A stretch of DNA of 61,632 nucleotides, filler included, from Dugesia japonica (taxonomy: Eukaryota): the NCBI GenBank assembly GCA_001938525.1. It is 6 parts of 6 records of this genome, joined end to end, with 100 filler letters (N's around TTAATTAATTAA, not from the genome) between each part and the next. Parts side by side here need not be neighbours in the genome. Positions count along the whole stretch, not along the records: positions 29,780 to 39,365 come from MQRL01616766.1; positions 39,466 to 53,010 come from MQRL01618800.1; 4 more parts are not named here. One strand, written 5' to 3'. Position numbers and translations under genes: made by a program. The number at the start of each line of letters is the position of its first letter. Within the stretch, counting starts at the first letter, position 1. Shown piece after piece: positions 1 to 61,632 of the stretch. Under the pieces are notes generated by a model. That model did not search any database, was not told the DNA's origin, and saw only the letters and a program-made list of their open reading frames with translations.

Positions 1-239
1 CGGTTTTTGCATATAAAAACGATAAAATTTGTTTTTATATATAATATAAATAAACTATATTAAAAGAATATTTGTTTTTTAGATATATTTTAATAAACAT
101 AAAACAATAACATATACAATAAATATATCTCCAATACATCATTATTTTTTTTATTAAAAATCAGTAATCTTTCTTTGCACTTTTCTTCTTAAAACATTCT
201 TCTTTTCCAAATCATCTTGCAATGGAAATACGCTTGCTT

Positions 240-1500
240 TTATCTTCTCTGATGCCATTTTGAAATCATAAAATTTACTAATAATATTAATAGCATAAAT
301 GCCTCTCTCAAATCCACCACTTCTAAAGCAATATTCTCTTCCTCAGTATCGTCAATTAGTAATGATTCATCAGATACCATACAAAAGTCCTCGGTTTTTT
401 GAACATCTTTTTCGATAGCCATTCATTTCAACAACCGAATTGAAAAATGGTTGAAACATATTTAAAGATTCCGATATATTGCTGTCTTTTAGAGGTAATT
501 TTGTATCTTTACTTTCAAACTCGGTTTTTATTTTTGAATTTTTTATTGACTTTAAACCAAGAACTTTCTACAAGTTGGATTGCATTTATAAGAGTTATTC
601 TTCACCATTATCAGCCGTTTGTGTCATTTTAGATATTAATGATTTTCTATAATAAACTTTAAAGTTTCTTATCACTCCTTGGTCAAGTGATTGTAAAATG
701 CTCGTTGTATTCGATGGTAAAAACACCAATATAATTTGGGTCAACATATCGTTTATATTTGAAAAAGCGAGGCAATTGTCGACCGATAATATTATTTTTC
801 TACCTCCTTTGCTTCTAAGTTCTTAATCACATTGGATTAATTCATCTGTAAAGATACTGGAAGTTATTCATGCTTTAGAATTGGAATAATATTTATATCT
901 CGTCAAATTTTGATTTTTAAAACAGCTCGGATTCTAACTTTTCCCAATAATTAGAGGCTGTCTTTTCCCCAAGTCATACTGGCACAAAAAAGCACGGTTA
1001 TTCACTCTTTTGATAGCTTTCCCTCGGTAAATTTTTCGCTTAAAAATTTATGAGTTTTATTTGGAGTAACTTTATAAAACATCCCAGCTTCATCTGCATT
1101 AAAAAAATCTTTATCGGCATTTCCTTTTCTTAAACACGGTCATTTATCCTCAAGCCATGATTTAACAGCGTTTACATCGACTGATTTGGACTCCCCTTGT
1201 ATTGAACCATATACAATGGAGTATCTTTTTTTTAATCAGGAAATCTAACTGCTTTTATTTTATTTCCATTTATTTCCAATTCACTTGCTATCAATGTAGC
1301 TTTGCTTTTTAGCATAGGTCTCTCTGAAGCTTGAACCATATTAAAAAAGCTGAATCGATTTCTTTATACTTGGACCATTTTCACTTTTTTGATATCACTT
1401 CTTCGTTCGATGAAAGCTTTTTAAATTTCTTCTTTGGCTTTCTGAATACCACTAACAGTTCTGGGGGTAGAATTGAATATTTTCATCAATTTTTTCTGAT
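240..1500 (-). mobile_element. Degenerate pogo/Tigger-family (CENP-B HTH + DDE_1) transposase
   Basis: Minus-strand translation gives ADEAGMFYKVTPNKT...ITVLFCASMT...PLIIGK...YYSNSKA*I...SVDNC...VFLPSNTTSILQSLDQGVIRNFKVYYRK, typical Tigger DDE_1 motifs; many stops and frameshifts. Confidence 0.85.
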
Positions 1501-2639
1501 TTTGACCGCGCTCAATGGATTGTATTATTGAAATCTTTTTTTTAGAAGATAAAATTTTAAGCGGTAATGAAAAATCGCACAAAAACAAGTTTGACTGTAG
1601 TAAAACTAAATTATAAAAGGATAATTATAATTTACCTATTTTATTGATGATATTTTACTAAAAGACGTGTCGATTATACTATACTAATGTCAAATAAAAT
1701 CAAATTAAATTAATATGTACCAAAAACTATAAAAACTGAATGATTTACATTATCAGTAATTTCTATAATTTTATTCAAACTGGATAAACTTTATTCGATG
1801 ATAATCTTACAAAATAATTAATTTAACTATATTCAACAAATGTGAAACAAAATAATAATATAATCTTGGACAATGAAATTGACGTTAATCTAGATAGCCA
1901 TATTGAGTTTCGTATTGTTTATTTCTCATATTTTTATACACATTTGTCGATATCCAACTTTCTAAATACTGATTCATTTTAGATTGTCAGAATAAATATT
2001 AGATATTTTTATTATAGTATATTTTAATGAAAAATATTGACCAATGGGAAATAATTACAAAAGATATCAAATAAATAGTAATAGTAATCATTTATTCATA
2101 TTTATACTTACATTAAACTAATACTAATATTATACTTTTATAATTTTGCCTAATATAATATATAGAAATTATTTAAATAATTTGTATTTAAAAAATGTTT
2201 AAATATTAAAAATTTGTCTTACTTTTTTACTATTAATATTTGAATGTTTTAAAAAAAATTTTAATATAATAAATATAAAAATTTAAAAAATCTCTCAGAT
2301 ATTCGAAATCTATGAATCAATCTTACATGGTCGATGATATCAATCTTGCTATATATACCAATTTAACATAACTAAATAAAAGCATACTTTAAAAAATACC
2401 ACTTATTTTTACTTTGCTATTTCATTATGTTTCAATGTTTTTTTAATTTTGTCATTTTACTTTATGTTAACCATCATATTCATATTACAAGTTAATGGTA
2501 TCATTATCTGAAAACTTAACGAAAATAATTTTATATTCTGACTAAAATTTCGAAGCAAATCGAATCTGCATATGCAAATTCAATTCAAACGAGAAATCAG
2601 TGAAACTATCAGGAAAGTATACTCACATGTATTTAAGAA

Positions 2640-2858
2640 AGTAGAATCTAAAAAGAGAATATGTGCTGTATGTAGGAATACACAAAAAAGCGTGACGTGT
2701 ACTAAATAAACTAAATACGAATGTATTGAATATGATGTGGGGCTACGTATAATCGACTGTTTTAAAGTATTTGATACAACAATTCATTTAAATTTTTTTT
2801 TGATTAAATTTGCAACTTAAAATATTTTTCAAGAAAAAACGACATCTAAGGTTTAATT
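2640..2858 (+). mobile_element. piggyBac transposase C-terminal Cys-rich domain remnant and probable right end
   Basis: KRICAVCRNT...TKYECIEYDVGLRIIDCFKVFDT resembles the piggyBac CRD (CxxC...TxYxCxxCxVxLCxxxCFxxYH); followed by ...ctaaggtTTAA. Confidence 0.6.
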
Positions 2859-5759
2859 TATATTTAGCAAATCCCTTTACTTAAAGTTATACCATCTCAA
2901 ACAGATACTTGTCAATATTTTATTTTCGATAAATTTGTTGGGGTAGAACACCTCAAAATGGACAGTTAAAAGAAAATTGATGAGTAGGCCCAGAAATGGA
3001 AAGAAGATGCAACCCCTAGAATATAATAATGACGACAATTGAAACAGGCGCGCACTTAGGTTTTTCGCTTGGGAAGGCTTAAATAAAAGAAAACAACAAT
3101 AATAATGAGTCGTGTTCAATTTAAATATTTTTAATATATAATACATGATTAAAATATTTTATATTCATTTTGGTTAGGAAAGTTAACAAAGCCAACCCAT
3201 TTAATCGATTAATTAATAAATTCAATAAAAAATAATAAAAATAAATAATTAATTTATAAAAAATAAAATAAATCATCCAGATAAAAATGATTTATTAGAA
3301 AATCGTAATTATTTTTATGAGAAAATTAAAAAATAAGAAAACCAAGGCTTCCAAAAATCAAAACTATAAAACCATAACTCATCTGGGAAGAACGTTACAA
3401 ATGCTTGAAAGACAACCAATCAAACTCCACAAGTTTTGGAATTCCAAAATATTGGCTAATATTAAGTGACATGATATGGAATGATAAATTCAACAATTAG
3501 AGATCTCGAAATACCGAACGACGTAAATTAGCCAATAAAAAGAATGGGGTGTTCCAGAAAACTGGTATAAATACCGCGGCAATTTTCGGAAAAATCAATA
3601 AAATAAATTCACTTTTACATCGATACCAAAAAGCAAAAAGTGATTTATGAAATAAGAATTATTGCAACGATTTCCGATTAAAAAAATTCTTTATTTAATC
3701 CGGAAAATGTGTAGGGTAAATGAATGTGCTCCTGAACAGTCAAAGTCGAGTCACAAGACCTGCTATGCTCCTTAGCCGTTAGTCCTGTACATTGATTCAT
3801 TTTTATTTACTAATGTATATGTATGATGATTTGTAGTGTGAGCGTGGACTACCTTCACCCTACTAACAAACTAAGGCCCCTAATTAGAGTCAAAGAATAC
3901 TTCATAATGTGAAAATAGATTGGAGAAGATCGACCAAAACCGATGAACATATTTAAAAATTAAGCGCAATACAAGCACCAAGTTGTCTAATAACTAACTC
4001 CGTGTCCCGGCTTTTNAGTGGATGTACCCTTTGCTGGGGTCAAGTGGTACCCTTGTGGCAACGCAAGAACGGTAACTCTAAACACTTGTAGCTAAGTGAT
4101 GGTTGTATTACTGTCGATACTTGCTGAGGTAACATGTTTTCAGGTGGCTTCTCGATACTACTGGACAAGGACGGCGATGGATGATGGATTTCACGAGGAG
4201 TACAGGAGCTTGCGAGTGTATAGGCCCCACATAGAAGTTACCATAGGGTAGGGAATGTCGTGTAATGCTCCATGAATACTTATATGTATAATGAGAAGGT
4301 ATGATGACTTGGTATGATTAAATTTACCAAATGTATTCGGTATTGTATATGAACTTTAATAAACTTTTCAACCCTTATTGAGCAGATTTTATTTCTTTGG
4401 AATAATTAATGGCTCTAACTATAAACACGACTAAACTTACTAATTGATTAATAACTATGACAACGGTATTACTGATATTACTAAAGTGGTAACCATAGAG
4501 AGAAGTAAAGCAAGTGAGTTTCATAAATAGAAGGATCCTAACCAAAGGGATACGAGCAAGCATTCGAACTACGGTTTGCGAGTCACCGGCACTATTCCGA
4601 AAATCTAGATTTGGGACTCTAGATCAAATTCTTCGCGGGGTTTCACTAGACCATGTTATCCAAGATATTAAATAAAAAACTGAGCTGCTTTTATGGAACT
4701 TCTACAAATTTAATAAATAATTTTTCTCATTTCTCATTAAAAAATTAATTTAATAATAAAGAATAGTTATTTAAGAGAACAATAGAATAAAATTTTTAGT
4801 TATGAAACAAAATATTTGTCAATATGATATAAAATTTCATAGAAATTATAGAAATTATCTTTTCAAATTGTTGGGTAACGACTTTTAAATTAATAAATGG
4901 TAAATACTTTTACATTGACAATTATTAGTAGAATAATTGTTGAACTTGACGACTGATCACATTTTTAAAGTTTCAATAAGTGCAGATCAAAAAAGATTTT
5001 CTTGAATTTTTTGTTAGAGATCCAAATTTCAATAATAGTCTTCTTCAGTGATTCAATTTTACAGTTAACTTTTCCACACTTCATAGGAAGAAACATGAAG
5101 AAGTACTAATAAAAAATTATAAAAGATCAATACAATTTATAATATTTAAATAATTCATTCATCATAATTCAATAAAACAAAAATTCTAAAATTATTTCTA
5201 TTTCTTTTAGTAGCACGAATGAATCAAGATTATTGTCGAATATTTGGATCTATGGCAAGAAATCAAAGCAACTATTTTTGAAATACGCTTTTTAATTTAT
5301 TAAATATTTGTTTATTAATAAGATATAGATTGTATATCCTAAAAATATCGTAAGTCAACAAAAATGATATTATCTGTCAAAATAATTATCTTGAATAAAC
5401 GAAATGAAATACAATTTAGCACTAACTGACAAAATTTATCAAAGACAAATATATTGTATCGAATAACAATAAAGTTCTGGAATAAAGTAAAATAATGTTT
5501 CAAGAACTTCTTAACAAAAACATTATTTACACTTATTGGTAATGATTTACGTTATATCCAAATATAATATACGTATTTTAAATTAAAAAAACAGTACTTT
5601 CATAAACAATATAATTGTTACTATTAATATTATTTAATCAAGAATCAAAAAAAGAAACACATTACTATAATTATTTTATTTTTGAATGTGTTTTATTATA
5701 TGTGAAAATATTTTTATACTCTTAATCTAAAATTGAAATGATTCTGAAATCGTCAAATA

Positions 5760-5938
5760 CCGTATTTTCCGGCATATAAGTCGCTTCTTTTCTATTTTTA
5801 AAGATAACTGCGACTTATACAAAGCAACGACTTTTTGATAAATTTTTTTATTTGTCATCATTAATAAAAAATTCAATTTTTTATCGACCGTATGTTTATA
5901 TTTTTGCCTAAGGTTGACTTATAACCTGGAAAATACGG
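5760..5938. mobile_element. Tc1/mariner-type (Tc2-like) MITE
   Basis: TA-CCGTATTTTCCGGCATATAAGTC ... GACTTATAACCTGGAAAATACGG-CA terminal inverted repeats; internal inverted GCGACTTATA copy. Confidence 0.8.
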
Positions 5939-6227
5939 CAATTGAAATAATTTAATGTGAAGAATAATAAATGAAAACTTTTAATTTCTAATATCAAAAC
6001 AGTTTTCATTATTAAGATTGATTAATTATTATTAAACATTATTATATTCATAAATGATGAAATTGTATTTGCTGAATTCCGAAATAATGGAAATTTTTTA
6101 ATATAAATAATGAATGGCCTGTCTAGTGAAAAACTGTGAATATGAAATTCAGAAGAGAAATTAGTAGAATAATCTCAATAATCTATTTAAATAAGGAAAA
6201 TGATCAAAATTAATTTGTTACTAATCG

Positions 6228-6228
<1 letters not shown>

Positions 6229-6269
<41 letters not shown>

Positions 6270-6270
6270 A
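6229..6270. repeat. (TA)n(TG)n microsatellite
   Basis: Directly visible. Confidence 0.95.
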
Positions 6271-8399
6271 ATTTTAAATTTAGTAACATAAATATTAAAT
6301 AATATTAATATTATAATATTAAAATTTATACCCATACAAATTTTGAAAAAATGATATTTTTAAAATATATCTTTTATTCTAAATTTCAAGGGTATGAATT
6401 ATTTTATGAGTTGTTATGAGTGGATTAATTTTTTTGAATATTATGAATATTCATCTTTTATAACTTTTGTAAAATTCAATACAACTTTGCAATATTGAAT
6501 AAATTTGAAATGGAAACTTGTGATATTGTTAATTTAACTAATAAATAATATTACATAAAATGGAAAGTATTGTTACAATTTATAATCTGTAAATTCGGTA
6601 TTTTAATAATTTGTGTTATAAAATATTTCAAAATATATAGAATATTTCTTGAAAATTGTTATGATTTAGCCGAAAGTCGAAACATTACAAATTATTGGGT
6701 AGTTAACTTAAAATCAATATTTCAAATATTAAAATCCACTATTTTAAAATTGTTAATAGACCAAAAAACTAAAATAATAAATTGAATTAGATTTTAGCAC
6801 ATTAGTTTTTTTTTTAATTTTATAAATAATATTAAATAAAAGTTGTACAATTTAGACCAACAAAAGATTACTTAATTTTCGTAATTATTTTCAACTAAAA
6901 CCTGACGAGAACAAATATTTCCAATCAAAATATGATTTCAAAGTTTATATTTTAACGTAGCAATTTGTGAATTCTAGAAATCAATAATTTAAAATATTTC
7001 AAAGCTTAGTAAACTTAGTATGAAAGCCAGCATTTAAAAAATTATAAATTATAAAAAATTATAAAAAAATAAAAAATTAAGGATAAGTCGAACAATATAC
7101 CGAACTATTAATTAAAAAAATAAAACTAATTTTCAACTTAAATCAAATTGAAAAATCATTGCTTTAAATATAAGACAAAAATAAAATTTTGTCACCGTAA
7201 AAAATACATAAAAATTTGAATATTGTTGACAAAATAGATTACTTTCAATTATTGAAAGATGGTACTGAATGGCATGGGAAATTTTTTTTATAGATTCTGT
7301 AATGAACCTCGTTTTTCAAAAAAAATCAGTAAGAAATCTAATTTAGCAAAATTAATTTTTCATGTAAAATCTGATTGCTTGTAAGGAGAACATAAATTTA
7401 TATTTTCATTAAATTAAATTATTCCATCAAAATGCTATTTTTTATATAAATTTTTTATAATTTTTTTTTAGTTGTTAGTATTTTGAATTTTCAATTGATG
7501 GCTTCTTCAGGATTTAACTGTTTTAAATAAGTTTATCGATTAAATTTTACATTTAAATTAAAGAATCTAACTTGAAAATCACCTTTAAAATTGCATCTAA
7601 ATTTTAATATACGATCTAAAAATTAATTAATTTTCTATTTGAGTAAAATTTATTATTTAATTCAAATCAAATTCGGTTTTCTCATTTCGAAAAAACCTTT
7701 TACATACTAAAATTTTTAGATTTAACATAAAAAGAAACAAAACAAAAATCAAACATATTTTTTCTATTCCAAAATATAATCAATCGCATAACATTTTAGT
7801 ATTCCGAAGAAATGAAAGGATTAAATTTATGAGTTAAGACTTACAATTAAACCAATTAAAGGAAAATAATTTAGAATAATTAATGAATTTCAGAAAAGTC
7901 ACAAATAAATNAATATNCATTAGAATTCAATGCATACTTATTTCTACCATACGTTGATTTACCATGTATTTCTAAAACTTGTTTCAAATAAAAATTATAA
8001 ATTAAGTATTTAATTACATAAAATGTAATATTTCTATTTTTACGCGATTAACAAAGAATTTCAAAAAAATAATTTTTACAAAAACATGTATGTACATTCT
8101 TTATCTTAAAACCAGAAACAAAATTTAGATTTGTGTTTCAAGAATTAGCAATGGTTAATTTCAATATAACCTTTTATCTTGTTTCGTGTTGGAAAATGGT
8201 ATTTCCCTAGAAAATATGATGATTTCCCTAATTTTATATTATCATATGGTTCAGTTTTGATTATTTTTTCATAAAAGATGATTATATAAGGAGTACAGAT
8301 AAAAAATGGGGATGTCGTTTATAATCGATTAACTACTATATGGTAATATAATTTANNNNNNNNNNNNNNNNNNNNNNNNNNNNNNNNNNNNNNNNNNNN

Positions 8400-8411
8400 T
8401 TAATTAATTAA
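8400..8411. other. Artificial contig-join linker TTAATTAATTAA inside an N run (also 19549-19560, about 29724-29735, 39410-39421, 53055-53066)
   Basis: Identical six-frame-stop 12-mer flanked by N runs five times; sequence character changes across the joins. Confidence 0.95.
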
Positions 8412-8455
8412 NNNNNNNNNNNNNNNNNNNNNNNNNNNNNNNNNNNNNNNNNNNN

Positions 8456-9400
8456 CAATGCCAAATATTGAAGAAATGCTGAATGCATTGAGCGAGACGA
8501 CATATTTCAGTTCGATAGACCTGGGAAATGCGTATTACCAGGTGGAATTTGATCAGGACTACCAAGAAAAGACGGCGTTTTCCACAAAGCAGTGACAATA
8601 TTGTTTTAATCGGATGCCGTTTGGAATAGCGGCAGCTCCTGGGACTTTTCAGGAGATGATGATGGAAGTAATAAAATGACTACAAGGAGCCATGGTATAT
8701 CTGGAAGACATATTGGTGTTTTCGAAATCGAGGGAGAAACATTATGAGATTATAGAAAAAGTTAAAAGTGAAAGCAGGTCTGAGACTCAATACGGAAAAG
8801 TGCTCTCTCATGAATCGAGAGATAAAATTTTTAGGTCACATAATAAGTGAAAAAGGTATTCAGACTGACCCGGAGCCAAAATGTGTGTAGAAACTATGTA
8901 GTTTCCTTGGTATATGCAACTACTACAGGAAGTTTATTAAACGTTTAGCGATAAAAGCTAGCAAACTGGAACAATTGTGCAGTGGTCAAGGGAGCACAAA
9001 TTGGTTTGGTCTGTAGAGTTGTCAAAGATTTTTGAAGGATTGAAAACAGCACTGACCACAACACCAGTGTTGGNNNNNNNNNNNNNNNNNNNNNNNNNNN
9101 NNNNNNNNNNNGACACCAGTTTTAGCACGGTCGGTGCAGTTTTGTCACAAAAAGACGAATAAGTGAAAGAAATGGTGATTGCGTGCGGTTCACACGCGAT
9201 GCCTAATCATTGGAAGGGTTATTGTATAACTAGGAAAGAATTGCTAGTAGTTTATTATTTTTGCTTACATTTTAAACATTATCTATATGGGAAACGTTTC
9301 ATACTTATAACGGATCGCAAAGCAATTACGGTTACGTTAGGCACTAAAATATGGATTACTAGCCAGTTCCAAACGTGGATTAATTTTTTAAGCAGCCATG
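8456..9400 (+). mobile_element. Ty3/Gypsy RT-RNase H pseudogene fragment
   Basis: MPNIEEML...SSIDLGNAYYQV...KTAFST...RMPFGIAAAPGTFQ...VYLEDILVFS...FLGHIISEKGIQTDP...DTSFSTVGAVLSQ...YCITRKELL...YLYGKRFILITD. Confidence 0.92.
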
Positions 9401-9404
9401 TAAA

Positions 9405-9600
9405 ACAATAATAATAATAAAAACAATAATTATAATAAAAATAATAATAAAATATAATAATAATAAAAATAATTAAAATAATAAAAATAATNNNNNNNNN
9501 NNNNNNNNNNNNNNNNNNNNNNNNNNNNNNNNNNNNNATAAAAATAATCATAATAAAAATAATTATAATAAATAATTAAAATAATAATAAAAATAATATG
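9405..9600. repeat. (AAT)n-like low-complexity tract
   Basis: Directly visible. Confidence 0.85.
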
Positions 9601-11319
9601 TTAAAAACATGCGATTATGTCCAAAGCTGATATTTCCCAGAAATCCATAAAAAATACTAATTTACTCCTTCTGTTTATTGATTAGATTTTGTCACATTCT
9701 AATTAAAAATATTCACCTAATTTATATACTAAAAATTTTGAATTTTTTTTAATTAATCGCGACATTATAAAAATAGATCACGTGATTATTTGAGTTACAC
9801 CAACAATTAAAGATTAGAAAATTTTTTCAATAAAATCTGTTTAATCCCCGAAAATTTATAGTTAAAACTACCAACGAAAGTTTCACATCAATTATCTTGT
9901 TCTTACTGACAAATATAATGTACAATTTCCTCGTAGGGATTCAAAAAATAACAATTGCTATTAATAAAATCAAATCAATATAAAATCGTAAAATATCACA
10001 AAAATTCATGCTCATTAATCCTAGAACTACACTATCAACCAGTCAGGCAAATCGACTGATTAAAAAGAAAAACTACTTCAGTGCTAATGTGGAAGGGATT
10101 CACATAAGTCTAAATGGAAAAGGAAATTTTCTCTTCTAAAACAGATAGAATATTAACTACAATTATTTCATTAGTCAGTTTATAGTTCCAATGATAAACG
10201 TATTTAAAATTCACTGTGCATCCATTTATTCAAATTCAGTGAAATTAAATATTTATTATAATACCAATCACTGCATAACATTCAGAAATTCAATTTTAAT
10301 ATTTTTACTTAAATTTAAATTATTTTATCAACCTATTTGAATTTAACCTAATAATCATAAGTTAGCCATAAAATATTAATTTTTAATCTTAAAATTTATT
10401 AATAATTAATTTCATTTCAAAATTAAAGAGTTTTAAAAATAATTTGAAAATTTCAATTTTTCATAGCATAAAACTCTGTAAAATTTTTGACTAAAATTAT
10501 AAAATCAATATTTTGCGTTATTAATTTTTGAGAACAATATTACAATAAAAGTTAAATTGCCAATTTAATCGCAATCAATTATTAAAAAGTTATAAAATAC
10601 AGTGAATTAACATTGAATTTTAAATAAAGCTACTTAGTTAAGGTACTTGTATATCTTATACAAGCATTGTGTTAACATAAACCAAAATTCTACAATTTAA
10701 AATAATCTAATTTAAGGTTACTAGTATAAAAGTTACTAATATCAGCATTTAAGTTCATTTTAAATAAAAAGTAATATGAAAATTCCAAATAAATAAAAAA
10801 ACTAACAATTTTATAAAATATGGTAACTCGGTTATTTTTGTTATGCTGATTGAAAAGCCTTGAAAATACACAATTATAACAAATAACTTTGTTAGAAAAA
10901 TTAAGTATTTTCAAATATTATTTATATTTTTATTATATTTTTGTCTCATGTTTATGAAATTCAATTAATTAATTAAAGTTTGTAAGTAACTAGTGATCAA
11001 ATAAATAATAAATTATATATAATTTTACAGTTCTAGTTAATGTTATTTGTAATTCTTACATAAATCTTCAAATGATAATTTATTTTCGAAATCAGAACAG
11101 TTATTTTCCGATATATTTAAAATGCAATTAATACAGATGACTGATTTGAATAAATATAGGTAAATAGAAATTATTAATATTAATAATAGTTTTAATCTCT
11201 GTTTATTGGCTGAAATTATTAATTATTTCCTTATTTTCATTTTTTCTGAACATAAAGTTAATTAGTATATTTTCAGAGTGTTACATATATTACATTTGCA
11301 AGTCAAATTGAATTATAAG

Positions 11320-11435
11320 TGTAGTGTTAATATTTTAATACTAATAAACAAATAAATTCATTTGTTTACATATTGTGATTGAAATAAACATTACCAATTT
11401 AAAAGTTGTTATTATGGTGAAATCAGTTAACAATA
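11320..11435 (+). repeat. 5' LTR (116 bp)
   Basis: TGTAGTGTTAA...TTAACAATA; direct repeat of 14364-14479 with 6 mismatches counted by eye. Confidence 0.93.
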
Positions 11436-11436
11436 A

Positions 11437-11451
11437 TGTTGTCAGAAGTGG
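11437..11451 (+). promoter_or_regulatory. Primer-binding site, tRNA-Leu type
   Basis: TGTTGTCAGAAGTGG is one mismatch from TGGTGTCAGAAGTGG, the complement of a eukaryotic tRNA-Leu 3' end; lies immediately after the 5' LTR. Confidence 0.75.
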
Positions 11452-14349
11452 CAAAGAAAACCATATCCAAATCAGAATGCCAAATTACTTCTCAAACTTA
11501 GCAAACTGGTTTGACCAAGTGGATGCAGCTTTTGAGCTATCGAATATCCGAAGTTCAAGCGCAAAATACTTCTACTTACTTATCAGTTTGCCACCAAATA
11601 TACTGGACTTAGTGTCACATGAAATGGATCCACAAGTTGAATCCCTATACGAAAAACTGAAAGCTGGAATAAAACGCAGAACCACAGCAGTTGAAGCCAT
11701 GAATAAATTCTTACAAGAAAGCTGACAGAAATGAAGCAATTTTACAAACTTATTGACCCACATGGAAATCCATACACTTCCAACATTTTGAGACTGAAGT
11801 TCTTGGAATTTTTACCAAAATACATGTGACATCATTTAGTTCAGCACAGAGACAAAAGCCTTGAAGAATAAGTTCAGTCAGCAGAGTATCATTTCGAGAT
11901 AGATGATCAAACTGTCGAAATTAATAACATCAGGCAAATGAGAAATCAACATGACGAAATTACAATCAGCAGCATACGTGATGAGATCAACACAATCAAA
12001 GCCAAACATGGACAAATAATATATAAGATAGCGTCAAACAAAGAGATATGTTACTTCCACAGAAAATTTGGCAAAAATGCAAGAAAATGTCGTTTCATCT
12101 TGCAGTTTCAATTCGGGAAAAGAAAACAGATCTCAATGAAACCGATCACTGAGATCTGAGACGAACCCAAACAGTCGGTAGTAGTGCAATCTATTTTCAC
12201 AATCTCAGGTTGGTCAAACAATAATCAATATCAATTCTTTATTGACTCAGGCGCAGGTATCAGCATTATGCCATATAGAATGTTTATCCCAGATGACAAC
12301 AATGCTAAACATTCATTATTAACTAAAAATGGAAGCGGAATTGTAGTTTATGGTGAAAAGACAATCTCACTTCATATATCAAGTATTCCAGCCACATTTA
12401 AATGGACGTTTACAGTAGCAGATGTCAAGCGTTCAATATTGATATCAGATTTTATGTCAAAACATCGTCTTTTAATAGATTGTCATAGCAATCGGATCTC
12501 CTAAAGACGACAGCACAGTAAATAAAATTTTTGAACTCAGAATGCCTAACGGTTCTGTGAATAGACACAGACGGCCTATTAGTTCATAAACGTGCTCGAA
12601 GATTTGAACCATTAATTATGAAACAAATCAAACTTGAATTTGAAGAATGGACTAAACAAGACATTATTCAACCAAGCAGTAGTGAATGAGCATCTCCACC
12701 GGTAGTAGTCAAGAACATTTCGATCATGCGGCGATTACTGAATGTTAAACCTGACAACAAAGCCAGACAGATATCCACAGATATCTAAAAACTAACTGAA
12801 GTGACAGAAATTGCAACTCCTGATCAACAAAGGACATTTATATTATGCAGTGATGCGTCAAGATCGGCTGTTGAAGGAAGTTTGAACCAAGGGAATAAGA
12901 ACGGTAAGCTGCATCATATTACTTTCTTTTCTAGAAAATTAAAACCTGTTGAATGCAAATATTCCAACTTTTGGCATAAGTACTTTCAATCAAACACTTT
13001 CAGCATTCGATATTAGGTACAAAGTTAATCGCTCACTCGGATCACAAATATTTACTGAGCTCAACGCAAATGAAAAACCCACCAGGAAAACAATAGAAAT
13101 GAACGGATATGCAACAAGATATGCAATTGTGGTACATTAAAGACGAGGAAAATGTAGTTGTAGATTTTCTATCAAGGCAATCAGATGATGACGATGAAAG
13201 AATCATGCAGGAAATTAGTCATGTATCAATAACAAATCTATTGAAAAACCAACAAGATGATCAATCATTGATTGATATTAAACAACACTCGCTGAAACTG
13301 CACAGAACTAAAGAAGGAATATTAGATAACAAATCAAAGACAAATCTCAGAATTGTACTCCCAGATCAATTAAGATTTAATGAATTTGAAAGGCTGCACA
13401 ACCCATGTCACCAGTGTGCTAATGTTACCATCAGATTGATATCAGATCGATATGTATGACCGAAAATGAGATTTCAAATCCGCAATTGGTGTACACACTG
13501 TCTTAAATGTCAAGCAAATAAAGTTTTAAGGCATATAAAAGCACCAATAGGTACACTATCAAACTTAGAAAAATTCAAAGTAGTACATTTGGATATAATA
13601 GAACCTCTACTTTCTATAAAAGGTAAAACATATTTGTTTACCATGATTGATAGAGAAACCTCATGGGCTGAAGTAGCCCCACTAAGAGAAATAACTACGT
13701 CAAGCATAGTTACATTGACAATAAAAGACTGAATAACGCGTTTTGGAGCACCAGGAATTGTGATAACAGACAACGGATGACAATTCGTTTCAAGAGAGTT
13801 CAGCACATTCTGTGAACATTTGAAATTGAGCACAGGTGTACTACACCATATCATCTCCAATGCAATGGAAAGATAGAAAAATTTCATAGAACTCTCAAAA
13901 ATGCATTGTGAACATGGGAGGACAATACAGAACGTGAATGACTTGATGAGACACGAATAATTATGATAGCATTGCATAAAATGGTTAGTGAAGAAACTTA
14001 ACTATCACCATCACAAGTAGTTTTCGGAACAACAGTGAGGTAGCCAGGTGACATCATCCTTACATAATGCTCCAACCAGCAAACAATGATATCGACAGAA
14101 TTCTAAAATAATTGGTTAAGGTCACACGGCTTAACAAAGATGTTCATGGCCATAAAGATGGAAAAATGCAAAAGTGTTTGGATCACAAGTGATAACAGAA
14201 GACCACTTCAGCAAATATATTAAGGACCTTATACAATTACGAATCGAGGAAGTATGGTTAGGTAATGCAAATTATGAGAAAAGGTAAACTGGAAAGTATT
14301 TCAGTGGATAGAACACGCCGAGCATTCATCTTCAAAAAGCCTCCAGATT

Positions 14350-14479
14350 AGAGGGGGCAGTAATGTAGTATTAGTATTTTAATACTAATAAACAAATAAA
14401 TTCATTTGTTTAAATATTGTGATTGGAATAAACATTACCAATTTAAAATTTGTTATTATGGTGAAATCAATTAACAATA
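14350..14479 (+). repeat. Polypurine tract (AGAGGGGGCAG) and 3' LTR (14364-14479)
   Basis: PPT directly precedes the second LTR copy; followed by TSD ATAAG. Confidence 0.92.
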
Positions 14480-14785
14480 ATAAGCTTTGTCCGTCTTTAC
14501 AATCTTCAAGATAAATTTAACAATATTGAGAAGTTCCTTTAGTGTAGTACCAAATTCTACTTTGTGAATCGGTTAGGTCTATTTAAACTTGAGTACATAA
14601 TGAAATTGTTTCGTATAAAGTAAAAATCAACTATTAACGAAACACCATTGTCTAAATCAGTGGTTGCTAATTTGACATAGCATGTGAGCTGCTTTTCTTT
14701 CTCAAAGTTTCCTTCAATATATCTCCAGTAAATATGGTTCTATAATTAAAAATGATTAAAAAATATTTTATAAAAGTAGGGGGAT

Positions 14786-14950
14786 AGTAGCGCACGGTCA
14801 CAACATGCATAGCACTGAAGCAAACTTTTCGCGAATAAATGCAATATCAATTTGCATAACTTGTCTAATTGAAATAAATCGTTACATAGTTCTAGTAAGT
14901 AGACGTAGTTCATTAGATCGCAGAGAATTATTAGTCGCTTTTAAGCTACT
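14786..14950 (+). repeat. Possible orphan LTR with AGT...ACT termini
   Basis: Preceded by purine tract AAAAGTAGGGGGA; AGTAGC...GCTACT inverted termini; internal AATAAA; no partner copy in the window. Confidence 0.3.
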
Positions 14951-15504
14951 TACAAATTGCAAGTAACTAAAATAAATTTTTGTGAGGGTTCGTGTGGACT
15001 ATGTCTTNNNNNNNNNNNNNNNNNNNNNNNNNNNNNNNNNNNNNNNNNNNNNNNNNNATACCTTTGTTGCAATCATTATCATAAATAAAAACTAAATAAC
15101 AATACGTTTTATTATAGATATAAAGTATCTAGGAATAAAAATAATAATCAAATATAGTAAAGAATAATAATTTAGTGGGATATTAAATTAATAATAAAAT
15201 TTAATATTAAATTTGAGTCATATTCACTATAAAAATCCAAAAATTACTAAAAATAACTTAATTTTAAAATTAAATACTCAAAATAGAATTAGTACTAAGA
15301 AATTACTAAATATTAACTGTTAACCTCTGCTATACTTTCTGCAGTTTCTATCTATAAATATTTATTAATAAGTTATAAGTAAGTCTAGTGAAAAATTTGT
15401 TTTAATAAAATAGCAATATTAAAACAATTAATTATTTTAATTGTTTTCTTTATTTTTGTAATTTCTTCAATTATTATTAAATAAATGTTTTATGAATCCA
15501 TATT

Positions 15505-17470
15505 TTGTCGCTATTTGTTCTGACTATACCTTTTTTTATTATATATTCTGAACTTATGCCTTCGCTGATGTTCCTTATTATATTCTTTATTTTTAACATT
15601 ATCCTTCTGCCATTTGAACTCCGTATCCGTTGTCATCGTACACAGTCTTCGTGTTTTAATCTTACTTGTCATCGGCTCTTTATGCTGCATTTCACATTGT
15701 ACACAAGTTTCGCACTCCACTCTGAATAGCATGTCCGTATTGGAATCTGCTTCTCCTTTTCTGTATTAAATATCCATATCTTAACTACTTAAGTAGTTTA
15801 TCCAGTTCTAAAACTGCGCTGCTATTGGTTTCTTTGTCTTTATCATGCAGGTTATCACCTTATGCTCAGCTCGTAGGATGAATCGTCTACCGTATAGATA
15901 ATGTCGGAAACTATTACAAAATTAGAATATTGCCAATAATTCTTTCTTGGTTATGCAATATCCTTTTTCGTGCGCGTTCATTGCATGGGACGCGTACGCG
16001 ATCAGTCTTTCTTGACCGGTCTCATCCAGTTGTGATAGCACAGCCCCGATGCTGTTAAAACTTGCATCAGTGTTTAATATATAATCTTTATTTCTGTCGT
16101 GAAAACTTAGTACTGGTGTTTTTTATTAAAGCCTGTTTCAATTCTTGAAATGCCTCGTCGCATATTGATGTCCATATTAGCTTGTCTTGGTTTCTGCCAC
16201 ATTATTTTTCTAATGCTTTGGCTTTTACAGAATATCCTTTGATGAATTTCCAGTAGTAGTTGCACATACTTATAAAGCTTCTGACTTGTTTTGTACATTT
16301 TGACTCTTGAAGTTCTGTCTACTTTCTATATTTGTAGGATCTGTTCGGATACCATTTTCATCCAAAATATGTCATAAAAACTTTACCTCTTTCCACAAGA
16401 GACTGCATTTCTTGGGATTGATACGTAATCTAGCTTTTGCTACTTCTTTCAGCACAGTGTCCACTATCTTTATAGCCTTCCGCTCCAGTTCATCGTCCGA
16501 TATGACTCTTCCAAATTTTACTTCTAAAACACCAATGTGTGTCTCATTATCTTNCAATCATCTTCTTTGGAACTCAAAGCCAAATTGCTGTTGTAGCTCA
16601 ATTTCTCCTTTAATGTCTGGACACAAAAAAATGCCTGTTTTGCTATCGTATATTTAACCATTTCTCTTTTTTGTCCAATACATGTCTCAACCACCATATT
16701 TAATAGCGTTTCTAGTATCGTATTGTTAGCACATCGTAATTTTACATCTACTTTATGTATTACTATATTGCTTAGTTCCTTAAGAACTCTGTTGCTCATC
16801 ACGTTAACTTTTGCCCCTGTATCCAACAGACAATCGAATGGCTTATCTTGAATTTCCATCTTGATACTGGGCATAGCTTGCAATCTATTCTATGATATCT
16901 GTACTCCTTTCCATTCTTTAACAGTCATTATTTCCGCTTCTCGATTTTTATCCCCACTGTTTCTCTTTTAACTTCTATCTTCCCTTACATTGCCGCTTCC
17001 GGTACTAACCACGCAGCCTCCATTGCAAGTAAAACTTTCCATTGTGTTTAGTATAAGGCTCCTATCATCTTGTCTTTTCACGGAGCCCTCCCATTTGGGT
17101 GTCTATTTTCGTTGTATTCACTTCCCAATCTGTCGTTATCATCGTATTCGTATATTTCTCTGTTAGGTGATTTGTCTCTGACTGCGTCTATGATATTTCT
17201 CGCATTTTTTCGTCTTGATGTTCCGTTCTGTGTCAACCTTTTATTGTTTGACCTCTTTTTATAATCCAATTTTTCTCTATCATACTCAGTCTTTTTATCT
17301 GTTGAATCCTTCTACCTGACGTTCTACATTCATTTGTTCGATGTCCATTAAGTGTACACTTTAGACATTTTATCTTCGTGCAAAAACGTCTAATGTGTTC
17401 GGTCGATCCGCATCCGAAACATTTTCTTATCGGTGTCAATGGACAATCCTTTCTTATATGCCCCGGCTTA
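15505..17470 (-). mobile_element. Gypsy gag-pol remnant (CCHC knuckles, protease, truncated RT, RNase H)
   Basis: CFGCGSTEHIRRFC, CLKCTLNGHRTNEC, LLDTGAKVNV, RLRINPKKCSLLWKEVKFL, ILNTDASFNSIGAVLSQ, AYASHAMNAHEKGYCITKKELLA. Confidence 0.9.
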
Positions 17471-17839
17471 TTTTTGACTCAGATACGAGCACTCATTGCG
17501 AGGAATATTACAATCACTTTTAGTTACAAAAGCCCAACCTACATTAATTGAACCTTACAATTTTAAAAAATTTATGAAATATTTGATTTAGTCATCGTGA
17601 TTAGTCATGCTGTTTTTGGATTGATTCGAATTACCAACACATAGCTATACAGTTTTGTTTGTTGAAATTGTAAATATTAAAGTTGAATTTCTTTAACAAT
17701 AGCTAAATAAGATAAAATAGCTTTGACCTCCCCTCCCTTCATATCTATAGGAGAATATTGTTGTTTGTCTAATTCCAATGTTCTTGTCAACATATCATCA
17801 AATACAACTTTTTTGAAATCATCTTGTATCTCGAATTCA

Positions 17840-18670
17840 AATTAGTTTTTAATTAATTTCAATAAAATTTGTAATGAATTTTGATTAATTTGTAAGGAGT
17901 TTTGATTAACACTTTATTTAATTAATGAATTATAATGATATTTTAATTAATTAATGAATTATTTATTTATTTTATGACAATTTTAGAACAATGCTTATTG
18001 TATAATAAATGATTGTAACAAATCATCTCCATTTATATCATTAATTGAGCTATTAACTAACGCTTCTTCTTCACCGATAAAATCCTCCATAACAATATTT
18101 ACTTCATCCAATTTGAAAATCAGACCATTTTACATCTTTATTATTTTCAAACTCACTGTCAGTCATTATTTCTGTTTCATCTATCACAATATGTATATTT
18201 TCAATAACTTTCTCTTTTTTTATTTTCTTTGCTGGTCTACCATCTATTTTAATCTCTAATATTCTTTCAAATAATTTTTTCTTATTCACTTAAAATGGTG
18301 CTACATGATCCGCATGTAATTTGTAAAAATTTGAATATGCAACTATTTATACTGACCTACATACATGGCATAGATAACACTTTTTGTCATAAAGGATTGT
18401 GCACAGTATTTCTCCATAATACTATGCCAATCACTTTTATGCAATCAATACACACAATAATCCTTACACAACAAACATTGTTATAAAATTGTCATAAAAT
18501 AAATACATAATTCATTAATTAATTAAAATTTCATTACAATTCATTAATTAAATAAAGTGTTAATCAAAACTAATTATAATTCAATAAAAGTTAATGAAAA
18601 ATCCTTGCAAAGTCATCAAAATTCATTACAAATTTTATTAAAATTAATTGAAATTAATTAAAAACAAATT
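17840..18670. repeat. Foldback element: inverted arms about 17840-17993 and 18476-18670 around a coding-like insert
   Basis: Arms are reverse complements, e.g. gttttgattaacactttatttaattaatgaatt vs aattcattaattaaataaagtgttaatcaaaac. Confidence 0.8.
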
Positions 18671-21664
18671 AAATTTAACGGTTAACATCAGCAACAGGAA
18701 TCGTAGCATCATTTTTTCATATTTTAAATTTTTTATTTTATTCATTTTCTACAGATAAAAGTCATAAAACGTAATTACTTTGTTTATAGGACTTTAAGAG
18801 TAACTTTTAGCATTTTCTTGTTTGTTTATAATAAATGATGACAACATTTTGAAAATATACACCTTTTATATGTATGTGTGCGTATGTTTTCTAACACTTT
18901 TATCTATTTTGTGTATGTATGTATATTTCTTCTACCCCTTTACCTATGTACATGTGTATTTTTTAACATTTATCTATTTACGTGTGTGTATTACGTAATC
19001 GTGATGTAAATCTTGTTATTTTACAATATCCGAATAAATGTGTAACTATTATGTAACTGCGACGTTATCATATATGATGAAGTACTCATATGTTCATACT
19101 ATTGATCACACATTGATCAGATAATATAGTTTAAAAATTTAAAGACAAATGTATACCTTTTTAGGCTACTATATATTATTGCGTTAGCAAAATGGGTGTG
19201 ACCTAATTCACAAGTATCTATAAATCGATTTATTTAATCACGAATAAGGTTTGGTGATTTTTAACTATAATATTCTTAATCAGCATAAAATCATGTGTCG
19301 AATGGATACTCTGATGGTCAAATTTGAGAAGAAAAATTCTATATCAAAACTCAAAATTTCCTGTTGNGATTTTCGAAAACTAGACATTCGTAAATTCGAA
19401 AAGTCAAAATTCCCAATTTTTAAAAGTTTTTCAAAGCTTTTTGAAAAACGTCTGCGAATAAACTTTTTTTTTGGCGTGGGATGGCCCGATAAAAAAGTAT
19501 TCATNNNNNNNNNNNNNNNNNNNNNNNNNNNNNNNNNNNNNNNNNNNNTTAATTAATTAANNNNNNNNNNNNNNNNNNNNNNNNNNNNNNNNNNNNNNNN
19601 NNNNAATTCATAAGCATTGTATTAGCATAAAGAAATTTTGAACAACGAAAAGTATTTATTAGTATACATGTTGATTTAAAAATTTTTTATTGTTATATTT
19701 ATCAAATTATGAAAAGAATTTTAACGTAAAATTCTTTAAATAATTGCCAAAATAAATATCAAGAATTTTTTCAAAAAGTAGAATTGAGAAAAGGAGAAGT
19801 TTTAAAAAGTTATGCTTTGTCTCTATTTGTATAGAATATTAATTTTGTAATAAATGTCCTGGAATAATGACTTCATGTCAAAGTTTTATAGTAAAGTTGC
19901 TTATCATATAATGATAACCTTTAAATATTATTAATATTAAAATTTAAGTTCATGTCATATTCATTTTAAATGCATTATTATTATTCATTAGTATTCCGTT
20001 TTTATTATGACAATTAACACATTTCAACCAATGAGATTTAAATTTTCTAATTATAGTTTCATAAATGATCTTAATCTATGGTACTGATAAACTTGGAGAC
20101 GATGCTTGATGTTTGACAACATCTTTCTGGTCGAGGAAATGCCTTAAATACTCAAAAGAAATGATAATCTCTGAAAGCATGGTCTGATAAATACAGTGGA
20201 TGTGGCATGGTTAAAACTTTCAGTTCTTTTGGCTTTTGCAAGGTTATGTTTGAAATATGTAGAAGGTCATTATCATGTAGCAAGATAATACTTTTTTTTA
20301 TTGACAACTGCAAATTGCTTTAAACGTCATGCCTGGTGAATCAAATGCAAATTTAGTGCAGTATTTGTTTGCTGTGCTAGTTTCATTTTGTTTTGGAAAG
20401 AAAAGAGGTAAACTACCAAACAGTAAGAATTGTCTTTATCGGGTACAAATCATAATTGGGTAGAACGTTGACAATTATTATTATTGCGAATCAGTAACGA
20501 ATTGCAAATGTTAAAATGATGAAATTTGTCGTATTTTTCCAGAAAATATAAGACCATTTTTATTGCCTATAAAAGGTTTACAAGTAGACTTTTAGAATAT
20601 TTAATTTTTAGTGTAATATAATAGCATTGAAATGGAAAATTTATTTGTACTTTTATTGGATTGACATATAAGTAATGGCAGAATTTTGTCTAAATTTTTT
20701 CTAGAATCATTTTTTTAATGAAGCCAGGCAATAATATAAGACAAGTTCACGTAAAAGTTATATGATGTATATGATGATAAAAATGGAAGGAAAGATTGTT
20801 TAAAAATTGGTATTCGAAATTCATTTCTGGTTACTTTCCAATGTATGATAAACAATATATAAGTGCCCATTTGACGCTTATGGGGAATAAAGAAATGATA
20901 GAATCGGTTAGATATGTCAAAACGCGTTACAAAACTTGAATACCATGTTTTCCGAAAAATAAAAATAAACACTATCATCATAATTAAAAATGGTTTTGAT
21001 ATAAATCATATTTTGAAAATAAACCTTTAGACAAAATTAACACCGCGCGCCAATAGGTTTGTGTTCGATAACATCATTTTTAATGAATAGTTTTTTAGTT
21101 TGAGACATCCAATCACCAATCAAATCGAGATGCCATTAAATTTACAAACAACCAGAAGACTTTGTTTTTGTCTATTAAACTTTTTCCGCAAAACTGTAAA
21201 ACCTTCCTTAAAATAAGCCTTATTCCATTTTCCAATTGCAAAGTTAATGTAAGACCGAATTTCATTTTTGGGGAAACACGATTCTATAAGGAAATTAACA
21301 TACCACAACGTATTAGTATGTACAATTTACTCATGATTCTTTCTGCAACTTATGTTAATTTATTGAGATGAAAAATGAATTTTTAATATAATGTCTATCG
21401 AATATAATAATGGTGAATCATCAGATATGAAATACAAAAGCCGACAATCATTAAAACGTTTATTAAAATGTATTGTTACACAACCAAACGATAAATTCAG
21501 TGATTCACATTTAACGATATTAAAGTTGATTGAATGTAAAAGCATCAACAATCTAAGAAAAGTAACCAGAATTGACGAATCAAATATATGTCATCTTAAA
21601 CATTAATAACGCAAGGGTACACACAATTTTGGTACTCGTCAATAATTATTAGAACTATAAAAGA

Positions 21665-21850
21665 ATTTTGAGTTACATTCACCATATAGTCCAGAAATGA
21701 CAAAATCAGATTATTATTTGTTTGATCGTTGTAAAATTATTTGTATAGTAAATAATTCATATATGATGGTTCAGCTTTTTGATGGTAAAGGTTTTATGTA
21801 AATGGAAGTATTATACTTCCTGAAAGATGACAAAAACCATGAATAAAATG
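21665..21850 (+). mobile_element. mariner transposase C-terminal remnant
   Basis: LHSPYSPEMTKSDYYLF matches mariner HPPYSPDLAPSDY(Y/H)LF; downstream FYVNG...LPER*QK. Confidence 0.8.
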
Positions 21851-22639
21851 TAATACTTAAAAAAATTTCTTTCTTCTAATATAAGATTTATTATCTTTCA
21901 TTTATTTAAAATTCTCACAATAAGGTACTTAAAAGGTATTCAAAAATTTTAATTCAAATTCNNNNNNNNNNNNNNNNNNNNNNNNNNNNNNNNNNNNNNN
22001 NNNNNNNNNNNNNNNNNNNNNNNNNNNNNNNNNNNNNNNNNNNNNNNNNNNNNNNNNNNNNNNNNNNNNNNNNNNNNNNNNNNNNNNNNNNNNNNNNNNN
22101 NNNNNNNNNNNNNNNNNNNNNNNNNNNNNNNNNNNNNNNNNNNNNNNNNNNNNNNNNNNNNNNNNTTTTAATTTTTGTAATAAATATTTTCCATGAATTT
22201 ACTCTTTATTAGACAAACTTTAAGTAAAGCTTTATAAAGCATTTCTTATTGCTGTAAAACCAGGAGTATGAAATGCAACTTTACATGCAAAAAAACAACA
22301 CTGTCCAGTTGCAAATAATACGATGCGCAGATATTACGACTAAAAAACCGTTTAATTTAAAGATAAAGTTGTTTATTTACTTCAATGTTTTTCAATGTCA
22401 CATTATTTAAAACAATCACAATTTTCATCATCAATAACAGTGAAATTGTCTAGTAATTTTGACAAGTTCATGAACATATGTAATGCTTGGACCAGACTCA
22501 TCCATTGCCATTTAACTTTCTTCAATTTCAAGAACAAGTTATTTTTACAGAAACAAACAAGAAAGTCATTCAAAATGATTAAAAGGTTAATCGCTTTTTG
22601 AAAATAACATACCGATCAGTAAAATTTGTATTTTTTTTA

Positions 22640-23250
22640 CTTAATATATTTGATATTCTCATAGTCTTTTATCATCCAGTCCTTCCACTTCTTGCGCAAT
22701 TTACACTCGATGCGAAAGGTTAACAGTAAAGTCCAACGGCTGCACCTCTATTGTCAATCTAACTAGTATTATAGCTACTTTGTAATCTTTCTTAATTTTA
22801 TCAAGTGTAGTATTATCGATATTTGAGAGATTCCCGTAAACATAAGCAATTATGGTATCAGTGGATCCTGGTTCCATGATGTCGTTGGAAGCAATGTAAT
22901 TAAACTGTTTTATATTTAAATGATATCTTAAGTTATTTGTGATTCATCCAATTTGATTTATTAACTGTAATGACAAGTTTTAATTCAGAAGTATGAGTTT
23001 TTGGAAGAGTCTTTTTGTTACAAATAACAAAAAGAATACATTTAGCGCCATCCTTGAGAACACATGGATTAACAGTGTCCTGCANTTTTAATTATAACCT
23101 TAGTGGCACCTTTAGTGTCAACTCTATATTCTAAAGACATACTACATTGAAAGGACACTTCACCAAGTTTTACATTTATATTGTTGAGAAAATCCTTCTT
23201 CAGATCAGTGATAGTGCCTCTTAACTTGGCCACTTGAAATTCTCGATTTT
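22640..23250 (-). mobile_element. pogo/Tc2-like DDE transposase remnant
   Basis: YRVDTKGATKVIIKxAGH (cf. YTVDTKGAKTVLIKTTGHEK), NWMN, VQPLDFTVN, LRKKWKDWM. Confidence 0.65.
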
Positions 23251-23264
23251 TATGTAGTTGTTGC

Positions 23265-23570
23265 TTTGTAATAGGCTGCTGAACATCAATAAGAGAATTA
23301 TCAAACCAAGAGGAAGTAGTGAGAATAAACAATACTACGTGACGTGGCATGAATATAAAAACCTACTTAAATATTTACATTTCAATTCTTCATTAATGGA
23401 TAAAACTAATAATTTCTATATAGCTTTACCAAATGATATATGTATACTTATTCATTCTGAAAATAGAGCTGGTAAATTTATTGTCAAGTTTCAAATTCCA
23501 ATTTACGTTAAAGGAAAATGGGAAATAGCCATGTAAGATTTCACTTTTGTTTATTCTGATTCTCCGTTTT
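23265..23570 (+). mobile_element. Polinton/Maverick remnant: integrase C-terminal chromo-like segment followed by minor capsid (penton) N-terminus
   Basis: IIKPRGSSENKQYYVTW then NFYIALPND...ENRAGKFIVKFQIPIYVKGKWEIAM*DF, resembling the Maverick penton FYITLPSN...N..SNF...LP..I.L.GEWEVGL. Confidence 0.65.
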
Positions 23571-25474
23571 ATTATAAATAAAAGATTAAATATGAAATAA
23601 ATTTAGATAAATCAAACAAAATATTAATTACTGTTAATAATAAAATTAAATAAGAATATAAACTTTCATCAATGTGTTTTTGACATGTGATTTTATTGAA
23701 AACGCAAAACGATTTACAAGAATGAATATAACCAATAAAAATTGGTAAATCTTATTATAAGGTATTTGAAAAATGTTTTTCTGAACTATACGTATTTAAC
23801 ACGCCGCGATAATCAAAGCCATCTTGCAAGCTAGCAAATTCTCCCCAGGTTTAATCATGTCCTGGTTCGGCCAGCGTAAAGCTATCAAACAAAACAAAAA
23901 GAGAAGAAATAAGAAGAAGACGCAAGGAAATGGAGGGACAGTTTGGAAACCCTAATTAAAGATGAATTAATGAAATTATTTTTNNNNNNNNNNNNNNNNN
24001 NNNNNNNNNNNNNNNNNNNNNNNNNNNNNNNNNNNNNNNNNNAGGATTTTAATGTTAAAAGTTTTTATTTGATAAAACCTTCGCCAAAACACATGAATAT
24101 TTGTGAAATGAGGTTCGAAGGTGTTAAAAATCGGAAATGATAAACAATAATCAATACTAATCTGAATATCCCAAGTTCGAGTCCTGGTGTGGTAGCCATA
24201 TCAGTTAAATTGAAAACTTCACAATGATCCATAATTTTATTCTCTATCACACCTGTTTTATTAAAGTTAAAAAGATTTAAGAATAATAAAACCAAATAAC
24301 CTAAATCTGAGAATATGAAATTTAAATTTAAAACTATCGATTTTTTTTAAAACAAAAAAAATACACATACGATATTTTTTAGTAATTTTTCAAATAATAT
24401 TTTACTAATTTTAAAAATTATTATTTTTATTATTATATTTTCTTCTATAATTTGAAAGATATTTTTATTCAAAATAAGTTTTTTACAATACAATATATAA
24501 AAATAATTTTAACCAAATTAATTTTTCAAAAAATCTTTTGACAAAAAATGTCTACTATTTAAAAATCTCTAATATACTTTTTTTAAATAAATAATTAATA
24601 ACCATTTTTTAAAATATTTCTTTGCTATCAATTTCGACGGAATAACGGTCATTGTCAGACAATTAAACAATATTAAAACAAACTTTTTACAAAATTCAAA
24701 TGATTATATAATTTCAATTGTGCAATCTCAATAAAAAATTTCAATAAAATAATTTTAAGAGCGATGTTNNNNNNNNNNNNNNNNNNNNNNNNNNNNNNNN
24801 NNNNNNNNNNNNNNNNNNNNNNNNNNNNNNNNNNNNNNNNNNNNNNNNNNNNNNNNNNNNNNNNNNNNNNNNNNNNNNNNNNNNNNNNNNNNNNNNNNNN
24901 NNNNNNNNNNNNNNNNNNNNNNNNNNNNNNNNNNNNNNNNNNNNNNNNNNNNNNNNNNNNNNNNNNNNNNNNNNNNNNNNNNNNNNNNNNNNNNNNNNNN
25001 NGCGTTACACCCATTACATTTAAATTGATAGACCAGATCAAAATATTCTAAATAATTTTTAAAAATATTTCAAGAAATCGTTTTAATATAATACTATATA
25101 ACCTATACTAAATTATTTAAATCAAAAATTTTTCCCAGATATGCATCATTTATGAATTACTCTTACAATGGTAATAATATTAAAGCTATAATTATTGATA
25201 ATGTTAATGTAATTCTATTGAAACTGATATGCATAAAAAAGTATAAGATAAAAATGTACAAATAATTTTTGATAATCTTACAAAACAAATGACTTGTCGT
25301 TTATGACTAATTTCTTTCATAATACTGCAGTAACCAGAAGGTGAAGAGTTACCTTGTTTTTGTAAGAAAAATAGTTTGGATCTGATTGTTTGCTAACGAT
25401 AGTTAAATTGTCTCTGCCCTTTTCTAAAACGTATTGGTTAAATTGGTGTGAAAACAGCATACTAACAGTAAAAT

Positions 25475-25892
25475 CAATGCTAGATGTGAATTTCTACTCT
25501 TTATTTGATCTTAAAAAATATTTTTTTTACTTTCTATACGCAATTTAATGTAAACAATGGATTTTTTTGTTATTTTTGTTTAAACCGTTGCACTCTGAGC
25601 AACATGAAATTATTAATATTATTATTTCTAATGTTTTTTTACAGGTGTGAATTTTCACAAATAATATTTTTTTTATTGAAGTGTAAAATTTCAAACATTA
25701 TTTTATATTAAAATGCTTTTATAAATGTGAATTTCAGACAGTAATAAAAAACGAATATTTTGTTTATTGACATGGAATTTTTTTCACACCATGAGTTTTC
25801 AAAACTAAAGTGTGAACTTTTGCACTCTAAAATGTTCACACAATAATTAGAAATTTTACACTTCAAACGTAACGTTTAACACATTAATTGTC
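25475..25892. repeat. Left arm of a long inverted-repeat pair (partner 29147-29628)
   Basis: caatgctagatgtgaatttcta...acacaataat is the reverse complement of attattgtgtgaac...tagaaattcacatctagcattg. Confidence 0.85.
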
Positions 25893-25919
25893 AATTATTA
25901 CTTTAAATTACTATTTTAA

Positions 25920-25941
25920 TATTACAAGTATTATTATTATG

Positions 25942-26002
<61 letters not shown>

Positions 26003-26163
26003 NNNNNNNNNNNNNNNNNNNNNNNNNNNNNNNNNNNNNNNNNNNNNNNNNNNNNNNNNNNNNNNNNNNNNNNNNNNNNNNNNNNNNNNNNNNNNNNNNN
26101 NNNNNNNNNNNNNNNNNNNNNNNNNNNNNNNNNNNNNNNNNNNNNATTATTATTACTATTATT
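25920..26163. repeat. (ATT)n microsatellite spanning a gap
   Basis: Directly visible. Confidence 0.9.
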
Positions 26164-26659
26164 GTGAGTGATTTTTGTGCTTTGATTGCGAATTATTTTT
26201 TTAAAATTTTTTATTTAAAAATTGGAAGTCACAAATTATTCAGGATATTAAAATAAATTAAATTAAAGTTTTGGTACGAAAAATATGTGCAGTTAAAGAT
26301 TAATCCAAATATTTCTTATACTCAAATATTTTAATTTTCAAATTTTTAAAATTAAAAAAAAGTATTGCGAATAAGGTTTTGTTTCAGAATTTTTAAAAAA
26401 TAAAAATTAAATATTTAAGTCATGAATAATGTTTTATTTTAAAATTTTGTGAAAGTTTCAAATGAAATTTCGATAACAGATAATTATTTTCTTAAATTTT
26501 CAAAGTATTTTAAATAAAGTTTTTATTTAAAATTTTAAATTTATTAGAGAATAATTTCCAATCGAAGCATAGGTTTTAATTTTTTTTTAACAAATAATGA
26601 TGTTATAGCTCTTATTTTGAAAAAAATTTAATGGAGTTGAATTTGATGTTGATAATTCG

Positions 26660-27540
26660 ATGAGTTCTCAAAACTCATCTTACATGGTGGCAGGGAGGTT
26701 ATTGCCAAAAATATTTTGCAGAGGCGATGATCTAGAGAAGTTTATTAAACGGTTCGAAATATATTTTGAGGCAAAGAACATCGTTGGTAAGAAAGAACAG
26801 GAGCGTTTGATAACATGTATGCTAGAGGAAGATTTAATGAAAACATATGTAAAACCATTGAAGAAACCGGATGGATATCGAGACAGATTGCGATAAGCCT
26901 TTGAGAGTAAGAGAGACATAATTAAAGATTTCCAGAATCGTGTAAGCTATCGATATGGTGATGAAGAAGTTGCTTTTTAAAAAAGTGGAAGATTTGGTCN
27001 ATAAGTCTCTAGCAAATGGAGNTCTGGCGAAAGAAAAACCTTTATCAAAAATGATAATAATTTGTACAAATAGTAAAAAAACAGAAGAAAATATTATCAT
27101 GCAAAAATTGGAGAAAGTAGAAGATATAAAAGAAACGTTATCATTAGTTAAAAATATAGAAAGAAGAGAACCTATTAACGTATAAACTGTTACGCTAGTG
27201 TAACACGCGGAGAACGTTTTGGAGACAGGAGACAAAATATCGAGAGAGTTACAAAAAGAACAGAACTACAGTGTTGGACATGCCAGAGTTATTGGCATAC
27301 AAAAAGAGAATTTCCAAAAAATCTCATGTGGAATGTTGGACTTGTCACAAAAAAGGGCATTTAATTAGAAATTGTCCAGACAAGAAACCACCAAAGTGTT
27401 TTGGGTGTGGTAAGATTGTTCGTATCAGAAGGATGTGCACAGAAATTAATATGTGGTACATGTAAAAAACCAGGTCACAGAGCAGAAGAATGTTATTCGA
27501 ACGTTAATAAACCTAGACTAGAAGAGAGAAGATACAATTT
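26660..27540 (+). mobile_element. Gypsy gag remnant with four CCHC-type knuckles
   Basis: PKIFCRGDDLEKFIKRFEIYF; CWTCQSYWH, CWTCHKKGHLIRNC, CFGCGK..., CGTCKKPGHRAEEC; resembles the gag at 17233-17470. Confidence 0.8.
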
Positions 27541-27574
27541 GTAAACAGTCATCATGTTAAGGCAGATGAAAATG

Positions 27575-28600
27575 CATAACTTCTTTATATTGATGTTATT
27601 AATCTATTTGGTTGGGCATTAACACTTCCTTTACCATATAGAGAATTTGTGATTAGATTAAGGAAACATATAAAAAATAATAATGAGAACGATATTGGAT
27701 ATTTGTTGAAAATTGATCTTGAAATACCTATTAAACGTCATTATAGGTTAGATCCATTAATATTTGCTTCGGAACATAAATATTCACCCGGTTCAAGAAT
27801 GTAAAATCTGTTGATGACACATAATCCGAAACGTCATTTTGTTATTTATTGGAGACTTTTGAGGGGCCCATGTAACAACTGTACACAGAATTGTAAATTT
27901 CAAAGAGATTAAAACATTCACCAATTATATTTATGCTAATTCAGCAAGAAAAGCGGTATCCAGGACAAAATTTGAAAAACATTTTTTTAAATTGTTAAAC
28001 AATGCCCTCTATGAAAAGACGGTGGAGAATTTTAAAAAGCGGATGAATCTCCGGCTGTGTAACAACGGGAAGACGTTTGTTACTTATACTAGCAAGGTTG
28101 CATTATAGAAGACGTTGGATATCAAAGACGGGTTGAAAGGAATCTTGTCTGGATTTTCCACGCTATATTGGTCAGGTGGTGCTGGAGTAAATTAAGGATG
28201 TCCCAGCTCTAATATGAAGAGTAGAAGAGTATCGCCAGCGTTTTAAGTGTTTAATTGATATTACAGATAGCTTTTTCCTTTCATGTACAGGAGTAGACAA
28301 AACTCGGCTTTTATCAGAAATGGAATTGGATGGTCTGCTGGATACAAGTAATTAATCAAAAGATCCTCCGATCTACTCTAATAAAGTAGCCAATAAGATC
28401 AGACTTTTCAAAGATAAAGGACAATGAGAAGATTATACTGAGTGGATATTTTTACGGCTGAAAACCAGTTTCATGTCAATAAATCGTCATATTTTTACAG
28501 TGGAAAGCAAAAAATGCGCTTTGTCATGTCTGGATGATAAGCGCTATTAGACCGAGAAAAATAAGAGAGTGGCCTATGGTCATTATACAATTATTAATTA
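27575..28600 (+). mobile_element. Polinton/adintovirus-type protein-primed PolB pseudogene
   Basis: LLYIDVINLFGWAL.LPLP (motif A), FFKLLNNALYEKTVEN..KR (motif B), ITDSFF (motif C), DTSN...FKD, ALSCLDDKR. Confidence 0.85.
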
Positions 28601-29146
28601 AATAGATTTTTTTAAAATAAAATCCGAATATAATCGTTAAATTTAATAAATACTGCAGCCAGATTTCCAATGATAATGATGACGATGAAGAATCGATTTT
28701 TGACATTGATTTGGTTTTTTTTTATCATAATAACTATTTTTGGATCAATTTTTTTGTTTTATTTTTTGACATTTTATATACATGTATTTGATAATTTGCA
28801 AAAAACCTTTGAATAATAATATTAATAATAATAATGTTTATTTCAATGAAATATTTTAAAAAAATAATAAATTTATTAATGATACTTTTAAGTTATGTCT
28901 TTTTTCATTTAAACAAAGATTTTAAAAGAGCAAATAATTGTATAAAAAATAATATTATTAATTATAATTGTTGAATAATTGTTAAATAATTTTTATAAAA
29001 AACAGTAATAATAATTAATAATTAATTTGATAAAAAATTGTAATATTTATAAAATAATGTTATTTTTAAAGAATTTAATAATAAACTCATTAGTGTCCTT
29101 ATTCGACTTCATTTTTATTCTAAACTTCACCAACAAATAATAATAT

Positions 29147-29628
29147 GACAATTAATGTGTGAAATCTTTCATTATTGTGTGAACATTTTAGAGTAGTCAT
29201 TAAGATGTGAAAGTTCACACTTTAGTTGTGAAAATTCATGGTGTGACCAAAATCCAAGCCTCTGCAAAAAAACTTTTTTATAAAATTATTGTGTAAAAAA
29301 TCACATGTCAATAAAAAAATAATTGTTTCTTATTACGGTGTGAAATTAACGTCAAAGGTCTGAAATTCACACTTATAAAAGCATTTTAATAAAAAATAAT
29401 ATTTGGAATTTTACACGCCAATAAAAAAATATTATTTGTGAAAATATACACCTATAAAAAAACTTTTAAAATAATAATATTAATAATAATAATTTCATGT
29501 ATTATTGCTCAAAGCGCAACGCTTTAAACAAAAATAATAATAAAAAAATCCATTGTTTGCATTAAATTGTTAATAAAAAAAATTTTTTTTTAGATCAAAT
29601 AAAGTTTAGAAATTCACATCTAGCATTG
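29147..29628. repeat. Right arm of the long inverted-repeat pair
   Basis: Reverse complement of 25475-25892 with indels. Confidence 0.85.
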
Positions 29629-29789
29629 TTTACTCTAAAGGCGTGAAATTTGGAGGCAAAGGTGTGAAAAAAATACCTTNNNNNNNNNNNNNNNNNNNNN
29701 NNNNNNNNNNNNNNNNNNNNNNNTTAATTAATTAANNNNNNNNNNNNNNNNNNNNNNNNNNNNNNNNNNNNNNNNNNNNAAAAATTTAC

Positions 29790-32700
29790 TTTTTTCGATT
29801 AAAAGTAATATGAAATTTGGATTGTTGGCCTCTGATTTGACTTCTATTGGATGCAAATCTATGAAACGGAGAACAATTAGAATTTGAATTAAAATTTTTA
29901 ATGTCAGATGGTCGAAGAGAAGATGCTGATTTTGAGGTAGATGAAGACGAATCGGTACTTTTCATTCGAGAATACTGTAATTTGATATAAATATGAAAAT
30001 AAAATAATTTAATTGTAGTAAATATAATATAGAAGTTTATTTAATTCATTTTAATTTTTTGAGTTTGTCAATGGCAATCAAATTCATGCTCAACAAACTA
30101 AAAAAATCAACAAGTACATTCTAACGAAAACTCAACAAACATGATTTCAACAAATAAAACTAATCAAATCACATCATATAATAAAATTCATTCTATTTGT
30201 CAGGCAATGCAACGAAATAAAGTCTTAACATATCTTAATCTAACCTTACTGCACCGGTTGAAGGAAATAATTATCATTGACATCCTTTAATATAAAAAAC
30301 TCCGCTAAAATACAGAAATTATTTTATTATCAAACAAGTATTCACATTAATTAATCAATAATCAAATTTCATGCATTTCCTTACTTGCCATTATTTATAT
30401 TTTATAAATATAACAAACACATTTTTCTTACGTAAAATCATACTTATTTATAAAGATTGAAATATATGTTCTCTNNNNNNNNNNNNNNNNNNNNNNNNNN
30501 NNNNNNNNNNNNNNNNNNNNNNNNNNNNNNNNNNNNNNNNNNNNNNNNNNNNNNNNNNNNNNNNNNNNNNNNNNNNNNNNNNNNNNNNNNNNNNNNNNNN
30601 NNNNNNNNNNNNNNNNNNNNNNNNNNNNNNNNNNNNNNNNNNNNNNNNNNNGAAATCTCTCCAATGCATGTGGGATTACAACCATAACATTTAAATTAAA
30701 AAACCAGGCCAGAACACAAGCCAAAATTGGTTATAGATTTATTATTTAACATAATTATAACCTTATAGAAATAGTAGTATTGTTGAGCATCGAAGAAAAT
30801 GTATAAAATCAATATGGTGTTCTGATTTTAAAATCTTGTGCAGTGGATTTAATAATTATTGGGAGAGAATGATGTGTGAAGCTTCGTTGATAAGGGCATT
30901 AAATTATAAAATTAATGTTCAGTTGACGGATTCAACATCACTCTTGAAATTATTTCATTGATTATTTATTGAGATTGCATAATTGAAATTATATAAATTA
31001 TTTTATTGATTATTTATTGATATTACATAATTGAAATTATACAAATTATTTNNNNNNNNNNNNNNNNNNNNNNNNNNNNNNNNNNNNNNNNNNNNNNNNN
31101 NCATAATTGAAATTATACAAATTATTTTATTGATTATTTATTGATATTACATAATTGAAATTATACAAATTATTTCATTGATTATTTATTGAGATTGCAT
31201 AATTTAAATTATATAAATTATTTTATTGATTATTTATTGATATTACATAATTGAAATTATACAAATTATTTAATTGATTATTTATTGATATTACATAATT
31301 GAAATTATACAAATTATTTTATTGATATTACATAATTGAAATTATACAAATTATTTTATTGATTATTTATTGATATTACATAATAGAAATTATATAGTCA
31401 TTTAAATTTTGTAAATAGTTTGTTTTAATATTCTTTAATTGCCTGATGATCACGGTTATTCCGTTGAAATTGATCGCAACTAATAAATATTTTAAAAAAT
31501 GGTGTTCTATTTTTTATTTTAAAAGAATTACCATTATTTTTTGAGTTTTTATGATCAATGGTAAATAAGATATTAAACAGAAATTATCTAGAATTTGAAA
31601 AATATCGTAACATCTTTTGAAATTAAAAGATTCAATCAATATTGCACACAAATATGCTTTCCGAAATAAACAAAAACGTAGGACAAAGTATTGAAAAATG
31701 TTTACTAGTACCACAAATAAGCAAGCAGCTAAAATTACAATTTCCCCAGCAGAATTTTTTCAAATCTTTCTTTTTTACGATAAATTATTTTCCGCATATT
31801 TTTTTATTAATTGAGATAATTCCTGATCTTCGATAAAAACTACATTATTACAAAAATATTATCATTGGAAGCGCATAATCCATAATTTCGAATAATTACG
31901 AACTTGGTTTTTACAAAATTTCAATGTTTCTGATCCGGATGATGAACAATCATTATTAATGTTATGATGTCTTCTACTTCTTGGCTCGGTCAATGGACCG
32001 GAATTATCACTGAATTTATTGCCACAACCATTATAAATTTCTGGAACATTTCCATTGGGAATTGGATACAAACAACCTTCTGAATTAGAACGACTAGTAT
32101 TCAAGTGCGCTTCAAATGCATTAGATTCCTCGAGATCTTTCATTTTTCGAATGCAATTTTGAATCTACAATCATAAAAAAATTTAAATCTCTACCAAAAA
32201 ATCTCTATCTCAAAACCAATTTTAATTAAAAGCGTACTTGTTCCTCTTTTCTTTTAATTTCTATTCTGTGTTTTTTTTCGTTTTCTTTTAATTTACCAAC
32301 AATATTTTGAAGAGTTTCAATTTCTCCCAAAATAGCATTCTTCTTTAATTGAAATGAAGACTGGAGATAATGATAAAGAATTCAAAAATCAAACTCAACT
32401 TACAGCATCTCCAGTAATACATTGAGTTCTAAGACTAAATTTCGTCAATTTTATTTGACCTTTAGGATCCAATATCTTTAAATCTAAGGGCATAACTTTT
32501 GTGATATTCTAAAAATATAATAATAATAATAAAAATTACATAAGGCTGTAAAAACATTTTGAAAAAATATGTCGAGTTGCACAAATTCTAACTAATATGT
32601 GTTAAATACACTGATTATTGAAGATTTATTTAGGAAATAATTCTTTATCGCATGAAAAGTTAGTTATAAAGTTTAGTATAGGGAAGAGCATAATTAAAAC

Positions 32701-35700
32701 GATATTTTAAACGAAAGAAGTGATTTAAAAAGAAACTAAAATGCCAAATTAACATTTAATGACTTAAATTATGAAACATTGAAATTTTTCTTAAAGTTAA
32801 AAGAATCTAATATTCCAGTGAGTACTTTTAATTGTTTTTCAAATTGTTGATGAAGAAACCTCAGAAGCCACGAAGGAAACTGTTAATTTCTAAATTCATT
32901 CAGAATTTAAAATATTTTTCTATTTAAAGTGGTACATTATTAATTGTAATTAATAAATACTTGAGTGCTGTTCATTAGTAATTTCACTAAGTAAAACATA
33001 TTCCAGATAAACATAATAAATCAGTGAGTAGTAAAATATTTATTTATTTATCTAATTTAGCCATGGTAACACCAAATTGCATCTTCTGATCACATTACTA
33101 TAAGCTATAATTCTTGTTTTTGAATATTTTTTATTAATTTAACGACATTAAGCTTTTTTTTAAAATAAAATATATTGGTAAATGGATACATTGTATATCA
33201 TATTGTTCCATATTTGCTACAAATCTAAAACATTCTATTATATTCATAGTGGTTTGTTCCTCAGTAATGTGAATTTGAAGTTAAATTCAATTTAATGAAA
33301 CAAAACAAAACCATTTAATTCGTAGAATTAATAAAAATAAATATTTATTTCATGTCAGTAATTGATTATTGTTATTTTATTATATCAGCCGCCTTATCAA
33401 AAACTGGAAATAATCATTTTAATTTATTTATTAATAAAAGAGAAAGAATTTGTGAAAGCAATCGAATTGCAAAGAATAAAATTTTTGGATTTTATAATTT
33501 AAATCCCTTAACCAATTAAAATATAAAAATTACCCACAAGTTTATCTACAATTAATTTATCAAAGCACTATTGACAAATATTAATTCACAAGTTCATTAA
33601 AATAAAGAAAAAGCTTCGATAAAAATAAAATGTATTTGTAATGAAATTCAAATTTTCGACAATTGTCTTCGTCAGGAACATTTTCATTAATATAAAAAAA
33701 TGCGGCGATAAAATTTATGATACAATAAATGGTTAAGTCCAACAATTATTCTCAAAATAATTGTAATTATTAAGTCACAATAATTAAATGTCTAAAAATT
33801 CAAATAGATTTTATTAATTATTTTTTCCACACATTTAAATAGTTAAGAAAAAATCAGTTAATGATATAAACTTACACTTTCAGATATACAATTTTGTACA
33901 GCTTCTTTAATTTTATTATTCAATTCATCTAAAATTATCTTCCGTCTACCAAAAAGTTCCAAAAATATTTTCTGTTTCTCTGGAACATTAATTGGCAAAT
34001 CTTCATCCAGTTGTAATGATGCACTATCATTTGTTATTGCACCTAGAAATAATATAAACTTTGTCAGAAATAGTTGTGATATGATCAATATACTAACTGC
34101 CTGCATAATTTGACGATGCAAGACTTATTTTAGACGAAGAACGAGATATCGCAATATCATTTTCCGGAATAAATGCATTTTGAGTAGATGGTCGAATTCT
34201 TTCTTTATTTCCGGAGTAGGTATTTGAAAGATTTTTCTTTATGTTATTTGGATTTCGTCGAGGAGTTGTTGTACTCATCACTCTCATACACTTAAAAAAT
34301 CACAATCAATATGTGACTAAATTTATAAATTCAAATAAGTCTGTAAAGCATCTAGATCAACGATGGGCCAACTGCGGCCTTATAAAGTTTCTATCCGGCC
34401 CGCGATGCCTTGTAAAGTCATCGTGAAAAAATAGGCAAGTAGTTGCCATCGGCAGTGAATGAGTGCAAACAGTTACCTGGTTTTTTTATGAAAATGTACT
34501 TTAAAAATTTAAGCATGTACTTGCAATGTTGTAGTTTACAACACAAAGCACTGTTGTGTATTAGGAATTTGTAAAAGTACTGTGATTCTACTATACATTA
34601 TTCATTTCGTGCGTAGTAAATGCAACACAAATATTTTTTAACATCACAAGTCTTTTATATTACACGGTTTATATGTTAATTTAAACATTTTCAAATTTAA
34701 TTTAAATATTTTTATTAACATTTTTTATTTTTATGTAATATATGAAGTTTTTAATTTTGAGTCGAATGGTATCAAAATATTTATGAAATATTATCATTAT
34801 ATATAACTATTATCATTATATATTATTTCGTAAAGAAAGCATATATTCGATAGCAATCCTTAAAAATTACATAAAAATAAAAAATGTTAATTTAAATATT
34901 TAAATTAACTTGTAAACCCTGTAATATTTTTGGTTTGTGGAAATGATTCCAGCAAATACCTAATTGTTATTTGTTTTTGTTACATAGTCATAGTTACATT
35001 CAAAAGAGCGTGATGGATTGTGATTTTTTAAACGGAATGAATAGAACTATTTCGTTAAATTTGACATTTATTAAAGAACATTTTATTTAATAAATCCCTA
35101 TGGTGCAATAGATAGCAGAGAACATAAGCTATATTCCGGGCCGGATTTTCTTATAGGCTAACTAGACTTCANNNNNNNNNNGCCTCTTTTCATCTAAATC
35201 CGGCCCTGGTTATATTTTATATATAAAGTTAATTTTTATGTAAAAACAATGTTTTAATAAAATAATTAATTGTACATATTTATCCTAGTTTCGAGATTGG
35301 CATCGAGTATTAAAAAAAGAAAAGTTGATTTAGAAAACAGAGCTTTTAAATATAAATGAACCTTGAAATATTCATTTACGGAACATGAAGAAAAATCTTC
35401 ATGTTTAATTTTATCTGAAATTATCAAAGACATTATCAATTAGAACATGCAAATTATGATAAATTCCATGACCTTTGGCTAAAAAGTTGAAAACTTTAAA
35501 AATCTACAAAAGAATTTTGTGAATATTGATAAGGAAAATTAAAATATTTTCACATATAAACTATGTACATGGATGGAATTTAAAAAAAATAATTGATTAA
35601 CTGAAGTTGACATAATGTATTAATTAATTTTATTTGATAGAATAACATTTAATTATTGATAATCCGAGAGATAATTATAGGCATCACTTTTCAGTATTCA

Positions 35701-38700
35701 TTTGTGCGATAGACGACGACAGTTGTAAGTCAGTTTGTATAACTAGATAAAATATAGATCATTCTTAATCAATTCCAATCATGAAATCGATTTGAGATTG
35801 ACTTTTCAATTGATATTTGTAGAATTTATAGACATGAAATTAAAATATAAAAGATTTAAAATTGATTATTTCCACTTAAACTCATATTTTCCAATTTCTA
35901 GAAACAATTTGCATTTTTGCTAATATTTCCATTAAATAGGTAATAGATAATAATAACAATTATTCTATGTTTTGAATTTCAAAATAAAAGTTAAATTAAA
36001 TTTTTTTATTTTTCATTATTACAAAACAGTTTGTTAATAAACTGATTTAAAAACTATTTTCCCTAAATGACAAAATTGAAAAAAATAAATCAATACATTA
36101 AAATGATATGATATAAAATGAGAAATCACAAATAAGAAATCGTAATAAATTCCTACATTGGAATTTTGATATAATTAGAATTGATGATTTTGTAGAACGA
36201 TTTAATAAATGTCGACAGGTAATTTATATCAATTTAAATAGATATGCAAGGCAGTAAGATTATTGAACAATAACATATCTCATCATTTCCAATTTATAAA
36301 AAAATTAACTTAATTTTTTTTAAAATAGAACTACTCCATAAAAGTTTTACTAACAAAATTATAGAAATTGAGGACTTGATTTATTTTATTGAATATTGGA
36401 AATTGATTAATAAATACAATTTAAAAATAATTATTAATTTAATTTTGTTGAAACCGATAATTTAACTTAATTATTGATTATGTAAATACACATGTGTAAA
36501 AATGTCAATTATAAATTTCCTATCAATCAATTTAACTATTAAATACTCACTAACACCGAGATTTATTGCATGGCGCCATTTATTACTGTTAAAATTTGTA
36601 AAGACAAATTTTTACAAAAGTAAAATAAATAAATGCGAAAATTTTTCTGTTACGTAACTAAATTTACTTTAAAAAATTGAAGTATATAAATCTGATAAAA
36701 CACTTTTAACGATAATTGATTTTAGTATTATTAATGAATGTAAATTATTATATTGACTTATAATAGTCAGAAATTAATACGTCATCTCTAACAATACTCT
36801 AATGTCAACTTAGTAGCTAATTATTTATGAATGCATTTAGAAATTACTTCAACCATTCATGAATAACAGAATACACTCAATTCTGTTTTTATGAGATGGA
36901 TACGTTCCTCAGAAAAAACGCATAAAAAGACACTACCTACGTTAAATAAATAGGGATAAGTTCCATAATTTTCGAAAACCGCATAAAACCAAATATATAG
37001 CCAATATATCGCAAAAAAAAGACCAAGTTACCCAAGAAGATAGGATTATGGTGGGTACCTTAAATCGTTTGAAGAAAGGAGGTTTATAAATTTAAAATAA
37101 ATTGTAATCAGAAGTCCAAAATTTATTTCTTTATTTCAATTTTCTTACTTAAAAATTAAATAATNNNNNNNNNNNNNNNTTATCTTCACTTGTTGACAAA
37201 ATTGTAAGGAGGAAAAGTCGCATAATTTTTAAATCGTATAAAAAATTCGAATAAAACCGAATTGAGTGTATTTTATTGACAAAATTTTAAATCATAACTA
37301 ATGAGGATTGTTGAAACATTATTTCATAATCGAAAATGATATCGTAATTATTAATAATCCTCTACATCAGTGTTTCCAAAAGTTTTACATCAAGCCCCCA
37401 TTATTTAATTGAGAAAATTCTTACTTTTCAAAAAAAAAAAACAGTAAACGCAAAGCAATCAACAAATTAACGTTGAAGATTATGATTATTATTTAATTCA
37501 GGGGAGGAGAAAGTGCGACTGCAGGGCCACATACGGGCATTTCCAACTTTTGAAATATTAATTTACTGTAATACAAAAATCCGACTGTTTCTATATTCCA
37601 CAGAAATTTATTTATTTTATGTGATTATGATGTGTATATAATAAACAGCTAAATATATTAAATTTTGCATTTTTTGTAATTAGAAAATAATATATTTCGA
37701 AATTAATGTTTGTGTGCGGCCCTATGAAAAATAGTTTCTTACTGTTGCAGACCTTTGACACAAAAGGTTCCCCATCTCTTCTTTAATTGATTATAAAGTA
37801 TAAATGATTAATTACTGAACTAGAAAATCTTTTTATTATTATGTTGCACAATTATTATTTCTACCTCATATTACAAAGGAATATGATGAAATAAAATGTT
37901 TATTCCTAAACTGGCCATTATTGTCTATTAATATTCTGTACAATCTCATTCTATATTAGGAGATTTCCGGAAATTCAAACTTTATTGAAATACTGTTGAA
38001 TTTTTCGTCGCGAACTCTTTATAAAACCCCACTTTTGTAAACACTGCTCTAGATTATGTGTGTCAAACACATTATGATTAGGATCCACTCTTAAATGTTT
38101 TTTATGACGCAAGTTAGAATAATATAATAGAATCGATTATAATTACGGTGTATTGTTATGGAATTTTTATAAAGTAAATTAATACATTGAATGTCAGTCA
38201 TGAAACACTTGCGTGGTATCTTATGTTGTCTTAAACGTTGAAATCTCGCGTCAGTTGGGCTGGTAATCAGTTTTTTTGTGTTGGCATTATGAGGATATTG
38301 TTAAAAGATGATATTTCGCATCTGTTTCAAGAAAGCCAAAACTGTTACATTGATAACTATTTGTCAAAATTAATAATACCTATACAACAAAAGTAGACCA
38401 GCTACTTAACTTCTTTCAATAACGTATACCAGATGTGAACGTGTTAAACAAAATATCAGAAATAAAATTTAAAGAATAAAATAATTTTAAAAATAGAAAA
38501 TCATCTAATCACACCACCAGATAGAATCTAGAAAAATAAACTACATTCACCTCAAATCTTTGGGAAATATAATTAACGATATCTTTTGCTAAATATATAA
38601 ATGATTTAGCTAAATTCTGATTTGGTAATTCGTATGAAATGCTCAGTGCAGTGCTCTTACGACGGATAGATGATCTAGAAAATACAAATTTTAGAAAATA

Positions 38701-38831
38701 TAGAAAATAGAAAATAAAAAGATTTCGTAAAATTATCAATAAATATGTTACCTATGAGTTGGATCTTGAATATCGATACTTATTCGAGATTTATTGTAAC
38801 TGATATTTGTGATTTCCGACCATTTGTATTC
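29790..38831 (-). CDS. Multi-exon host gene, FERM domain-containing protein 4 (FRMD4A/B)-like; partial, coordinates span introns
   Basis: GT-AG exons: 38752-38831 (YKWSEITNISYNKSRISIDIQDPTH, cf. FERM-C FQWRQLENLYFREKKFSVEVHDP), 38551-38674 (LAKSFIYLAKD..YISQR), about 34098-34290, 33876-34042 (RRKIILDELNNKIKEAVQNCISES, CUPID-like), about 32404-32508, 32238-32360 (coiled coil), about 31903-32165, about 29790-29975; several introns of about 43-77 nt. Confidence 0.6.
30946..31395. repeat. Intronic tandem repeat, about 48-bp unit
   Basis: gaaattatacaaattattttattgattatttattgatattacataatt repeated about 8-9 times, partly across a gap. Confidence 0.9.
34663..34921. mobile_element. Tc1/mariner-type MITE with TA TSD
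   Basis: TA-CACGGTTTA...ttaacattttttatttttatgtaat / attacataaaaataaaaaatgttaa...TAAACCCTG-TA. Confidence 0.75.
35136..35208. mobile_element. hAT MITE with 8-bp TSD
   Basis: TIR CCGGGCCGGATTT / AAATCCGGCCCTG; flanks GCTATATT / GTTATATT; small internal gap. Confidence 0.8.
36874..37268. mobile_element. Tc1/mariner (Tigger-like) MITE with TA TSD
   Basis: TA-CACTCAATTCTGTTTTTAT ... ATAAAACCGAATTGAGTG-TA. Confidence 0.8.
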
Positions 38832-40104
38832 CTAAATCGACCAAATCAATATATTCTCTCATTGTAAATTGATAATTCATAGTTATTATAATTTATATGT
38901 ATTATAAATGCAATGAATTAAGACATCTCATATCAATTACAAATGCTTCATATTATCGCATACAAACGTTTAACATAATTTTTCATACTTCAGATTGAAT
39001 CAAGGGTGCAAAACATATGGCCCAGTTATAATTATCATTTTTAAATTAAGTAAACAGATGGATTTTTAATTGAAAATCAATGATTATAGAACAATAAACA
39101 TTTCGCGATATTGATTATATTTGTTTTAAGTTATTTGTTTAATTACAAAAAAAATTAAAATAAAATTAAGAATCCATCTATCAATAAGTAATTAGTGTTT
39201 GTCTAATTTTCATTATAATCATTATTTGTATTCCACACCAAAAGAATCAGCAATTAATGTACTCAGTATATTCAATTTATGAAAGTTGTATTTTCTTTTC
39301 AAATAATCTTAACTGTGCATATCTGGCAGCTAATATGACATTTTATTGACAAAACACAAAAAATGNNNNNNNNNNNNNNNNNNNNNNNNNNNNNNNNNNN
39401 NNNNNNNNNTTAATTAATTAANNNNNNNNNNNNNNNNNNNNNNNNNNNNNNNNNNNNNNNNNNNNAGGAAGAGGAGTAATTGTCTCCTAAATAAAGACAA
39501 TTAGAAGTAAATTTTATTCTAGAGAATTAAGACACAAGAGTTACAAAGCCAAAACCGAAATATAATAGGCAATCAACGAGTCGGACTCTGACAAAATAGA
39601 TTCCGATTCAGAAAATAGGAAACCACTTACAAGGTCCAACACTTCTGGGATATTCACCTCAAGTACAGTCCTAAAAGAAAACCAACTCGCTCGACGAGGA
39701 TCAACAAGGAAACCCAAAAACTCATCACTCTATTTGGACTCAGAAGAGAATATTTGTTCATCCAGGAAATTAGAACTTGACAAGCCAAACCCCAAATCTA
39801 AAACGTTGGAACCCATCAGCTCAAGCAGTAGTCCGAGTGATAAAGAAAATAAAGCTAATCCAAAAACCACATCCAGTAAAACTCCAGTAGCTAGTAATCG
39901 ATCGAGTGGGATAAACTATACATCAGACAAAAAAGAAATCATAAAAGTAGCCGATAGTAATCAAGTAAATATCGACTCATTGGTAATACGGCCAAGCAAT
40001 TTAGAAACTGAAATACCTACATTAGCAAACCAAAACCCGAAAATGGAAACTAATCTCGCAAAAGATAAAAATATGGCAACTAAAACTGAAAACCATCGAC
40101 CAGA

Positions 40105-41000
40105 GTGAAAATAAAATTTGATGGCGAATATTTTAGCGGAATACCGGAAAAGTTAGATGAATTCATCCAGAATTACGAAATGTATGCCAAAATCTGTGGT
40201 TGGGACGAGGAAGCAAAAAGGAAGAGATTACCATTCTACTTGACAGGAGTAGCCAAAACGGTGTTCTGGGATCACACAAAGGGTATGGAAGCCATCCCCG
40301 ATAAATGGGAAGAAGTGGTGAAAATACTAACGGATAATTTCCAAAATTTAAAATTGACTGGCCAGGATTTCGAAAAATTCACGAATCGAAAACAACAAAG
40401 AGGAGAAACTTCACAAGCATATATGATGGAGCTCAAGAGGCGTGGCAAATTAGCCTTAGGAGACAAGTTGGAAGATAGTTAAGTACTCACCATCTTCTTG
40501 AATGGATTACGTGACGAGAACGCCAAGCTAATGGTAAAATTGAGCAAGCCAGTAACTCTACAAGATGCTCTAGCCACGTTGCGAATTGTAGGAGATAGAC
40601 CCTCAGAACGAATTTTGCAAAGTAGAAGGGCAGACAGAGGAAACCACACCACGGATATCAGATTTCATACCCAATACGCAATCAATGATGAAAACTCTGA
40701 CCCCAGGGCAGGAACGGAATAACCGAAATAACAGACCTAATTACCCACGAGGAAATGGAGGAGGATTTAATAACCTTCGGAACAATTGGCAAAATAATCG
40801 AGATATAAAATGTAATACCTATAGAAGACGGGGACATATAGCACGCGATTGTAGAAGCAGAAGTAATAATAACAACAACAATCGATTTTGCATTTATTGT
40901 AAGAAGACCAACCACAACATAGAAACGTGTTTCTTGAAAAATCCAACCGTCTGCTATAAGTGTAACAGAAGGGGACATATGGCAAAAGAATGTCAAAACG
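40105..41000 (+). pseudogene. gag: Gag capsid and three zinc knuckles
   Basis: FSGIPEKLDEFIQNYE...GWDEE...LPFYLTGVA..FW; RKQQRGETSQAYMMELK; FLNGL; CNTYRRRGHIARDC, CIYCKKTNHNIETC, CYKCNRRGHMAKEC. Confidence 0.9.
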
Positions 41001-41419
41001 GAAATCAAACAACTTACAATCGGAATCCGAATACGAATTTGGATAATCTAATGCAAGAAAATGAGAGATTAAGACAACGGGTAAATCAGAACAAGGGACA
41101 AGTTAATTTAGTGCACCAAAATACATTTGGCAATGTATACCACAAGGTGCAACAAGAAAATGATTGGCTCAAGTGGCAAAACCAAGATCTGCAGGTACAG
41201 CAAGAGAGACTCGCCAAAAGAAATCTGCTCAATGAACCGCACAAGAATCAGTGTAATATGGTCAGGACACACCGGCAAATTTATAACCAGTATGACGAAA
41301 CAACCGAAGTTACCGAAATGGAAGATACTCGAAAACGAATATTGATTACGTCGCCAGAATTTGACTGGACCGAAGAGATCATCTATAAAACAATAAAACC
41401 GTCGGTAACGACCACCGGA

Positions 41420-44400
41420 AGAAGACGGGTGATCAACCAGTTGCTCCGATTATATCAGCACCCACAAGTACACTCAAAGGTAAGGGCTAACTGGCAGAAA
41501 ACGATATCGGATTATATCACCGAGCTGTATAAAGAAACCCAGCTAAAAGACTATGAGTTCGAAATTCAATATATATGGCATAGCAACATAGAGGTCATTC
41601 CAAAACGAGTTAAGTTACTATTAAAAGGGTTGACTGTACGACATTTGAAAGAAGCTATGAATGAGATAAAATGGAGCGAAGTAAATGGTATCAAGGATAT
41701 GACTGTAAACCCGCTTCTCGAATTACCACTGTTTAACGTGCAGCAACGATGGAATGGAAAGTGGAGTGAGCACAGATTGCAATTAGGTAATATAGGAATC
41801 AATATTCTTCCAGATGACCGGAATCTAATATATTACGGAGCACGACCCCACGAAACTACCATAATTAAATTTATAAATTGGGATTCGGTATTCCGACCGC
41901 AAACAGTAATTCAGGAAATAGAAACCGACGAACTATATCATAATCTAGAAAAAACATTCCTAAAGAAAATTGTTCCCCTCCAGTCTCAAACGTACATGCG
42001 GAAAAGATTGGGGACAGTAAGGTTAATGGACCATCTGGAATTGGGGCAAATCGAAGCCCCAAGACTATCATTATCCCGAATTGATGAGATACTGGTAGCC
42101 GTCCAGAAACTCCATGATACCATCAGAAGGGATGTATACTTAAAATTGACGAATCGATTATTGGAGTTATTGGAAGTTATAAAATTGATCACCACTGAGG
42201 AAAGCGATTGGACAGAATGGTTACCTGTACATTACGATTGGGTAATATCCAATATGGGATTATCGGATTACCAAGTATGGTTGTATAACTCAGAAGGTAA
42301 AATGAAACTGACTCTTACGGGTTTAATGGTAGAAGATCTGGAATCAGCCCTGAATCAAGCAGGTTATCCATGTGTAACTGATAAATATGTATGTACTCCA
42401 GGTGCAATAGTAGATTTTAATGCAGAAAAAGACATATCTACGATTTCGGAAAAAACCAGGAGAAGAAATCAAACTGGTAATATTGGACAAACGATTACGA
42501 CATATGGGTAACGAAAACCGGAAGATTGGCATTGGAAATCATGAAAGAAATGGAATATCTGTATAAACAAGGAGTAGAACTTATAAAAATAAAGATACTT
42601 TCCACCGTGTTAGGAAAGAAAGACAAACTAACAAAGGAGGAGAGGAAACAGTTGCTAATGACGCGTAACGACTTCCTCAGGCAGCGAATGGAGAGCAGAG
42701 AGGGTAAATGCAACATGATAAAATGCGACAGATGCCATCGAGAGAGGTAGTAGCAATGCGTAAGGTGGAAGAAATGGTTAACCGAGTACAGATGGAATAG
42801 GAGAACTTACCCCGAGAAACCTATTGGATGATAATGAATAGAATCTACGATATATATGATGGACTAGAAATACCGGAGGCGATCGAGAACCAATGGCTCT
42901 TGATTAGGCAGAAGTATGCCAAAGAAATATTGGCAACTACCGAAATTCGGGATTATCAATTATATTTGAATATAGGTACAAATGAACAAGAATTGACTAA
43001 ATACAGCCGATTAAAACCACAAGGAATAACCATGATGGATTTAATGGATGCCATTACTGATAAGTGGCGAGAACAAGGATTAAAAATGGTACCTCTGTTC
43101 ATAAATGGCAAATTGGTAGAAACAGACGACGAGGATAAACACATATTCCAGTGCCATGCGAAGCCCGGAGAAATATGCGAGCTCGATGTAGAAGAAGATC
43201 CACGAATAGAGCGATCGCCAGATCTTGAGGAACGAATGGAAGAGATAACAGAATTATACGTATCCGAAGTATTGTCAGGTATAAAGGAACAAGTAAAAGA
43301 AAATCAGAAAATATAGAATATTGATAACTTACCAATAATCACCACAAAGTCAGTTGTATTTCCGGAAGGGACGCCAACAATACGTGATATTCGGATGAAC
43401 TATACCAAACCGATAACGGAGGAATCCGCCACGTTTCACGCTATCAATGATCTACTAAGAGTAACATGAGAAACGCGATCAGTAGTGAATATCAGGGTAT
43501 ATTGGAAAATGATGAATAACTTACGGGATTTGGCAATCTATGGGAAACTCAGTTTGTGGGCTCGAGCACAATGGTGGAAAGAGAAAAATCTATACGAAGA
43601 AGAAGTACAAAATACGTCCATCATATCCGACTACTCCATCAGAGTTAGTTTGCTCAACAAGGAAGGGCACATAAAAAGGTAGATATGATAACCTTNNNNN
43701 NNNNNNNNNNNNNNNNNNNNNNNNNNNNNNNNNNNNNNNNNNNNNAACTATCCGACACATTTTGAAACCTATAAAAAAATGGTTATGGCCAAAATCGATC
43801 AAGTCCTATAAAATGCAGGTGGGAGCAACCATGATCATACTAACCAAGAAAGAGGATCACATTTTCTTACATGATATTAAACCAGGAGAGGTTACAGATA
43901 TCAAGTTAACACCTCAGAAGATGACGGTAGATATTCCGATACCGAAGATGCCGGATACCGATCAACTTATATTCAACATGATGAGTTTGTATATACAAGA
44001 AATACTACCGGTAGAGAATGAAAGACTCATAAACACTTATGGCGAAAATAAAGCCCAAATAAACATGGTTCGGAGTAAAAACCATGACACCCCAGACCTA
44101 ACCTCAGATGAAGAAGAGCCGGAGGAGGAAATTTCGGAGGATATTGGTCAAGCCCGATTGTTACCATTTAAACAGGATTTCGCTGGTCCTTTCAGTTCTC
44201 CACAGACAGAGCGGATATCGAAGATAATTGCGGATTTTTGTTACTTCCAGGAAAGGATACCTCGAGTAAAGCATTAAATTTACTAATGGATCTGACAAAG
44301 TATACTGAAATAGCAAGGGAAGTTCGTGCCAAGTGGGAATCAGTAATCAAGCCGTATATTGGTACAGTGAAAGCAAGTGCCAGGGGAGAAGATTTTCAAG

Positions 44401-45910
44401 TCACGATAGAATATCTGACACCAAACAAGAAACCAAGGAAGGAACCAGAATCGGCTGTCATGCACATACCACATTTTAACAGCACGTCAGCGAGGGAATT
44501 ACAGGAAATTTTAACATCATTAGATATAGCTGACCAACAGAAAAGCTATGCGATTACAAGCGACCACTTGAGATTTCCGATAAAGTTTGAAGGAAAACAA
44601 CATCTAATGGACGTAGGGTTAAAACCCGGAGAAAATACATGTCTCCAAATACAGAAACTAGAGGATTACATTCCAGGCCCAGTAAAATCTATGGAGGAAG
44701 TAATACAACAATTATTGGAATTATACGAACAAGAAATCAACAGTGGACAGTTATTTGAAATAGTCGACGATAGAACAATGGAGATTAATATTGAATCATG
44801 GGAAGACAGTAAAACATGGGGAAGTTTAGCACGAGTGATAATGAAAATACTCTTAACCTTGGAAGAAAACTTGGAATTATTAAGACATGACAAAGTCATT
44901 CAATTAGTTCTGAAGCTAAATCAATTACGAGCCATAAGTCAAATGCCTGAAGACATAATGGATGTAATATTAAATAAAGCGGTTCAAATGATAACCAAAG
45001 AAGCCGTCAAAGTAACAATCAGATTTCCCGACGAAAGTGAAATTCGTTGGCAAATCCACATGAACGAACTATGGGCCAAGTTGCGGAAGAGGATTGTAAA
45101 ATTTATGAATCAACAACGTAGCCTCGACGAGGAGGAAACTGGAGCGCAAACAGCAGTCCAGGAAGACGACATAGTACTCTATTACAATCACGTAATAGAA
45201 TCAGACCAAATGAGGTTGCCAGTGAAATATATGGGGGTTTGGCCAGGTACTAAATCAAAAATTTATGTAACAGCAAAGGATGAAAAGAGACGACGACCAC
45301 GAGTCTCGGAGGAGAAGTGTAAGTAGAAAGCTAGGGAGTTGGTGGAATATTACGTAGAAGAGATACATCCATTAGTATTCGCTAGGGCTAAACTCACCAC
45401 ACAAGAACAAAATAAACAACGAGTAAAGATGGTAGCAGCTCTGACTAACACCCCGGTCAAAGACGAGAAGCTGGAAGACAATTTACCGAAATTGTTCGAA
45501 TTACTAGTAGGCGATAAGTTGATAAAGCCGGAAATTATACGACGATACAATATAGCCTTACAACAAGATCTGGCCGTAGAAGATCTCAGAAAATTGCGAC
45601 GATTAATACTAGCCATCAAAGTAGCACATGTATGGGATCCAGTTCAGTTCAATAAGATTCTGGTTAAATGGCGGAAAGCAGAGAGGGGCCAGCCCACGCC
45701 ATTGGAAGTTAAATTCAGAATAATTGATCCAGAAGGGGACAAAATCGCGGTTAGAATACCAGTATATAATACAATCAAACACATACGGGATAAGTTACCG
45801 TTTAAGTCACCATACAAACTCTTGGATGAGGACGGAATAGTGGAAGACATCACCATGATTGGATTGATGAAAATAGATTTAGTTAAACCTAATACGTTGT
45901 GGATTTTTCC
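41420..45910 (+). pseudogene. Cargo: about 7 tandem diverged modules, each helical + ubiquitin-like beta-grasp
   Basis: Recurring N.LL.L...W...Y...D(Y/F)(Q/E) followed by T..(D/H)L and a (K/R/W)PGE-hydrophobic strand; last modules align by eye to ubiquitin. Confidence 0.55.
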
Positions 45911-46643
45911 CGAATTAGGAGGTACTCTCACTCGAAAAGACACAGATCCTTTCAAAGTGGCAGGCAAAACTAGGCCAATAATGGGAGAAACCTCAGGTAT
46001 GCTAAAAGAATATAAACACCGCACACAACTAGCGGCTAGTCAAATATTAAGACCCACAACAGATCAATCGGGAAGCACAGAAGTATCCCGAGAAACTAAA
46101 GAAACTCCTAGAACAAGCCAAGATTGGGAACGCGAAATATTTGGATCACCATCAGCAGACGAGTCAGCCGAAGACGAAGACGAGTTACAAATTACAAAAT
46201 ATTCGCCTCCAACTAGAAAAAGGGAGGAAAGAAAGGATAAAGAGCCGACACAAAGTAAAAAATACGACCCTAGCAAGGTTGATTTCGATGAGGAAGACGT
46301 ATTGGACGACCAACCCTTGTCACCGATATTAAGCAGAATAGCCAAGGAATTGCCATCTTCGGTAATGGATGATTTGATGGATACAAACCACCCACTAGAG
46401 ATGGAAAATCCAATGGAAATAGAAGACGAGGAAGTACCGCCAAAGCCAGTACGCACCCATTTTGATGCGGAAACCATTACGGAACCACAAAATAGAGGCC
46501 GACCAAGAACGAAACCTCCGGGAAATCCAGGGGAGGAAGAGGCAATGAAACAAAAACTATTAACAACATCAATAAGTCATCAAACTAAGCGACTAGCAAC
46601 GGTATCTCAAGAAAGATACCACGAAAATCCAACAGATGATGAC

Positions 46644-46920
46644 ATGCCAACCGAAGTAGTAATACGGCAGTTACTGCTAATGTTATATTCAGAATTAAAA
46701 ATATGGATTGGGAAGTTTCAACTATCAGATACTCTCAGACCACTGGCAAAAGAAATAGAAGCAGCTATTAAGAAATTCCCTGCCATTAAAGGCACCAGTC
46801 ATGGTACCAGAGATAATTTAGAAGGAGTCATGGACGAATTACTACAAGATCAGCCAACAAAGGGACGAATAGTAGTATCTTTAGCACATCTGATTAATCA
46901 AACGCATCTATCAATCGCTA
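46644..46920 (+). pseudogene. Bcl-2-like domain (BH3 + BH1), C-terminally truncated
   Basis: SDTLRPLAKEIE (BH3-like, cf. LRRIGDELE), then at Bcl-2-like spacing NLEGVMDELLQDQPTKGRIVVSL (BH1, cf. FEQVVNELFRDGVNWGRIVAF). Confidence 0.6.
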
Positions 46921-46935
46921 GAAGCAAGTCGTCAA

Positions 46936-47986
46936 AAAACTTCATTCTCAGTAAATTACCGAATGCAAGATACCATCGGGCGAATGTACCACGATCTTAT
47001 TCAAAATGACTGCACATTGAATAAAGAAATATTGAAGACAAAGTTAGCAATGGCGGTTACAAATCCAGATAGTGTCACTCCACTACTTATCTCTGGAAAA
47101 GGGACAATTCGGTTGAGTAGTAGGAGAAGTAATGTACCTATACAAATGCAAGGCCATAGATGCCGAGTTCTCATCTAATCCCAAAAACTGCTACAATGAG
47201 ATAGAAATCATACATAATAACGAGAAACGATACGTGCAACCAATTACGCGAATCATATCATCACTGGGTTATAAGCCAAATATCATAAATTGCTCTAATG
47301 TATTCGGACCACAGTATATAATGACCGATGGTTCATGGATAAGATTCCCCCAACGAATGGCAAAGGGGATCGAACCACGAAAATTCTCAATGTTACGATT
47401 AAATGGAGGTATGCAATTCACCCCAATTGATATAAACAAAGGAGGAATATATAGCTGAGAAGATTTAGAAAAGGCAAGAGAATATATCTTGTTCCCAGTC
47501 CGGAGAATGCAAATCTTATCCAACATAGTGCAATTAACTAGTGGAACTAACATAGACGGATGAGTAAATTATGACGCATTATTATCAGCAGACCACTTTC
47601 AAAAGGCCACAGAGAATGTAATGCGGAAAATGTGGGGACGATTTATCATATTTGGACAAGCGATGGCAGGATTGTTGGTAGTTATGCTGATAATTTTGGT
47701 AACACGAGTAGTGATTACTCAATTGTTCGCATGTTTTGATATATACAAAAGAGAGAAGAAAGTGAATTGGAAAATGGTAACNNNNNNNNNNNNNNNNNNN
47801 NNNNNNNNNATGGTGCTTAATAGTCACTCCAAGGATATTGACAGAGTAAAGAGATTCATTCGGAAGCTCGGACAAATACGAGGATCAGACAAGGAAGTTA
47901 TAATGCAACTCAGACTATTATGCGAAGAAATGAGCAACGCAAAAAAGAAAATATCTTATTTCAACCAATTCAAAGAAAGATTTTAG
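46936..47986 (+). pseudogene. Chuvirus-like (Jingchuvirales) class III glycoprotein/env, C-terminal half with TM helix
   Basis: MYHDLIQNDCTLNKEIL...NPD...G...VVGEVMYLYKC...CYNEI....NN...VQPITRII...CSNVFGPQY...W...GGIYS*EDLEKAREYILFP...MWGRFIIFGQAMAGLLVVMLIILVTRVVI. Confidence 0.8.
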
Positions 47987-48569
47987 AATAAAGACGAAAG
48001 TAGTAGTAGCAGCGACGACGATAGAGGGGAAAGCAGTGGAGCCCCTCATGTACCCAGTTATAAAACTGCCATGGAATACCATGCGGAATTCAAAAAACAG
48101 CAATACGAAAAGATCAGTAAGATGCAAAGACTAAAAAATGCGCTAAAATTCGGAGGAGGAGAAAGCACGCCAGCACCAGCACAAATGTATTATAACGCTT
48201 ATCCGCAACATGGTTGGNNNNNNNNNNNNNNNNNNNNNNNNNNNNNNNNNNNNNNNNNNNNNNNNNNGAGAAAGCACGCCAGCACCAGCACAAATGTATT
48301 ATAACGCTTATCCGCAACATGGTTGGCAACCCATGAACCAATTACCTCAACAAGTATGGGCACCAGGTCCCCTGTACAACAATCCGTATATAAGCCCACC
48401 ACAAGCTCCCAATATGGCACTATTAACGAAGAACAATGTATCAACTATGGACCGAAGAATAATCGAACAAAACCTGCGCACTCCAAATAACCAAATTACG
48501 GAGCAGGATAAGTTAGAGACTCAAACTGTATGTATGATGATCTCTCAGAAAGCAAAATTATTACAGAAA

Positions 48570-48880
48570 AGGATAAAAATCGACGGAAGATGGGTAATAG
48601 CTATTATTGATACAGGGGCAAGTACGAAGTTAGTCCATAAAAGGATATTAGAAGATTATCGCCTACTTAGAATAACAATCACTAAAGGAGTTATCATCAC
48701 TGCCTCTGGAGAAAAAATCTCACCAGTGGGAGAAGCAATATGTGCGATAGAAAGCGATGGAACCCAATTCTGGCATAAACTGCAAATAATGAACGAATTA
48801 ACATTCGACTGTTTATTGGGGTTGGACCTCTTACCACGCCTTTGTCCGGAAGGAATACTGGATTTGAGAAAATTAACAAT
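48570..48880 (+). pseudogene. Aspartic protease 1
   Basis: IAIIDTGASTKLV (DTG at 48609-48617), ITASGE, CLLGLDLL. Confidence 0.85.
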
Positions 48881-49184
48881 ACGGGAAAACTATAATCAAG
48901 AAAATGCACCGGTAGGATATCAGAAAACCCGAATAATAACCTAACAGAAACGACCACAACAATGGAATCAGCCACCACCCAACCAGCTGAGACAGCGGCC
49001 AACTGGCCGAAATGAGCAAAACAATTCGAATCAAGACCGTCGGAAAATCACCAATACAGCCACCTTGATAAGGGACGATTGGATAAGGTTCCAAGAACGA
49101 GAACCAAGATGGAAAAACAAAATACCAACAAACTCTAGTCATAACCCTTCAGATGTAGTATGCGCAAGTCTCAATGGCGGACCG

Positions 49185-49510
49185 GTATTAACCATTATAG
49201 TTAAAATCAACGGCTGACCCATAACAGCTCTAGTGGACACCAGAGCAACCATATCATTGCTGTCGATAGATGAAATCGCGATAACCGAATACAAAAACAT
49301 ACTACCCACAAACACTATAGATGATGTGGCAAATGGTAGTAGCCTCAAAATCTTTGGAGAATTGGCCTGTGAAGTCGAATATCAGGATAACAAAATTAAA
49401 CATAATATGATTATAGTAGAAATGATGGGACAGTGCATTCTAGGAACAAATATTCTTCCAGTCTTGATGAAAAATGGTATATTGAACTTCGCGACATTGC
49501 GGTTACAATC
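49185..49510 (+). pseudogene. Aspartic protease 2
   Basis: ALVDTRATISLL (DTG mutated to DTR), VANGSSL, CILGTNIL. Confidence 0.82.
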
Positions 49511-49849
49511 ATCGGAAGGTTATACCCACGTAAAGGATCACGAGGTATTTACTACAGAAGAAATTGTGGTACCTAGTAGATTCCAAGTATCTTGCGTAGT
49601 CAGTACCAAAAGTGCCTATGAAGAAGATTGTTATTTGAACCGTATGACGGATTTGCACACCAGTACGAGCTACCCACGACAGGAGGAATAACCGCGGTCA
49701 ACAAAAGTGGGGAAGTACCAGTTAGCTTAGTTAATTTAAGCCAAACTCCAGGATGGGTACACTAACCCCCATCGAACCAGAACCCGAGGTGATAGAAGAA
49801 ACAGCCCCTGAACCGGAAATTGATAGAACATTTAAAGTGGAAACGGAAA

Positions 49850-52420
49850 CTTTGTCAGAAGACCAGAAACAAGCAATACTTCAATTTTTGGAAGAATTCC
49901 GAGATATTTTCGCATGAACCAATGAAGAGTTGGGTGTGTGCATCGCAACAATGCACACAATTCCATTAACGGATGAAACGCCATGTAAACAGAAACCATA
50001 AGCCATGACAGTGGAGAAAAAAGAATTTGCAAATAAAGAAACAGCTAAGTTAGTGAAAATCGGTGTGATAGAACCTAGCTGCTCACCATGGCAGTCACCA
50101 GTGGTGTTAGTAGATAAAAAGGATGGGACACAACGATTCTGTATTGATTACCGAAGATTAAATGCTCAAACTAAAAAGGATACTTATCCGTTGCCAGATA
50201 TCAACGAATTATTGCAACTACTATGTAATGCTAAGATATTCACCACGTTGGATCTGCGAAGCGATTACTGGCAAATAAAAATCAAACCAGAAGATAGAGA
50301 GAAAACGGCTTTTTCCACATGCAAAGACTTGTATTAGTTTATCCGTATGCCATTTGGACTTACTAATGCAACAGCCTCTTTCCAACGAATGAGGAATTAC
50401 GTAACTCACGGCATATCTCAATGTATGGCCTATATTGATGATCTAATAATCTATTCGCCAACCTTTGAAGGGCACCTTAATGACTTACGTAGTGTGTTTG
50501 TACGACTACGTAAATGGAATCTAAAAGTGAAACCCACCAAATGCGAATGGGCCAAGAATAAAGTAACATATTTAGGCCATTTAATATCGGATAAAGGCAA
50601 AGAACCGGATCCGTGAAATACGGAGAAGATACGAAATCTAGCACCGCCAAATTGTGGGCTTAAAATAAAGGAATTTCTCGGTCTCGCGAACTATTATCGA
50701 AAATTCATTAAGGATTTCGCTAAAATTGCGAAGCTGATGCAGGAGTTGGTTAAACAAGATACTGCCTTTATATCTGGACCACAACAACAACAGTCGTTTG
50801 AATCATTAAGAGATAAATTACTAACTGCACCAATTTTGGTACACCCTGATTTCAAGAAGCCATTTATATTAGCCACCGACGCGAGTGGATACGCGATGGG
50901 TGCAGTGTTGAGTCAATTAGATGAACAAGGCAGAGAAAGAGTAATCGCATATTTTAGCAAGAAATTTCAAGGGGCAGAGTTAAACTACAGTACTACAGAA
51001 CGAAAAATAATGGCTATTGTAAAAGCCACCAAACATTTCCGATCACTCATACACGGTCACGAAGTATTAATTTACACGGATCATTTACCAATCACTTTCG
51101 TGGCACAAAAAACACTACGATGGAATAGAATGGCAAAATGGCAACTAGCAATGCAAGATTATTGTCCTCTATTAAAATTTAAAACGGACAAAGCCAACTC
51201 AAATGCGGATTGTCTGTCAAGAATCGGTGGACCAGAAGTCACAGAGGATGCACCAGAAGACACAGAAACATTTACATTGCGAGAATTATTAGAGAAAAAA
51301 GTAGGAATGGTATACTTTATACTAGCTGAAGATAGAAACTTCGATGGATTAAAACAAGCACAGGCAGATGACGAGGAGATCAAGATCATCACGAAATATA
51401 TGGAAAATTATAACTTGGAGAAGTTAGAATGTGAACCTAAGATGAAGGAATATTTAAAGAAAAACGGAGGGCGTTATGCGGTCACTAAAGAATGGCTGAC
51501 AGCTCAAGATGGAGAAAACACCGTGTTAGTCATCCCTAAAGCAAGACGGGATAAATTACTTGAACAGTATCACAATGGTGTACTTGGCGGACACATGTCT
51601 CATAAGAAAACCAAATCCAAATTAAGGCAGAAATATTACTGGCCACATATGACAGAATCAGTGAAGGAATGGATTGCTAAATGCCAGATATGTGCTGCCA
51701 GACGAGGAACAGGAAAAAGAGTAAAGGCGTTATTAAAACCTATTGCAGTACCAGCGATGCCAATGGAAATCATAGCTATGGACGTAGTTGGACCATTACC
51801 ACCAACCCTAAGCGGAAATATCTACATACTTTCCATAATGGATTATTATTTCCAAAGGCATTTCCTATGAAAAATCAAAAAGCAACCACCATAGCAGATA
51901 TTCTGGTACGAAAGTTTTTCAGTAGATACGGTACTCCGAAGAAAATATTGACCGACCAAGGAAAAAATTTCATGAGCAATATAATAGCAGAGATATCAAA
52001 CTTCCTCAAAATACACCAACTACGGACATTACCGTATCATCCTCAGACGGATGGATTAACAGAGAGGTTTAATAAAACCCTGATCAATATGTTGTCCAGT
52101 TACGCTCAAAAGGAACAAAATAACTGGGATAAACATATTCAACTATGCCTATTTGCATATCGGATGAGTGTTCAACCAGCAACTAAATACACTCCATTCG
52201 GCCTTATGTATGGCAGAGAGTGCAACATGCCTATTGATTTGGAATTCCAACCACCGATAACACAATATCAAGACGAAACAGATTTTGCGGCCAATTTCAA
52301 GGAGACCATGCAGAAAATATGGAAACAAGCCAAGGAGAATGTAGGATTCTACCAAGAAAGTTATAAAGATTTACACGATATAACAGCCGTGCAACATTCC
52401 TTTAAAAAAGGCGAATTTCA
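49850..52420 (+). pseudogene. pol: RT - RNase H - integrase
   Basis: SPWQSPVVLVDKKDGTQRFCIDYRRLN, RMPFGL.NA.ASFQ, AYIDDLII, LATDASGYAMGAVLSQ, YTDH, ADCLSR, HNGVLGGH...CQIC, MDVVGP, TDQG, YHPQTDGLTERFN. Confidence 0.96.
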
Positions 52421-54394
52421 TGAATTTCATTGGAATTATCTCATTGGAAATTTTACCTTATTATGGAAATATAACATAATCTGAACTTATGGTGCTGTCT
52501 GTGGGGATTGAAAAGAAAAATATTTTTTTATCGCAATTACCCAATCATGCTTAGTGGGACAATTTTCGTTTAATTTGGCATAGAGCAAATAATTAATTGA
52601 AATATAATTTTAGTTTTCTCTTCATGATCATTTAGTTATTATCAAAGGTTTATTAAATTTAAAACTATGTTTATTGAACATTTTTATTATCAAATTGACA
52701 AATAATATAACAACAAAATTTTTTACTTTTAATATTAAGGAGTGAGTCTGCAACGGGTGACGCAAATGTGCTTTGAGATTCCAATTACTATTTCAATTTC
52801 TACTTTGATTTCTCTTTTTTCTGTNCTGCTAACTGAGTAGTTTTCTCCTGCTTGATTAAACAGTAATCTTCTGAACGTTTTTTTTTCAAAGTTATAAATC
52901 CACGGAATTTACAATGGTGCGGTTTAGTATTAATAGTTTTCACAAAAATTGTAGTGTTTTGACAGTTGGTTTTAGTTAGTTTTTTGGTTAGTTTTCTGCT
53001 AAAACCAGGGNNNNNNNNNNNNNNNNNNNNNNNNNNNNNNNNNNNNNNNNNNNNTTAATTAATTAANNNNNNNNNNNNNNNNNNNNNNNNNNNNNNNNNN
53101 NNNNNNNNNNAACCGCTCGGATGACATATATCCTCGCTACACCACTGAATATCACTTCTTTGTCGCAAAACACGGATTAATTAACATATTTCTGAAAAAT
53201 AATTCACATAAAAATTTTATTTTTCTTTATTCATTAATCTATCATCAATTAATTTTCTAATTTAATAAAGTTATTAAATTTCAGTTTTTCATTGTCTATT
53301 GTTTTCAAATTTTAACAATAAAATCTTTTAAAAACGTTTCCTATTGAGAATTATGTTGATTATTTTCAGTATCATGCAGTCAAAATATAAAATTTTAAAA
53401 ATCAAATTTTATTTAAATTAATAGTAGAATTAAAATAATTAAAAAATAATTTTGTTTTGTCGGAATAATTTTTTCTAATTAAATTTGAAAACCATTTCAA
53501 GAGAAAATTGAAATTTATGTAGTTATTACATGAAATTCCCGACCAACTCTGAATAATAATTATTTTATATTGTATTCATTTTTTTTAATGTCTAACAAAA
53601 TTTTTAAATAATTCAGAAATTTAATCGTTTATACAAAACTATTTATTTTATTAAATTAATAATTAAAAGCGATTGTAAAATTTGTGATGGATAAATATGA
53701 ACAATAAATGTGATATCAATCAAAATTGAGATAAATATTTTTTCCGGACAAAATGTTACAAAATAACAAAGAAAACATTTTTATCCTTATTTTATAATTA
53801 ATAAATTGGTTTGAATATTAAGTCTTTTCATATTAAATCAAATAAGCAAAATACTGAAAGCCCAATTCCTTTATAATATGATATATTTCCAATTTCAGAT
53901 TAAAGCAATTTTCAAATCTTTAAAACCATCCTTTGATGATTTGCAGGCCATCAACATTTAGCCATTGTCTAAGTTAATTTACTTTAGTAATAATAATTTC
54001 ATCAGTCAGATAGCCATTTAACGCATCCATTCGAGATATTCATTCGATCAATGAATTCTTAAGCAGAGAATGATTGTTGAAAGAATGTCTAGTGTTAGTG
54101 TTTGAACTCTAAAAATTTTCCTCATTATTCTTTATTTTTCTAAATTTCTGACAACGCAGATAGCGATAAGTCCAGGTTTAATTCTCTTTTGATAATTTAA
54201 AACAATTCAATCAGCGAAATTTTATTCGACTCCTTCATTATCCGATTAATTTAAACAAAAACTATCAGATATTTTTCAAAAATCGCTTTTCGATTACGGA
54301 TCGTGAAATTTCGGATTATTGAATTAAATATTACTGGAAACGTTAAAAAATTGAGAAAAAGTTTATAAATTTATAAAATACTTTTCAAATAGAA

Positions 54395-54545
54395 TAAATT
54401 TGATATAAAATACATTTTCTATAAAATAAATTTCCTAAAAAATCAATTTCCTATAAAATACTTTTTATATAAAATACTTTTCATATAAAATACTTTTCAT
54501 ATAAAATACTTTTCATATAAAATAAATTTCCTATAAAATATATTC
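54395..54545. repeat. Subterminal tandem repeats (about 16-bp TATAAAATACTTTTCA) of a Mutator/Phantom-like end
   Basis: Repeats directly visible, just upstream of a MULE transposase remnant. Confidence 0.7.
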
Positions 54546-54624
54546 CCTTTATCATTATTCTCTTTTATCATTATTTGTAAATATATATATATTAAAAGAA
54601 TATTAATTTTCTATTCTGATTTTA

Positions 54625-55200
54625 GGATTAGGTCATTAATAAGAAGTCCACATTTGCACTTCGATGGTACTTTCGATACCGTGCCGTCGAAGAAGAATTA
54701 TTTAGTACATTTAGAAAATTAGTTGCGCTGTCTCCAGATTCTCTAAATAAATTTCTTAATTATCTTGGTAGAAATTATATAGGTATCGAATTTGATGGAT
54801 TGTGTTGAAAAACGACCACTTCAAAATTTGCTGTTGACATCTGGAATTATTTTAATTCCACTATTCTAGGCTATCGTAGTACTAATAATGTAGTGGAAGG
54901 CTGGCACTCACGACTTCAAAGAGCTACATTAATTGAGCATGGCACAATATGGAAGTTTATTGAATTTTTAAAAAACAATGAAAGAGACAATGAAGTTTTA
55001 TTTACTCAAATAATTGCAGTATATACTAAAAAAAGACCCCCAATAAAGAAAAAGTATGTTGTGAACAATTAAAAAATAGAAGTGATTGTTAGCTCATATG
55101 CTGAATATAAAAGAAACGATAAGATCTGTTAGTATCTGTTAACTATTTAAAGACTATTAAAAATAACTTCTTAAATATTGAAAAGAACAACAATAAAATT
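54625..55200 (+). mobile_element. MULE transposase remnant, internally deleted
   Basis: HLHFDGTFDTVP; FLNYLGRNYIG; FAVDIWN; STNNVVEGWHSRL; TIWKFIEFLK. Confidence 0.85.
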
Positions 55201-58200
55201 GAAGAATAAAACATAAACATTTCATTGAAATGAAAATTTAGTATAATTGAAAATTAAAATTATTCAGTACATATTAGAATATATTTTTGTAAAATATATT
55301 ATGAAAGATTTTGAATAAAAAAATATTAAATTAGATATTTCTAGAATATATATTAAAATGTATTTTATGTATGTATAGATATTGGAATTTTTTGAGACCT
55401 GGTTTACTTTAGAAAACATTCTTTCATTAAAATATTAATGAGAGTTAATTTGTTAGAATTTTCTGTGTATTCCTCTTTTTAACTTTCATCAAAAACCAAA
55501 AAAGTTTATAATTAAAGAAATATTTATGTAGACTTCAGATATTGTTAACTAAAAAACTATGACGACTAACGAATCATTGTATTTATTAAAGGAAGCAATT
55601 CGTCTTGAAACTTTTAAAATATACGATGATGTTGAAAACTTTATTTTGAAGATAAAAAAAATTTTGATTTATCGGAAATAAAGATAAGCCTTAAAAATTT
55701 ATTGGTGGTTGCTTTTCTGGAAATATAATTACGGGAACTTTATGAGAATGAAAAAGAAGTATTAGAATTTGAAAAAAGATTTAAAAAGCCTTCTTTAAGT
55801 CGTCGTCAACGCCTAAAGATTTGAAAAAAGCTTTAAATTATCAAAATATTAGATGAGGAATCGTAGAAACGTTATTGACTCACAAAATGAAAAAAAAGGA
55901 TATAACAAAGGAGCTAATAATAAATAGTTACAATGATAATATTCAAGTTTCACGAAAATACCACGATCAAATGATAACCATGGTCTTTTGAGAACTGCTG
56001 AACTGCTGAGATGTTAGAAAATTTTAAAATTTCTAAAGAATTACGTGATTGTAAAAAATGATTAAAAGGATTTCTGAGTGAAATATATTCATTATGAAGA
56101 GTACAATGTAATAAAATGTTTATATTAAAGAAATAGCAGATCAACCTATTAAAATTTATCTAATTATAATGACTGAAATTAAGGAAAATAATACTTATGA
56201 TATCATGAAAATGATTCTTAAATATCTAGAGGAATTTCATATATTTTGGATAAACAACGGCTGGACTTATATGAAGAATAATACAAAACATTAAAGAACG
56301 AAATGCTTACCCAAAGGAAGGCCAGCTTTTGCCTAACATTGGCAATCAAATGCCAACAAAAAACCGCCTAGTCAAATGAATGACAAAATTGACAGGGCTA
56401 CGTGAAGAATACGAAGAAGCACTTTACGCATAACGACATAATCAACAAGTTTTAGGAGATAAAACGCTAATCTTTTTGTAAAGGTGAAGCCAGCCTCCAC
56501 CAAATATTGGTAACAAACACAATGTCAACGGTTAACTGCCCCTCTCTATTTGTTGTAGCTTTAGACGTTTTACTGTAGCAAAAACCACTAACTACGTTTT
56601 CAGCTTTCGTTTAACTTGAAATACGAAATTCTAGCCAAATGAACTATCAAATCATTGCTAATGTCAACCCTTTGGCTGATTATAAAATAGTTTTGAGTCC
56701 TTGGAACAATAAGGACATTTAAAGATTATTCATATAAGATTATCTATAAAGTAGCGGCCAAAACACTTTGCATCTAATTCATCCATGTACTATTGATCAC
56801 ACAAATGTCCTCAAGAGTTTCATTTGACTTTTGTAAGTGTTATACATTCAAGATTGAACTTTTTAAACACGAAATCTAATTTAATGATTGAACATTCTTT
56901 AATGCTCTCAAATGCATCAGCTGCATATTGTCAATGTAAAACATAAGAAAACAAATAAAAGATATGACCAAGTAAGACATTAGCTAAAAAATAAATTGCA
57001 GCTCCAAAAGTTCCAATGACAATTTGCATATTCAAGTGACTGTATGTTAATATACTAGACAGTCTGTTTTTAAACTTCCAACTTACAGAGTAATATCTCA
57101 GATTTACTGCTTGAGGATTTTGTTCGGCATTTAGTTGAAACTTTAGTAGACCACTGGGAAACACCGAAATTTCATATAAAAGCCACATCAACACCGAAAT
57201 TAACTGATGTGATATCTTAGACTAATTGCTCTTATACAATGTAATTGGAGACTTTTTAGTAAGCAGTGAACAAAGGATCACGCTTTTCCTTCGTTAATGC
57301 AAGGCTTTAATTAAAATTCAGAGACGCTATGTGTTCCAGCACCAATGTACAGTTCAAGGAGCATAATATTGCAAAACGCAAATCATGCATCAATCGGCAT
57401 ATTTCTCCAGAATCAGTAGTCTCAAAAATCAAACCTACTTCAAACAGCATATTTACGAAGTCAAATTTAATCAAATATTTGCTTAATTATTCCTTCATTC
57501 TTCAATATTCAATACAGTTACTAAGTCAATCATCATTTATTCATTCGCTCTAATAACTTGATACTGACTATTATACTATTCCATTTATCTAATTATTATT
57601 AAACCACCAATAAATCATCTACTTATTCTTATAATTTAGTCGACTACTCTCAATCATTTGCTTGATAAATACATTAACGTGTTGATCTACTTTCTTGATT
57701 TGCTTCTTTAAAATATATAATGATCTTTATATTCACTCATAACTATTTTAATCAAATCAATACACGTAAATTTACTATATTTATCAAATACGTTAAATAA
57801 TCAACTCTGCTACCCTTAATTAATTCATCAAATATTTGTCACTTCTCTTATTTAAATCAATCAAAAGAATAGACAACAACATGACAAATGCAGTATTCTT
57901 TTTTGAAGTTAAACACCTCAATATGGAGAATAGTCACTTTGTAATAGAAAAGTGACACTTCAACAAAGACAATTTGTCATGGAAAATTAAAGTTTCAACA
58001 CAAAAATAGACACTCTTTATAGCAAATACTACAATAATCACTGAATATATAGAAATAATCATGATAAATAATCAAGACATCATAGAAAATCCCAAACTAC
58101 AACATTGGAAATACACGAAACATCATAGAAAATTAAGATAACACATGTAAAGATTCGTCACAAATTATATTTATTTATTTTTTCAGATAATACACGAGTT

Positions 58201-58222
58201 ATCACAGAATATACAAGTGATT

Positions 58223-60690
58223 CAAGCCTGCACAACATATGGCCCGTAAGGTTTTTTGATGCGGCCCTCAACCCTTTTTAAAATTTCATAAAAATGTCAA
58301 ATAAAAAATCGAAATTTATATTTTTGTTTCTTATATAAAGCCTTTTTATTATTTTTTCTACGCAATTTAATAAAATTTTCTGTATTTCATTAAAAATTGT
58401 TTATGACCTCTCCATAAAAAATATTTCCAACGCTTTAATTATTTTTAATTCGAAAATTTTATTTCGATTTGTTATTTTATATCAAATTATTTATATAACT
58501 TTAGCTGCACTATAGAATTTTTCAAATGTTTTTACGTTTTCATTTTTAAAATAACTTTAGTGTATTTATTTTATTGATAAGAGAACATTTGCTTCTTTTA
58601 TAATTTAAAAAAATTATATTTAAAGCTTAATTAATTTAAACATTTAATACTATAAGTTAAATTAATTTAAAAATTTATATAATAGATTATACAATGAGTG
58701 AAAAGAAAAATATAAACTGAGCGTAGAATATTTACTGGGAATGGACAACCCGATATCTATTTACTTTATTGCAAGATAAGATAATTTGTCTCGTTTGCCG
58801 TGAAACAATACCAGTCTTAAAGGAATATAATCTTCGTCGCCACTTTGACACCAAACACCAAACATTTAAATTTGATGAAAAAAAGAAAAAACACAAAGCA
58901 GCGACTTTAATGTCAGCCATAAGTGAAGAGCAAAACATTTTAAAGAACATTGTAGCAGAGAATAAAACAGAAACTCGCGTAAGTTTTCAGATTTCAAACG
59001 AAATTGCTGCTGGAAAAGTCTTTATTGAAGGGGAATTTGTGAAGGAATGTATGTTAATGGCAGTTTTTAATTTATGTCCGGAAAAAAAGAAAAGGTTTGA
59101 GAATTTTAGCTTATCAAATATGACAGTACAAAGAAGAATAACTGAAATTTCAGCAAATATCAATGATCAACTCAAAAAAAAGCTCGGGAATTTTCATTCT
59201 TTCATTTGTGTATGAACGAAAGTACAGATTTACAAGATATTGTCCAACTTAATGTTTTTATTAGGAGAATTGATTAACATTTTAATATTACTGAGAAGTT
59301 TGTTGGAATATGCTCCATATCTGGACGCACGACAGGAAAAGTATTATTTAATGAAATGACAAAATGTTTGACCGACAATTTGAATATTGATTTTTCTAAC
59401 TTGGAAGCCCTTTGAACAGATGGCACCCCAACTATGTGTGGAAAAAATATTGGTGCTGACACACTCCTTTAAGAATTTACTGGGAAGAAAATTATACAAT
59501 TACACTATATTGTGCATCTTTTAACTTTTGAATATGTAATGAAAGTGATAGTTTATGTTGTTAACTATATTCGATCTAGTGNACTTAAGCATANAACTTT
59601 TAAGGCTTTTTTAGAAGAAGTGGATAATTGAGTGGATAAGTGGTTGAGCCGTGGACGGACGCTACAGCATTTTGTTGATTTGAGATCCGAAATTGTTGCT
59701 TTTCTTCAAAATAAATCACGAAAATTTCTTGAACTTCAAGATGACGCTTGGAATTTCGATTTATTTTTCTTCTGTGATATTATACAGCATTTGAATGATT
59801 TGAATATGCTACTTCAAGAAAAAAAAACAATCTATATTTTGAATTGTTAGCTGCCGTGAGAGCTTTTAAAATAACGTTGAAACTTTTCAGAAGTAAATTT
59901 TTAAAAAGTGAAATGTCTCATTTTCCTACTTGCAAGCAACAAACAAAATAAATCAAGAACAATAATATGCAGAACAAGTCAATTGGCAAAGAATTTGAGA
60001 GAAGATTTGCCTTATCTGATGAAACATAGGGTCATCTAAAAATAATTGAAGATCCATTTTCTGTTGACATTGAACATGTACCACTTGAGTTGCAGTTTAA
60101 GGTTATTGAATTCCTGTTTTCAATATATTTTATAAAAGGAATTACAGGGAAAAAACTTACTGAATTTTTACAAAAGTTGGGACAAATATAAAAAAAGGAA
60201 TAGAATTTGCAATTAAAATGCTCAGCATTTTTGGTAGCACTTACTTATGCAAACAAATCTTTTCACTAATGAATTTTAATAAAAATAAACATCGTTCTTG
60301 TAATTGCAATTATTGTGAGAATAATTAATGGACTTTACCATTGATTGTATTTGAGATTTCATTAAAATAAAGAAAAGCTTCAATCAAAATAAAATGATCA
60401 AAACTTTTTTTCATTTTTTATTGAAATCGTTCTTGTCTTACAAATGAACACATGAAAGACATTTTAAGAACAGCAACATGAAATATGACACCAGAATATG
60501 ATAAGCTTGTCAAGAAAAAGAAGTGCAATACTTCTCATTAAATTTTTTAAAGATATATTTTATTAATATAATTTAAAACATATTTTTTTTACTTTATTAT
60601 TATCAAACATAGTCTTTTATATTAATTCTGGACCTCAACAATTTTCCCTGAAATTCTTGACCCTTAAAGCAATCTAAGTTGTGTTGTTTC
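58223..60690 (+). mobile_element. hAT transposon, SPIN/GTF2IRD2-like transposase pseudogene
   Basis: Left end CAAGCCTGCACAAC; ICLVCRETIPVLKEYNLRRHFDTKH; GEFVKECM; ESTDLQDIVQL; TDGTPTMCG; WLSRG; FGSTYLC; degenerate right end near ...AAGTTGTG. Confidence 0.9.
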
Positions 60691-60720
60691 AAGTATTCTT
60701 TCTAATTCTTCCAAATATTT

Positions 60721-60816
60721 AACAAATTTAGTTGCAGCATCTTCTCCAAAGTATTCTATATATCTAGATTCTAGATATATAGAATACTTTGGAGAAGATA
60801 TGCAACTAAATTTGTT
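60721..60816. repeat. Near-perfect 96-bp hairpin
   Basis: aacaaatttagttgca..atcttctccaaagtattctatatatctaga-t-tctagatatatagaatactttggagaagat.tgcaactaaatttgtt. Confidence 0.92.
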
Positions 60817-60934
60817 TATTTTCCAATTATCTATTATTTTTTTAATTGTCTATTCGTTGATTAATACAATCATATATAACATTACATATTATTAACTTAA
60901 TAATTAATAATAATTATTAACATTAATAACTTTG

Positions 60935-61495
60935 ATAACTCTAAAATTGTAAAACCAATGAAATTAAATTTATCATGAACAACTTTATTACTTAATAGAT
61001 GTTCTGCAACCACATCTTGACTAAATATCTTTTCTGATTTAAAATTTGGTTTAGCTGCGTGTCTTTTGTAAGTTAAATGATCATAAACAATTTCAATATT
61101 CGGTATATTCCTAACATTTTCTAATTTCCGTAAAATGCATTATTCATTAACTTGTAAAAAGTATCACCAAATTTATCTCCATTTCTTTTAGCTATTACTC
61201 TTTTAGCGATATGAAAATCTATATAAGATTTCAACCAATTAGATTTTAAATATATTAATTTTCTATATACTTGTTTTATCTTTATTCCATAATTAACATA
61301 CCAATCTAACATTCTTCCTTCAATTATATAACGAAATTTACTATTCTGATTTAATATTAATTTTTTATTAGGTTTATATCTATTAGGTTTAAATATACTT
61401 TAATATTGACTAAATTTATGTTCATTTGGTTTGCATTTCTCAAGAAGAAATGTACAATACTTTGTTGAATCCTTAATATTATTTGGCTATTCTAA
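60935..61495 (-). mobile_element. Second Polinton-type PolB fragment
   Basis: WLKSYIDFHIAKR...FYKLMNNAFYG..ENVRN...KPNF...IGFTILEL. Confidence 0.85.
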
Positions 61496-61632
61496 ATTTA
61501 CTTCTTAAAAGTAGATAGATAGTGGCGATGAAGAACAGCACACTTGCAGAGCCCCCCCCGTGTTTAAAAATTTATTACATAACTGTTTTTAAATTTTTCT
61601 AATGTAAATAGGCGGCGAACAAATTTTGCACA

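Follow-up and report, generated by a model that had tools for sequence, protein, structure and literature searches.

A decayed, probably Burro-like Ty3/gypsy retrotransposon of Dugesia japonica with cargo and a gB-like envelope between gag and pol

The DNA analysed here (the window, 61,632 nucleotides of the Dugesia japonica assembly with filler included) appears to hold, at 39466..52420 on the plus strand, a dead Ty3/gypsy retrotransposon, internally broken and belonging to a highly repeated family. Between its gag and pol lie a long cargo and a gB-like envelope gene (env), and the element is likely of the Burro kind; its intact form would encode one polyprotein of ~4,600 residues or more. 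We put the probability of this reading as a whole at about 0.78.

Pfam searches of the open reading frames (ORFs) give the order Gag, three zinc knuckles, cargo, env, two proteases (PR), reverse transcriptase (RT), RNase H (RH) and integrase (IN), all on the plus strand. Stop-free stretches of at least 100 codons cover 85% of the element on this strand, against 21% of its minus strand and 0-6% of the flanks, and base composition, with A at 0.38-0.40, is even across gag, cargo, env and pol. The capsid and nucleocapsid of Gag precede pol (Retrotrans_gag below cut-off, zf-CCHC above it), and the pol domains occur in the order PR-RT-RH-IN, which on sequence grounds is that of Ty3/gypsy elements. 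The cargo stretch measures 5.9 kb. An earlier note on this DNA had estimated about 7.5 kb of same-strand coding sequence between the knuckles and the first protease, close to the 7.6 kb measured, and had described successive ORFs that share a frame: 44172-45326 and 45327-47009 do so, with one stop between them. In the layout it proposed, Gag, env, PR, PR, RT, RH and IN are borne out by Pfam, whereas the names given to the cargo, ubiquitin-like (Ubl) and Bcl-2, come from motifs and received neither profile nor fold support.

A Ser/Lys-rich N-terminal extension (39569..40108), an ORF repeated in other copies and with no Pfam match, stands ahead of Gag; a scaffold gap at 39366-39465 lies just upstream, and no true start was seen. 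The Gag capsid domain (40090..40590) contains one stop and has a sub-threshold match to Retrotrans_gag (40090-40479, E 0.0035). Three CCHC-type zinc knuckles form the nucleocapsid (40811..40993; zf-CCHC E 1.8e-5). A pattern scan places their starts at 40811, 40889 and 40952, the first knuckle being degenerate in this copy, with Tyr at the second Cys position. After them comes a likely coiled coil (41030..41250), suggested by heptad-like spacing seen by eye and a weak Spectrin_3 match (E 0.67).

The cargo holds a tandem array, M1-M5 (41423..44663), of modules of ~105-155 residues, each with a short helical part and possibly a ubiquitin-like part. Leave-one-out profiles recover four of seven candidate modules: M1 (41423-41887, E 9e-10), M3 (42801-43199, E 5e-5), M4 (43482-43929, E 6e-5), which spans an assembly gap, and M5 (44274-44663, E 2e-7). 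The partial M2 (42116-42427) is missed by profile and is placed in the array by a pairwise z of 7.8 against M1. M6 and M7 (44853..45923) are further candidate ubiquitin-like modules with no kinship to M1-M5 detectable by these profiles. With this recovery, and a profile background of up to 17.7 bits where M3 and M4 score 20.6-20.8, seven homologous Ubl repeats were rejected; by sequence similarity, the cargo holds four to five tandem repeats. The "Ubl array" of the earlier note thus survives as an array but not in its label, for which the one Pfam match is sub-threshold and falls in M6, outside the four recovered modules (UCH_UBL1, E 0.001, 19.5 bits against a cut-off of 24). PDB sequence searches for Ubl returned nothing significant. 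An 882 aa single-sequence model (pLDDT 35) had no Foldseek match in the PDB at E <= 0.001, and against a viral structure library it gave three low E-values at TM 0.06-0.08, nothing meaningful.

Beyond an acidic low-complexity linker (46050..46600), a candidate Bcl-2-like domain (46590..46954) breaks off shortly after a motif at 46836 that fits a BH1-like pattern. The full pattern occurs once in the six frames of the window. The Bcl-2 assignment made earlier has this BH1-like motif in its favour; no Pfam, PDB sequence or fold match accompanies it. The break itself, at 46954..46958, is likely an internal deletion junction, where the frame changes and the env profile starts at position 319 of 653. 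Among 8 of 4,367 records listed, the alignment with another copy's contig ends at 46954, two contigs begin at 46958 with loose letters, and none carries a small indel at 46954..46958. In this copy the deletion has likely removed the last part of the Bcl-2-like domain together with the first half of env.

Could the cargo be something other than a host-modulating one? The repeats might belong to an enlarged Gag, as structural parts or as spacers, and the resemblance to BH1 might be due to chance. No Ubl or Bcl-2 match rises above cut-off, a single-sequence model of M6 (95 aa, pLDDT 55) is a long helix with no beta-grasp, and the loose GR-hydrophobic core of the motif alone turns up in 1,025 of 5,000 shuffles. 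However, the full pattern appears in only 18 of 20,000 cargo shuffles and stands directly before env, as BCL2 does in Burro; moreover, the Bcl-2-like domain is incomplete in this copy, and single-sequence models at pLDDT 35 and 55 are too poor to reject a fold. We regard a purely structural cargo as unlikely, and the Ubl and Bcl-2 labels as plausible by position and motif, with no tool confirming either.

Of env, an envelope glycoprotein of Monjiviricetes/chuvirus (gB-like) type, the C-terminal half remains (46958..47780). PF24664 (Monjiviricetes_fusion) matches above cut-off in each of three ORFs that follow one another at 46954-47746 (E 1e-6, 2e-15 and 4e-9), and since the profile positions covered are only 319-578 of 653, the front half is absent. 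A transmembrane segment lies near 47645 (hydropathy 2.7). A protein search with the env fragment was negative (0/100), and a PDB sequence search with env found nothing significant. The env tail and a Pro/Gln-rich linker (47781..48542), with two assembly gaps inside, run on toward the protease as the earlier note had it, in register across the overlap gap.

Two aspartic proteases follow. Protease 1 (48543..48896) has a DTGA motif (gag-asp_proteas E 5e-6); protease 2 (49158..49511) has one stop and, in this copy, a degenerate active-site motif (RVP E 0.007). The two align with a z of 18.7, 28% identity and E 4e-10, whereas two further Gypsy proteases in the window reach E 0.5 at best; by this alignment protease 2 is a paralogue of protease 1. 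Their tandem arrangement is the one feature not found in print. A PR-RT spacer (49512..49760) corresponds, by position only, to the site of the dUTPase-like domain in Burro; 49500-49688 has no Pfam match. Reverse transcriptase and RNase H (49762..51200) carry four stops (RVT_1 E 8e-10 and 1e-17, RT_RNaseH E 5e-36). The integrase, with zinc finger and core (51530..52420; Integrase_H2C2 E 1.5e-19, rve E 1.7e-6), has one frame change and is ended near 52420 by other DNA. A protein search with pol gave 46 matches, the best at 46% and 40% identity, none of them a named Burro protein.

This copy is dead. It has 14 stops and 12 frame changes as well as the truncated env and an incomplete integrase. 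In 13 blocks, hand-picked after looking, the 14 stops fall in 4,215 codons where ~289 would be expected, and at the 4 of 14 stops that lie within the rows listed, 97-100% of the depth of other copies has no stop. A single ORF in intact family copies is likely; no copy encountered was itself intact. Summed depth, which is not a copy number, ranges in one genomic run (X1) from 6,216 to 83,937 over all 29 element bins, while the flank bin has 151; at the 3' end it drops from 74,728 to 151 from one bin to the next. The same pattern is seen in three further genomic runs, four runs from three studies in all. No RNA data set with the element was listed; RNA reads on 46300-47700 numbered 15 in one of three runs, all less than 90% alike and from a related subfamily, and 0 in the other two, too few to judge expression.

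The element holds three assembly gaps (43696, 47782 and 48218), and no contig among those listed spans it whole. This is what might be expected of an ordinary gag-pol Gypsy element with an unrelated nested insertion, or of contigs misjoined at the gaps. Yet other copies have contigs that bridge two of the gaps, 43696 with 9-11 intervening letters and 47782 with no indels, while gap 48218 is flanked by a 59-nt exact duplicate that represents overlapping contig ends and keeps the protein register. The cargo is as repeated as pol, strand and base composition are uniform, and no joint linking gag to pol appears among 15 of 105 listed. A composite origin is therefore very improbable. Four genomic runs show high repetition of the cargo as well as of pol, and the internal gaps are bridged or overlapping; the cargo is therefore a family trait rather than a nested insertion or chimera. 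Domain order, repetition and stop counts together support the decayed retrovirus-like Gypsy lineage of the earlier note, with cargo and fusogen between gag and pol; neither adjacent gag and pol with nested cargo nor a chimera was found. No LTR or primer-binding site was seen, and the 20 largest of 43 repeat families include no flanking direct repeat; the 5' end meets a gap and the 3' end is lost at ~52420.

The combination of domains, which the earlier note did not recognise as described although it named Burro, has been reported for the planarian Burro/GYPSM1 elements, where a single ORF carries it after Gag and ahead of PR. Their single polyprotein comprises Gag (retrotrans_gag, then two or three CCHC knuckles), Ubi2/SUMO-like, BCL2-like, mononegaviral-like Env, PR, dUTPase-like, RT, RH and IN, and an Smc-like motif is also reported (PMC6431247). 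The present element likewise has a Gag with CCHC knuckles, a long cargo, PR, spacer, RT, RH and IN at high copy, with a mononegaviral-fusion-type env in line between cargo and PR, here its C-terminal half only. Its motifs suggest the same succession of Ubl-like and BCL2-like cargo. The size is similar too: 4,215 codons, plus ~320 missing env positions and the cut integrase tail, compare with a Burro ORF1 of 4,873 and 5,140 aa, and decaying Burro fragments have been noted in Dugesia japonica (PMC6431247). There are also differences. Several repeated modules stand here against one Ubi2/SUMO-like motif in the text of PMC6431247, two proteases against a PR named once, and this copy is broken, with half of env missing and no LTR seen. 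Burro1-4 of S. mediterranea carry BIR, MATH/TRAF and ankyrin domains (PMC6431247); the element is filed as Burro-like, not as Burro1-4, because its scanned ORFs have no Pfam match to any of these, and the name says "like" because the comparison is with descriptions of Burro rather than with aligned sequence.

Flatworm elements of GAG-ENV-POL order with HSV/gB-type envelopes, such as Smed_errantivirus_1-6, are listed in PMC13524379, with spans of 14.5-18.0 kb. They share with the present element a gB/chuvirus-type env before the pol of a Ty3/gypsy element. The copies listed there are intact, with ORFs free of large truncations; with its 14 stops and truncated env, this copy falls outside the group, though its family need not. 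Compared by eye, the env stretch given in the supplement rows examined has no match in this copy and is likely the front half that is missing here. The same source cites Dezordi et al. 2020 for BEL/Pao elements of mosquitoes that carry a chuvirus-like glycoprotein: a captured fusogen of the same class, but in another retrotransposon superfamily and with no giant cargo in the description cited there. The main text of PMC13524379 contains neither the word "Burro" nor "Bcl".

Might the element then belong to a separate, non-Burro GAG-ENV-POL errantivirus lineage, working in the same way, that gained a similar cargo independently or by recombination? Such elements are described as polyphyletic, in nematodes, bryozoans and flatworms (PMC13524379); the second protease is unmentioned for Burro, BIR, MATH and ankyrin are lacking here, and searches gave the cargo no relative. 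A search of 1.84 billion proteins returned a sole match, a low-complexity repeat judged spurious; a long-protein search yielded 0 of 5,494 candidates, viral and metagenome contig scans no confirmed locus, and a phage tblastn no match. These blanks say little and do not show novelty, because no named Burro protein was returned as a positive control. Moreover, MATH is likewise missing from the Burro-like ORF1 of D. tigrina (PMC6431247), and the order of Gag, three knuckles, coiled coil, Ubl-like, BH1-like, env and PR is too Burro-like for easy convergence. We consider a separate lineage improbable, and favour a Burro-like element.

How might an intact Burro-like family work? One long RNA would be translated into a giant polyprotein, whose Gag and cargo portions would stay cytosolic. 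Upstream of env, a membrane anchor, expected in the stretch missing here, would send the envelope ectodomain into the ER, and the transmembrane segment near 47645 would bring the chain back to the cytosol, placing protease, RT, RNase H and integrase on the side where they are needed. Cleavage of the chain would fall to the element's own proteases, packaging of the RNA to Gag, and its copying and insertion to RT and integrase. Env could let particles pass from cell to cell. The Bcl-2-like domain may prolong the survival of the producing cell, while the module array may supply ubiquitin/SUMO-like decoys or as cleavage spacers. From the polyprotein topology to infectivity and both cargo functions, we infer this scheme from the domains and their order.

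Since a fusogen, a cell-death regulator and Ubl in a Gypsy polyprotein have been in print since 2019, the element adds one decayed member. Burro-like elements are of interest for a cargo whose function has no test in the literature examined, and a broken copy makes that question no easier. Possibly new, and small, are a family-wide second protease and the tandem expansion of a cargo module. More speculatively, a Burro-related lineage may have duplicated its protease within the polyprotein, so that a pair of tethered retropepsin domains forms one pepsin-like chain or shares the cutting of a giant precursor, and replaced the BIR/MATH/ankyrin cargo with expanding tandem helical/ubiquitin-like decoy modules; we hold this full scenario to be doubtful. 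Duplication is thought to have made the two-lobed pepsins from retropepsin-like dimers, and if both proteases are intact across the family, they would be a living parallel to that event.

The giant Gypsy copy on the + strand at about 39466-52420 is a new, decayed member of an already described kind of element. A Pfam scan of 19 of its ORFs gives domains in Ty3/gypsy order on the + strand: a Retrotrans_gag match in the 5′ part (E 0.0035, below cut-off), zf-CCHC knuckles at 40811, 40889 and 40952 (Pfam and pattern; the first is degenerate), the envelope profile PF24664 Monjiviricetes_fusion in three successive ORFs (profile positions 319-369, 374-480 and 520-578 of 653, all above cut-off), and then two aspartic proteases, RT, RNase H and integrase. 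A transmembrane segment lies near 47645. Stretches of at least 100 codons without a stop make up 85% of the + strand of the element, against 21% of its - strand and 0-6% of the flanks, and 13 same-frame blocks, selected after inspection, hold 14 stops in 4,215 codons where about 289 are expected. Of the 12 frame changes, one coincides with an overlap gap, a second with another gap and a third with a likely deletion. This copy cannot be active. The earlier note described a decayed Gypsy with a novel virus-like polyprotein; the element type stands, the observation stands in part and the novelty does not.

The combination that it took to be undescribed has been published for Burro/GYPSM1, the giant gypsy-like elements of planarians (PMC6431247 section 7). 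Their ORF1, which is 4,873 aa long and reaches 5,140 aa in D. tigrina, carries retrotrans_gag, two or three knuckles, Smc, MATH, Ubi2/SUMO-like and BCL2-like domains; the env, which matches mononegaviral fusion glycoproteins, sits between BCL2 and PR, a dUTPase-like domain lies between PR and RT, and decaying Burro fragments occur in D. japonica (PMC6431247 section 7). PMC13524379 counts nine GAG-ENV-POL gB-type elements in flatworms, six of them in S. mediterranea. Passages of PMC8532177 report that loss of SMEDWI-2 leads to BURRO1 transcription in differentiated cells and that neither BURRO1 RNAi nor RT inhibitors rescue the phenotype; cargo is not addressed in these passages. Burro goes unmentioned in passages of a bioRxiv Dugesia genome paper. 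The nearest pol relatives show 46% and 40% identity (46 matches among 5,302 candidates), and membership rests on layout rather than on a tree because the pol matches include no named Burro element. Unlike Burro1-4 of S. mediterranea as reported, the element has no BIR, MATH or ankyrin match (Pfam, scanned ORFs) and is therefore classed as Burro-like. An animal host is probable, and the layout makes a flatworm likely.

Could the cargo, the coding stretch of about 5.9 kb between knuckles and env, be an unrelated nested insertion, or the contig a chimera? Most of the window, a gapped and AT-rich scaffold, has 18-35% GC; 40-52 kb differs, with 36-41% GC and a + strand strongly enriched in A. A scaffold gap (39366-39465) directly precedes the element, and three assembly gaps lie within it. 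Contigs from four genomic runs, one run possibly being the source sample, were aligned to 39466-53010; the runs come from three studies. Contigs of other copies cover 30/30 bins, with 90-95% identity in 19,705 of 40,784 aligned contigs. Summed depth in one run, which is not copy number, is 6,216-83,937 across 29 element bins against 151 in the flank bin, a contrast that shows a large repeat family over the whole length of the element. Cargo and pol bins share the same depth range, with the same picture in the other three runs, and no gag-to-pol joint occurs among 15 listed of 105 joints; the cargo is thus as repeated as pol, and nesting is not borne out. Nor is a chimera: other copies cross gap 1 (43696-43745) with 9-11 letters and gap 2 (47782-47809) without indels, and gap 3 (48218-48267) has a 59-nt exact duplicate on both sides, an overlap that leaves the env tail and the protease linker in protein register. 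Difference rows (40 of 2,471 listed for the whole element, 40 of 146 for the env-region alignment) cover 4 of the 14 stops, and there 97-100% of depth lacks the stop. A single ORF in intact copies is something we only infer, since none of the listed contigs spans the whole element.

The five 100-nt scaffold joints (8356, 19505, 29680, 39366 and 53011) consist of N runs flanking short palindromic filler, which produces false repeat families in the repeat search of the window.

The "Ubl array" of the earlier note holds as an array. Seven candidate modules (M1-M5, 41423-44663; M6 and M7 within 44853-45923) were searched by leave-one-out profiles against six-frame translations of the window. M1 (36 bits), M5 (28.5), M4 (20.8) and M3 (20.6) are recovered when left out, each above the best background of its run; support for M3 and M4 is modest because background peaked at 17.7 bits in one run. 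M2 is missed by profile and matches M1 pairwise (z 7.8, 0/500 shuffles), while no relation of M6 or M7 to the others is detectable by this search. Sequence comparison thus establishes 4-5 modules as a genuine tandem array. The ubiquitin-like label fares worse: M6 supplies the sole such Pfam match in the modules, to UCH_UBL1 (E 0.001, below cut-off), PDB sequence searches for ubiquitin-like relatives are blank, and the low-confidence structure model of M6 shows no beta-grasp. For Bcl-2, what survives is a BH1-like pattern found once in the window, at 46836 (18/20,000 cargo shuffles; its loose core, 1,025/5,000); Pfam, PDB and Foldseek give no support. Both labels carry weight because they fit the published Burro order. 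A small Cys/His cluster (42700-42740) lies where the frame changes between M2 and M3; it has no significant match in the Pfam scan and is possibly a zinc-binding remnant.

The env match starts from profile position 319, in a different frame from the Bcl-2-like stretch, which ends a few codons before it. Among 8 of 4,367 records listed, one other-copy contig ceases aligning at 46954, two others, carrying 6 and 10 loose letters, start at 46958, and none has a small indel at 46954-46958. An internal deletion likely truncated the Bcl-2-like domain at its end in this copy and eliminated both a membrane anchor and the first half of env; the absence of any hydrophobic stretch >1.3 from every cargo ORF fits loss of the anchor. 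An intact element would make one polyprotein, crossing the ER membrane twice around env and cut by the element's own proteases; the anchor, if present, would fall in the part missing here. The element would replicate as a Gypsy element and might spread between cells, and the cargo would damp cell death and ubiquitin-type defences.

The two proteases, PR1 (48543-48896) and PR2 (49158-49511), both lie within high-depth bins and share 28% identity (E 4e-10; z 18.7), against E 0.5 or worse for two further Gypsy proteases in the window. In this small comparison set, the alignments point to a likely duplication within the lineage. In this copy PR2 is interrupted by a stop, and its motif is degenerate. 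Exact-phrase searches found no publication describing a doubled retrotransposon protease, and the text of PMC6431247 section 7 names PR once, a weak hint that the tandem protease is absent from print. Only the protease pair and the expanded array of modules deserve more attention.

At the 3′ end, a different, moderately repeated sequence (52420-53010; contig depth about 60) stands in place of the integrase end. Elsewhere in the window, short ORFs at 26621-26896 and 54809-55072, which by eye resemble the start of a Gag and the end of a DDE transposase, have no Pfam match. A second decayed, ordinary Gypsy (11320-14481; DUF7041 Gag E 5e-10, protease and integrase by Pfam) is bracketed by possible LTR remnants, namely direct repeats of 118 nt that are 95% identical; 11850-12070 is the chief background match of the cargo profiles (E down to 5e-4), probably owing to composition. 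The - strand carries a Gypsy pol fragment at 16304-16889 (aspartic protease, E 4e-6). A MITE-like inverted repeat (17867-18602) has 139-nt arms, 88% complementary and 458 nt apart, and a 48-nt tandem array (30899-31452) spans an assembly gap.

Follow-up and report, generated by a model that had tools for sequence, protein, structure and literature searches.

A real tandem array of about seven modules, each made of a helical part and a putative ubiquitin-like part, was found behind Gag in a retroelement of Dugesia japonica. The element lies in the window, that is, the whole stretch of DNA that was analyzed (61,632 nucleotides), and its domains identify it as a decayed Ty3/gypsy GAG-ENV-POL retroelement of the Burro/errantivirus kind of planarians. 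The array has likely grown by duplication and would most likely be a multivalent, non-conjugated platform that binds the host ubiquitin/SUMO pathway as a lure or adaptor, a reading that we hold at about even chances. The features are collected in Table 1.

Table 1. Features of the window element (positions along the window; left-out E, E-value of a module against a profile built without it)
Feature	Position	Strand	Evidence and remarks
Retroelement body	39466..52420	+	Ty3/gypsy-type GAG-ENV-POL, decayed
Gag capsid-like region	40090..40591	+	Retrotrans_gag E 0.0035; tblastn to P0109 21-146, E 5e-5
Two CCHC zinc knuckles	40823..40996	+	zf-CCHC E 1.8e-5, two stretches
Module 1: helical part, ubiquitin-like part with long insertion, trailing helix	41351..41971	+	left-out E 1.9e-10
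Module 2	42056..42594	+	left-out E 3.7e-4; frame changes near 42430-42500 break the reading frame
Module 3	42744..43310	+	left-out E 8e-16
Module 4	43410..44028	+	left-out E 1e-5; includes 50-N scaffold gap 43696-43745
Module 5	44194..44762	+	left-out E 3e-12; frame change near 44255
Module 6	44820..45389	+	17.0 bits on relatives' profile, 0/496 shuffles
Module 7	45495..45923	+	7.3 bits on relatives' profile, 0/480 shuffles; hhalign E 0.055
Acidic linker, likely disordered	46050..46470	+	38 D/E and 19 K/R per 140 residues
AT-hook-like RGRPR motif	46494..46508	+	from sequence
Likely Bcl-2-like helical domain	46614..46940	+	ends after BH1-like stretch
gB-type (Monjiviricetes) fusion glycoprotein, C-terminal half and membrane anchor	46954..47782	+	PF24664
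Two tandem aspartic-protease domains	48573..49580 (48573-48881, 49194-49580)	+	Pfam E 5e-6 and 0.007
Reverse transcriptase, RNase H, integrase	49738..52415	+	Pfam; stops and a frame change

The body of the element begins at a scaffold gap and is cut at its 3' end within the integrase tail. No LTR was seen for it, and the repeat families shown include no terminal repeat; its GC content was 0.39 vs 0.26 in the flanks. It is colinear with the relative P0109, and both this order and Pfam place env between gag and pol. A single reading frame for gag-env-pol is seen in intact relatives such as P0109, whereas the window copy is broken; one open frame (40592-42508) still holds the zinc knuckles plus units 1-2. 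The window pol is 43-45% identical to that of P0109, and in the RT tree the element was sister to 17 relatives (support 97/94) on a long branch. The stretch between protease and RT (49586-49744) matches P0109 2296-2347, and the dUTPase profile PF00692 had no match in P0109. The env match covers positions 319-578 of PF24664 (best E 2e-15), with a hydrophobic stretch at 47639-47743 as the membrane anchor. The N-terminal half of env is absent in the window copy, the env of P0109 is unmatched before residue 1608, and relatives keep a whole gB-type (class III) env ahead of pol.

Between the array and env, the motif RGRPR, which we take to be AT-hook-like, has a similar counterpart ahead of env in 6 of the 14 relatives and in locus L003. 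The putative Bcl-2-like stretch that follows shares, when aligned, 23-24% identity with the domain ahead of env in L003 and L006, and that of L003 matched Bcl-2 in Pfam (E 0.023) and in PDB rows (E 0.56 and 2.1). The window stretch, which is cut short, had no Pfam or PDB match of its own, and a profile built from four sequences of the pre-env helical domain did not recover it. Pfam scans of 22 window stretches gave no match to MATH, BIR, AIR1, Smc or ankyrin.

An amplified helical and ubiquitin-like array behind Gag had been proposed in an earlier note, and this was borne out by significant repeats and by relatives with 0-2 modules of clear ubiquitin fold. Self-BLAST gave in-register matches spaced by multiples of roughly 700 nt, the best with E 3e-7. 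The helical motifs quoted in the note were found where it had put them, and the closing motifs were present at 41837, 42450, 43158, 43876, 44619, 45237 and 45882 (spacing 613-743 nt), except that the in-frame reading of the second is KKPGEE instead of EKPGEE. The unit starts had to be moved, each unit really beginning 20-40 residues earlier, with boundaries chosen by eye; units 1-6 also have one extra helix after the ubiquitin-like part.

Leave-one-out profiles of the seven units gave 13-45 bits for units 1-5, scores reached by none of the 880-998 reported shuffles, while units 6 and 7 failed this test (reached by 73/992 and 372/895 shuffles). The scores summed to 192.8 bits, whereas none of 60 fully shuffled sets exceeded 9.5. 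In a search of the window's six raw reading frames, each of units 1-5 was recovered by the profile that omitted it, at E 8e-16 to 4e-4, and the best match outside the array had E 0.25. The module tree clustered modules 1-5 (80/78, not starred), and a single clade for all seven modules was neither supported nor rejected (p-AU 0.42). Moreover, GC by codon position in the array (0.46-0.49/0.30-0.31/0.38-0.43) is a coding signature like that of pol (0.47/0.35/0.34).

The units of the window share 11-23% identity, and the array is therefore not a collapsed or doubled repeat. That the array is an assembly artefact, or that modules 1-5 are a different repeat merely resembling the ubiquitin-like module, was judged very improbable. 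The scaffold is gap-rich and direct comparison ties modules 1-5 weakly to ubiquitin folds, but the gap within module 4, the only one in the array, was joined across by contigs from three runs, the strand, helix and closing motifs are in register in a joint alignment, and the Atlas features of module 3 lie near Rad60-SLD/ubiquitin clusters (0.84-0.87), a lead only, which points to ubiquitin/SUMO-like clusters. In other copies no contig bridges the entire array, so seven modules in a row are known for the window copy only.

The ubiquitin-like fold that the earlier note had read into units 3, 6 and 7 is clear in the module of the relatives, from which we infer that of the window units. The window array and the relatives' module occupy the same place in the polyprotein. 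On a profile of 15 relatives' modules, no shuffle reached the scores of units 6 and 7 (Table 1); units 1 and 5 were reached by 2/481 and 4/471 shuffles, and units 3, 4 and 2 by 20/493, 74/493 and 161/446, so that modules 2 and 4 do not score. Alignment of the window modules with those of relatives gave a probability of 55% (E 1.2e-4, 26 columns). Module 6 is the window unit nearest to the conserved module: hhalign placed 92 columns in register with E 0.025 and a probability of only 1.9%, and Pfam UCH_UBL1 was found at E 0.0011, below the cut-off. With the profile of modules 1-5, only one ubiquitin-like structure was matched, weakly (hPLIC-2, E 0.28, rank 4 of 7).

A single-sequence model of modules 5-7 had a pLDDT of 33, and fold searches with it returned only common helical matches, which were uninformative. 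The array as query found no homologue among 7,996 candidates of 519-1,654 residues, and its two matches among 1.84 billion representatives, an Ig-like protein of Listeria and a repeat of low complexity, were repeat proteins unrelated to it. With modules 5-6, an Atlas search gave no usable match and a PDB sequence search gave one, judged to be due to chance; module 6 aligned into whole polyproteins gave scattered results, which were discarded. In viral contigs, no module relative was detected among 80 pattern matches, and two weak RT matches were seen.

The relatives were reached only via pol searches, not via the array. The comparison set comprised 14 env-before-pol proteins (P0109-P0122) and the loci L003-L009, all from public records. 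Two modules were counted in four of these proteins, one in seven and none in three, with a counting profile built from the same proteins, and one of the three module-less proteins starts downstream of the module's place. Since the other two are full-length, the module is dispensable in some lineages. A hydrophobic stretch lies just ahead of env in 8 of the 11 proteins scanned and none lies within the array; ankyrins were found only in the relatives P0110 and P0124.

The module of the relatives was modeled by AlphaFold (pLDDT 91) as four helices plus a ubiquitin fold, about 155 residues in all. It matched ubiquitin-like structures with Z 12.7 (rmsd 2.1 Å over 77 residues), and Foldseek and VIA-align placed it with ubiquitin/SUMO. 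Of 11 members, four matched ubiquitin in Pfam (best E 6e-6) and two matched Rad60-SLD, and the PDB profile search matched IQUB, ISG15 and ubiquitin. Structural matches to ubiquitin and SUMO were tied, and SUMO mimicry is therefore not singled out.

The four-helix bundle of this model also bears on a rather unlikely alternative, a chromatin tether in which a bundle like the TFIIS N-terminal domain (TND) or the integrase-binding domain and the AT-hook-like motif would hold the integration complex or elongation factors on AT-rich chromatin, the ubiquitin-like part serving as spacer or second binding face. LEDGF does likewise for lentiviruses. In window modules 1-5, the last helix has a Trp that is nearly invariant; this residue, a leucine spacing in the helical part that we take to resemble that of TND, and the AT-hook-like motif itself would fit this alternative. 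However, Pfam scans and PDB profile searches of the helical part gave no TND, Med26 or IWS1 match, the motif is absent from 8 of the 14 relatives, and the Trp is not kept in their conserved module. Fold-search lists for the whole relatives' module were dominated by the ubiquitin part.

Module 7 closes with a diglycine (45918-45923) directly after its predicted last strand, which corrects the statement that no C-terminal GG is present. No diglycine was found in modules 1-6 or in any of 15 relatives' modules (15/15), so that a diglycine after the last strand, the mark of a conjugatable (type I) modifier, is found in module 7 only. The ubiquitin-like domains might instead mark host-protease cut sites in the giant polyprotein, the diglycine of module 7 releasing Gag plus the array from the membrane-bound Bcl-2/Env part. 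Ubiquitin insertions in the cytopathic pestiviruses BVDV/CSFV are a precedent in the available text of PMC8310069. We regard this processing role as quite improbable, because the other modules and the relatives have no diglycine, the element has two proteases of its own, and five extra modules would be left unexplained. The column aligned with ubiquitin Ile44 is polar or charged in 9 of 11 relatives, with one Ala and one Val, and the residue at this place varies among the window modules. The polar column argues against binding to ordinary ubiquitin receptors.

The element belongs to a multi-copy family: 30/30 bins were covered in 4/4 DNA-type runs, under two organism labels, and 7,973-43,852 contigs per run matched it. 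In four RNA runs, each of 10.5-13.6 million records, 10, 84, 3 and 8 reads matched; almost all were partial and diverged, and no RNA source was listed for the stretch. Among diverged reads of module 3, six of seven listed differences fell at third codon positions, five being synonymous; these were the only between-subfamily differences that could be classed. The units had also been called rapidly diverged, but their low identity equally fits an old duplication, and the seven classable sites of unit 3 are mostly synonymous.

The modules may also have expanded structurally or near-neutrally, serving as folded spacers or as assembly domains of the particle that separate the nucleocapsid from the membrane anchor; template switching would have duplicated them, and nothing beyond the need to fold and stay in frame would retain them. 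We consider this unlikely. The spread from 0 to 7 modules across the clade, the coming and going of other cargo (ankyrins, extra proteases), the low identity between units and the loss of the Ile44-type patch would all suit such an expansion. Against it, an acidic DDDE motif on the surface and a Cys-Gly are conserved in the relatives' module among 11 sequences that share 19-74% identity. Carrying some 4.5 kb of additional genome also has a cost, and the adjoining Bcl-2-like cargo points to host modulation.

For the binding platform that we favor, the following scheme is proposed. One ORF would be translated from an intact element; owing to the signal-like stretch before env and the anchor after it, env would face the lumen, while Gag with its cargo and Pol would stay cytosolic. 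With this env topology in a one-ORF polyprotein, the array would be made one-to-one with Gag. Release of the cargo would fall to the proteases of the element, perhaps together with a host hydrolase acting at the module 7 diglycine. The ubiquitin-like domains would be integral and bind partners rather than being ligated, as suggested by the missing diglycine in modules 1-6 and relatives. From one or two ancestral modules, five further copies may have arisen in the window lineage and then diversified, for higher valency or a wider target range. The likely pay-off would be relief from host control, such as SUMO-scaffolded piRNA silencing or polyprotein turnover, and the Bcl-2-like domain, with a presumed anti-death role, would adjoin the array in this scheme.

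The SUMO-dependent silencing in this scheme was taken from Drosophila, not from the host of the window: in the available text of PMC8490990, Su(var)2-10 SUMOylation is a scaffold for piRNA silencing. A putative decoy or anti-silencing role of the array is plausible. A composite reading, in which seven specialized copies of a TND-like bundle plus SUMO/ubiquitin-like domain, with the AT-hook, would enter the nucleus together with Gag and act as chromatin tether, sponge for the SUMO-dependent silencing scaffold and host-cleavable diglycine release, is distinctly unlikely. If true, the element would provide the first example in the literature searched of a multivalent ubiquitin-fold antagonist of piRNA silencing encoded by a retrotransposon.

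To our knowledge, few anti-silencing proteins of animal retrotransposons are known, and the array would be a clear case of transposon counter-defense if its role proves true. Because the number of modules ranges from 0 to 7 within a single clade, comparison alone could test for an arms race. Additionally, the authors of PMC6431247 suspected, in its available text, that Burro-like elements meddle with ubiquitination and apoptosis, and the module offers a small, defined, foldable unit for testing this 2019 idea.

As described in the available text of PMC6431247, Burro/GYPSM1 elements are planarian LTR retrotransposons of giant size and gypsy-like type, encoding one polyprotein with Gag plus CCHC knuckles. 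A Ubi2/SUMO-like domain precedes one of BCL2-like type, and env lies in frame between BCL2 and the protease, followed by RT; some species have decayed copies. The note had not placed the window element in this published kind. The window element shares the Gag with retrotrans_gag and CCHC knuckles and the env between gag and pol, and the Ubi2/SUMO-like domain upstream of the putative BCL2-like one is strong in relatives and present by homology in the window. That text names one Ubi2/SUMO-like motif, whereas in the window about seven are present, every one of them paired with a helical domain. Burro1/GYPSM1 as narrowly defined carries MATH, BIR, AIR1, Smc and ankyrin cargo and exceeds 30 kb with long LTRs. 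The window copy gave no match to this cargo, and the 13 kb of it that is seen, between a gap and a truncation, shows no LTRs.

The GAG-ENV-POL HSV/gB-type errantiviruses of Platyhelminthes, Nematoda and Bryozoa (PMC13524379, available portion) share with the window a Ty3/gypsy pol, a gB-type env before pol and multiple copies; the window copy is not intact. The env of Smed_errantivirus_1/2 from that source resembles that of P0109 by eye, and the word "ubiquitin" occurs 0 times in its available main text and 0 times in its supplements (long cells to 400 characters). Troyka, which has no env in the available text of PMC12440569, and Anakin, described in the accessible part of its source as a BEL/Pao element with a chuvirus glycoprotein, were rejected, the latter since the window pol is of Ty3/gypsy type.

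Cytopathic pestiviruses also carry a ubiquitin fold within a viral polyprotein, and BVDV was among the matches. Their insertions, in the portion of PMC8310069 available, were captured recently from host ubiquitin and have a cleavable end, whereas the window modules are old, diverged and without diglycine except for module 7. Integral domains such as the SLDs of Rad60/Esc2/NIP45, ISG15, OASL and the Rad23 UBL use a beta-grasp for binding, sometimes in tandem, as is proposed here; the modules are 8-22% identical to them with tied scores, lie on a mobile element and each have a helical bundle. The relatives P0109-P0122 and L003-L009 have the same order and a homologous helical/ubiquitin-like module, with RT 46-49% identical, but 0-2 modules, no trailing helix seen and no diglycine. 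Neither the recurring helical plus ubiquitin-like module nor an expansion into an array was found in the literature searched. The element type and a single SUMO-like domain in this position are already published (PMC6431247); what is new is the set of about seven modules vs 0-2 in 14 relatives, the multi-copy family, and the diglycine that closes unit 7.

The window, animal scaffold sequence with many gaps and an AT-rich composition, contains a block of higher GC content. In it, a capsid-like Gag region and a pair of CCHC knuckles come first, and the module array lies after them. An acidic linker and a helical domain separate the array from env, a fusion glycoprotein of the Monjiviricetes (gB-type) kind of which the C-terminal half is present; two aspartic proteases, then RT, RNase H and integrase, complete the order. 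The helical domain before env is probably Bcl-2-like, judging from weak scores and the published domain order. This copy is decayed; the N-terminal half of env is missing, and the array holds four in-frame stops and several frame changes. Codon-position GC values of the array are like those of pol.

Features of the element and of the rest of the window
Position	Feature	Observation
39466 to ~52420	Element block	GC 0.39 vs 0.26 in the flanks
near 42430-42500, 42720, 43680, 44255	Frame changes within the array	
45918-45923	Diglycine closing unit 7	
46519-47837	Stretch of 1,317 nt bridged by a contig found in three runs	Contig without Bcl-2-like and env parts; a further deletion form of the family
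48573-49580	Tandem aspartic-protease domains	
8356-53110	Five scaffold spacers	Each 44 N + TTAATTAATTAA + 44 N; two at or near the element's ends; assembly artefacts
11320-14481	Small LTR-like element	Direct repeats (118 nt, 95% alike) separated by 3,044 nt; they flank an ORF with DUF7041 (E 5e-10) and a weak match to a protease
17867-18602	MITE-like inverted repeats	139 nt, 88% complementary, 458 nt apart
58727-59212	ORF with Spin-doc zinc finger	zf-C2H2_12, E 3e-10; likely a DNA-transposon relic

The earlier note had described about seven tandem helical and ubiquitin-like modules behind Gag, and in the main this observation is real. The motifs that it quoted were found in the window sequence. 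Seven units were delimited by eye, with an X placed at each break, and their pairwise identity was 11-23%. Self-BLAST of six segments gave in-register matches at multiples of ~700 nt (best E 3e-7). With leave-one-out profiles, the internal repeats were significant for units 1-5 (13-45 bits, reached by no shuffle), but units 6 and 7 were not recovered, with scores that shuffles reached in 73 of 992 cases (unit 6) and 372 of 895 (unit 7). The left-out profiles were also compared with the 822 pieces from all six raw frames of the window, where units 1 to 5 were found at E 1.9e-10, 3.7e-4, 8e-16, 1e-5 and 3.1e-12, and the best match outside the array had E 0.25. When all five units were shuffled, realigned and rescored (60 sets), the maximum was 9.5 bits vs 192.8 observed. 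Modules 6 and 7 lie outside the close set formed by modules 1-5.

No true homologue was recovered with the array alone as query; its two matches, both unrelated repeat proteins, were ruled out. The RNase H/integrase query detected 106 proteins. P0109, a cluster member of the second match, is a single ORF of 3,735 residues, colinear with the window element: Gag, two knuckles, two helical and ubiquitin-like modules, an acidic linker and a helical domain are followed by a complete env, a pair of proteases, RT, RNase H, integrase and a membrane tail. Its env-pol region recovered 37 proteins, 13 of which share the env-before-pol order. Including P0109 (n=14), two modules were counted in 4 proteins, one in 7 and none in 3. 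P0115 begins downstream of the module site; among the 14, P0112 and P0114 are without Gag and may be incomplete. The pattern of the module itself led to seven metagenome loci, each with one or two modules; one of them (L006) codes for a P0122-type protein. In the RT-RNase H tree (32 rows), 17 relatives form the sister of the window (support 97/94), a position that is insecure because the window branch is long.

Additional domains were observed in these and further polyproteins. P0112 has an extra ubiquitin-like stretch downstream of integrase (residues 2928-3016; 18.8 bits with a profile built partly from another module of P0112 itself). Ankyrin repeats occur as cargo between or after the proteases in P0110 (2122-2332) and P0124 (~1500-1730), as in Burro. 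Two or three aspartic-protease domains were found in P0112-P0118 and P0124, some downstream of integrase (at least three there in P0124). The C-termini of P0003, P0005 and P0109-P0122 hold a second membrane protein past integrase, between hydrophobic stretches, with an additional copy upstream of the protease in P0005. Four Ty3/gypsy polyproteins with a PF24664 env (P0084, P0127, P0133 and P0138) fall outside the window's clade in the RT tree; in P0084 env is upstream of the protease.

Eleven env-proximal modules of the relatives (alignment A2) were compared with Pfam, matching ubiquitin in 4/11 (best E 6e-6) and Rad60-SLD and UBX in 2/11 each; the A2 profile matched IQUB (E 1.9e-6), ISG15 and ubiquitin. 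The AlphaFold model of the relatives' module (pLDDT 91) has four helices (2-74) and then a beta-grasp (81-154), and can be superposed on domains of ubiquitin, SUMO, ISG15 and Rad23, among which the scores are tied (Z 12.7, rmsd 2.1 Å, 77 residues). The helical part, without an identifying match in Pfam scans and PDB profile searches, may resemble the TFIIS N-terminal domain. For the window's own modules a ubiquitin-like fold is predicted from sequence comparison. With the relatives' profile, the scores of modules 6 and 7 were reached by 0/496 and 0/480 shuffles, modules 1, 3 and 5 scored weakly, and modules 2 and 4 did not score. The match between the profile of modules 1-5 and A2 lies at the closing motif (E 1.2e-4, probability 55%), and that to the hPLIC-2 UBL has E 0.28. 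Module 6 matched UCH_UBL1 below the cut-off (E 0.0011) and falls among the relatives' modules in the module tree, where modules 1-5 cluster together (80/78, not starred). Atlas features placed module 3 at 0.84-0.87 to SUMO-like and ubiquitin clusters, a lead only, and the single-sequence structure model of window modules was uninformative. It is hardly credible that the modules are not ubiquitin-like or that the array is an artefact.

All 30 bins were covered in four DNA-type runs, three from organism A and one from organism B, with 7,973-43,852 contigs, mostly <95% alike; coverage of the array bins was like that of gag and pol, depth not being copy number. No contig in these runs spanned the array, and the scaffold gap in module 4 was bridged by contigs. 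Sixteen listed array sites where the window copy departs from most contigs, drawn from the best-supported 40 of 2,488 difference rows, comprise 14 residue changes, 1 silent change and 1 stop, and represent decay of this copy. In diverged-subfamily reads of module 3, 6 of 7 listed differences were at third positions and 5 were silent, a small sign of purifying selection. Four RNA runs (6-25% of each searched) gave 10, 84, 3 and 8 reads, almost all of them partial, and no expression of the window copy was seen in them.

At the threshold used, a hydrophobic stretch lies just upstream of env in 8/11 relatives and none lies in the array, which suggests that Gag plus cargo would remain cytosolic, with the array produced one-to-one with Gag. 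The diglycine is missing in 15/15 relatives' modules and in 6/7 window modules; unit 7 closes with one, correcting the previous claim that none is present. An Ile44-type residue is also mostly absent, and both features together suggest that the domains would bind partners as integral parts of the protein, through a surface other than the standard one, for which the conserved acidic DDDE stretch is a candidate. A chromatin or integrase tether is rather unlikely, as is a structural or near-neutral expansion; a processing signal of the kind seen in pestiviruses (PMC8310069) is quite improbable. An array of TND-like and SUMO/ubiquitin-like parts with an AT-hook, acting as chromatin tether and diglycine-released sink for a SUMO-dependent silencing scaffold, would be distinctly unlikely. 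The chances are about even that the array binds proteins of the ubiquitin/SUMO pathway as a multivalent lure or adaptor, most likely aimed at host silencing or turnover. SUMO as a silencing scaffold is documented in Drosophila (PMC8490990) and not in the window's host.

According to PMC6431247, planarian Burro/GYPSM1 polyproteins carry Gag, a Ubi2/SUMO-like motif upstream of a BCL2-like one, and env between BCL2 and protease, and Dugesia japonica has decayed copies. According to PMC13524379, GAG-ENV-POL gB-type elements occur in flatworms, nematodes and bryozoans; ubiquitin goes unmentioned in the text searched there. On these grounds the window element's host is probably a flatworm. No description of a tandem array or a helical and ubiquitin-like module in retrotransposons was found among the literature matches listed. 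The element belongs to a known kind, works like Burro and is distinct from Burro1 in the narrow sense, and the array is a new feature within this kind.

Follow-up and report, generated by a model that had tools for sequence, protein, structure and literature searches.

The window analyzed here is a stretch of 61,632 nt from Dugesia japonica (assembly GCA_001938525.1), of which positions 39,466-53,010, counted like all positions below along the window, come from record MQRL01618800.1. The record contains a decayed, dead copy of a Gypsy-type, Burro-type Gag-Env-Pol retroelement, which hosts the segment that is the subject of this analysis (Table 1). On the + strand, Pfam profiles give the order Gag, ubiquitin-like domain (a weak match), class III Env, protease, RT, RNase H and integrase; the Bcl-2-like segment is located between the ubiquitin-like match and Env. 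Env is thus placed between Gag and the protease, and the Gypsy pol order PR-RT-RH-IN is present. ORF and profile searches detected stops and frameshifts all along the element, and a repeat search found no LTR pair bounding it; its 5' side is limited by an assembly gap. The Env profile was matched at positions 322-370 (E 1.3e-6) and 367-578 (E 7.6e-39), so that only 322-578 of its 653 positions are represented. No match to BIR, RING, MATH, ankyrin or dUTPase profiles was found in the element. When bases 45300-47780 (2481 bases) were compared with four sequencing runs, 5254, 7241, 4955 and 1454 contigs were 80-99+% alike, indicating a high copy number, with these values counting contigs and not element copies.

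Table 1. Features of the retroelement and of the Bcl-2-like segment (window coordinates).
Feature	Position	Strand	Evidence or remark
Element, visible extent	39467..52420	+	GC ~36-41% vs 15-36% in most flanks
Gag: Retrotrans_gag and CCHC knuckles, broken	40231..41020	+	PF03732 E 3.4e-5; PF00098 E 1.8e-5
Ubiquitin-like domain, weak	45006..45119	+	PF22900 E 0.0012-0.0037, under the Pfam cut-off
Stop-to-stop polyprotein fragment carrying the domain	45327..47009	+	556 codons from TTG at 45339
Likely Bcl-2-like domain, ~alpha1 to start of alpha6, 3' end cut	46644..46960	+	Profiles, models, selection
First helix, TEVVIRQLLLMLY (BH4-like in the preliminary description)	46650..46688	+	Unaligned by both profile methods
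BH3-position helix, LRPLAKEIE	46734..46760	+	Within both profile alignments
Alpha4 and BH1-like motif, VMDELLQDQPTKGRIVVSL	46827..46883	+	Sequence read; profile alignments
Junction	46958..46962	+	Sister contigs diverge from the window; Env profile position 322 directly after
Class III (Monjiviricetes-type) fusion glycoprotein, C-terminal half	46963..47746	+	Two frames, stops; PF24664
Aspartyl protease	48573..48836	+	PF13975 E 7.6e-6
Second protease-like stretch	49218..49460	+	PF00077 E 0.0068
RT, RNase H, integrase	50113..52043	+	PF00078 E 2.8e-31; PF17917, PF17921, PF00665; stops, one frameshift

Several further features were observed within the element and elsewhere in the window. The two tandem protease-like stretches upstream of RT read DTG and DTR, respectively, in this copy. 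Positions 45700-45920 resemble by eye a second ubiquitin-like beta-grasp domain, for which Pfam gives no Ubl match, and an identical run of 59 bases (48159-48217 and 48268-48326) flanks a 50-N gap inside the element, probably as an unmerged assembly overlap. Outside the element, a 3.2-kb unit at 11320-14481 with 118-base direct repeats at its ends (95% alike) is likely a small deleted LTR element and contains, by eye, gag-, protease- and integrase-like ORF pieces. A retroviral-type protease-like fragment (LLDTGA) read by eye at 16524-16889 on the - strand belongs to another element, and an ORF at 58727-59215 on the + strand resembles the N-terminus of a hAT/GTF2IRD2-type transposase. Inverted-repeat pairs with 86-92% complementarity (17847-18653; 25472-25739 with 29358-29631) resemble small non-autonomous DNA transposons, and tandem arrays are found at 30899-31452 (48-base period) and 54324-54611 (16-base period). 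On a separate 129.6-kb viral contig, a gene at L001:244-825 is, by eye, very near vertebrate BCL2 in BH4, BH1 and BH2.

The preliminary description of this DNA had read a Bcl-2-like domain, with BH4-like, BH3-like and BH1-like elements, at the end of a 556-aa ORF. We found TEVVIRQLLLMLY, LRPLAKEIE and VMDELLQDQPTKGRIVVSL in the order and at the places given there, and all three motifs share the frame of the ORF. The length of 556 codons holds when counted from the TTG, but the ORF is in frame with 44172-45326, separated from it by a single TAG, and is therefore a piece of a broken polyprotein and not a separate gene; its final 16 codons (from 46959) are Env DNA read out of frame past the junction. 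A helix is predicted for TEVVIRQLLLMLY, but the BH4-like label is unsupported, since both profile alignments described below begin at the BH3-position helix and leave the first helix outside. In LRPLAKEIE, a K occupies the position at which the BH3 consensus has D.

The 3' end of the domain is cut at position 46960. Sister contigs track the window to 46960-46962 and then continue with other letters (7 + 14 contigs in one run and 12 + 11 in the other, counted among the loose ends listed, best 12 of 38). In the comparison of 45300-47780, one piece stops at 46960, a second at 46962, and a third starts at 46958 (among the best 32 of 18,952 matches). This junction is either a deletion or an assembly mis-join, and we infer that the end of the domain and ~320 Env profile positions, over 1 kb, are absent from this copy. 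As the BH1 Arg is followed by only 30 residues before the junction is reached, and the BH2 Trp of the reference proteins is at +42, BH2 is missing from this copy, in agreement with the preliminary description. A second, smaller break within Env was observed at 47087-47091, with a frame change, a depth dip and loose ends of sister contigs.

Sister copies were compared over 46815-46975 using two DNA runs (365 and 252 contigs), in which 23 differences were listed at a frequency of at least 10%. In the frame proposed for the domain, 18 of these 23 differences are synonymous (32% expected, P 7.6e-6) and 16 of 23 fall at third positions, while the other two frames give 6/23 and 1/23. The differences are not independent because the copies are related; nonetheless the frame signal is clear, and the reading frame over this interval is under purifying selection at the protein level. 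Within TKGR, all variation in the K and R codons is synonymous, and the T and G, like the I, V and V that follow, are without a listed difference. The G-R-I-V stretch, on whose conservation among sister copies the earlier proposal had depended, is accordingly free of amino-acid differences. Because these amino acids are without a listed change among sister contigs, TKGR represents the state of the family and not decay. The motif that had been described as an altered NWGR does read TKGR, but the replacement of N and W by T and K is family-wide and is not damage to one copy.

Searches of general libraries gave no support for Bcl-2. In Pfam, the ORF and its 149-aa end matched no Bcl-2 family at E<=1, nor did two shorter pieces at E<=10, with the queried domain being truncated. 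The segment also had no match in PDB sequences, in word-index searches, among 1.84 billion representative proteins, in viral contigs or in the Atlas. AlphaFold models were of low confidence, both from the single sequence (pLDDT 62, pTM 0.46) and with 36 Bcl-2 rows supplied (pLDDT 66, pTM 0.45), and each contained four to five helices, including the first helix. No Bcl-2 structure was matched when both models were compared with the PDB by Foldseek, the second with BFVD and the first with VIA-wide, using a piece that is without most of alpha6-alpha8, the helices that close the Bcl-2 fold. The expectation that profile and structure libraries would recognize Bcl-2 was for the most part not borne out: Pfam and Foldseek named none, and only a purpose-built profile matched, modestly.

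This profile was built from Bcl-2 proteins fetched by a motif scan that was independent of the window. Of 88 distinct cores, 3 were discarded as chance matches and 85 were kept, and PDB searches confirmed the set as Bcl-2; as the references were chosen by NWGR and a fixed spacing, divergent Bcl-2 members are under-represented. Aligned to the 85 proteins with hhalign, a 110-aa piece of the segment scored 75% probability (E 2.6e-5) over 55 columns that span the BH3 helix through BH1, a score matched by 0/150 shuffles and 0/150 block shuffles. HMMER gave the same piece 7.2 bits (P = 2.6e-4), which was matched by 1/3000 shuffles and 8/3000 block shuffles. The shuffle P values are post hoc, since the piece had been selected by its look. 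Both methods align the BH3-position helix through GRIV, in register. Among 115 windows of the element ORFs, the three covering the segment ranked 1-3 by hhalign and the next, unrelated window reached 9%. By HMMER, four integrase windows scored slightly above the segment over the same 115 (7.8-8.5 vs 7.2 bits), and a held-out viral Bcl-2 truncated at the equivalent place scored 44.8 bits. When all 931 six-frame pieces of the window were scored, the ORF with the segment came out at E = 2.4 and rank 7.

An ungapped comparison of alpha5 with the 85 references showed a general fit to +6, with departures at +4, +7, +9 and +11. The segment has S, H and Q at +4, +7 and +11, where the references are 98-100% hydrophobic, and I at +9, where 94% of them have a small residue; by this comparison, the segment lacks the buried hydrophobic alpha5 with small residues that the references share. 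Taken alone, the sequence evidence for Bcl-2 is suggestive.

The location of the segment within the element provides further evidence. In planarian Burro, a Ubi2/SUMO-like domain precedes BCL-2, and Env lies between BCL2 and the protease (PMC6431247, section 7). The BCL2-like cargo that the preliminary description had mentioned for Burro1 is thus in print, between a ubiquitin-like domain and Env, and matches the place of the segment; PMC6431247 credits the motif to Grohme et al. 2018, and also cites Jurka 2007 in connection with the giant Burro / GYPSM1 Gypsy elements. Burro / GYPSM1 and the element analyzed here have in common a CCHC Gag, a ubiquitin-like domain (weakly matched in the present element), a BCL2-like segment, a mononegavirus-type Env between Gag and Pol, PR-RT-RH-IN, and very many copies, with decaying copies containing stops and frameshifts described in one species (PMC6431247). 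Compared via the published description, the present element differs in having ~13 kb visible, no LTRs assembled and a truncated domain. The Platyhelminthes GAG-ENV-POL errantiviruses with an HSV/gB-type Env, as presented in portions of PMC13524379, are similar in gene order and Env class, and S. mediterranea elements 1 and 2 are listed there at ~14.8 kb, near the size of the present element plus its missing part; Bcl is mentioned neither in the main text of that source nor in its 7 text supplements. Given the published Burro position of the BCL2-like motif, we conclude that the Bcl-2 reading is likely. The segment then probably represents the first two-thirds, from the N-terminus, of a strongly diverged domain of the Bcl-2 family in a Burro-type polyprotein. 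The Bcl-2-like reading of the preliminary description is in this respect retained, on the basis of position and the hhalign probability, but it did not gain the support of library or fold searches.

We considered whether the segment could instead be a conserved helical polyprotein domain unrelated to Bcl-2, with 'VMDELL...GRIV' being a chance likeness chosen post hoc. Such a likeness would account for the blank library and fold searches, the window-wide E of 2.4, an integrase helix that equals the segment in HMMER and the poor alpha5 pattern beyond GRIV, and purifying selection indicates a protein but not its identity. However, it would have to produce two spaced motifs in register, a first rank among 115 hhalign windows by a wide gap, and a location at which a BCL2-like motif has been published for such elements. 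We therefore regard an unrelated domain as improbable, and consider it probable that the segment is of Bcl-2 origin, with a BH3-binding, anti-apoptotic role being likely in intact members.

It is also conceivable that the segment is derived from Bcl-2 but has lost the ability to block BH3-driven death, and serves as a membrane-tethered scaffold, an inhibitor of innate signaling or a structural Env leader. Some poxviral Bcl-2-fold proteins act as membrane-tethered scaffolds or as inhibitors of innate signaling. The segment has features that would fit such a change: the family has a fixed TKGR in which the N and W have been replaced, the BH3 Asp is absent, and the second half of alpha5 is polar. 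In addition, the SPGR variant of ORFV125, according to extracts of PMC9027176, binds Puma ~250-fold more weakly. Against this, and in favor of a BH3-binding role, the residues that the segment retains, the G and R, are those of NWGR that the same extracts name as important to BH3 binding, ORFV125 is functional with SPGR, and extracts of PMC13465017 report that Burro1 has a working anti-apoptotic IAP. We judge a role other than blocking death to be the least probable of these explanations, a small chance counted in addition to that of the favored reading, with which it shares the ancestry and from which it differs in function.

Under the favored reading of a BH3-binding Bcl-2 domain, intact members of the family would make a Bcl-2-like domain within a single polyprotein, and processing at the Env boundary would release it. 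The retained Gly-Arg of BH1 would then hold the BH3 helices of host pro-death proteins, so that cells expressing the element would stay alive, in parallel with the IAP that Burro1 is reported to carry. Judging from its non-canonical BH1 and from an alpha5 whose second half is polar, the domain may have narrowed or altered binding. The anti-apoptotic role would be that of the domain in intact members; the copy under study cannot protect its host cell, because of its stops and the junction inside the domain. Viral Bcl-2 proteins offer a partial parallel, as far as the extracts cited describe them. ORFV125 is likewise a Bcl-2-like domain that a mobile genome has captured, with Gly-Arg retained and the first two residues of the motif changed, while KsBcl-2 has a canonical NWGR (extracts of PMC11209288). 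In contrast to this polyprotein segment, known from its sequence, these viral proteins are encoded by genes of their own in large DNA viruses; their folds are solved and their binding has been measured. Burro1 B-IAP, which in the account of Lee et al. 2026 given in extracts of PMC13465017 protects stem cells from apoptosis, is an anti-apoptotic cargo of the same kind of element, but it belongs to a different family (BIR + RING, acting at the caspase level), and no such domain was detected in the element here. BURRO1 is expressed upon SMEDWI-2 loss, as stated in extracts of PMC8532177.

Publications have described BCL2-like cargo since 2018-2019, and the Burro1 IAP has been reported to be anti-apoptotic; what is added here is small, namely the protein-level selection on the segment and the finding that the odd TKGR is a family trait. 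In the literature covered, in which Grohme 2018 and Lee 2026 are represented by papers citing them, we found no test of the structure or function of the BCL2-like cargo, and the truncated copy in this window is poor starting material for functional tests. We tentatively propose, as a possibility that falls short of probable, that the element family keeps a selected Bcl-2 variant with a fixed TKGR, a remodeled alpha5 and its own binding rules, which would serve as a second, mitochondrial brake on apoptosis. If this is true, the Bcl-2 variant and the Burro1 IAP would constitute two brakes on apoptosis in host stem cells. Retrotransposons with captured cell-death regulators blur the boundary to large viruses, and such regulators may influence stem-cell survival in regenerating animals.

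Follow-up and report, generated by a model that had tools for sequence, protein, structure and literature searches.

The window, a 61,632-nt stretch of Dugesia japonica DNA (assembly GCA_001938525.1), carries on its plus strand the C-terminal half of an envelope glycoprotein gene (env). We consider it very probable that this half belongs to a dead, high-copy Ty3/gypsy copy of gag-env-pol layout, likely a planarian Burro-like element, whose N-terminal half of env was lost by internal deletion, and the element is possibly a member of an already catalogued family. As found, it has little import, being a dead copy of an already described kind of element. The features of the copy are collected in Table 1.

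Table 1. Features of the Ty3/gypsy copy, in coordinates of the window
Feature	Position	Strand	Evidence or remark
Decayed high-copy Ty3/gypsy copy, gag-env-pol layout	39466..52450	+	5'- and 3'-truncated; GC, contig depth
gag, with a core like Retrotrans_gag and three Zn knuckles, of which the first is degenerate	40090..41000	+	Pfam
Long accessory coding region, continuing from gag	41000..45665	+	ORFs of 639, 171, 200 and 384 aa
Candidate ubiquitin/SUMO-like domain	45666..45929	+	Single-sequence model, PDB fold matches
Candidate Bcl-2-like domain, end cut by deletion	46629..46962	+	Profile of relatives' pre-env domain
Internal deletion junction	46958..46962	+	Removed env signal stretch, N-half and end of upstream domain
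env C-terminal half: chuvirus-type/gB-type ectodomain and membrane anchor	46963..47780	+	PF24664, P0154 similarity, model
Cytoplasmic tail and linker to protease	47781..48550	+	Spans two assembly gaps
Aspartic protease 1, DTG intact	48570..48830	+	gag-asp_proteas, E 7.6e-6
Aspartic protease 2, degenerate in window copy	49185..49475	+	RVP, E 0.0068; 35 % to P0154
Reverse transcriptase, RNase H, integrase, in Gypsy order	49735..52415	+	RVT_1, RT_RNaseH (E 4.5e-36), Integrase_H2C2, rve

The window strings together unplaced contigs, joined by linkers (44 N, 12 nt, 44 N, at 8356, 19505, 29680, 39366 and 53011), so that adjacency across a linker carries no meaning. Almost all of the contig at 39466–53010 is filled by an element of raised GC, 36–41 % as compared with 15–36 % for the remaining bins, on which the summed contig depth, which is not a copy number, ranged from 6,216 to 83,937 versus 151 in the flank bin (X1). 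Sister contigs covering the whole element came from four DNA runs, which belong to three studies. The contig opens at a linker, inside the element, and the copy stops near 52,450, leaving about 13 kb visible; neither an LTR nor a long direct repeat was found in the contig. Reads over 46700–47600 were informative neither way on expression, with seven in X10, all less than 90 % alike, and none in X13. A Pfam run on 15 ORFs of the window returned, in order along the plus strand, Retrotrans_gag, Zn knuckles, a glycoprotein piece, two aspartic proteases, reverse transcriptase (RT), RNase H (RH) and integrase (IN), while Pao peptidase and the other Pao families gave no match among these ORFs, and a BEL/Pao identity of the host was rejected. 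The gene order, the YIDD motif of RT and the lack of Pao domains together identify the element as Ty3/gypsy. The Gypsy host proposed in the initial annotation is thus borne out by gag, two proteases (PR), RT with YIDD, RT_RNaseH, H2C2 and rve, as is the position of env upstream of pol, between gag and PR-PR-RT-RH-IN.

All of the motifs that had been claimed for the glycoprotein were present in the translation, although its start is at 46963 rather than 46936, the stretch 46936–46962 being part of the upstream domain, to the left of the deletion. The first frame contains MYHDLIQNDCTL, upstream of a one-base frameshift near 47089–47090, after which follow GEVMYLYKC, CYNE, PITRI, Cys...P.Y (with a C-to-P spacing of five residues, one above the earlier pattern), GIYS*EDL..REYILFP, WGRFIIFGQAMAG and a hydrophobic membrane anchor at about 47645–47701 (Kyte-Doolittle 2.72). 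Three pieces matched PF24664 (Monjiviricetes_fusion, 653 positions), all over the curated cut-off, at model positions 320–369 (E 3.8e-7), 374–480 (E 2.3e-15) and 520–578 (E 2e-8). With its stops read as X, the env query matched 495 proteins at E≤1e-3 in a database of 1.84 billion representatives, including the G protein of Wufeng shrew chuvirus 6 (29 % identity, E 3e-17), and was 48 % identical over 278 aa to P0154, whose similarity extends to 47914. Two word-index searches, of the env piece against proteins of 388–2,000 aa and of the ORF at 45327–47006 against proteins of 308–980 aa, gave no match, which is weak evidence since the other search found the 495 env relatives. An AlphaFold model of env built from 128 sequences (pLDDT 85.6, pTM 0.41) matched 19 viral models in BFVD at E≤1e-3, nearly all of them chu-like or related glycoproteins. 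Among solved structures, a Foldseek search of the PDB with this model gave no match at E≤1e-3, and PDB sequence searches with env and with the Bcl-2 and ubiquitin-like (Ubl) candidates had no match below E 0.4. The chuviral-G-like identity suggested by the initial annotation is therefore borne out by PF24664 and the chu-like models; of the proposed comparison with chuviral G and gB, the PF24664 and chuvirus G side held, while herpes-type gB appeared only at E 0.41, as pseudorabies gB domain IV in the first row of the Foldseek result, which is a hint at most. We conclude that what the segment encodes is the membrane-anchored C-terminal half of a class III-like glycoprotein of chuvirus type (PF24664), the class III assignment resting on family membership and on PMC13524379 because no solved structure passed.

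The closest relatives of env were intact single polyproteins of 2,300–4,800 aa with gag-env-pol or env-pol content. A full env followed by PR-RT-RH-IN in one ORF was found in P0154 (4,099 aa), P0156, P0158, P0007, P0008 and P0054, and gag stood additionally at the N-terminus of P0167 (21 cluster members), P0168, P0169 and P0172; in P0169 the order was zf-CCHC, ubiquitin/PF11976, env, ankyrin, PR, RT, RH, IN. P0154 was colinear with the window across env, tail, PR, RT, RH and IN. The N-half and the predicted internal signal, for which a search of intact copies had been proposed, do exist in the relatives, with a hydrophobic stretch at the start of env in 12 of 12. One polyprotein with env-PR-RT-RH-IN, P0007 (HBK71150.1), is deposited at NCBI as a protein of a Flavobacteriaceae metagenome-assembled genome, and probably reflects animal sequence that was wrongly assigned to a bacterial bin.

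To place env among its matches, we used a midpoint-rooted tree of 147 rows (146 of 161 matches plus the window, the 15 that covered <165 query residues being left out), with SH-aLRT support and without bootstrap. The window paired with P0154 (support 99) inside a group of 24 rows (SH-aLRT 92, below the 95 mark) that held all 14 rows from retroelement polyproteins, while the named chuvirus G P0040 and 66 of the 67 stand-alone proteins of 600–720 aa lay outside of it. Over eight elements, the identities of env and of RT-RH were correlated (r 0.81; 3 of 40,320 permutations), a correlation that speaks for joint inheritance and not for function, since elements that are related have received both genes from common ancestors. 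Third codon positions accounted for 25 of the 34 variable places listed in env (p 2e-6; 40 of 164 places listed). Judging from these comparisons, env has descended together with pol and has been maintained by selection; because it groups with retroelement envs and co-varies with RT, it is an old resident passed down with pol, not a recent capture.

The initial annotation had instead proposed a recent independent capture of chuvirus G by the host Gypsy lineage. Such an origin would agree with the homology of env to real chu-like G proteins (29 % to that of Wufeng shrew chuvirus 6, and chu-like proteins as the top BFVD matches), and GAG-ENV-POL elements are not monophyletic according to the accessible part of PMC13524379, which leaves several old captures or rearrangements possible. 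However, env was 35–54 % identical to retroelement envs versus 21–30 % to stand-alone G, it groups with all 14 retroelement rows and tracks RT, and the same layout recurs in many distant elements. The idea of a new acquisition is thus largely refuted, and we regard it as very unlikely.

The loss of the N-half of env is explained by the internal deletion in the window copy, which removed about 345 env codons, with 10 of the 14 conserved cysteines, as calculated from the start of the window env near residue 820 of P0154, whose own env begins near residue 474. A profile of the N-half searched against the window gave no match (best E 0.13), while the same profile recovered all 5 of the held-out controls. 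In the window copy the reading frame is not kept across the join, and env, besides its frameshift, is interrupted by in-frame stops (47114, 47456, 47561, 47984) and by an N gap (47782–47809). At the first three of these stops, 96–100 % of the sister depth had another letter. The window copy is dead, given the internal deletion, stops and frameshift, and cannot be infectious.

Among the loose ends listed for the region 46700–47600 (12 of 203 rows), sister contigs departed from the window behind 46962 (13 in X1, 11 in X5) and joined it before 46958/46963 (8+12 in X1, 8 in X5), and none of the 16 pieces listed of 4,476 bridged 46958–46963 with 31 letters per side. We read the deletion as private to the window copy. 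A sub-family that shares the junction and keeps the C-half alone, as a membrane anchor of the polyprotein or a decoy, would fit the third-position bias in the C-half, and the contig evidence comes from the 16 listed pieces and 12 listed rows; nevertheless, sister contigs diverged on both sides of the junction in two studies, none of the listed pieces crossed it, the join is out of frame and the long relatives have a full env, which makes a family-wide half-env highly improbable.

Within X1, contig depth was 31,917–66,412 over env and 34,726–74,728 over RT-RH-IN, against the 151 of the flank. Since sister depth equals that of pol, the relatives are polyproteins and env tracks RT, env is an integral part of the element and did not arrive as a viral insertion of its own. 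The fragmented assembly with N gaps at 47782 and 48218 and the frequent position of chuviral G pieces beside Gypsy pieces in insects (PMC10084718, in its accessible part) might suggest that an independent piece of an endogenous chuvirus had landed in an ordinary Gypsy copy or been joined to it by mis-assembly. That possibility is refuted by the contigs of X1 and X3 that bridge the first gap, by the colinearity of P0154 from env to IN and by the equal depth of env and pol.

Upstream of env, the gag region matched PF03732 (E 0.0035) and PF00098 (E 1.8e-5), with knuckles at 40811, 40889 and 40952, and resembled the N-termini of P0167–P0169 and P0172. The accessory region that follows was present in sister contigs and gave nothing over the Pfam cut-off, leaving about 5.7 kb without a match between gag and env. 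The two candidate domains that precede env were each negative in one of two tests. For the first, all 47 PDB matches listed for the model (pLDDT 40) were ubiquitin, SUMO, UBX, ISG15 or other Ubl folds (E 0.002–0.013), while a Ubl profile built from relatives did not detect it; the model points, weakly, to a probable ubiquitin/SUMO-like domain. The second ranked first of 931 six-frame pieces with a six-sequence profile of the relatives' pre-env domain (E 6e-4) and reached E 1.6 with a three-sequence profile; the link to Bcl-2 passes through the relative P0005, which has a Pfam Bcl-2 match (E 1e-3), and the candidate itself had no Pfam or PDB match and no usable match in the ESM Atlas. By profile similarity it is a probable, weakly indicated, Bcl-2-like domain. 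Just before the Ubl candidate, at 45342–45793, the depth of X1 sister contigs fell to 6,216 versus 25,000–40,000 around it, which suggests that this part has diverged more or is frequently deleted.

Downstream of the anchor, contigs of X1 and X3 bridged 47749–47968 free of gaps. A second gap of 50 N (48218–48267) is flanked by 59 nt that are identical at 48159–48217 and 48268–48326, and the duplication is probably an assembly overlap, not a real repeat; the env frame stays open as far as this gap, beyond which that peptide picks up again in the PR frame, while upstream of env the deletion interrupts the continuity. Tandem aspartic proteases between env and RT were also seen in P0004, P0008, P0009, P0010, P0018, P0156 and P0158, the last with up to six protease-like stretches. 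The RT-RH part was 54 % identical to that of P0154, and the RT-RNase H-integrase region of the window copy has stops and a frameshift. In P0154, P0158, P0167 and P0169 the polyprotein continues for 600–1,600 aa past the integrase, with hydrophobic stretches, and the window copy ends before any such part.

Among known systems, Burro/GYPSM1 are giant, high-copy Gypsy LTR retrotransposons of dugesiid planarians, in which, as described in the accessible part of PMC6431247, gag with three knuckles, SUMO-like and BCL2-like domains are present, env lies in frame between gag and pol, and the Burro env matches mononegaviral fusion proteins. By this published description, the window element shares with them Gag with three CCHC knuckles, a long accessory region, a high copy number and an env between gag and PR-RT-RH-IN, with the continuity of a single ORF read from the relatives; the order of the candidate Ubl, the candidate Bcl-2 and env would be the Burro layout, an order that P0169 shows clearly. 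In contrast to Burro-1, the domains MATH_TRAF, BIR, ankyrin and dUTPase were not detected in the window by Pfam (15 ORFs, plus 49461–49691), the copy being truncated, and we therefore filed the element as Burro-like, not as Burro-1; among the relatives, ankyrin was found in P0158 and P0169 only. Burro/GYPSM1 exceed 25–30 kb with LTRs as compared with the 13 kb visible here, and the window element has tandem proteases, of which the accessible part of the Burro account (PMC6431247) makes no mention. A search by titles and abstract openings, with subscription journals largely outside of its range, found no experiments on the function of Burro env or on particles. BURRO1 RNA is reported to rise in animals in which PIWI silencing has been knocked down (PMC8532177).

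The accessible part of PMC13524379 describes gB-type GAG-ENV-POL Gypsy elements in Platyhelminthes, Nematoda and Bryozoa, including six Schmidtea mediterranea families (Smed_errantivirus_1-6, with 1–215 intact copies listed), and 114 arthropod gypsy elements with a chuvirus-like G. The Ty3/gypsy pol, a gB/chuvirus-type env before pol and the multi-copy state are common to these errantiviruses and the window element. Their env has a signal or transmembrane segment before it and a transmembrane segment after it; the window copy retains the anchor, with its N-half deleted and the full length found in relatives, and is decayed, unlike the elements listed. The Smed_errantivirus supplement, where accessible, consists of env domains I–II, which the window copy has lost. 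The window element also corrects the premise of the initial annotation that the env of Gypsy elements is invariably of the F type and located after pol, and the position that the annotation had called unusual has been published, in frame as gag-env-pol, for Burro (PMC6431247) and for gB-type elements (PMC13524379), by the accessible text of both.

Anakin, the mosquito BEL/Pao elements with chuvirus G described in PMC7642597 (accessible part), are likewise LTR retrotransposons that bear the same glycoprotein family, while the window element is Gypsy, not BEL/Pao, and holds env inside the polyprotein, upstream of pol. With the G of Jingchuvirales/Monjiviricetes it shares the Cys pattern, motifs, PF24664 profile and fold match; the viral G, in contrast, exists as a protein on its own, about 650 aa long, at the identities of 21–30 % given above, and the element env falls in a separate tree group. 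The accessible part of PMC10084718 reported no clear Gypsy capture of chuviral G in arthropods as of 2023, which is near the picture drawn by the initial annotation.

In the intact family, one long RNA would give one polyprotein, of which Gag and the accessory ubiquitin-like and Bcl-2-like modules would remain cytosolic, while the internal signal stretch would direct the env ectodomain into the ER and the C-terminal anchor would stop transfer, bringing PR-RT-RH-IN back to the cytosol. Env, Gag and Pol would then be cut free by signal peptidase along with proteases encoded by the element itself, and a trimeric class III fusogen on budding enveloped particles would allow cell-to-cell passage. 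A joint reading goes further: the intact family may be an enveloped, infectious retrovirus of invertebrates that, in the manner of flaviviruses, obtains capsid, fusogen and enzymes from a single polyprotein threaded through the membrane, with the two tandem proteases processing the two cytosolic halves, the Bcl-2-like and SUMO-like modules keeping producer cells alive, spread occurring between adult stem cells, and the env lineage perhaps being a sister lineage of chuviral G, or its source, instead of a descendant. Taken as a whole, we consider this reading doubtful.

Elsewhere in the window, by eye, we take 8958–9411, 11348–14001, 15496–17551 and 26621–27465 to be other decayed Gypsy-like pieces (gag, knuckles, protease, RNase H, integrase), while 27580–28108, 60664–61399 and 23069–23536 look like pieces of Maverick/Polinton genes for DNA polymerase B and capsid, and 595–822, 54537–55072 and 58727–59850 like pieces of transposases of the pogo/Tigger, MULE and hAT/SPIN types. 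An AT-rich tandem array with a unit of 48 nt lies at 30899–31452.
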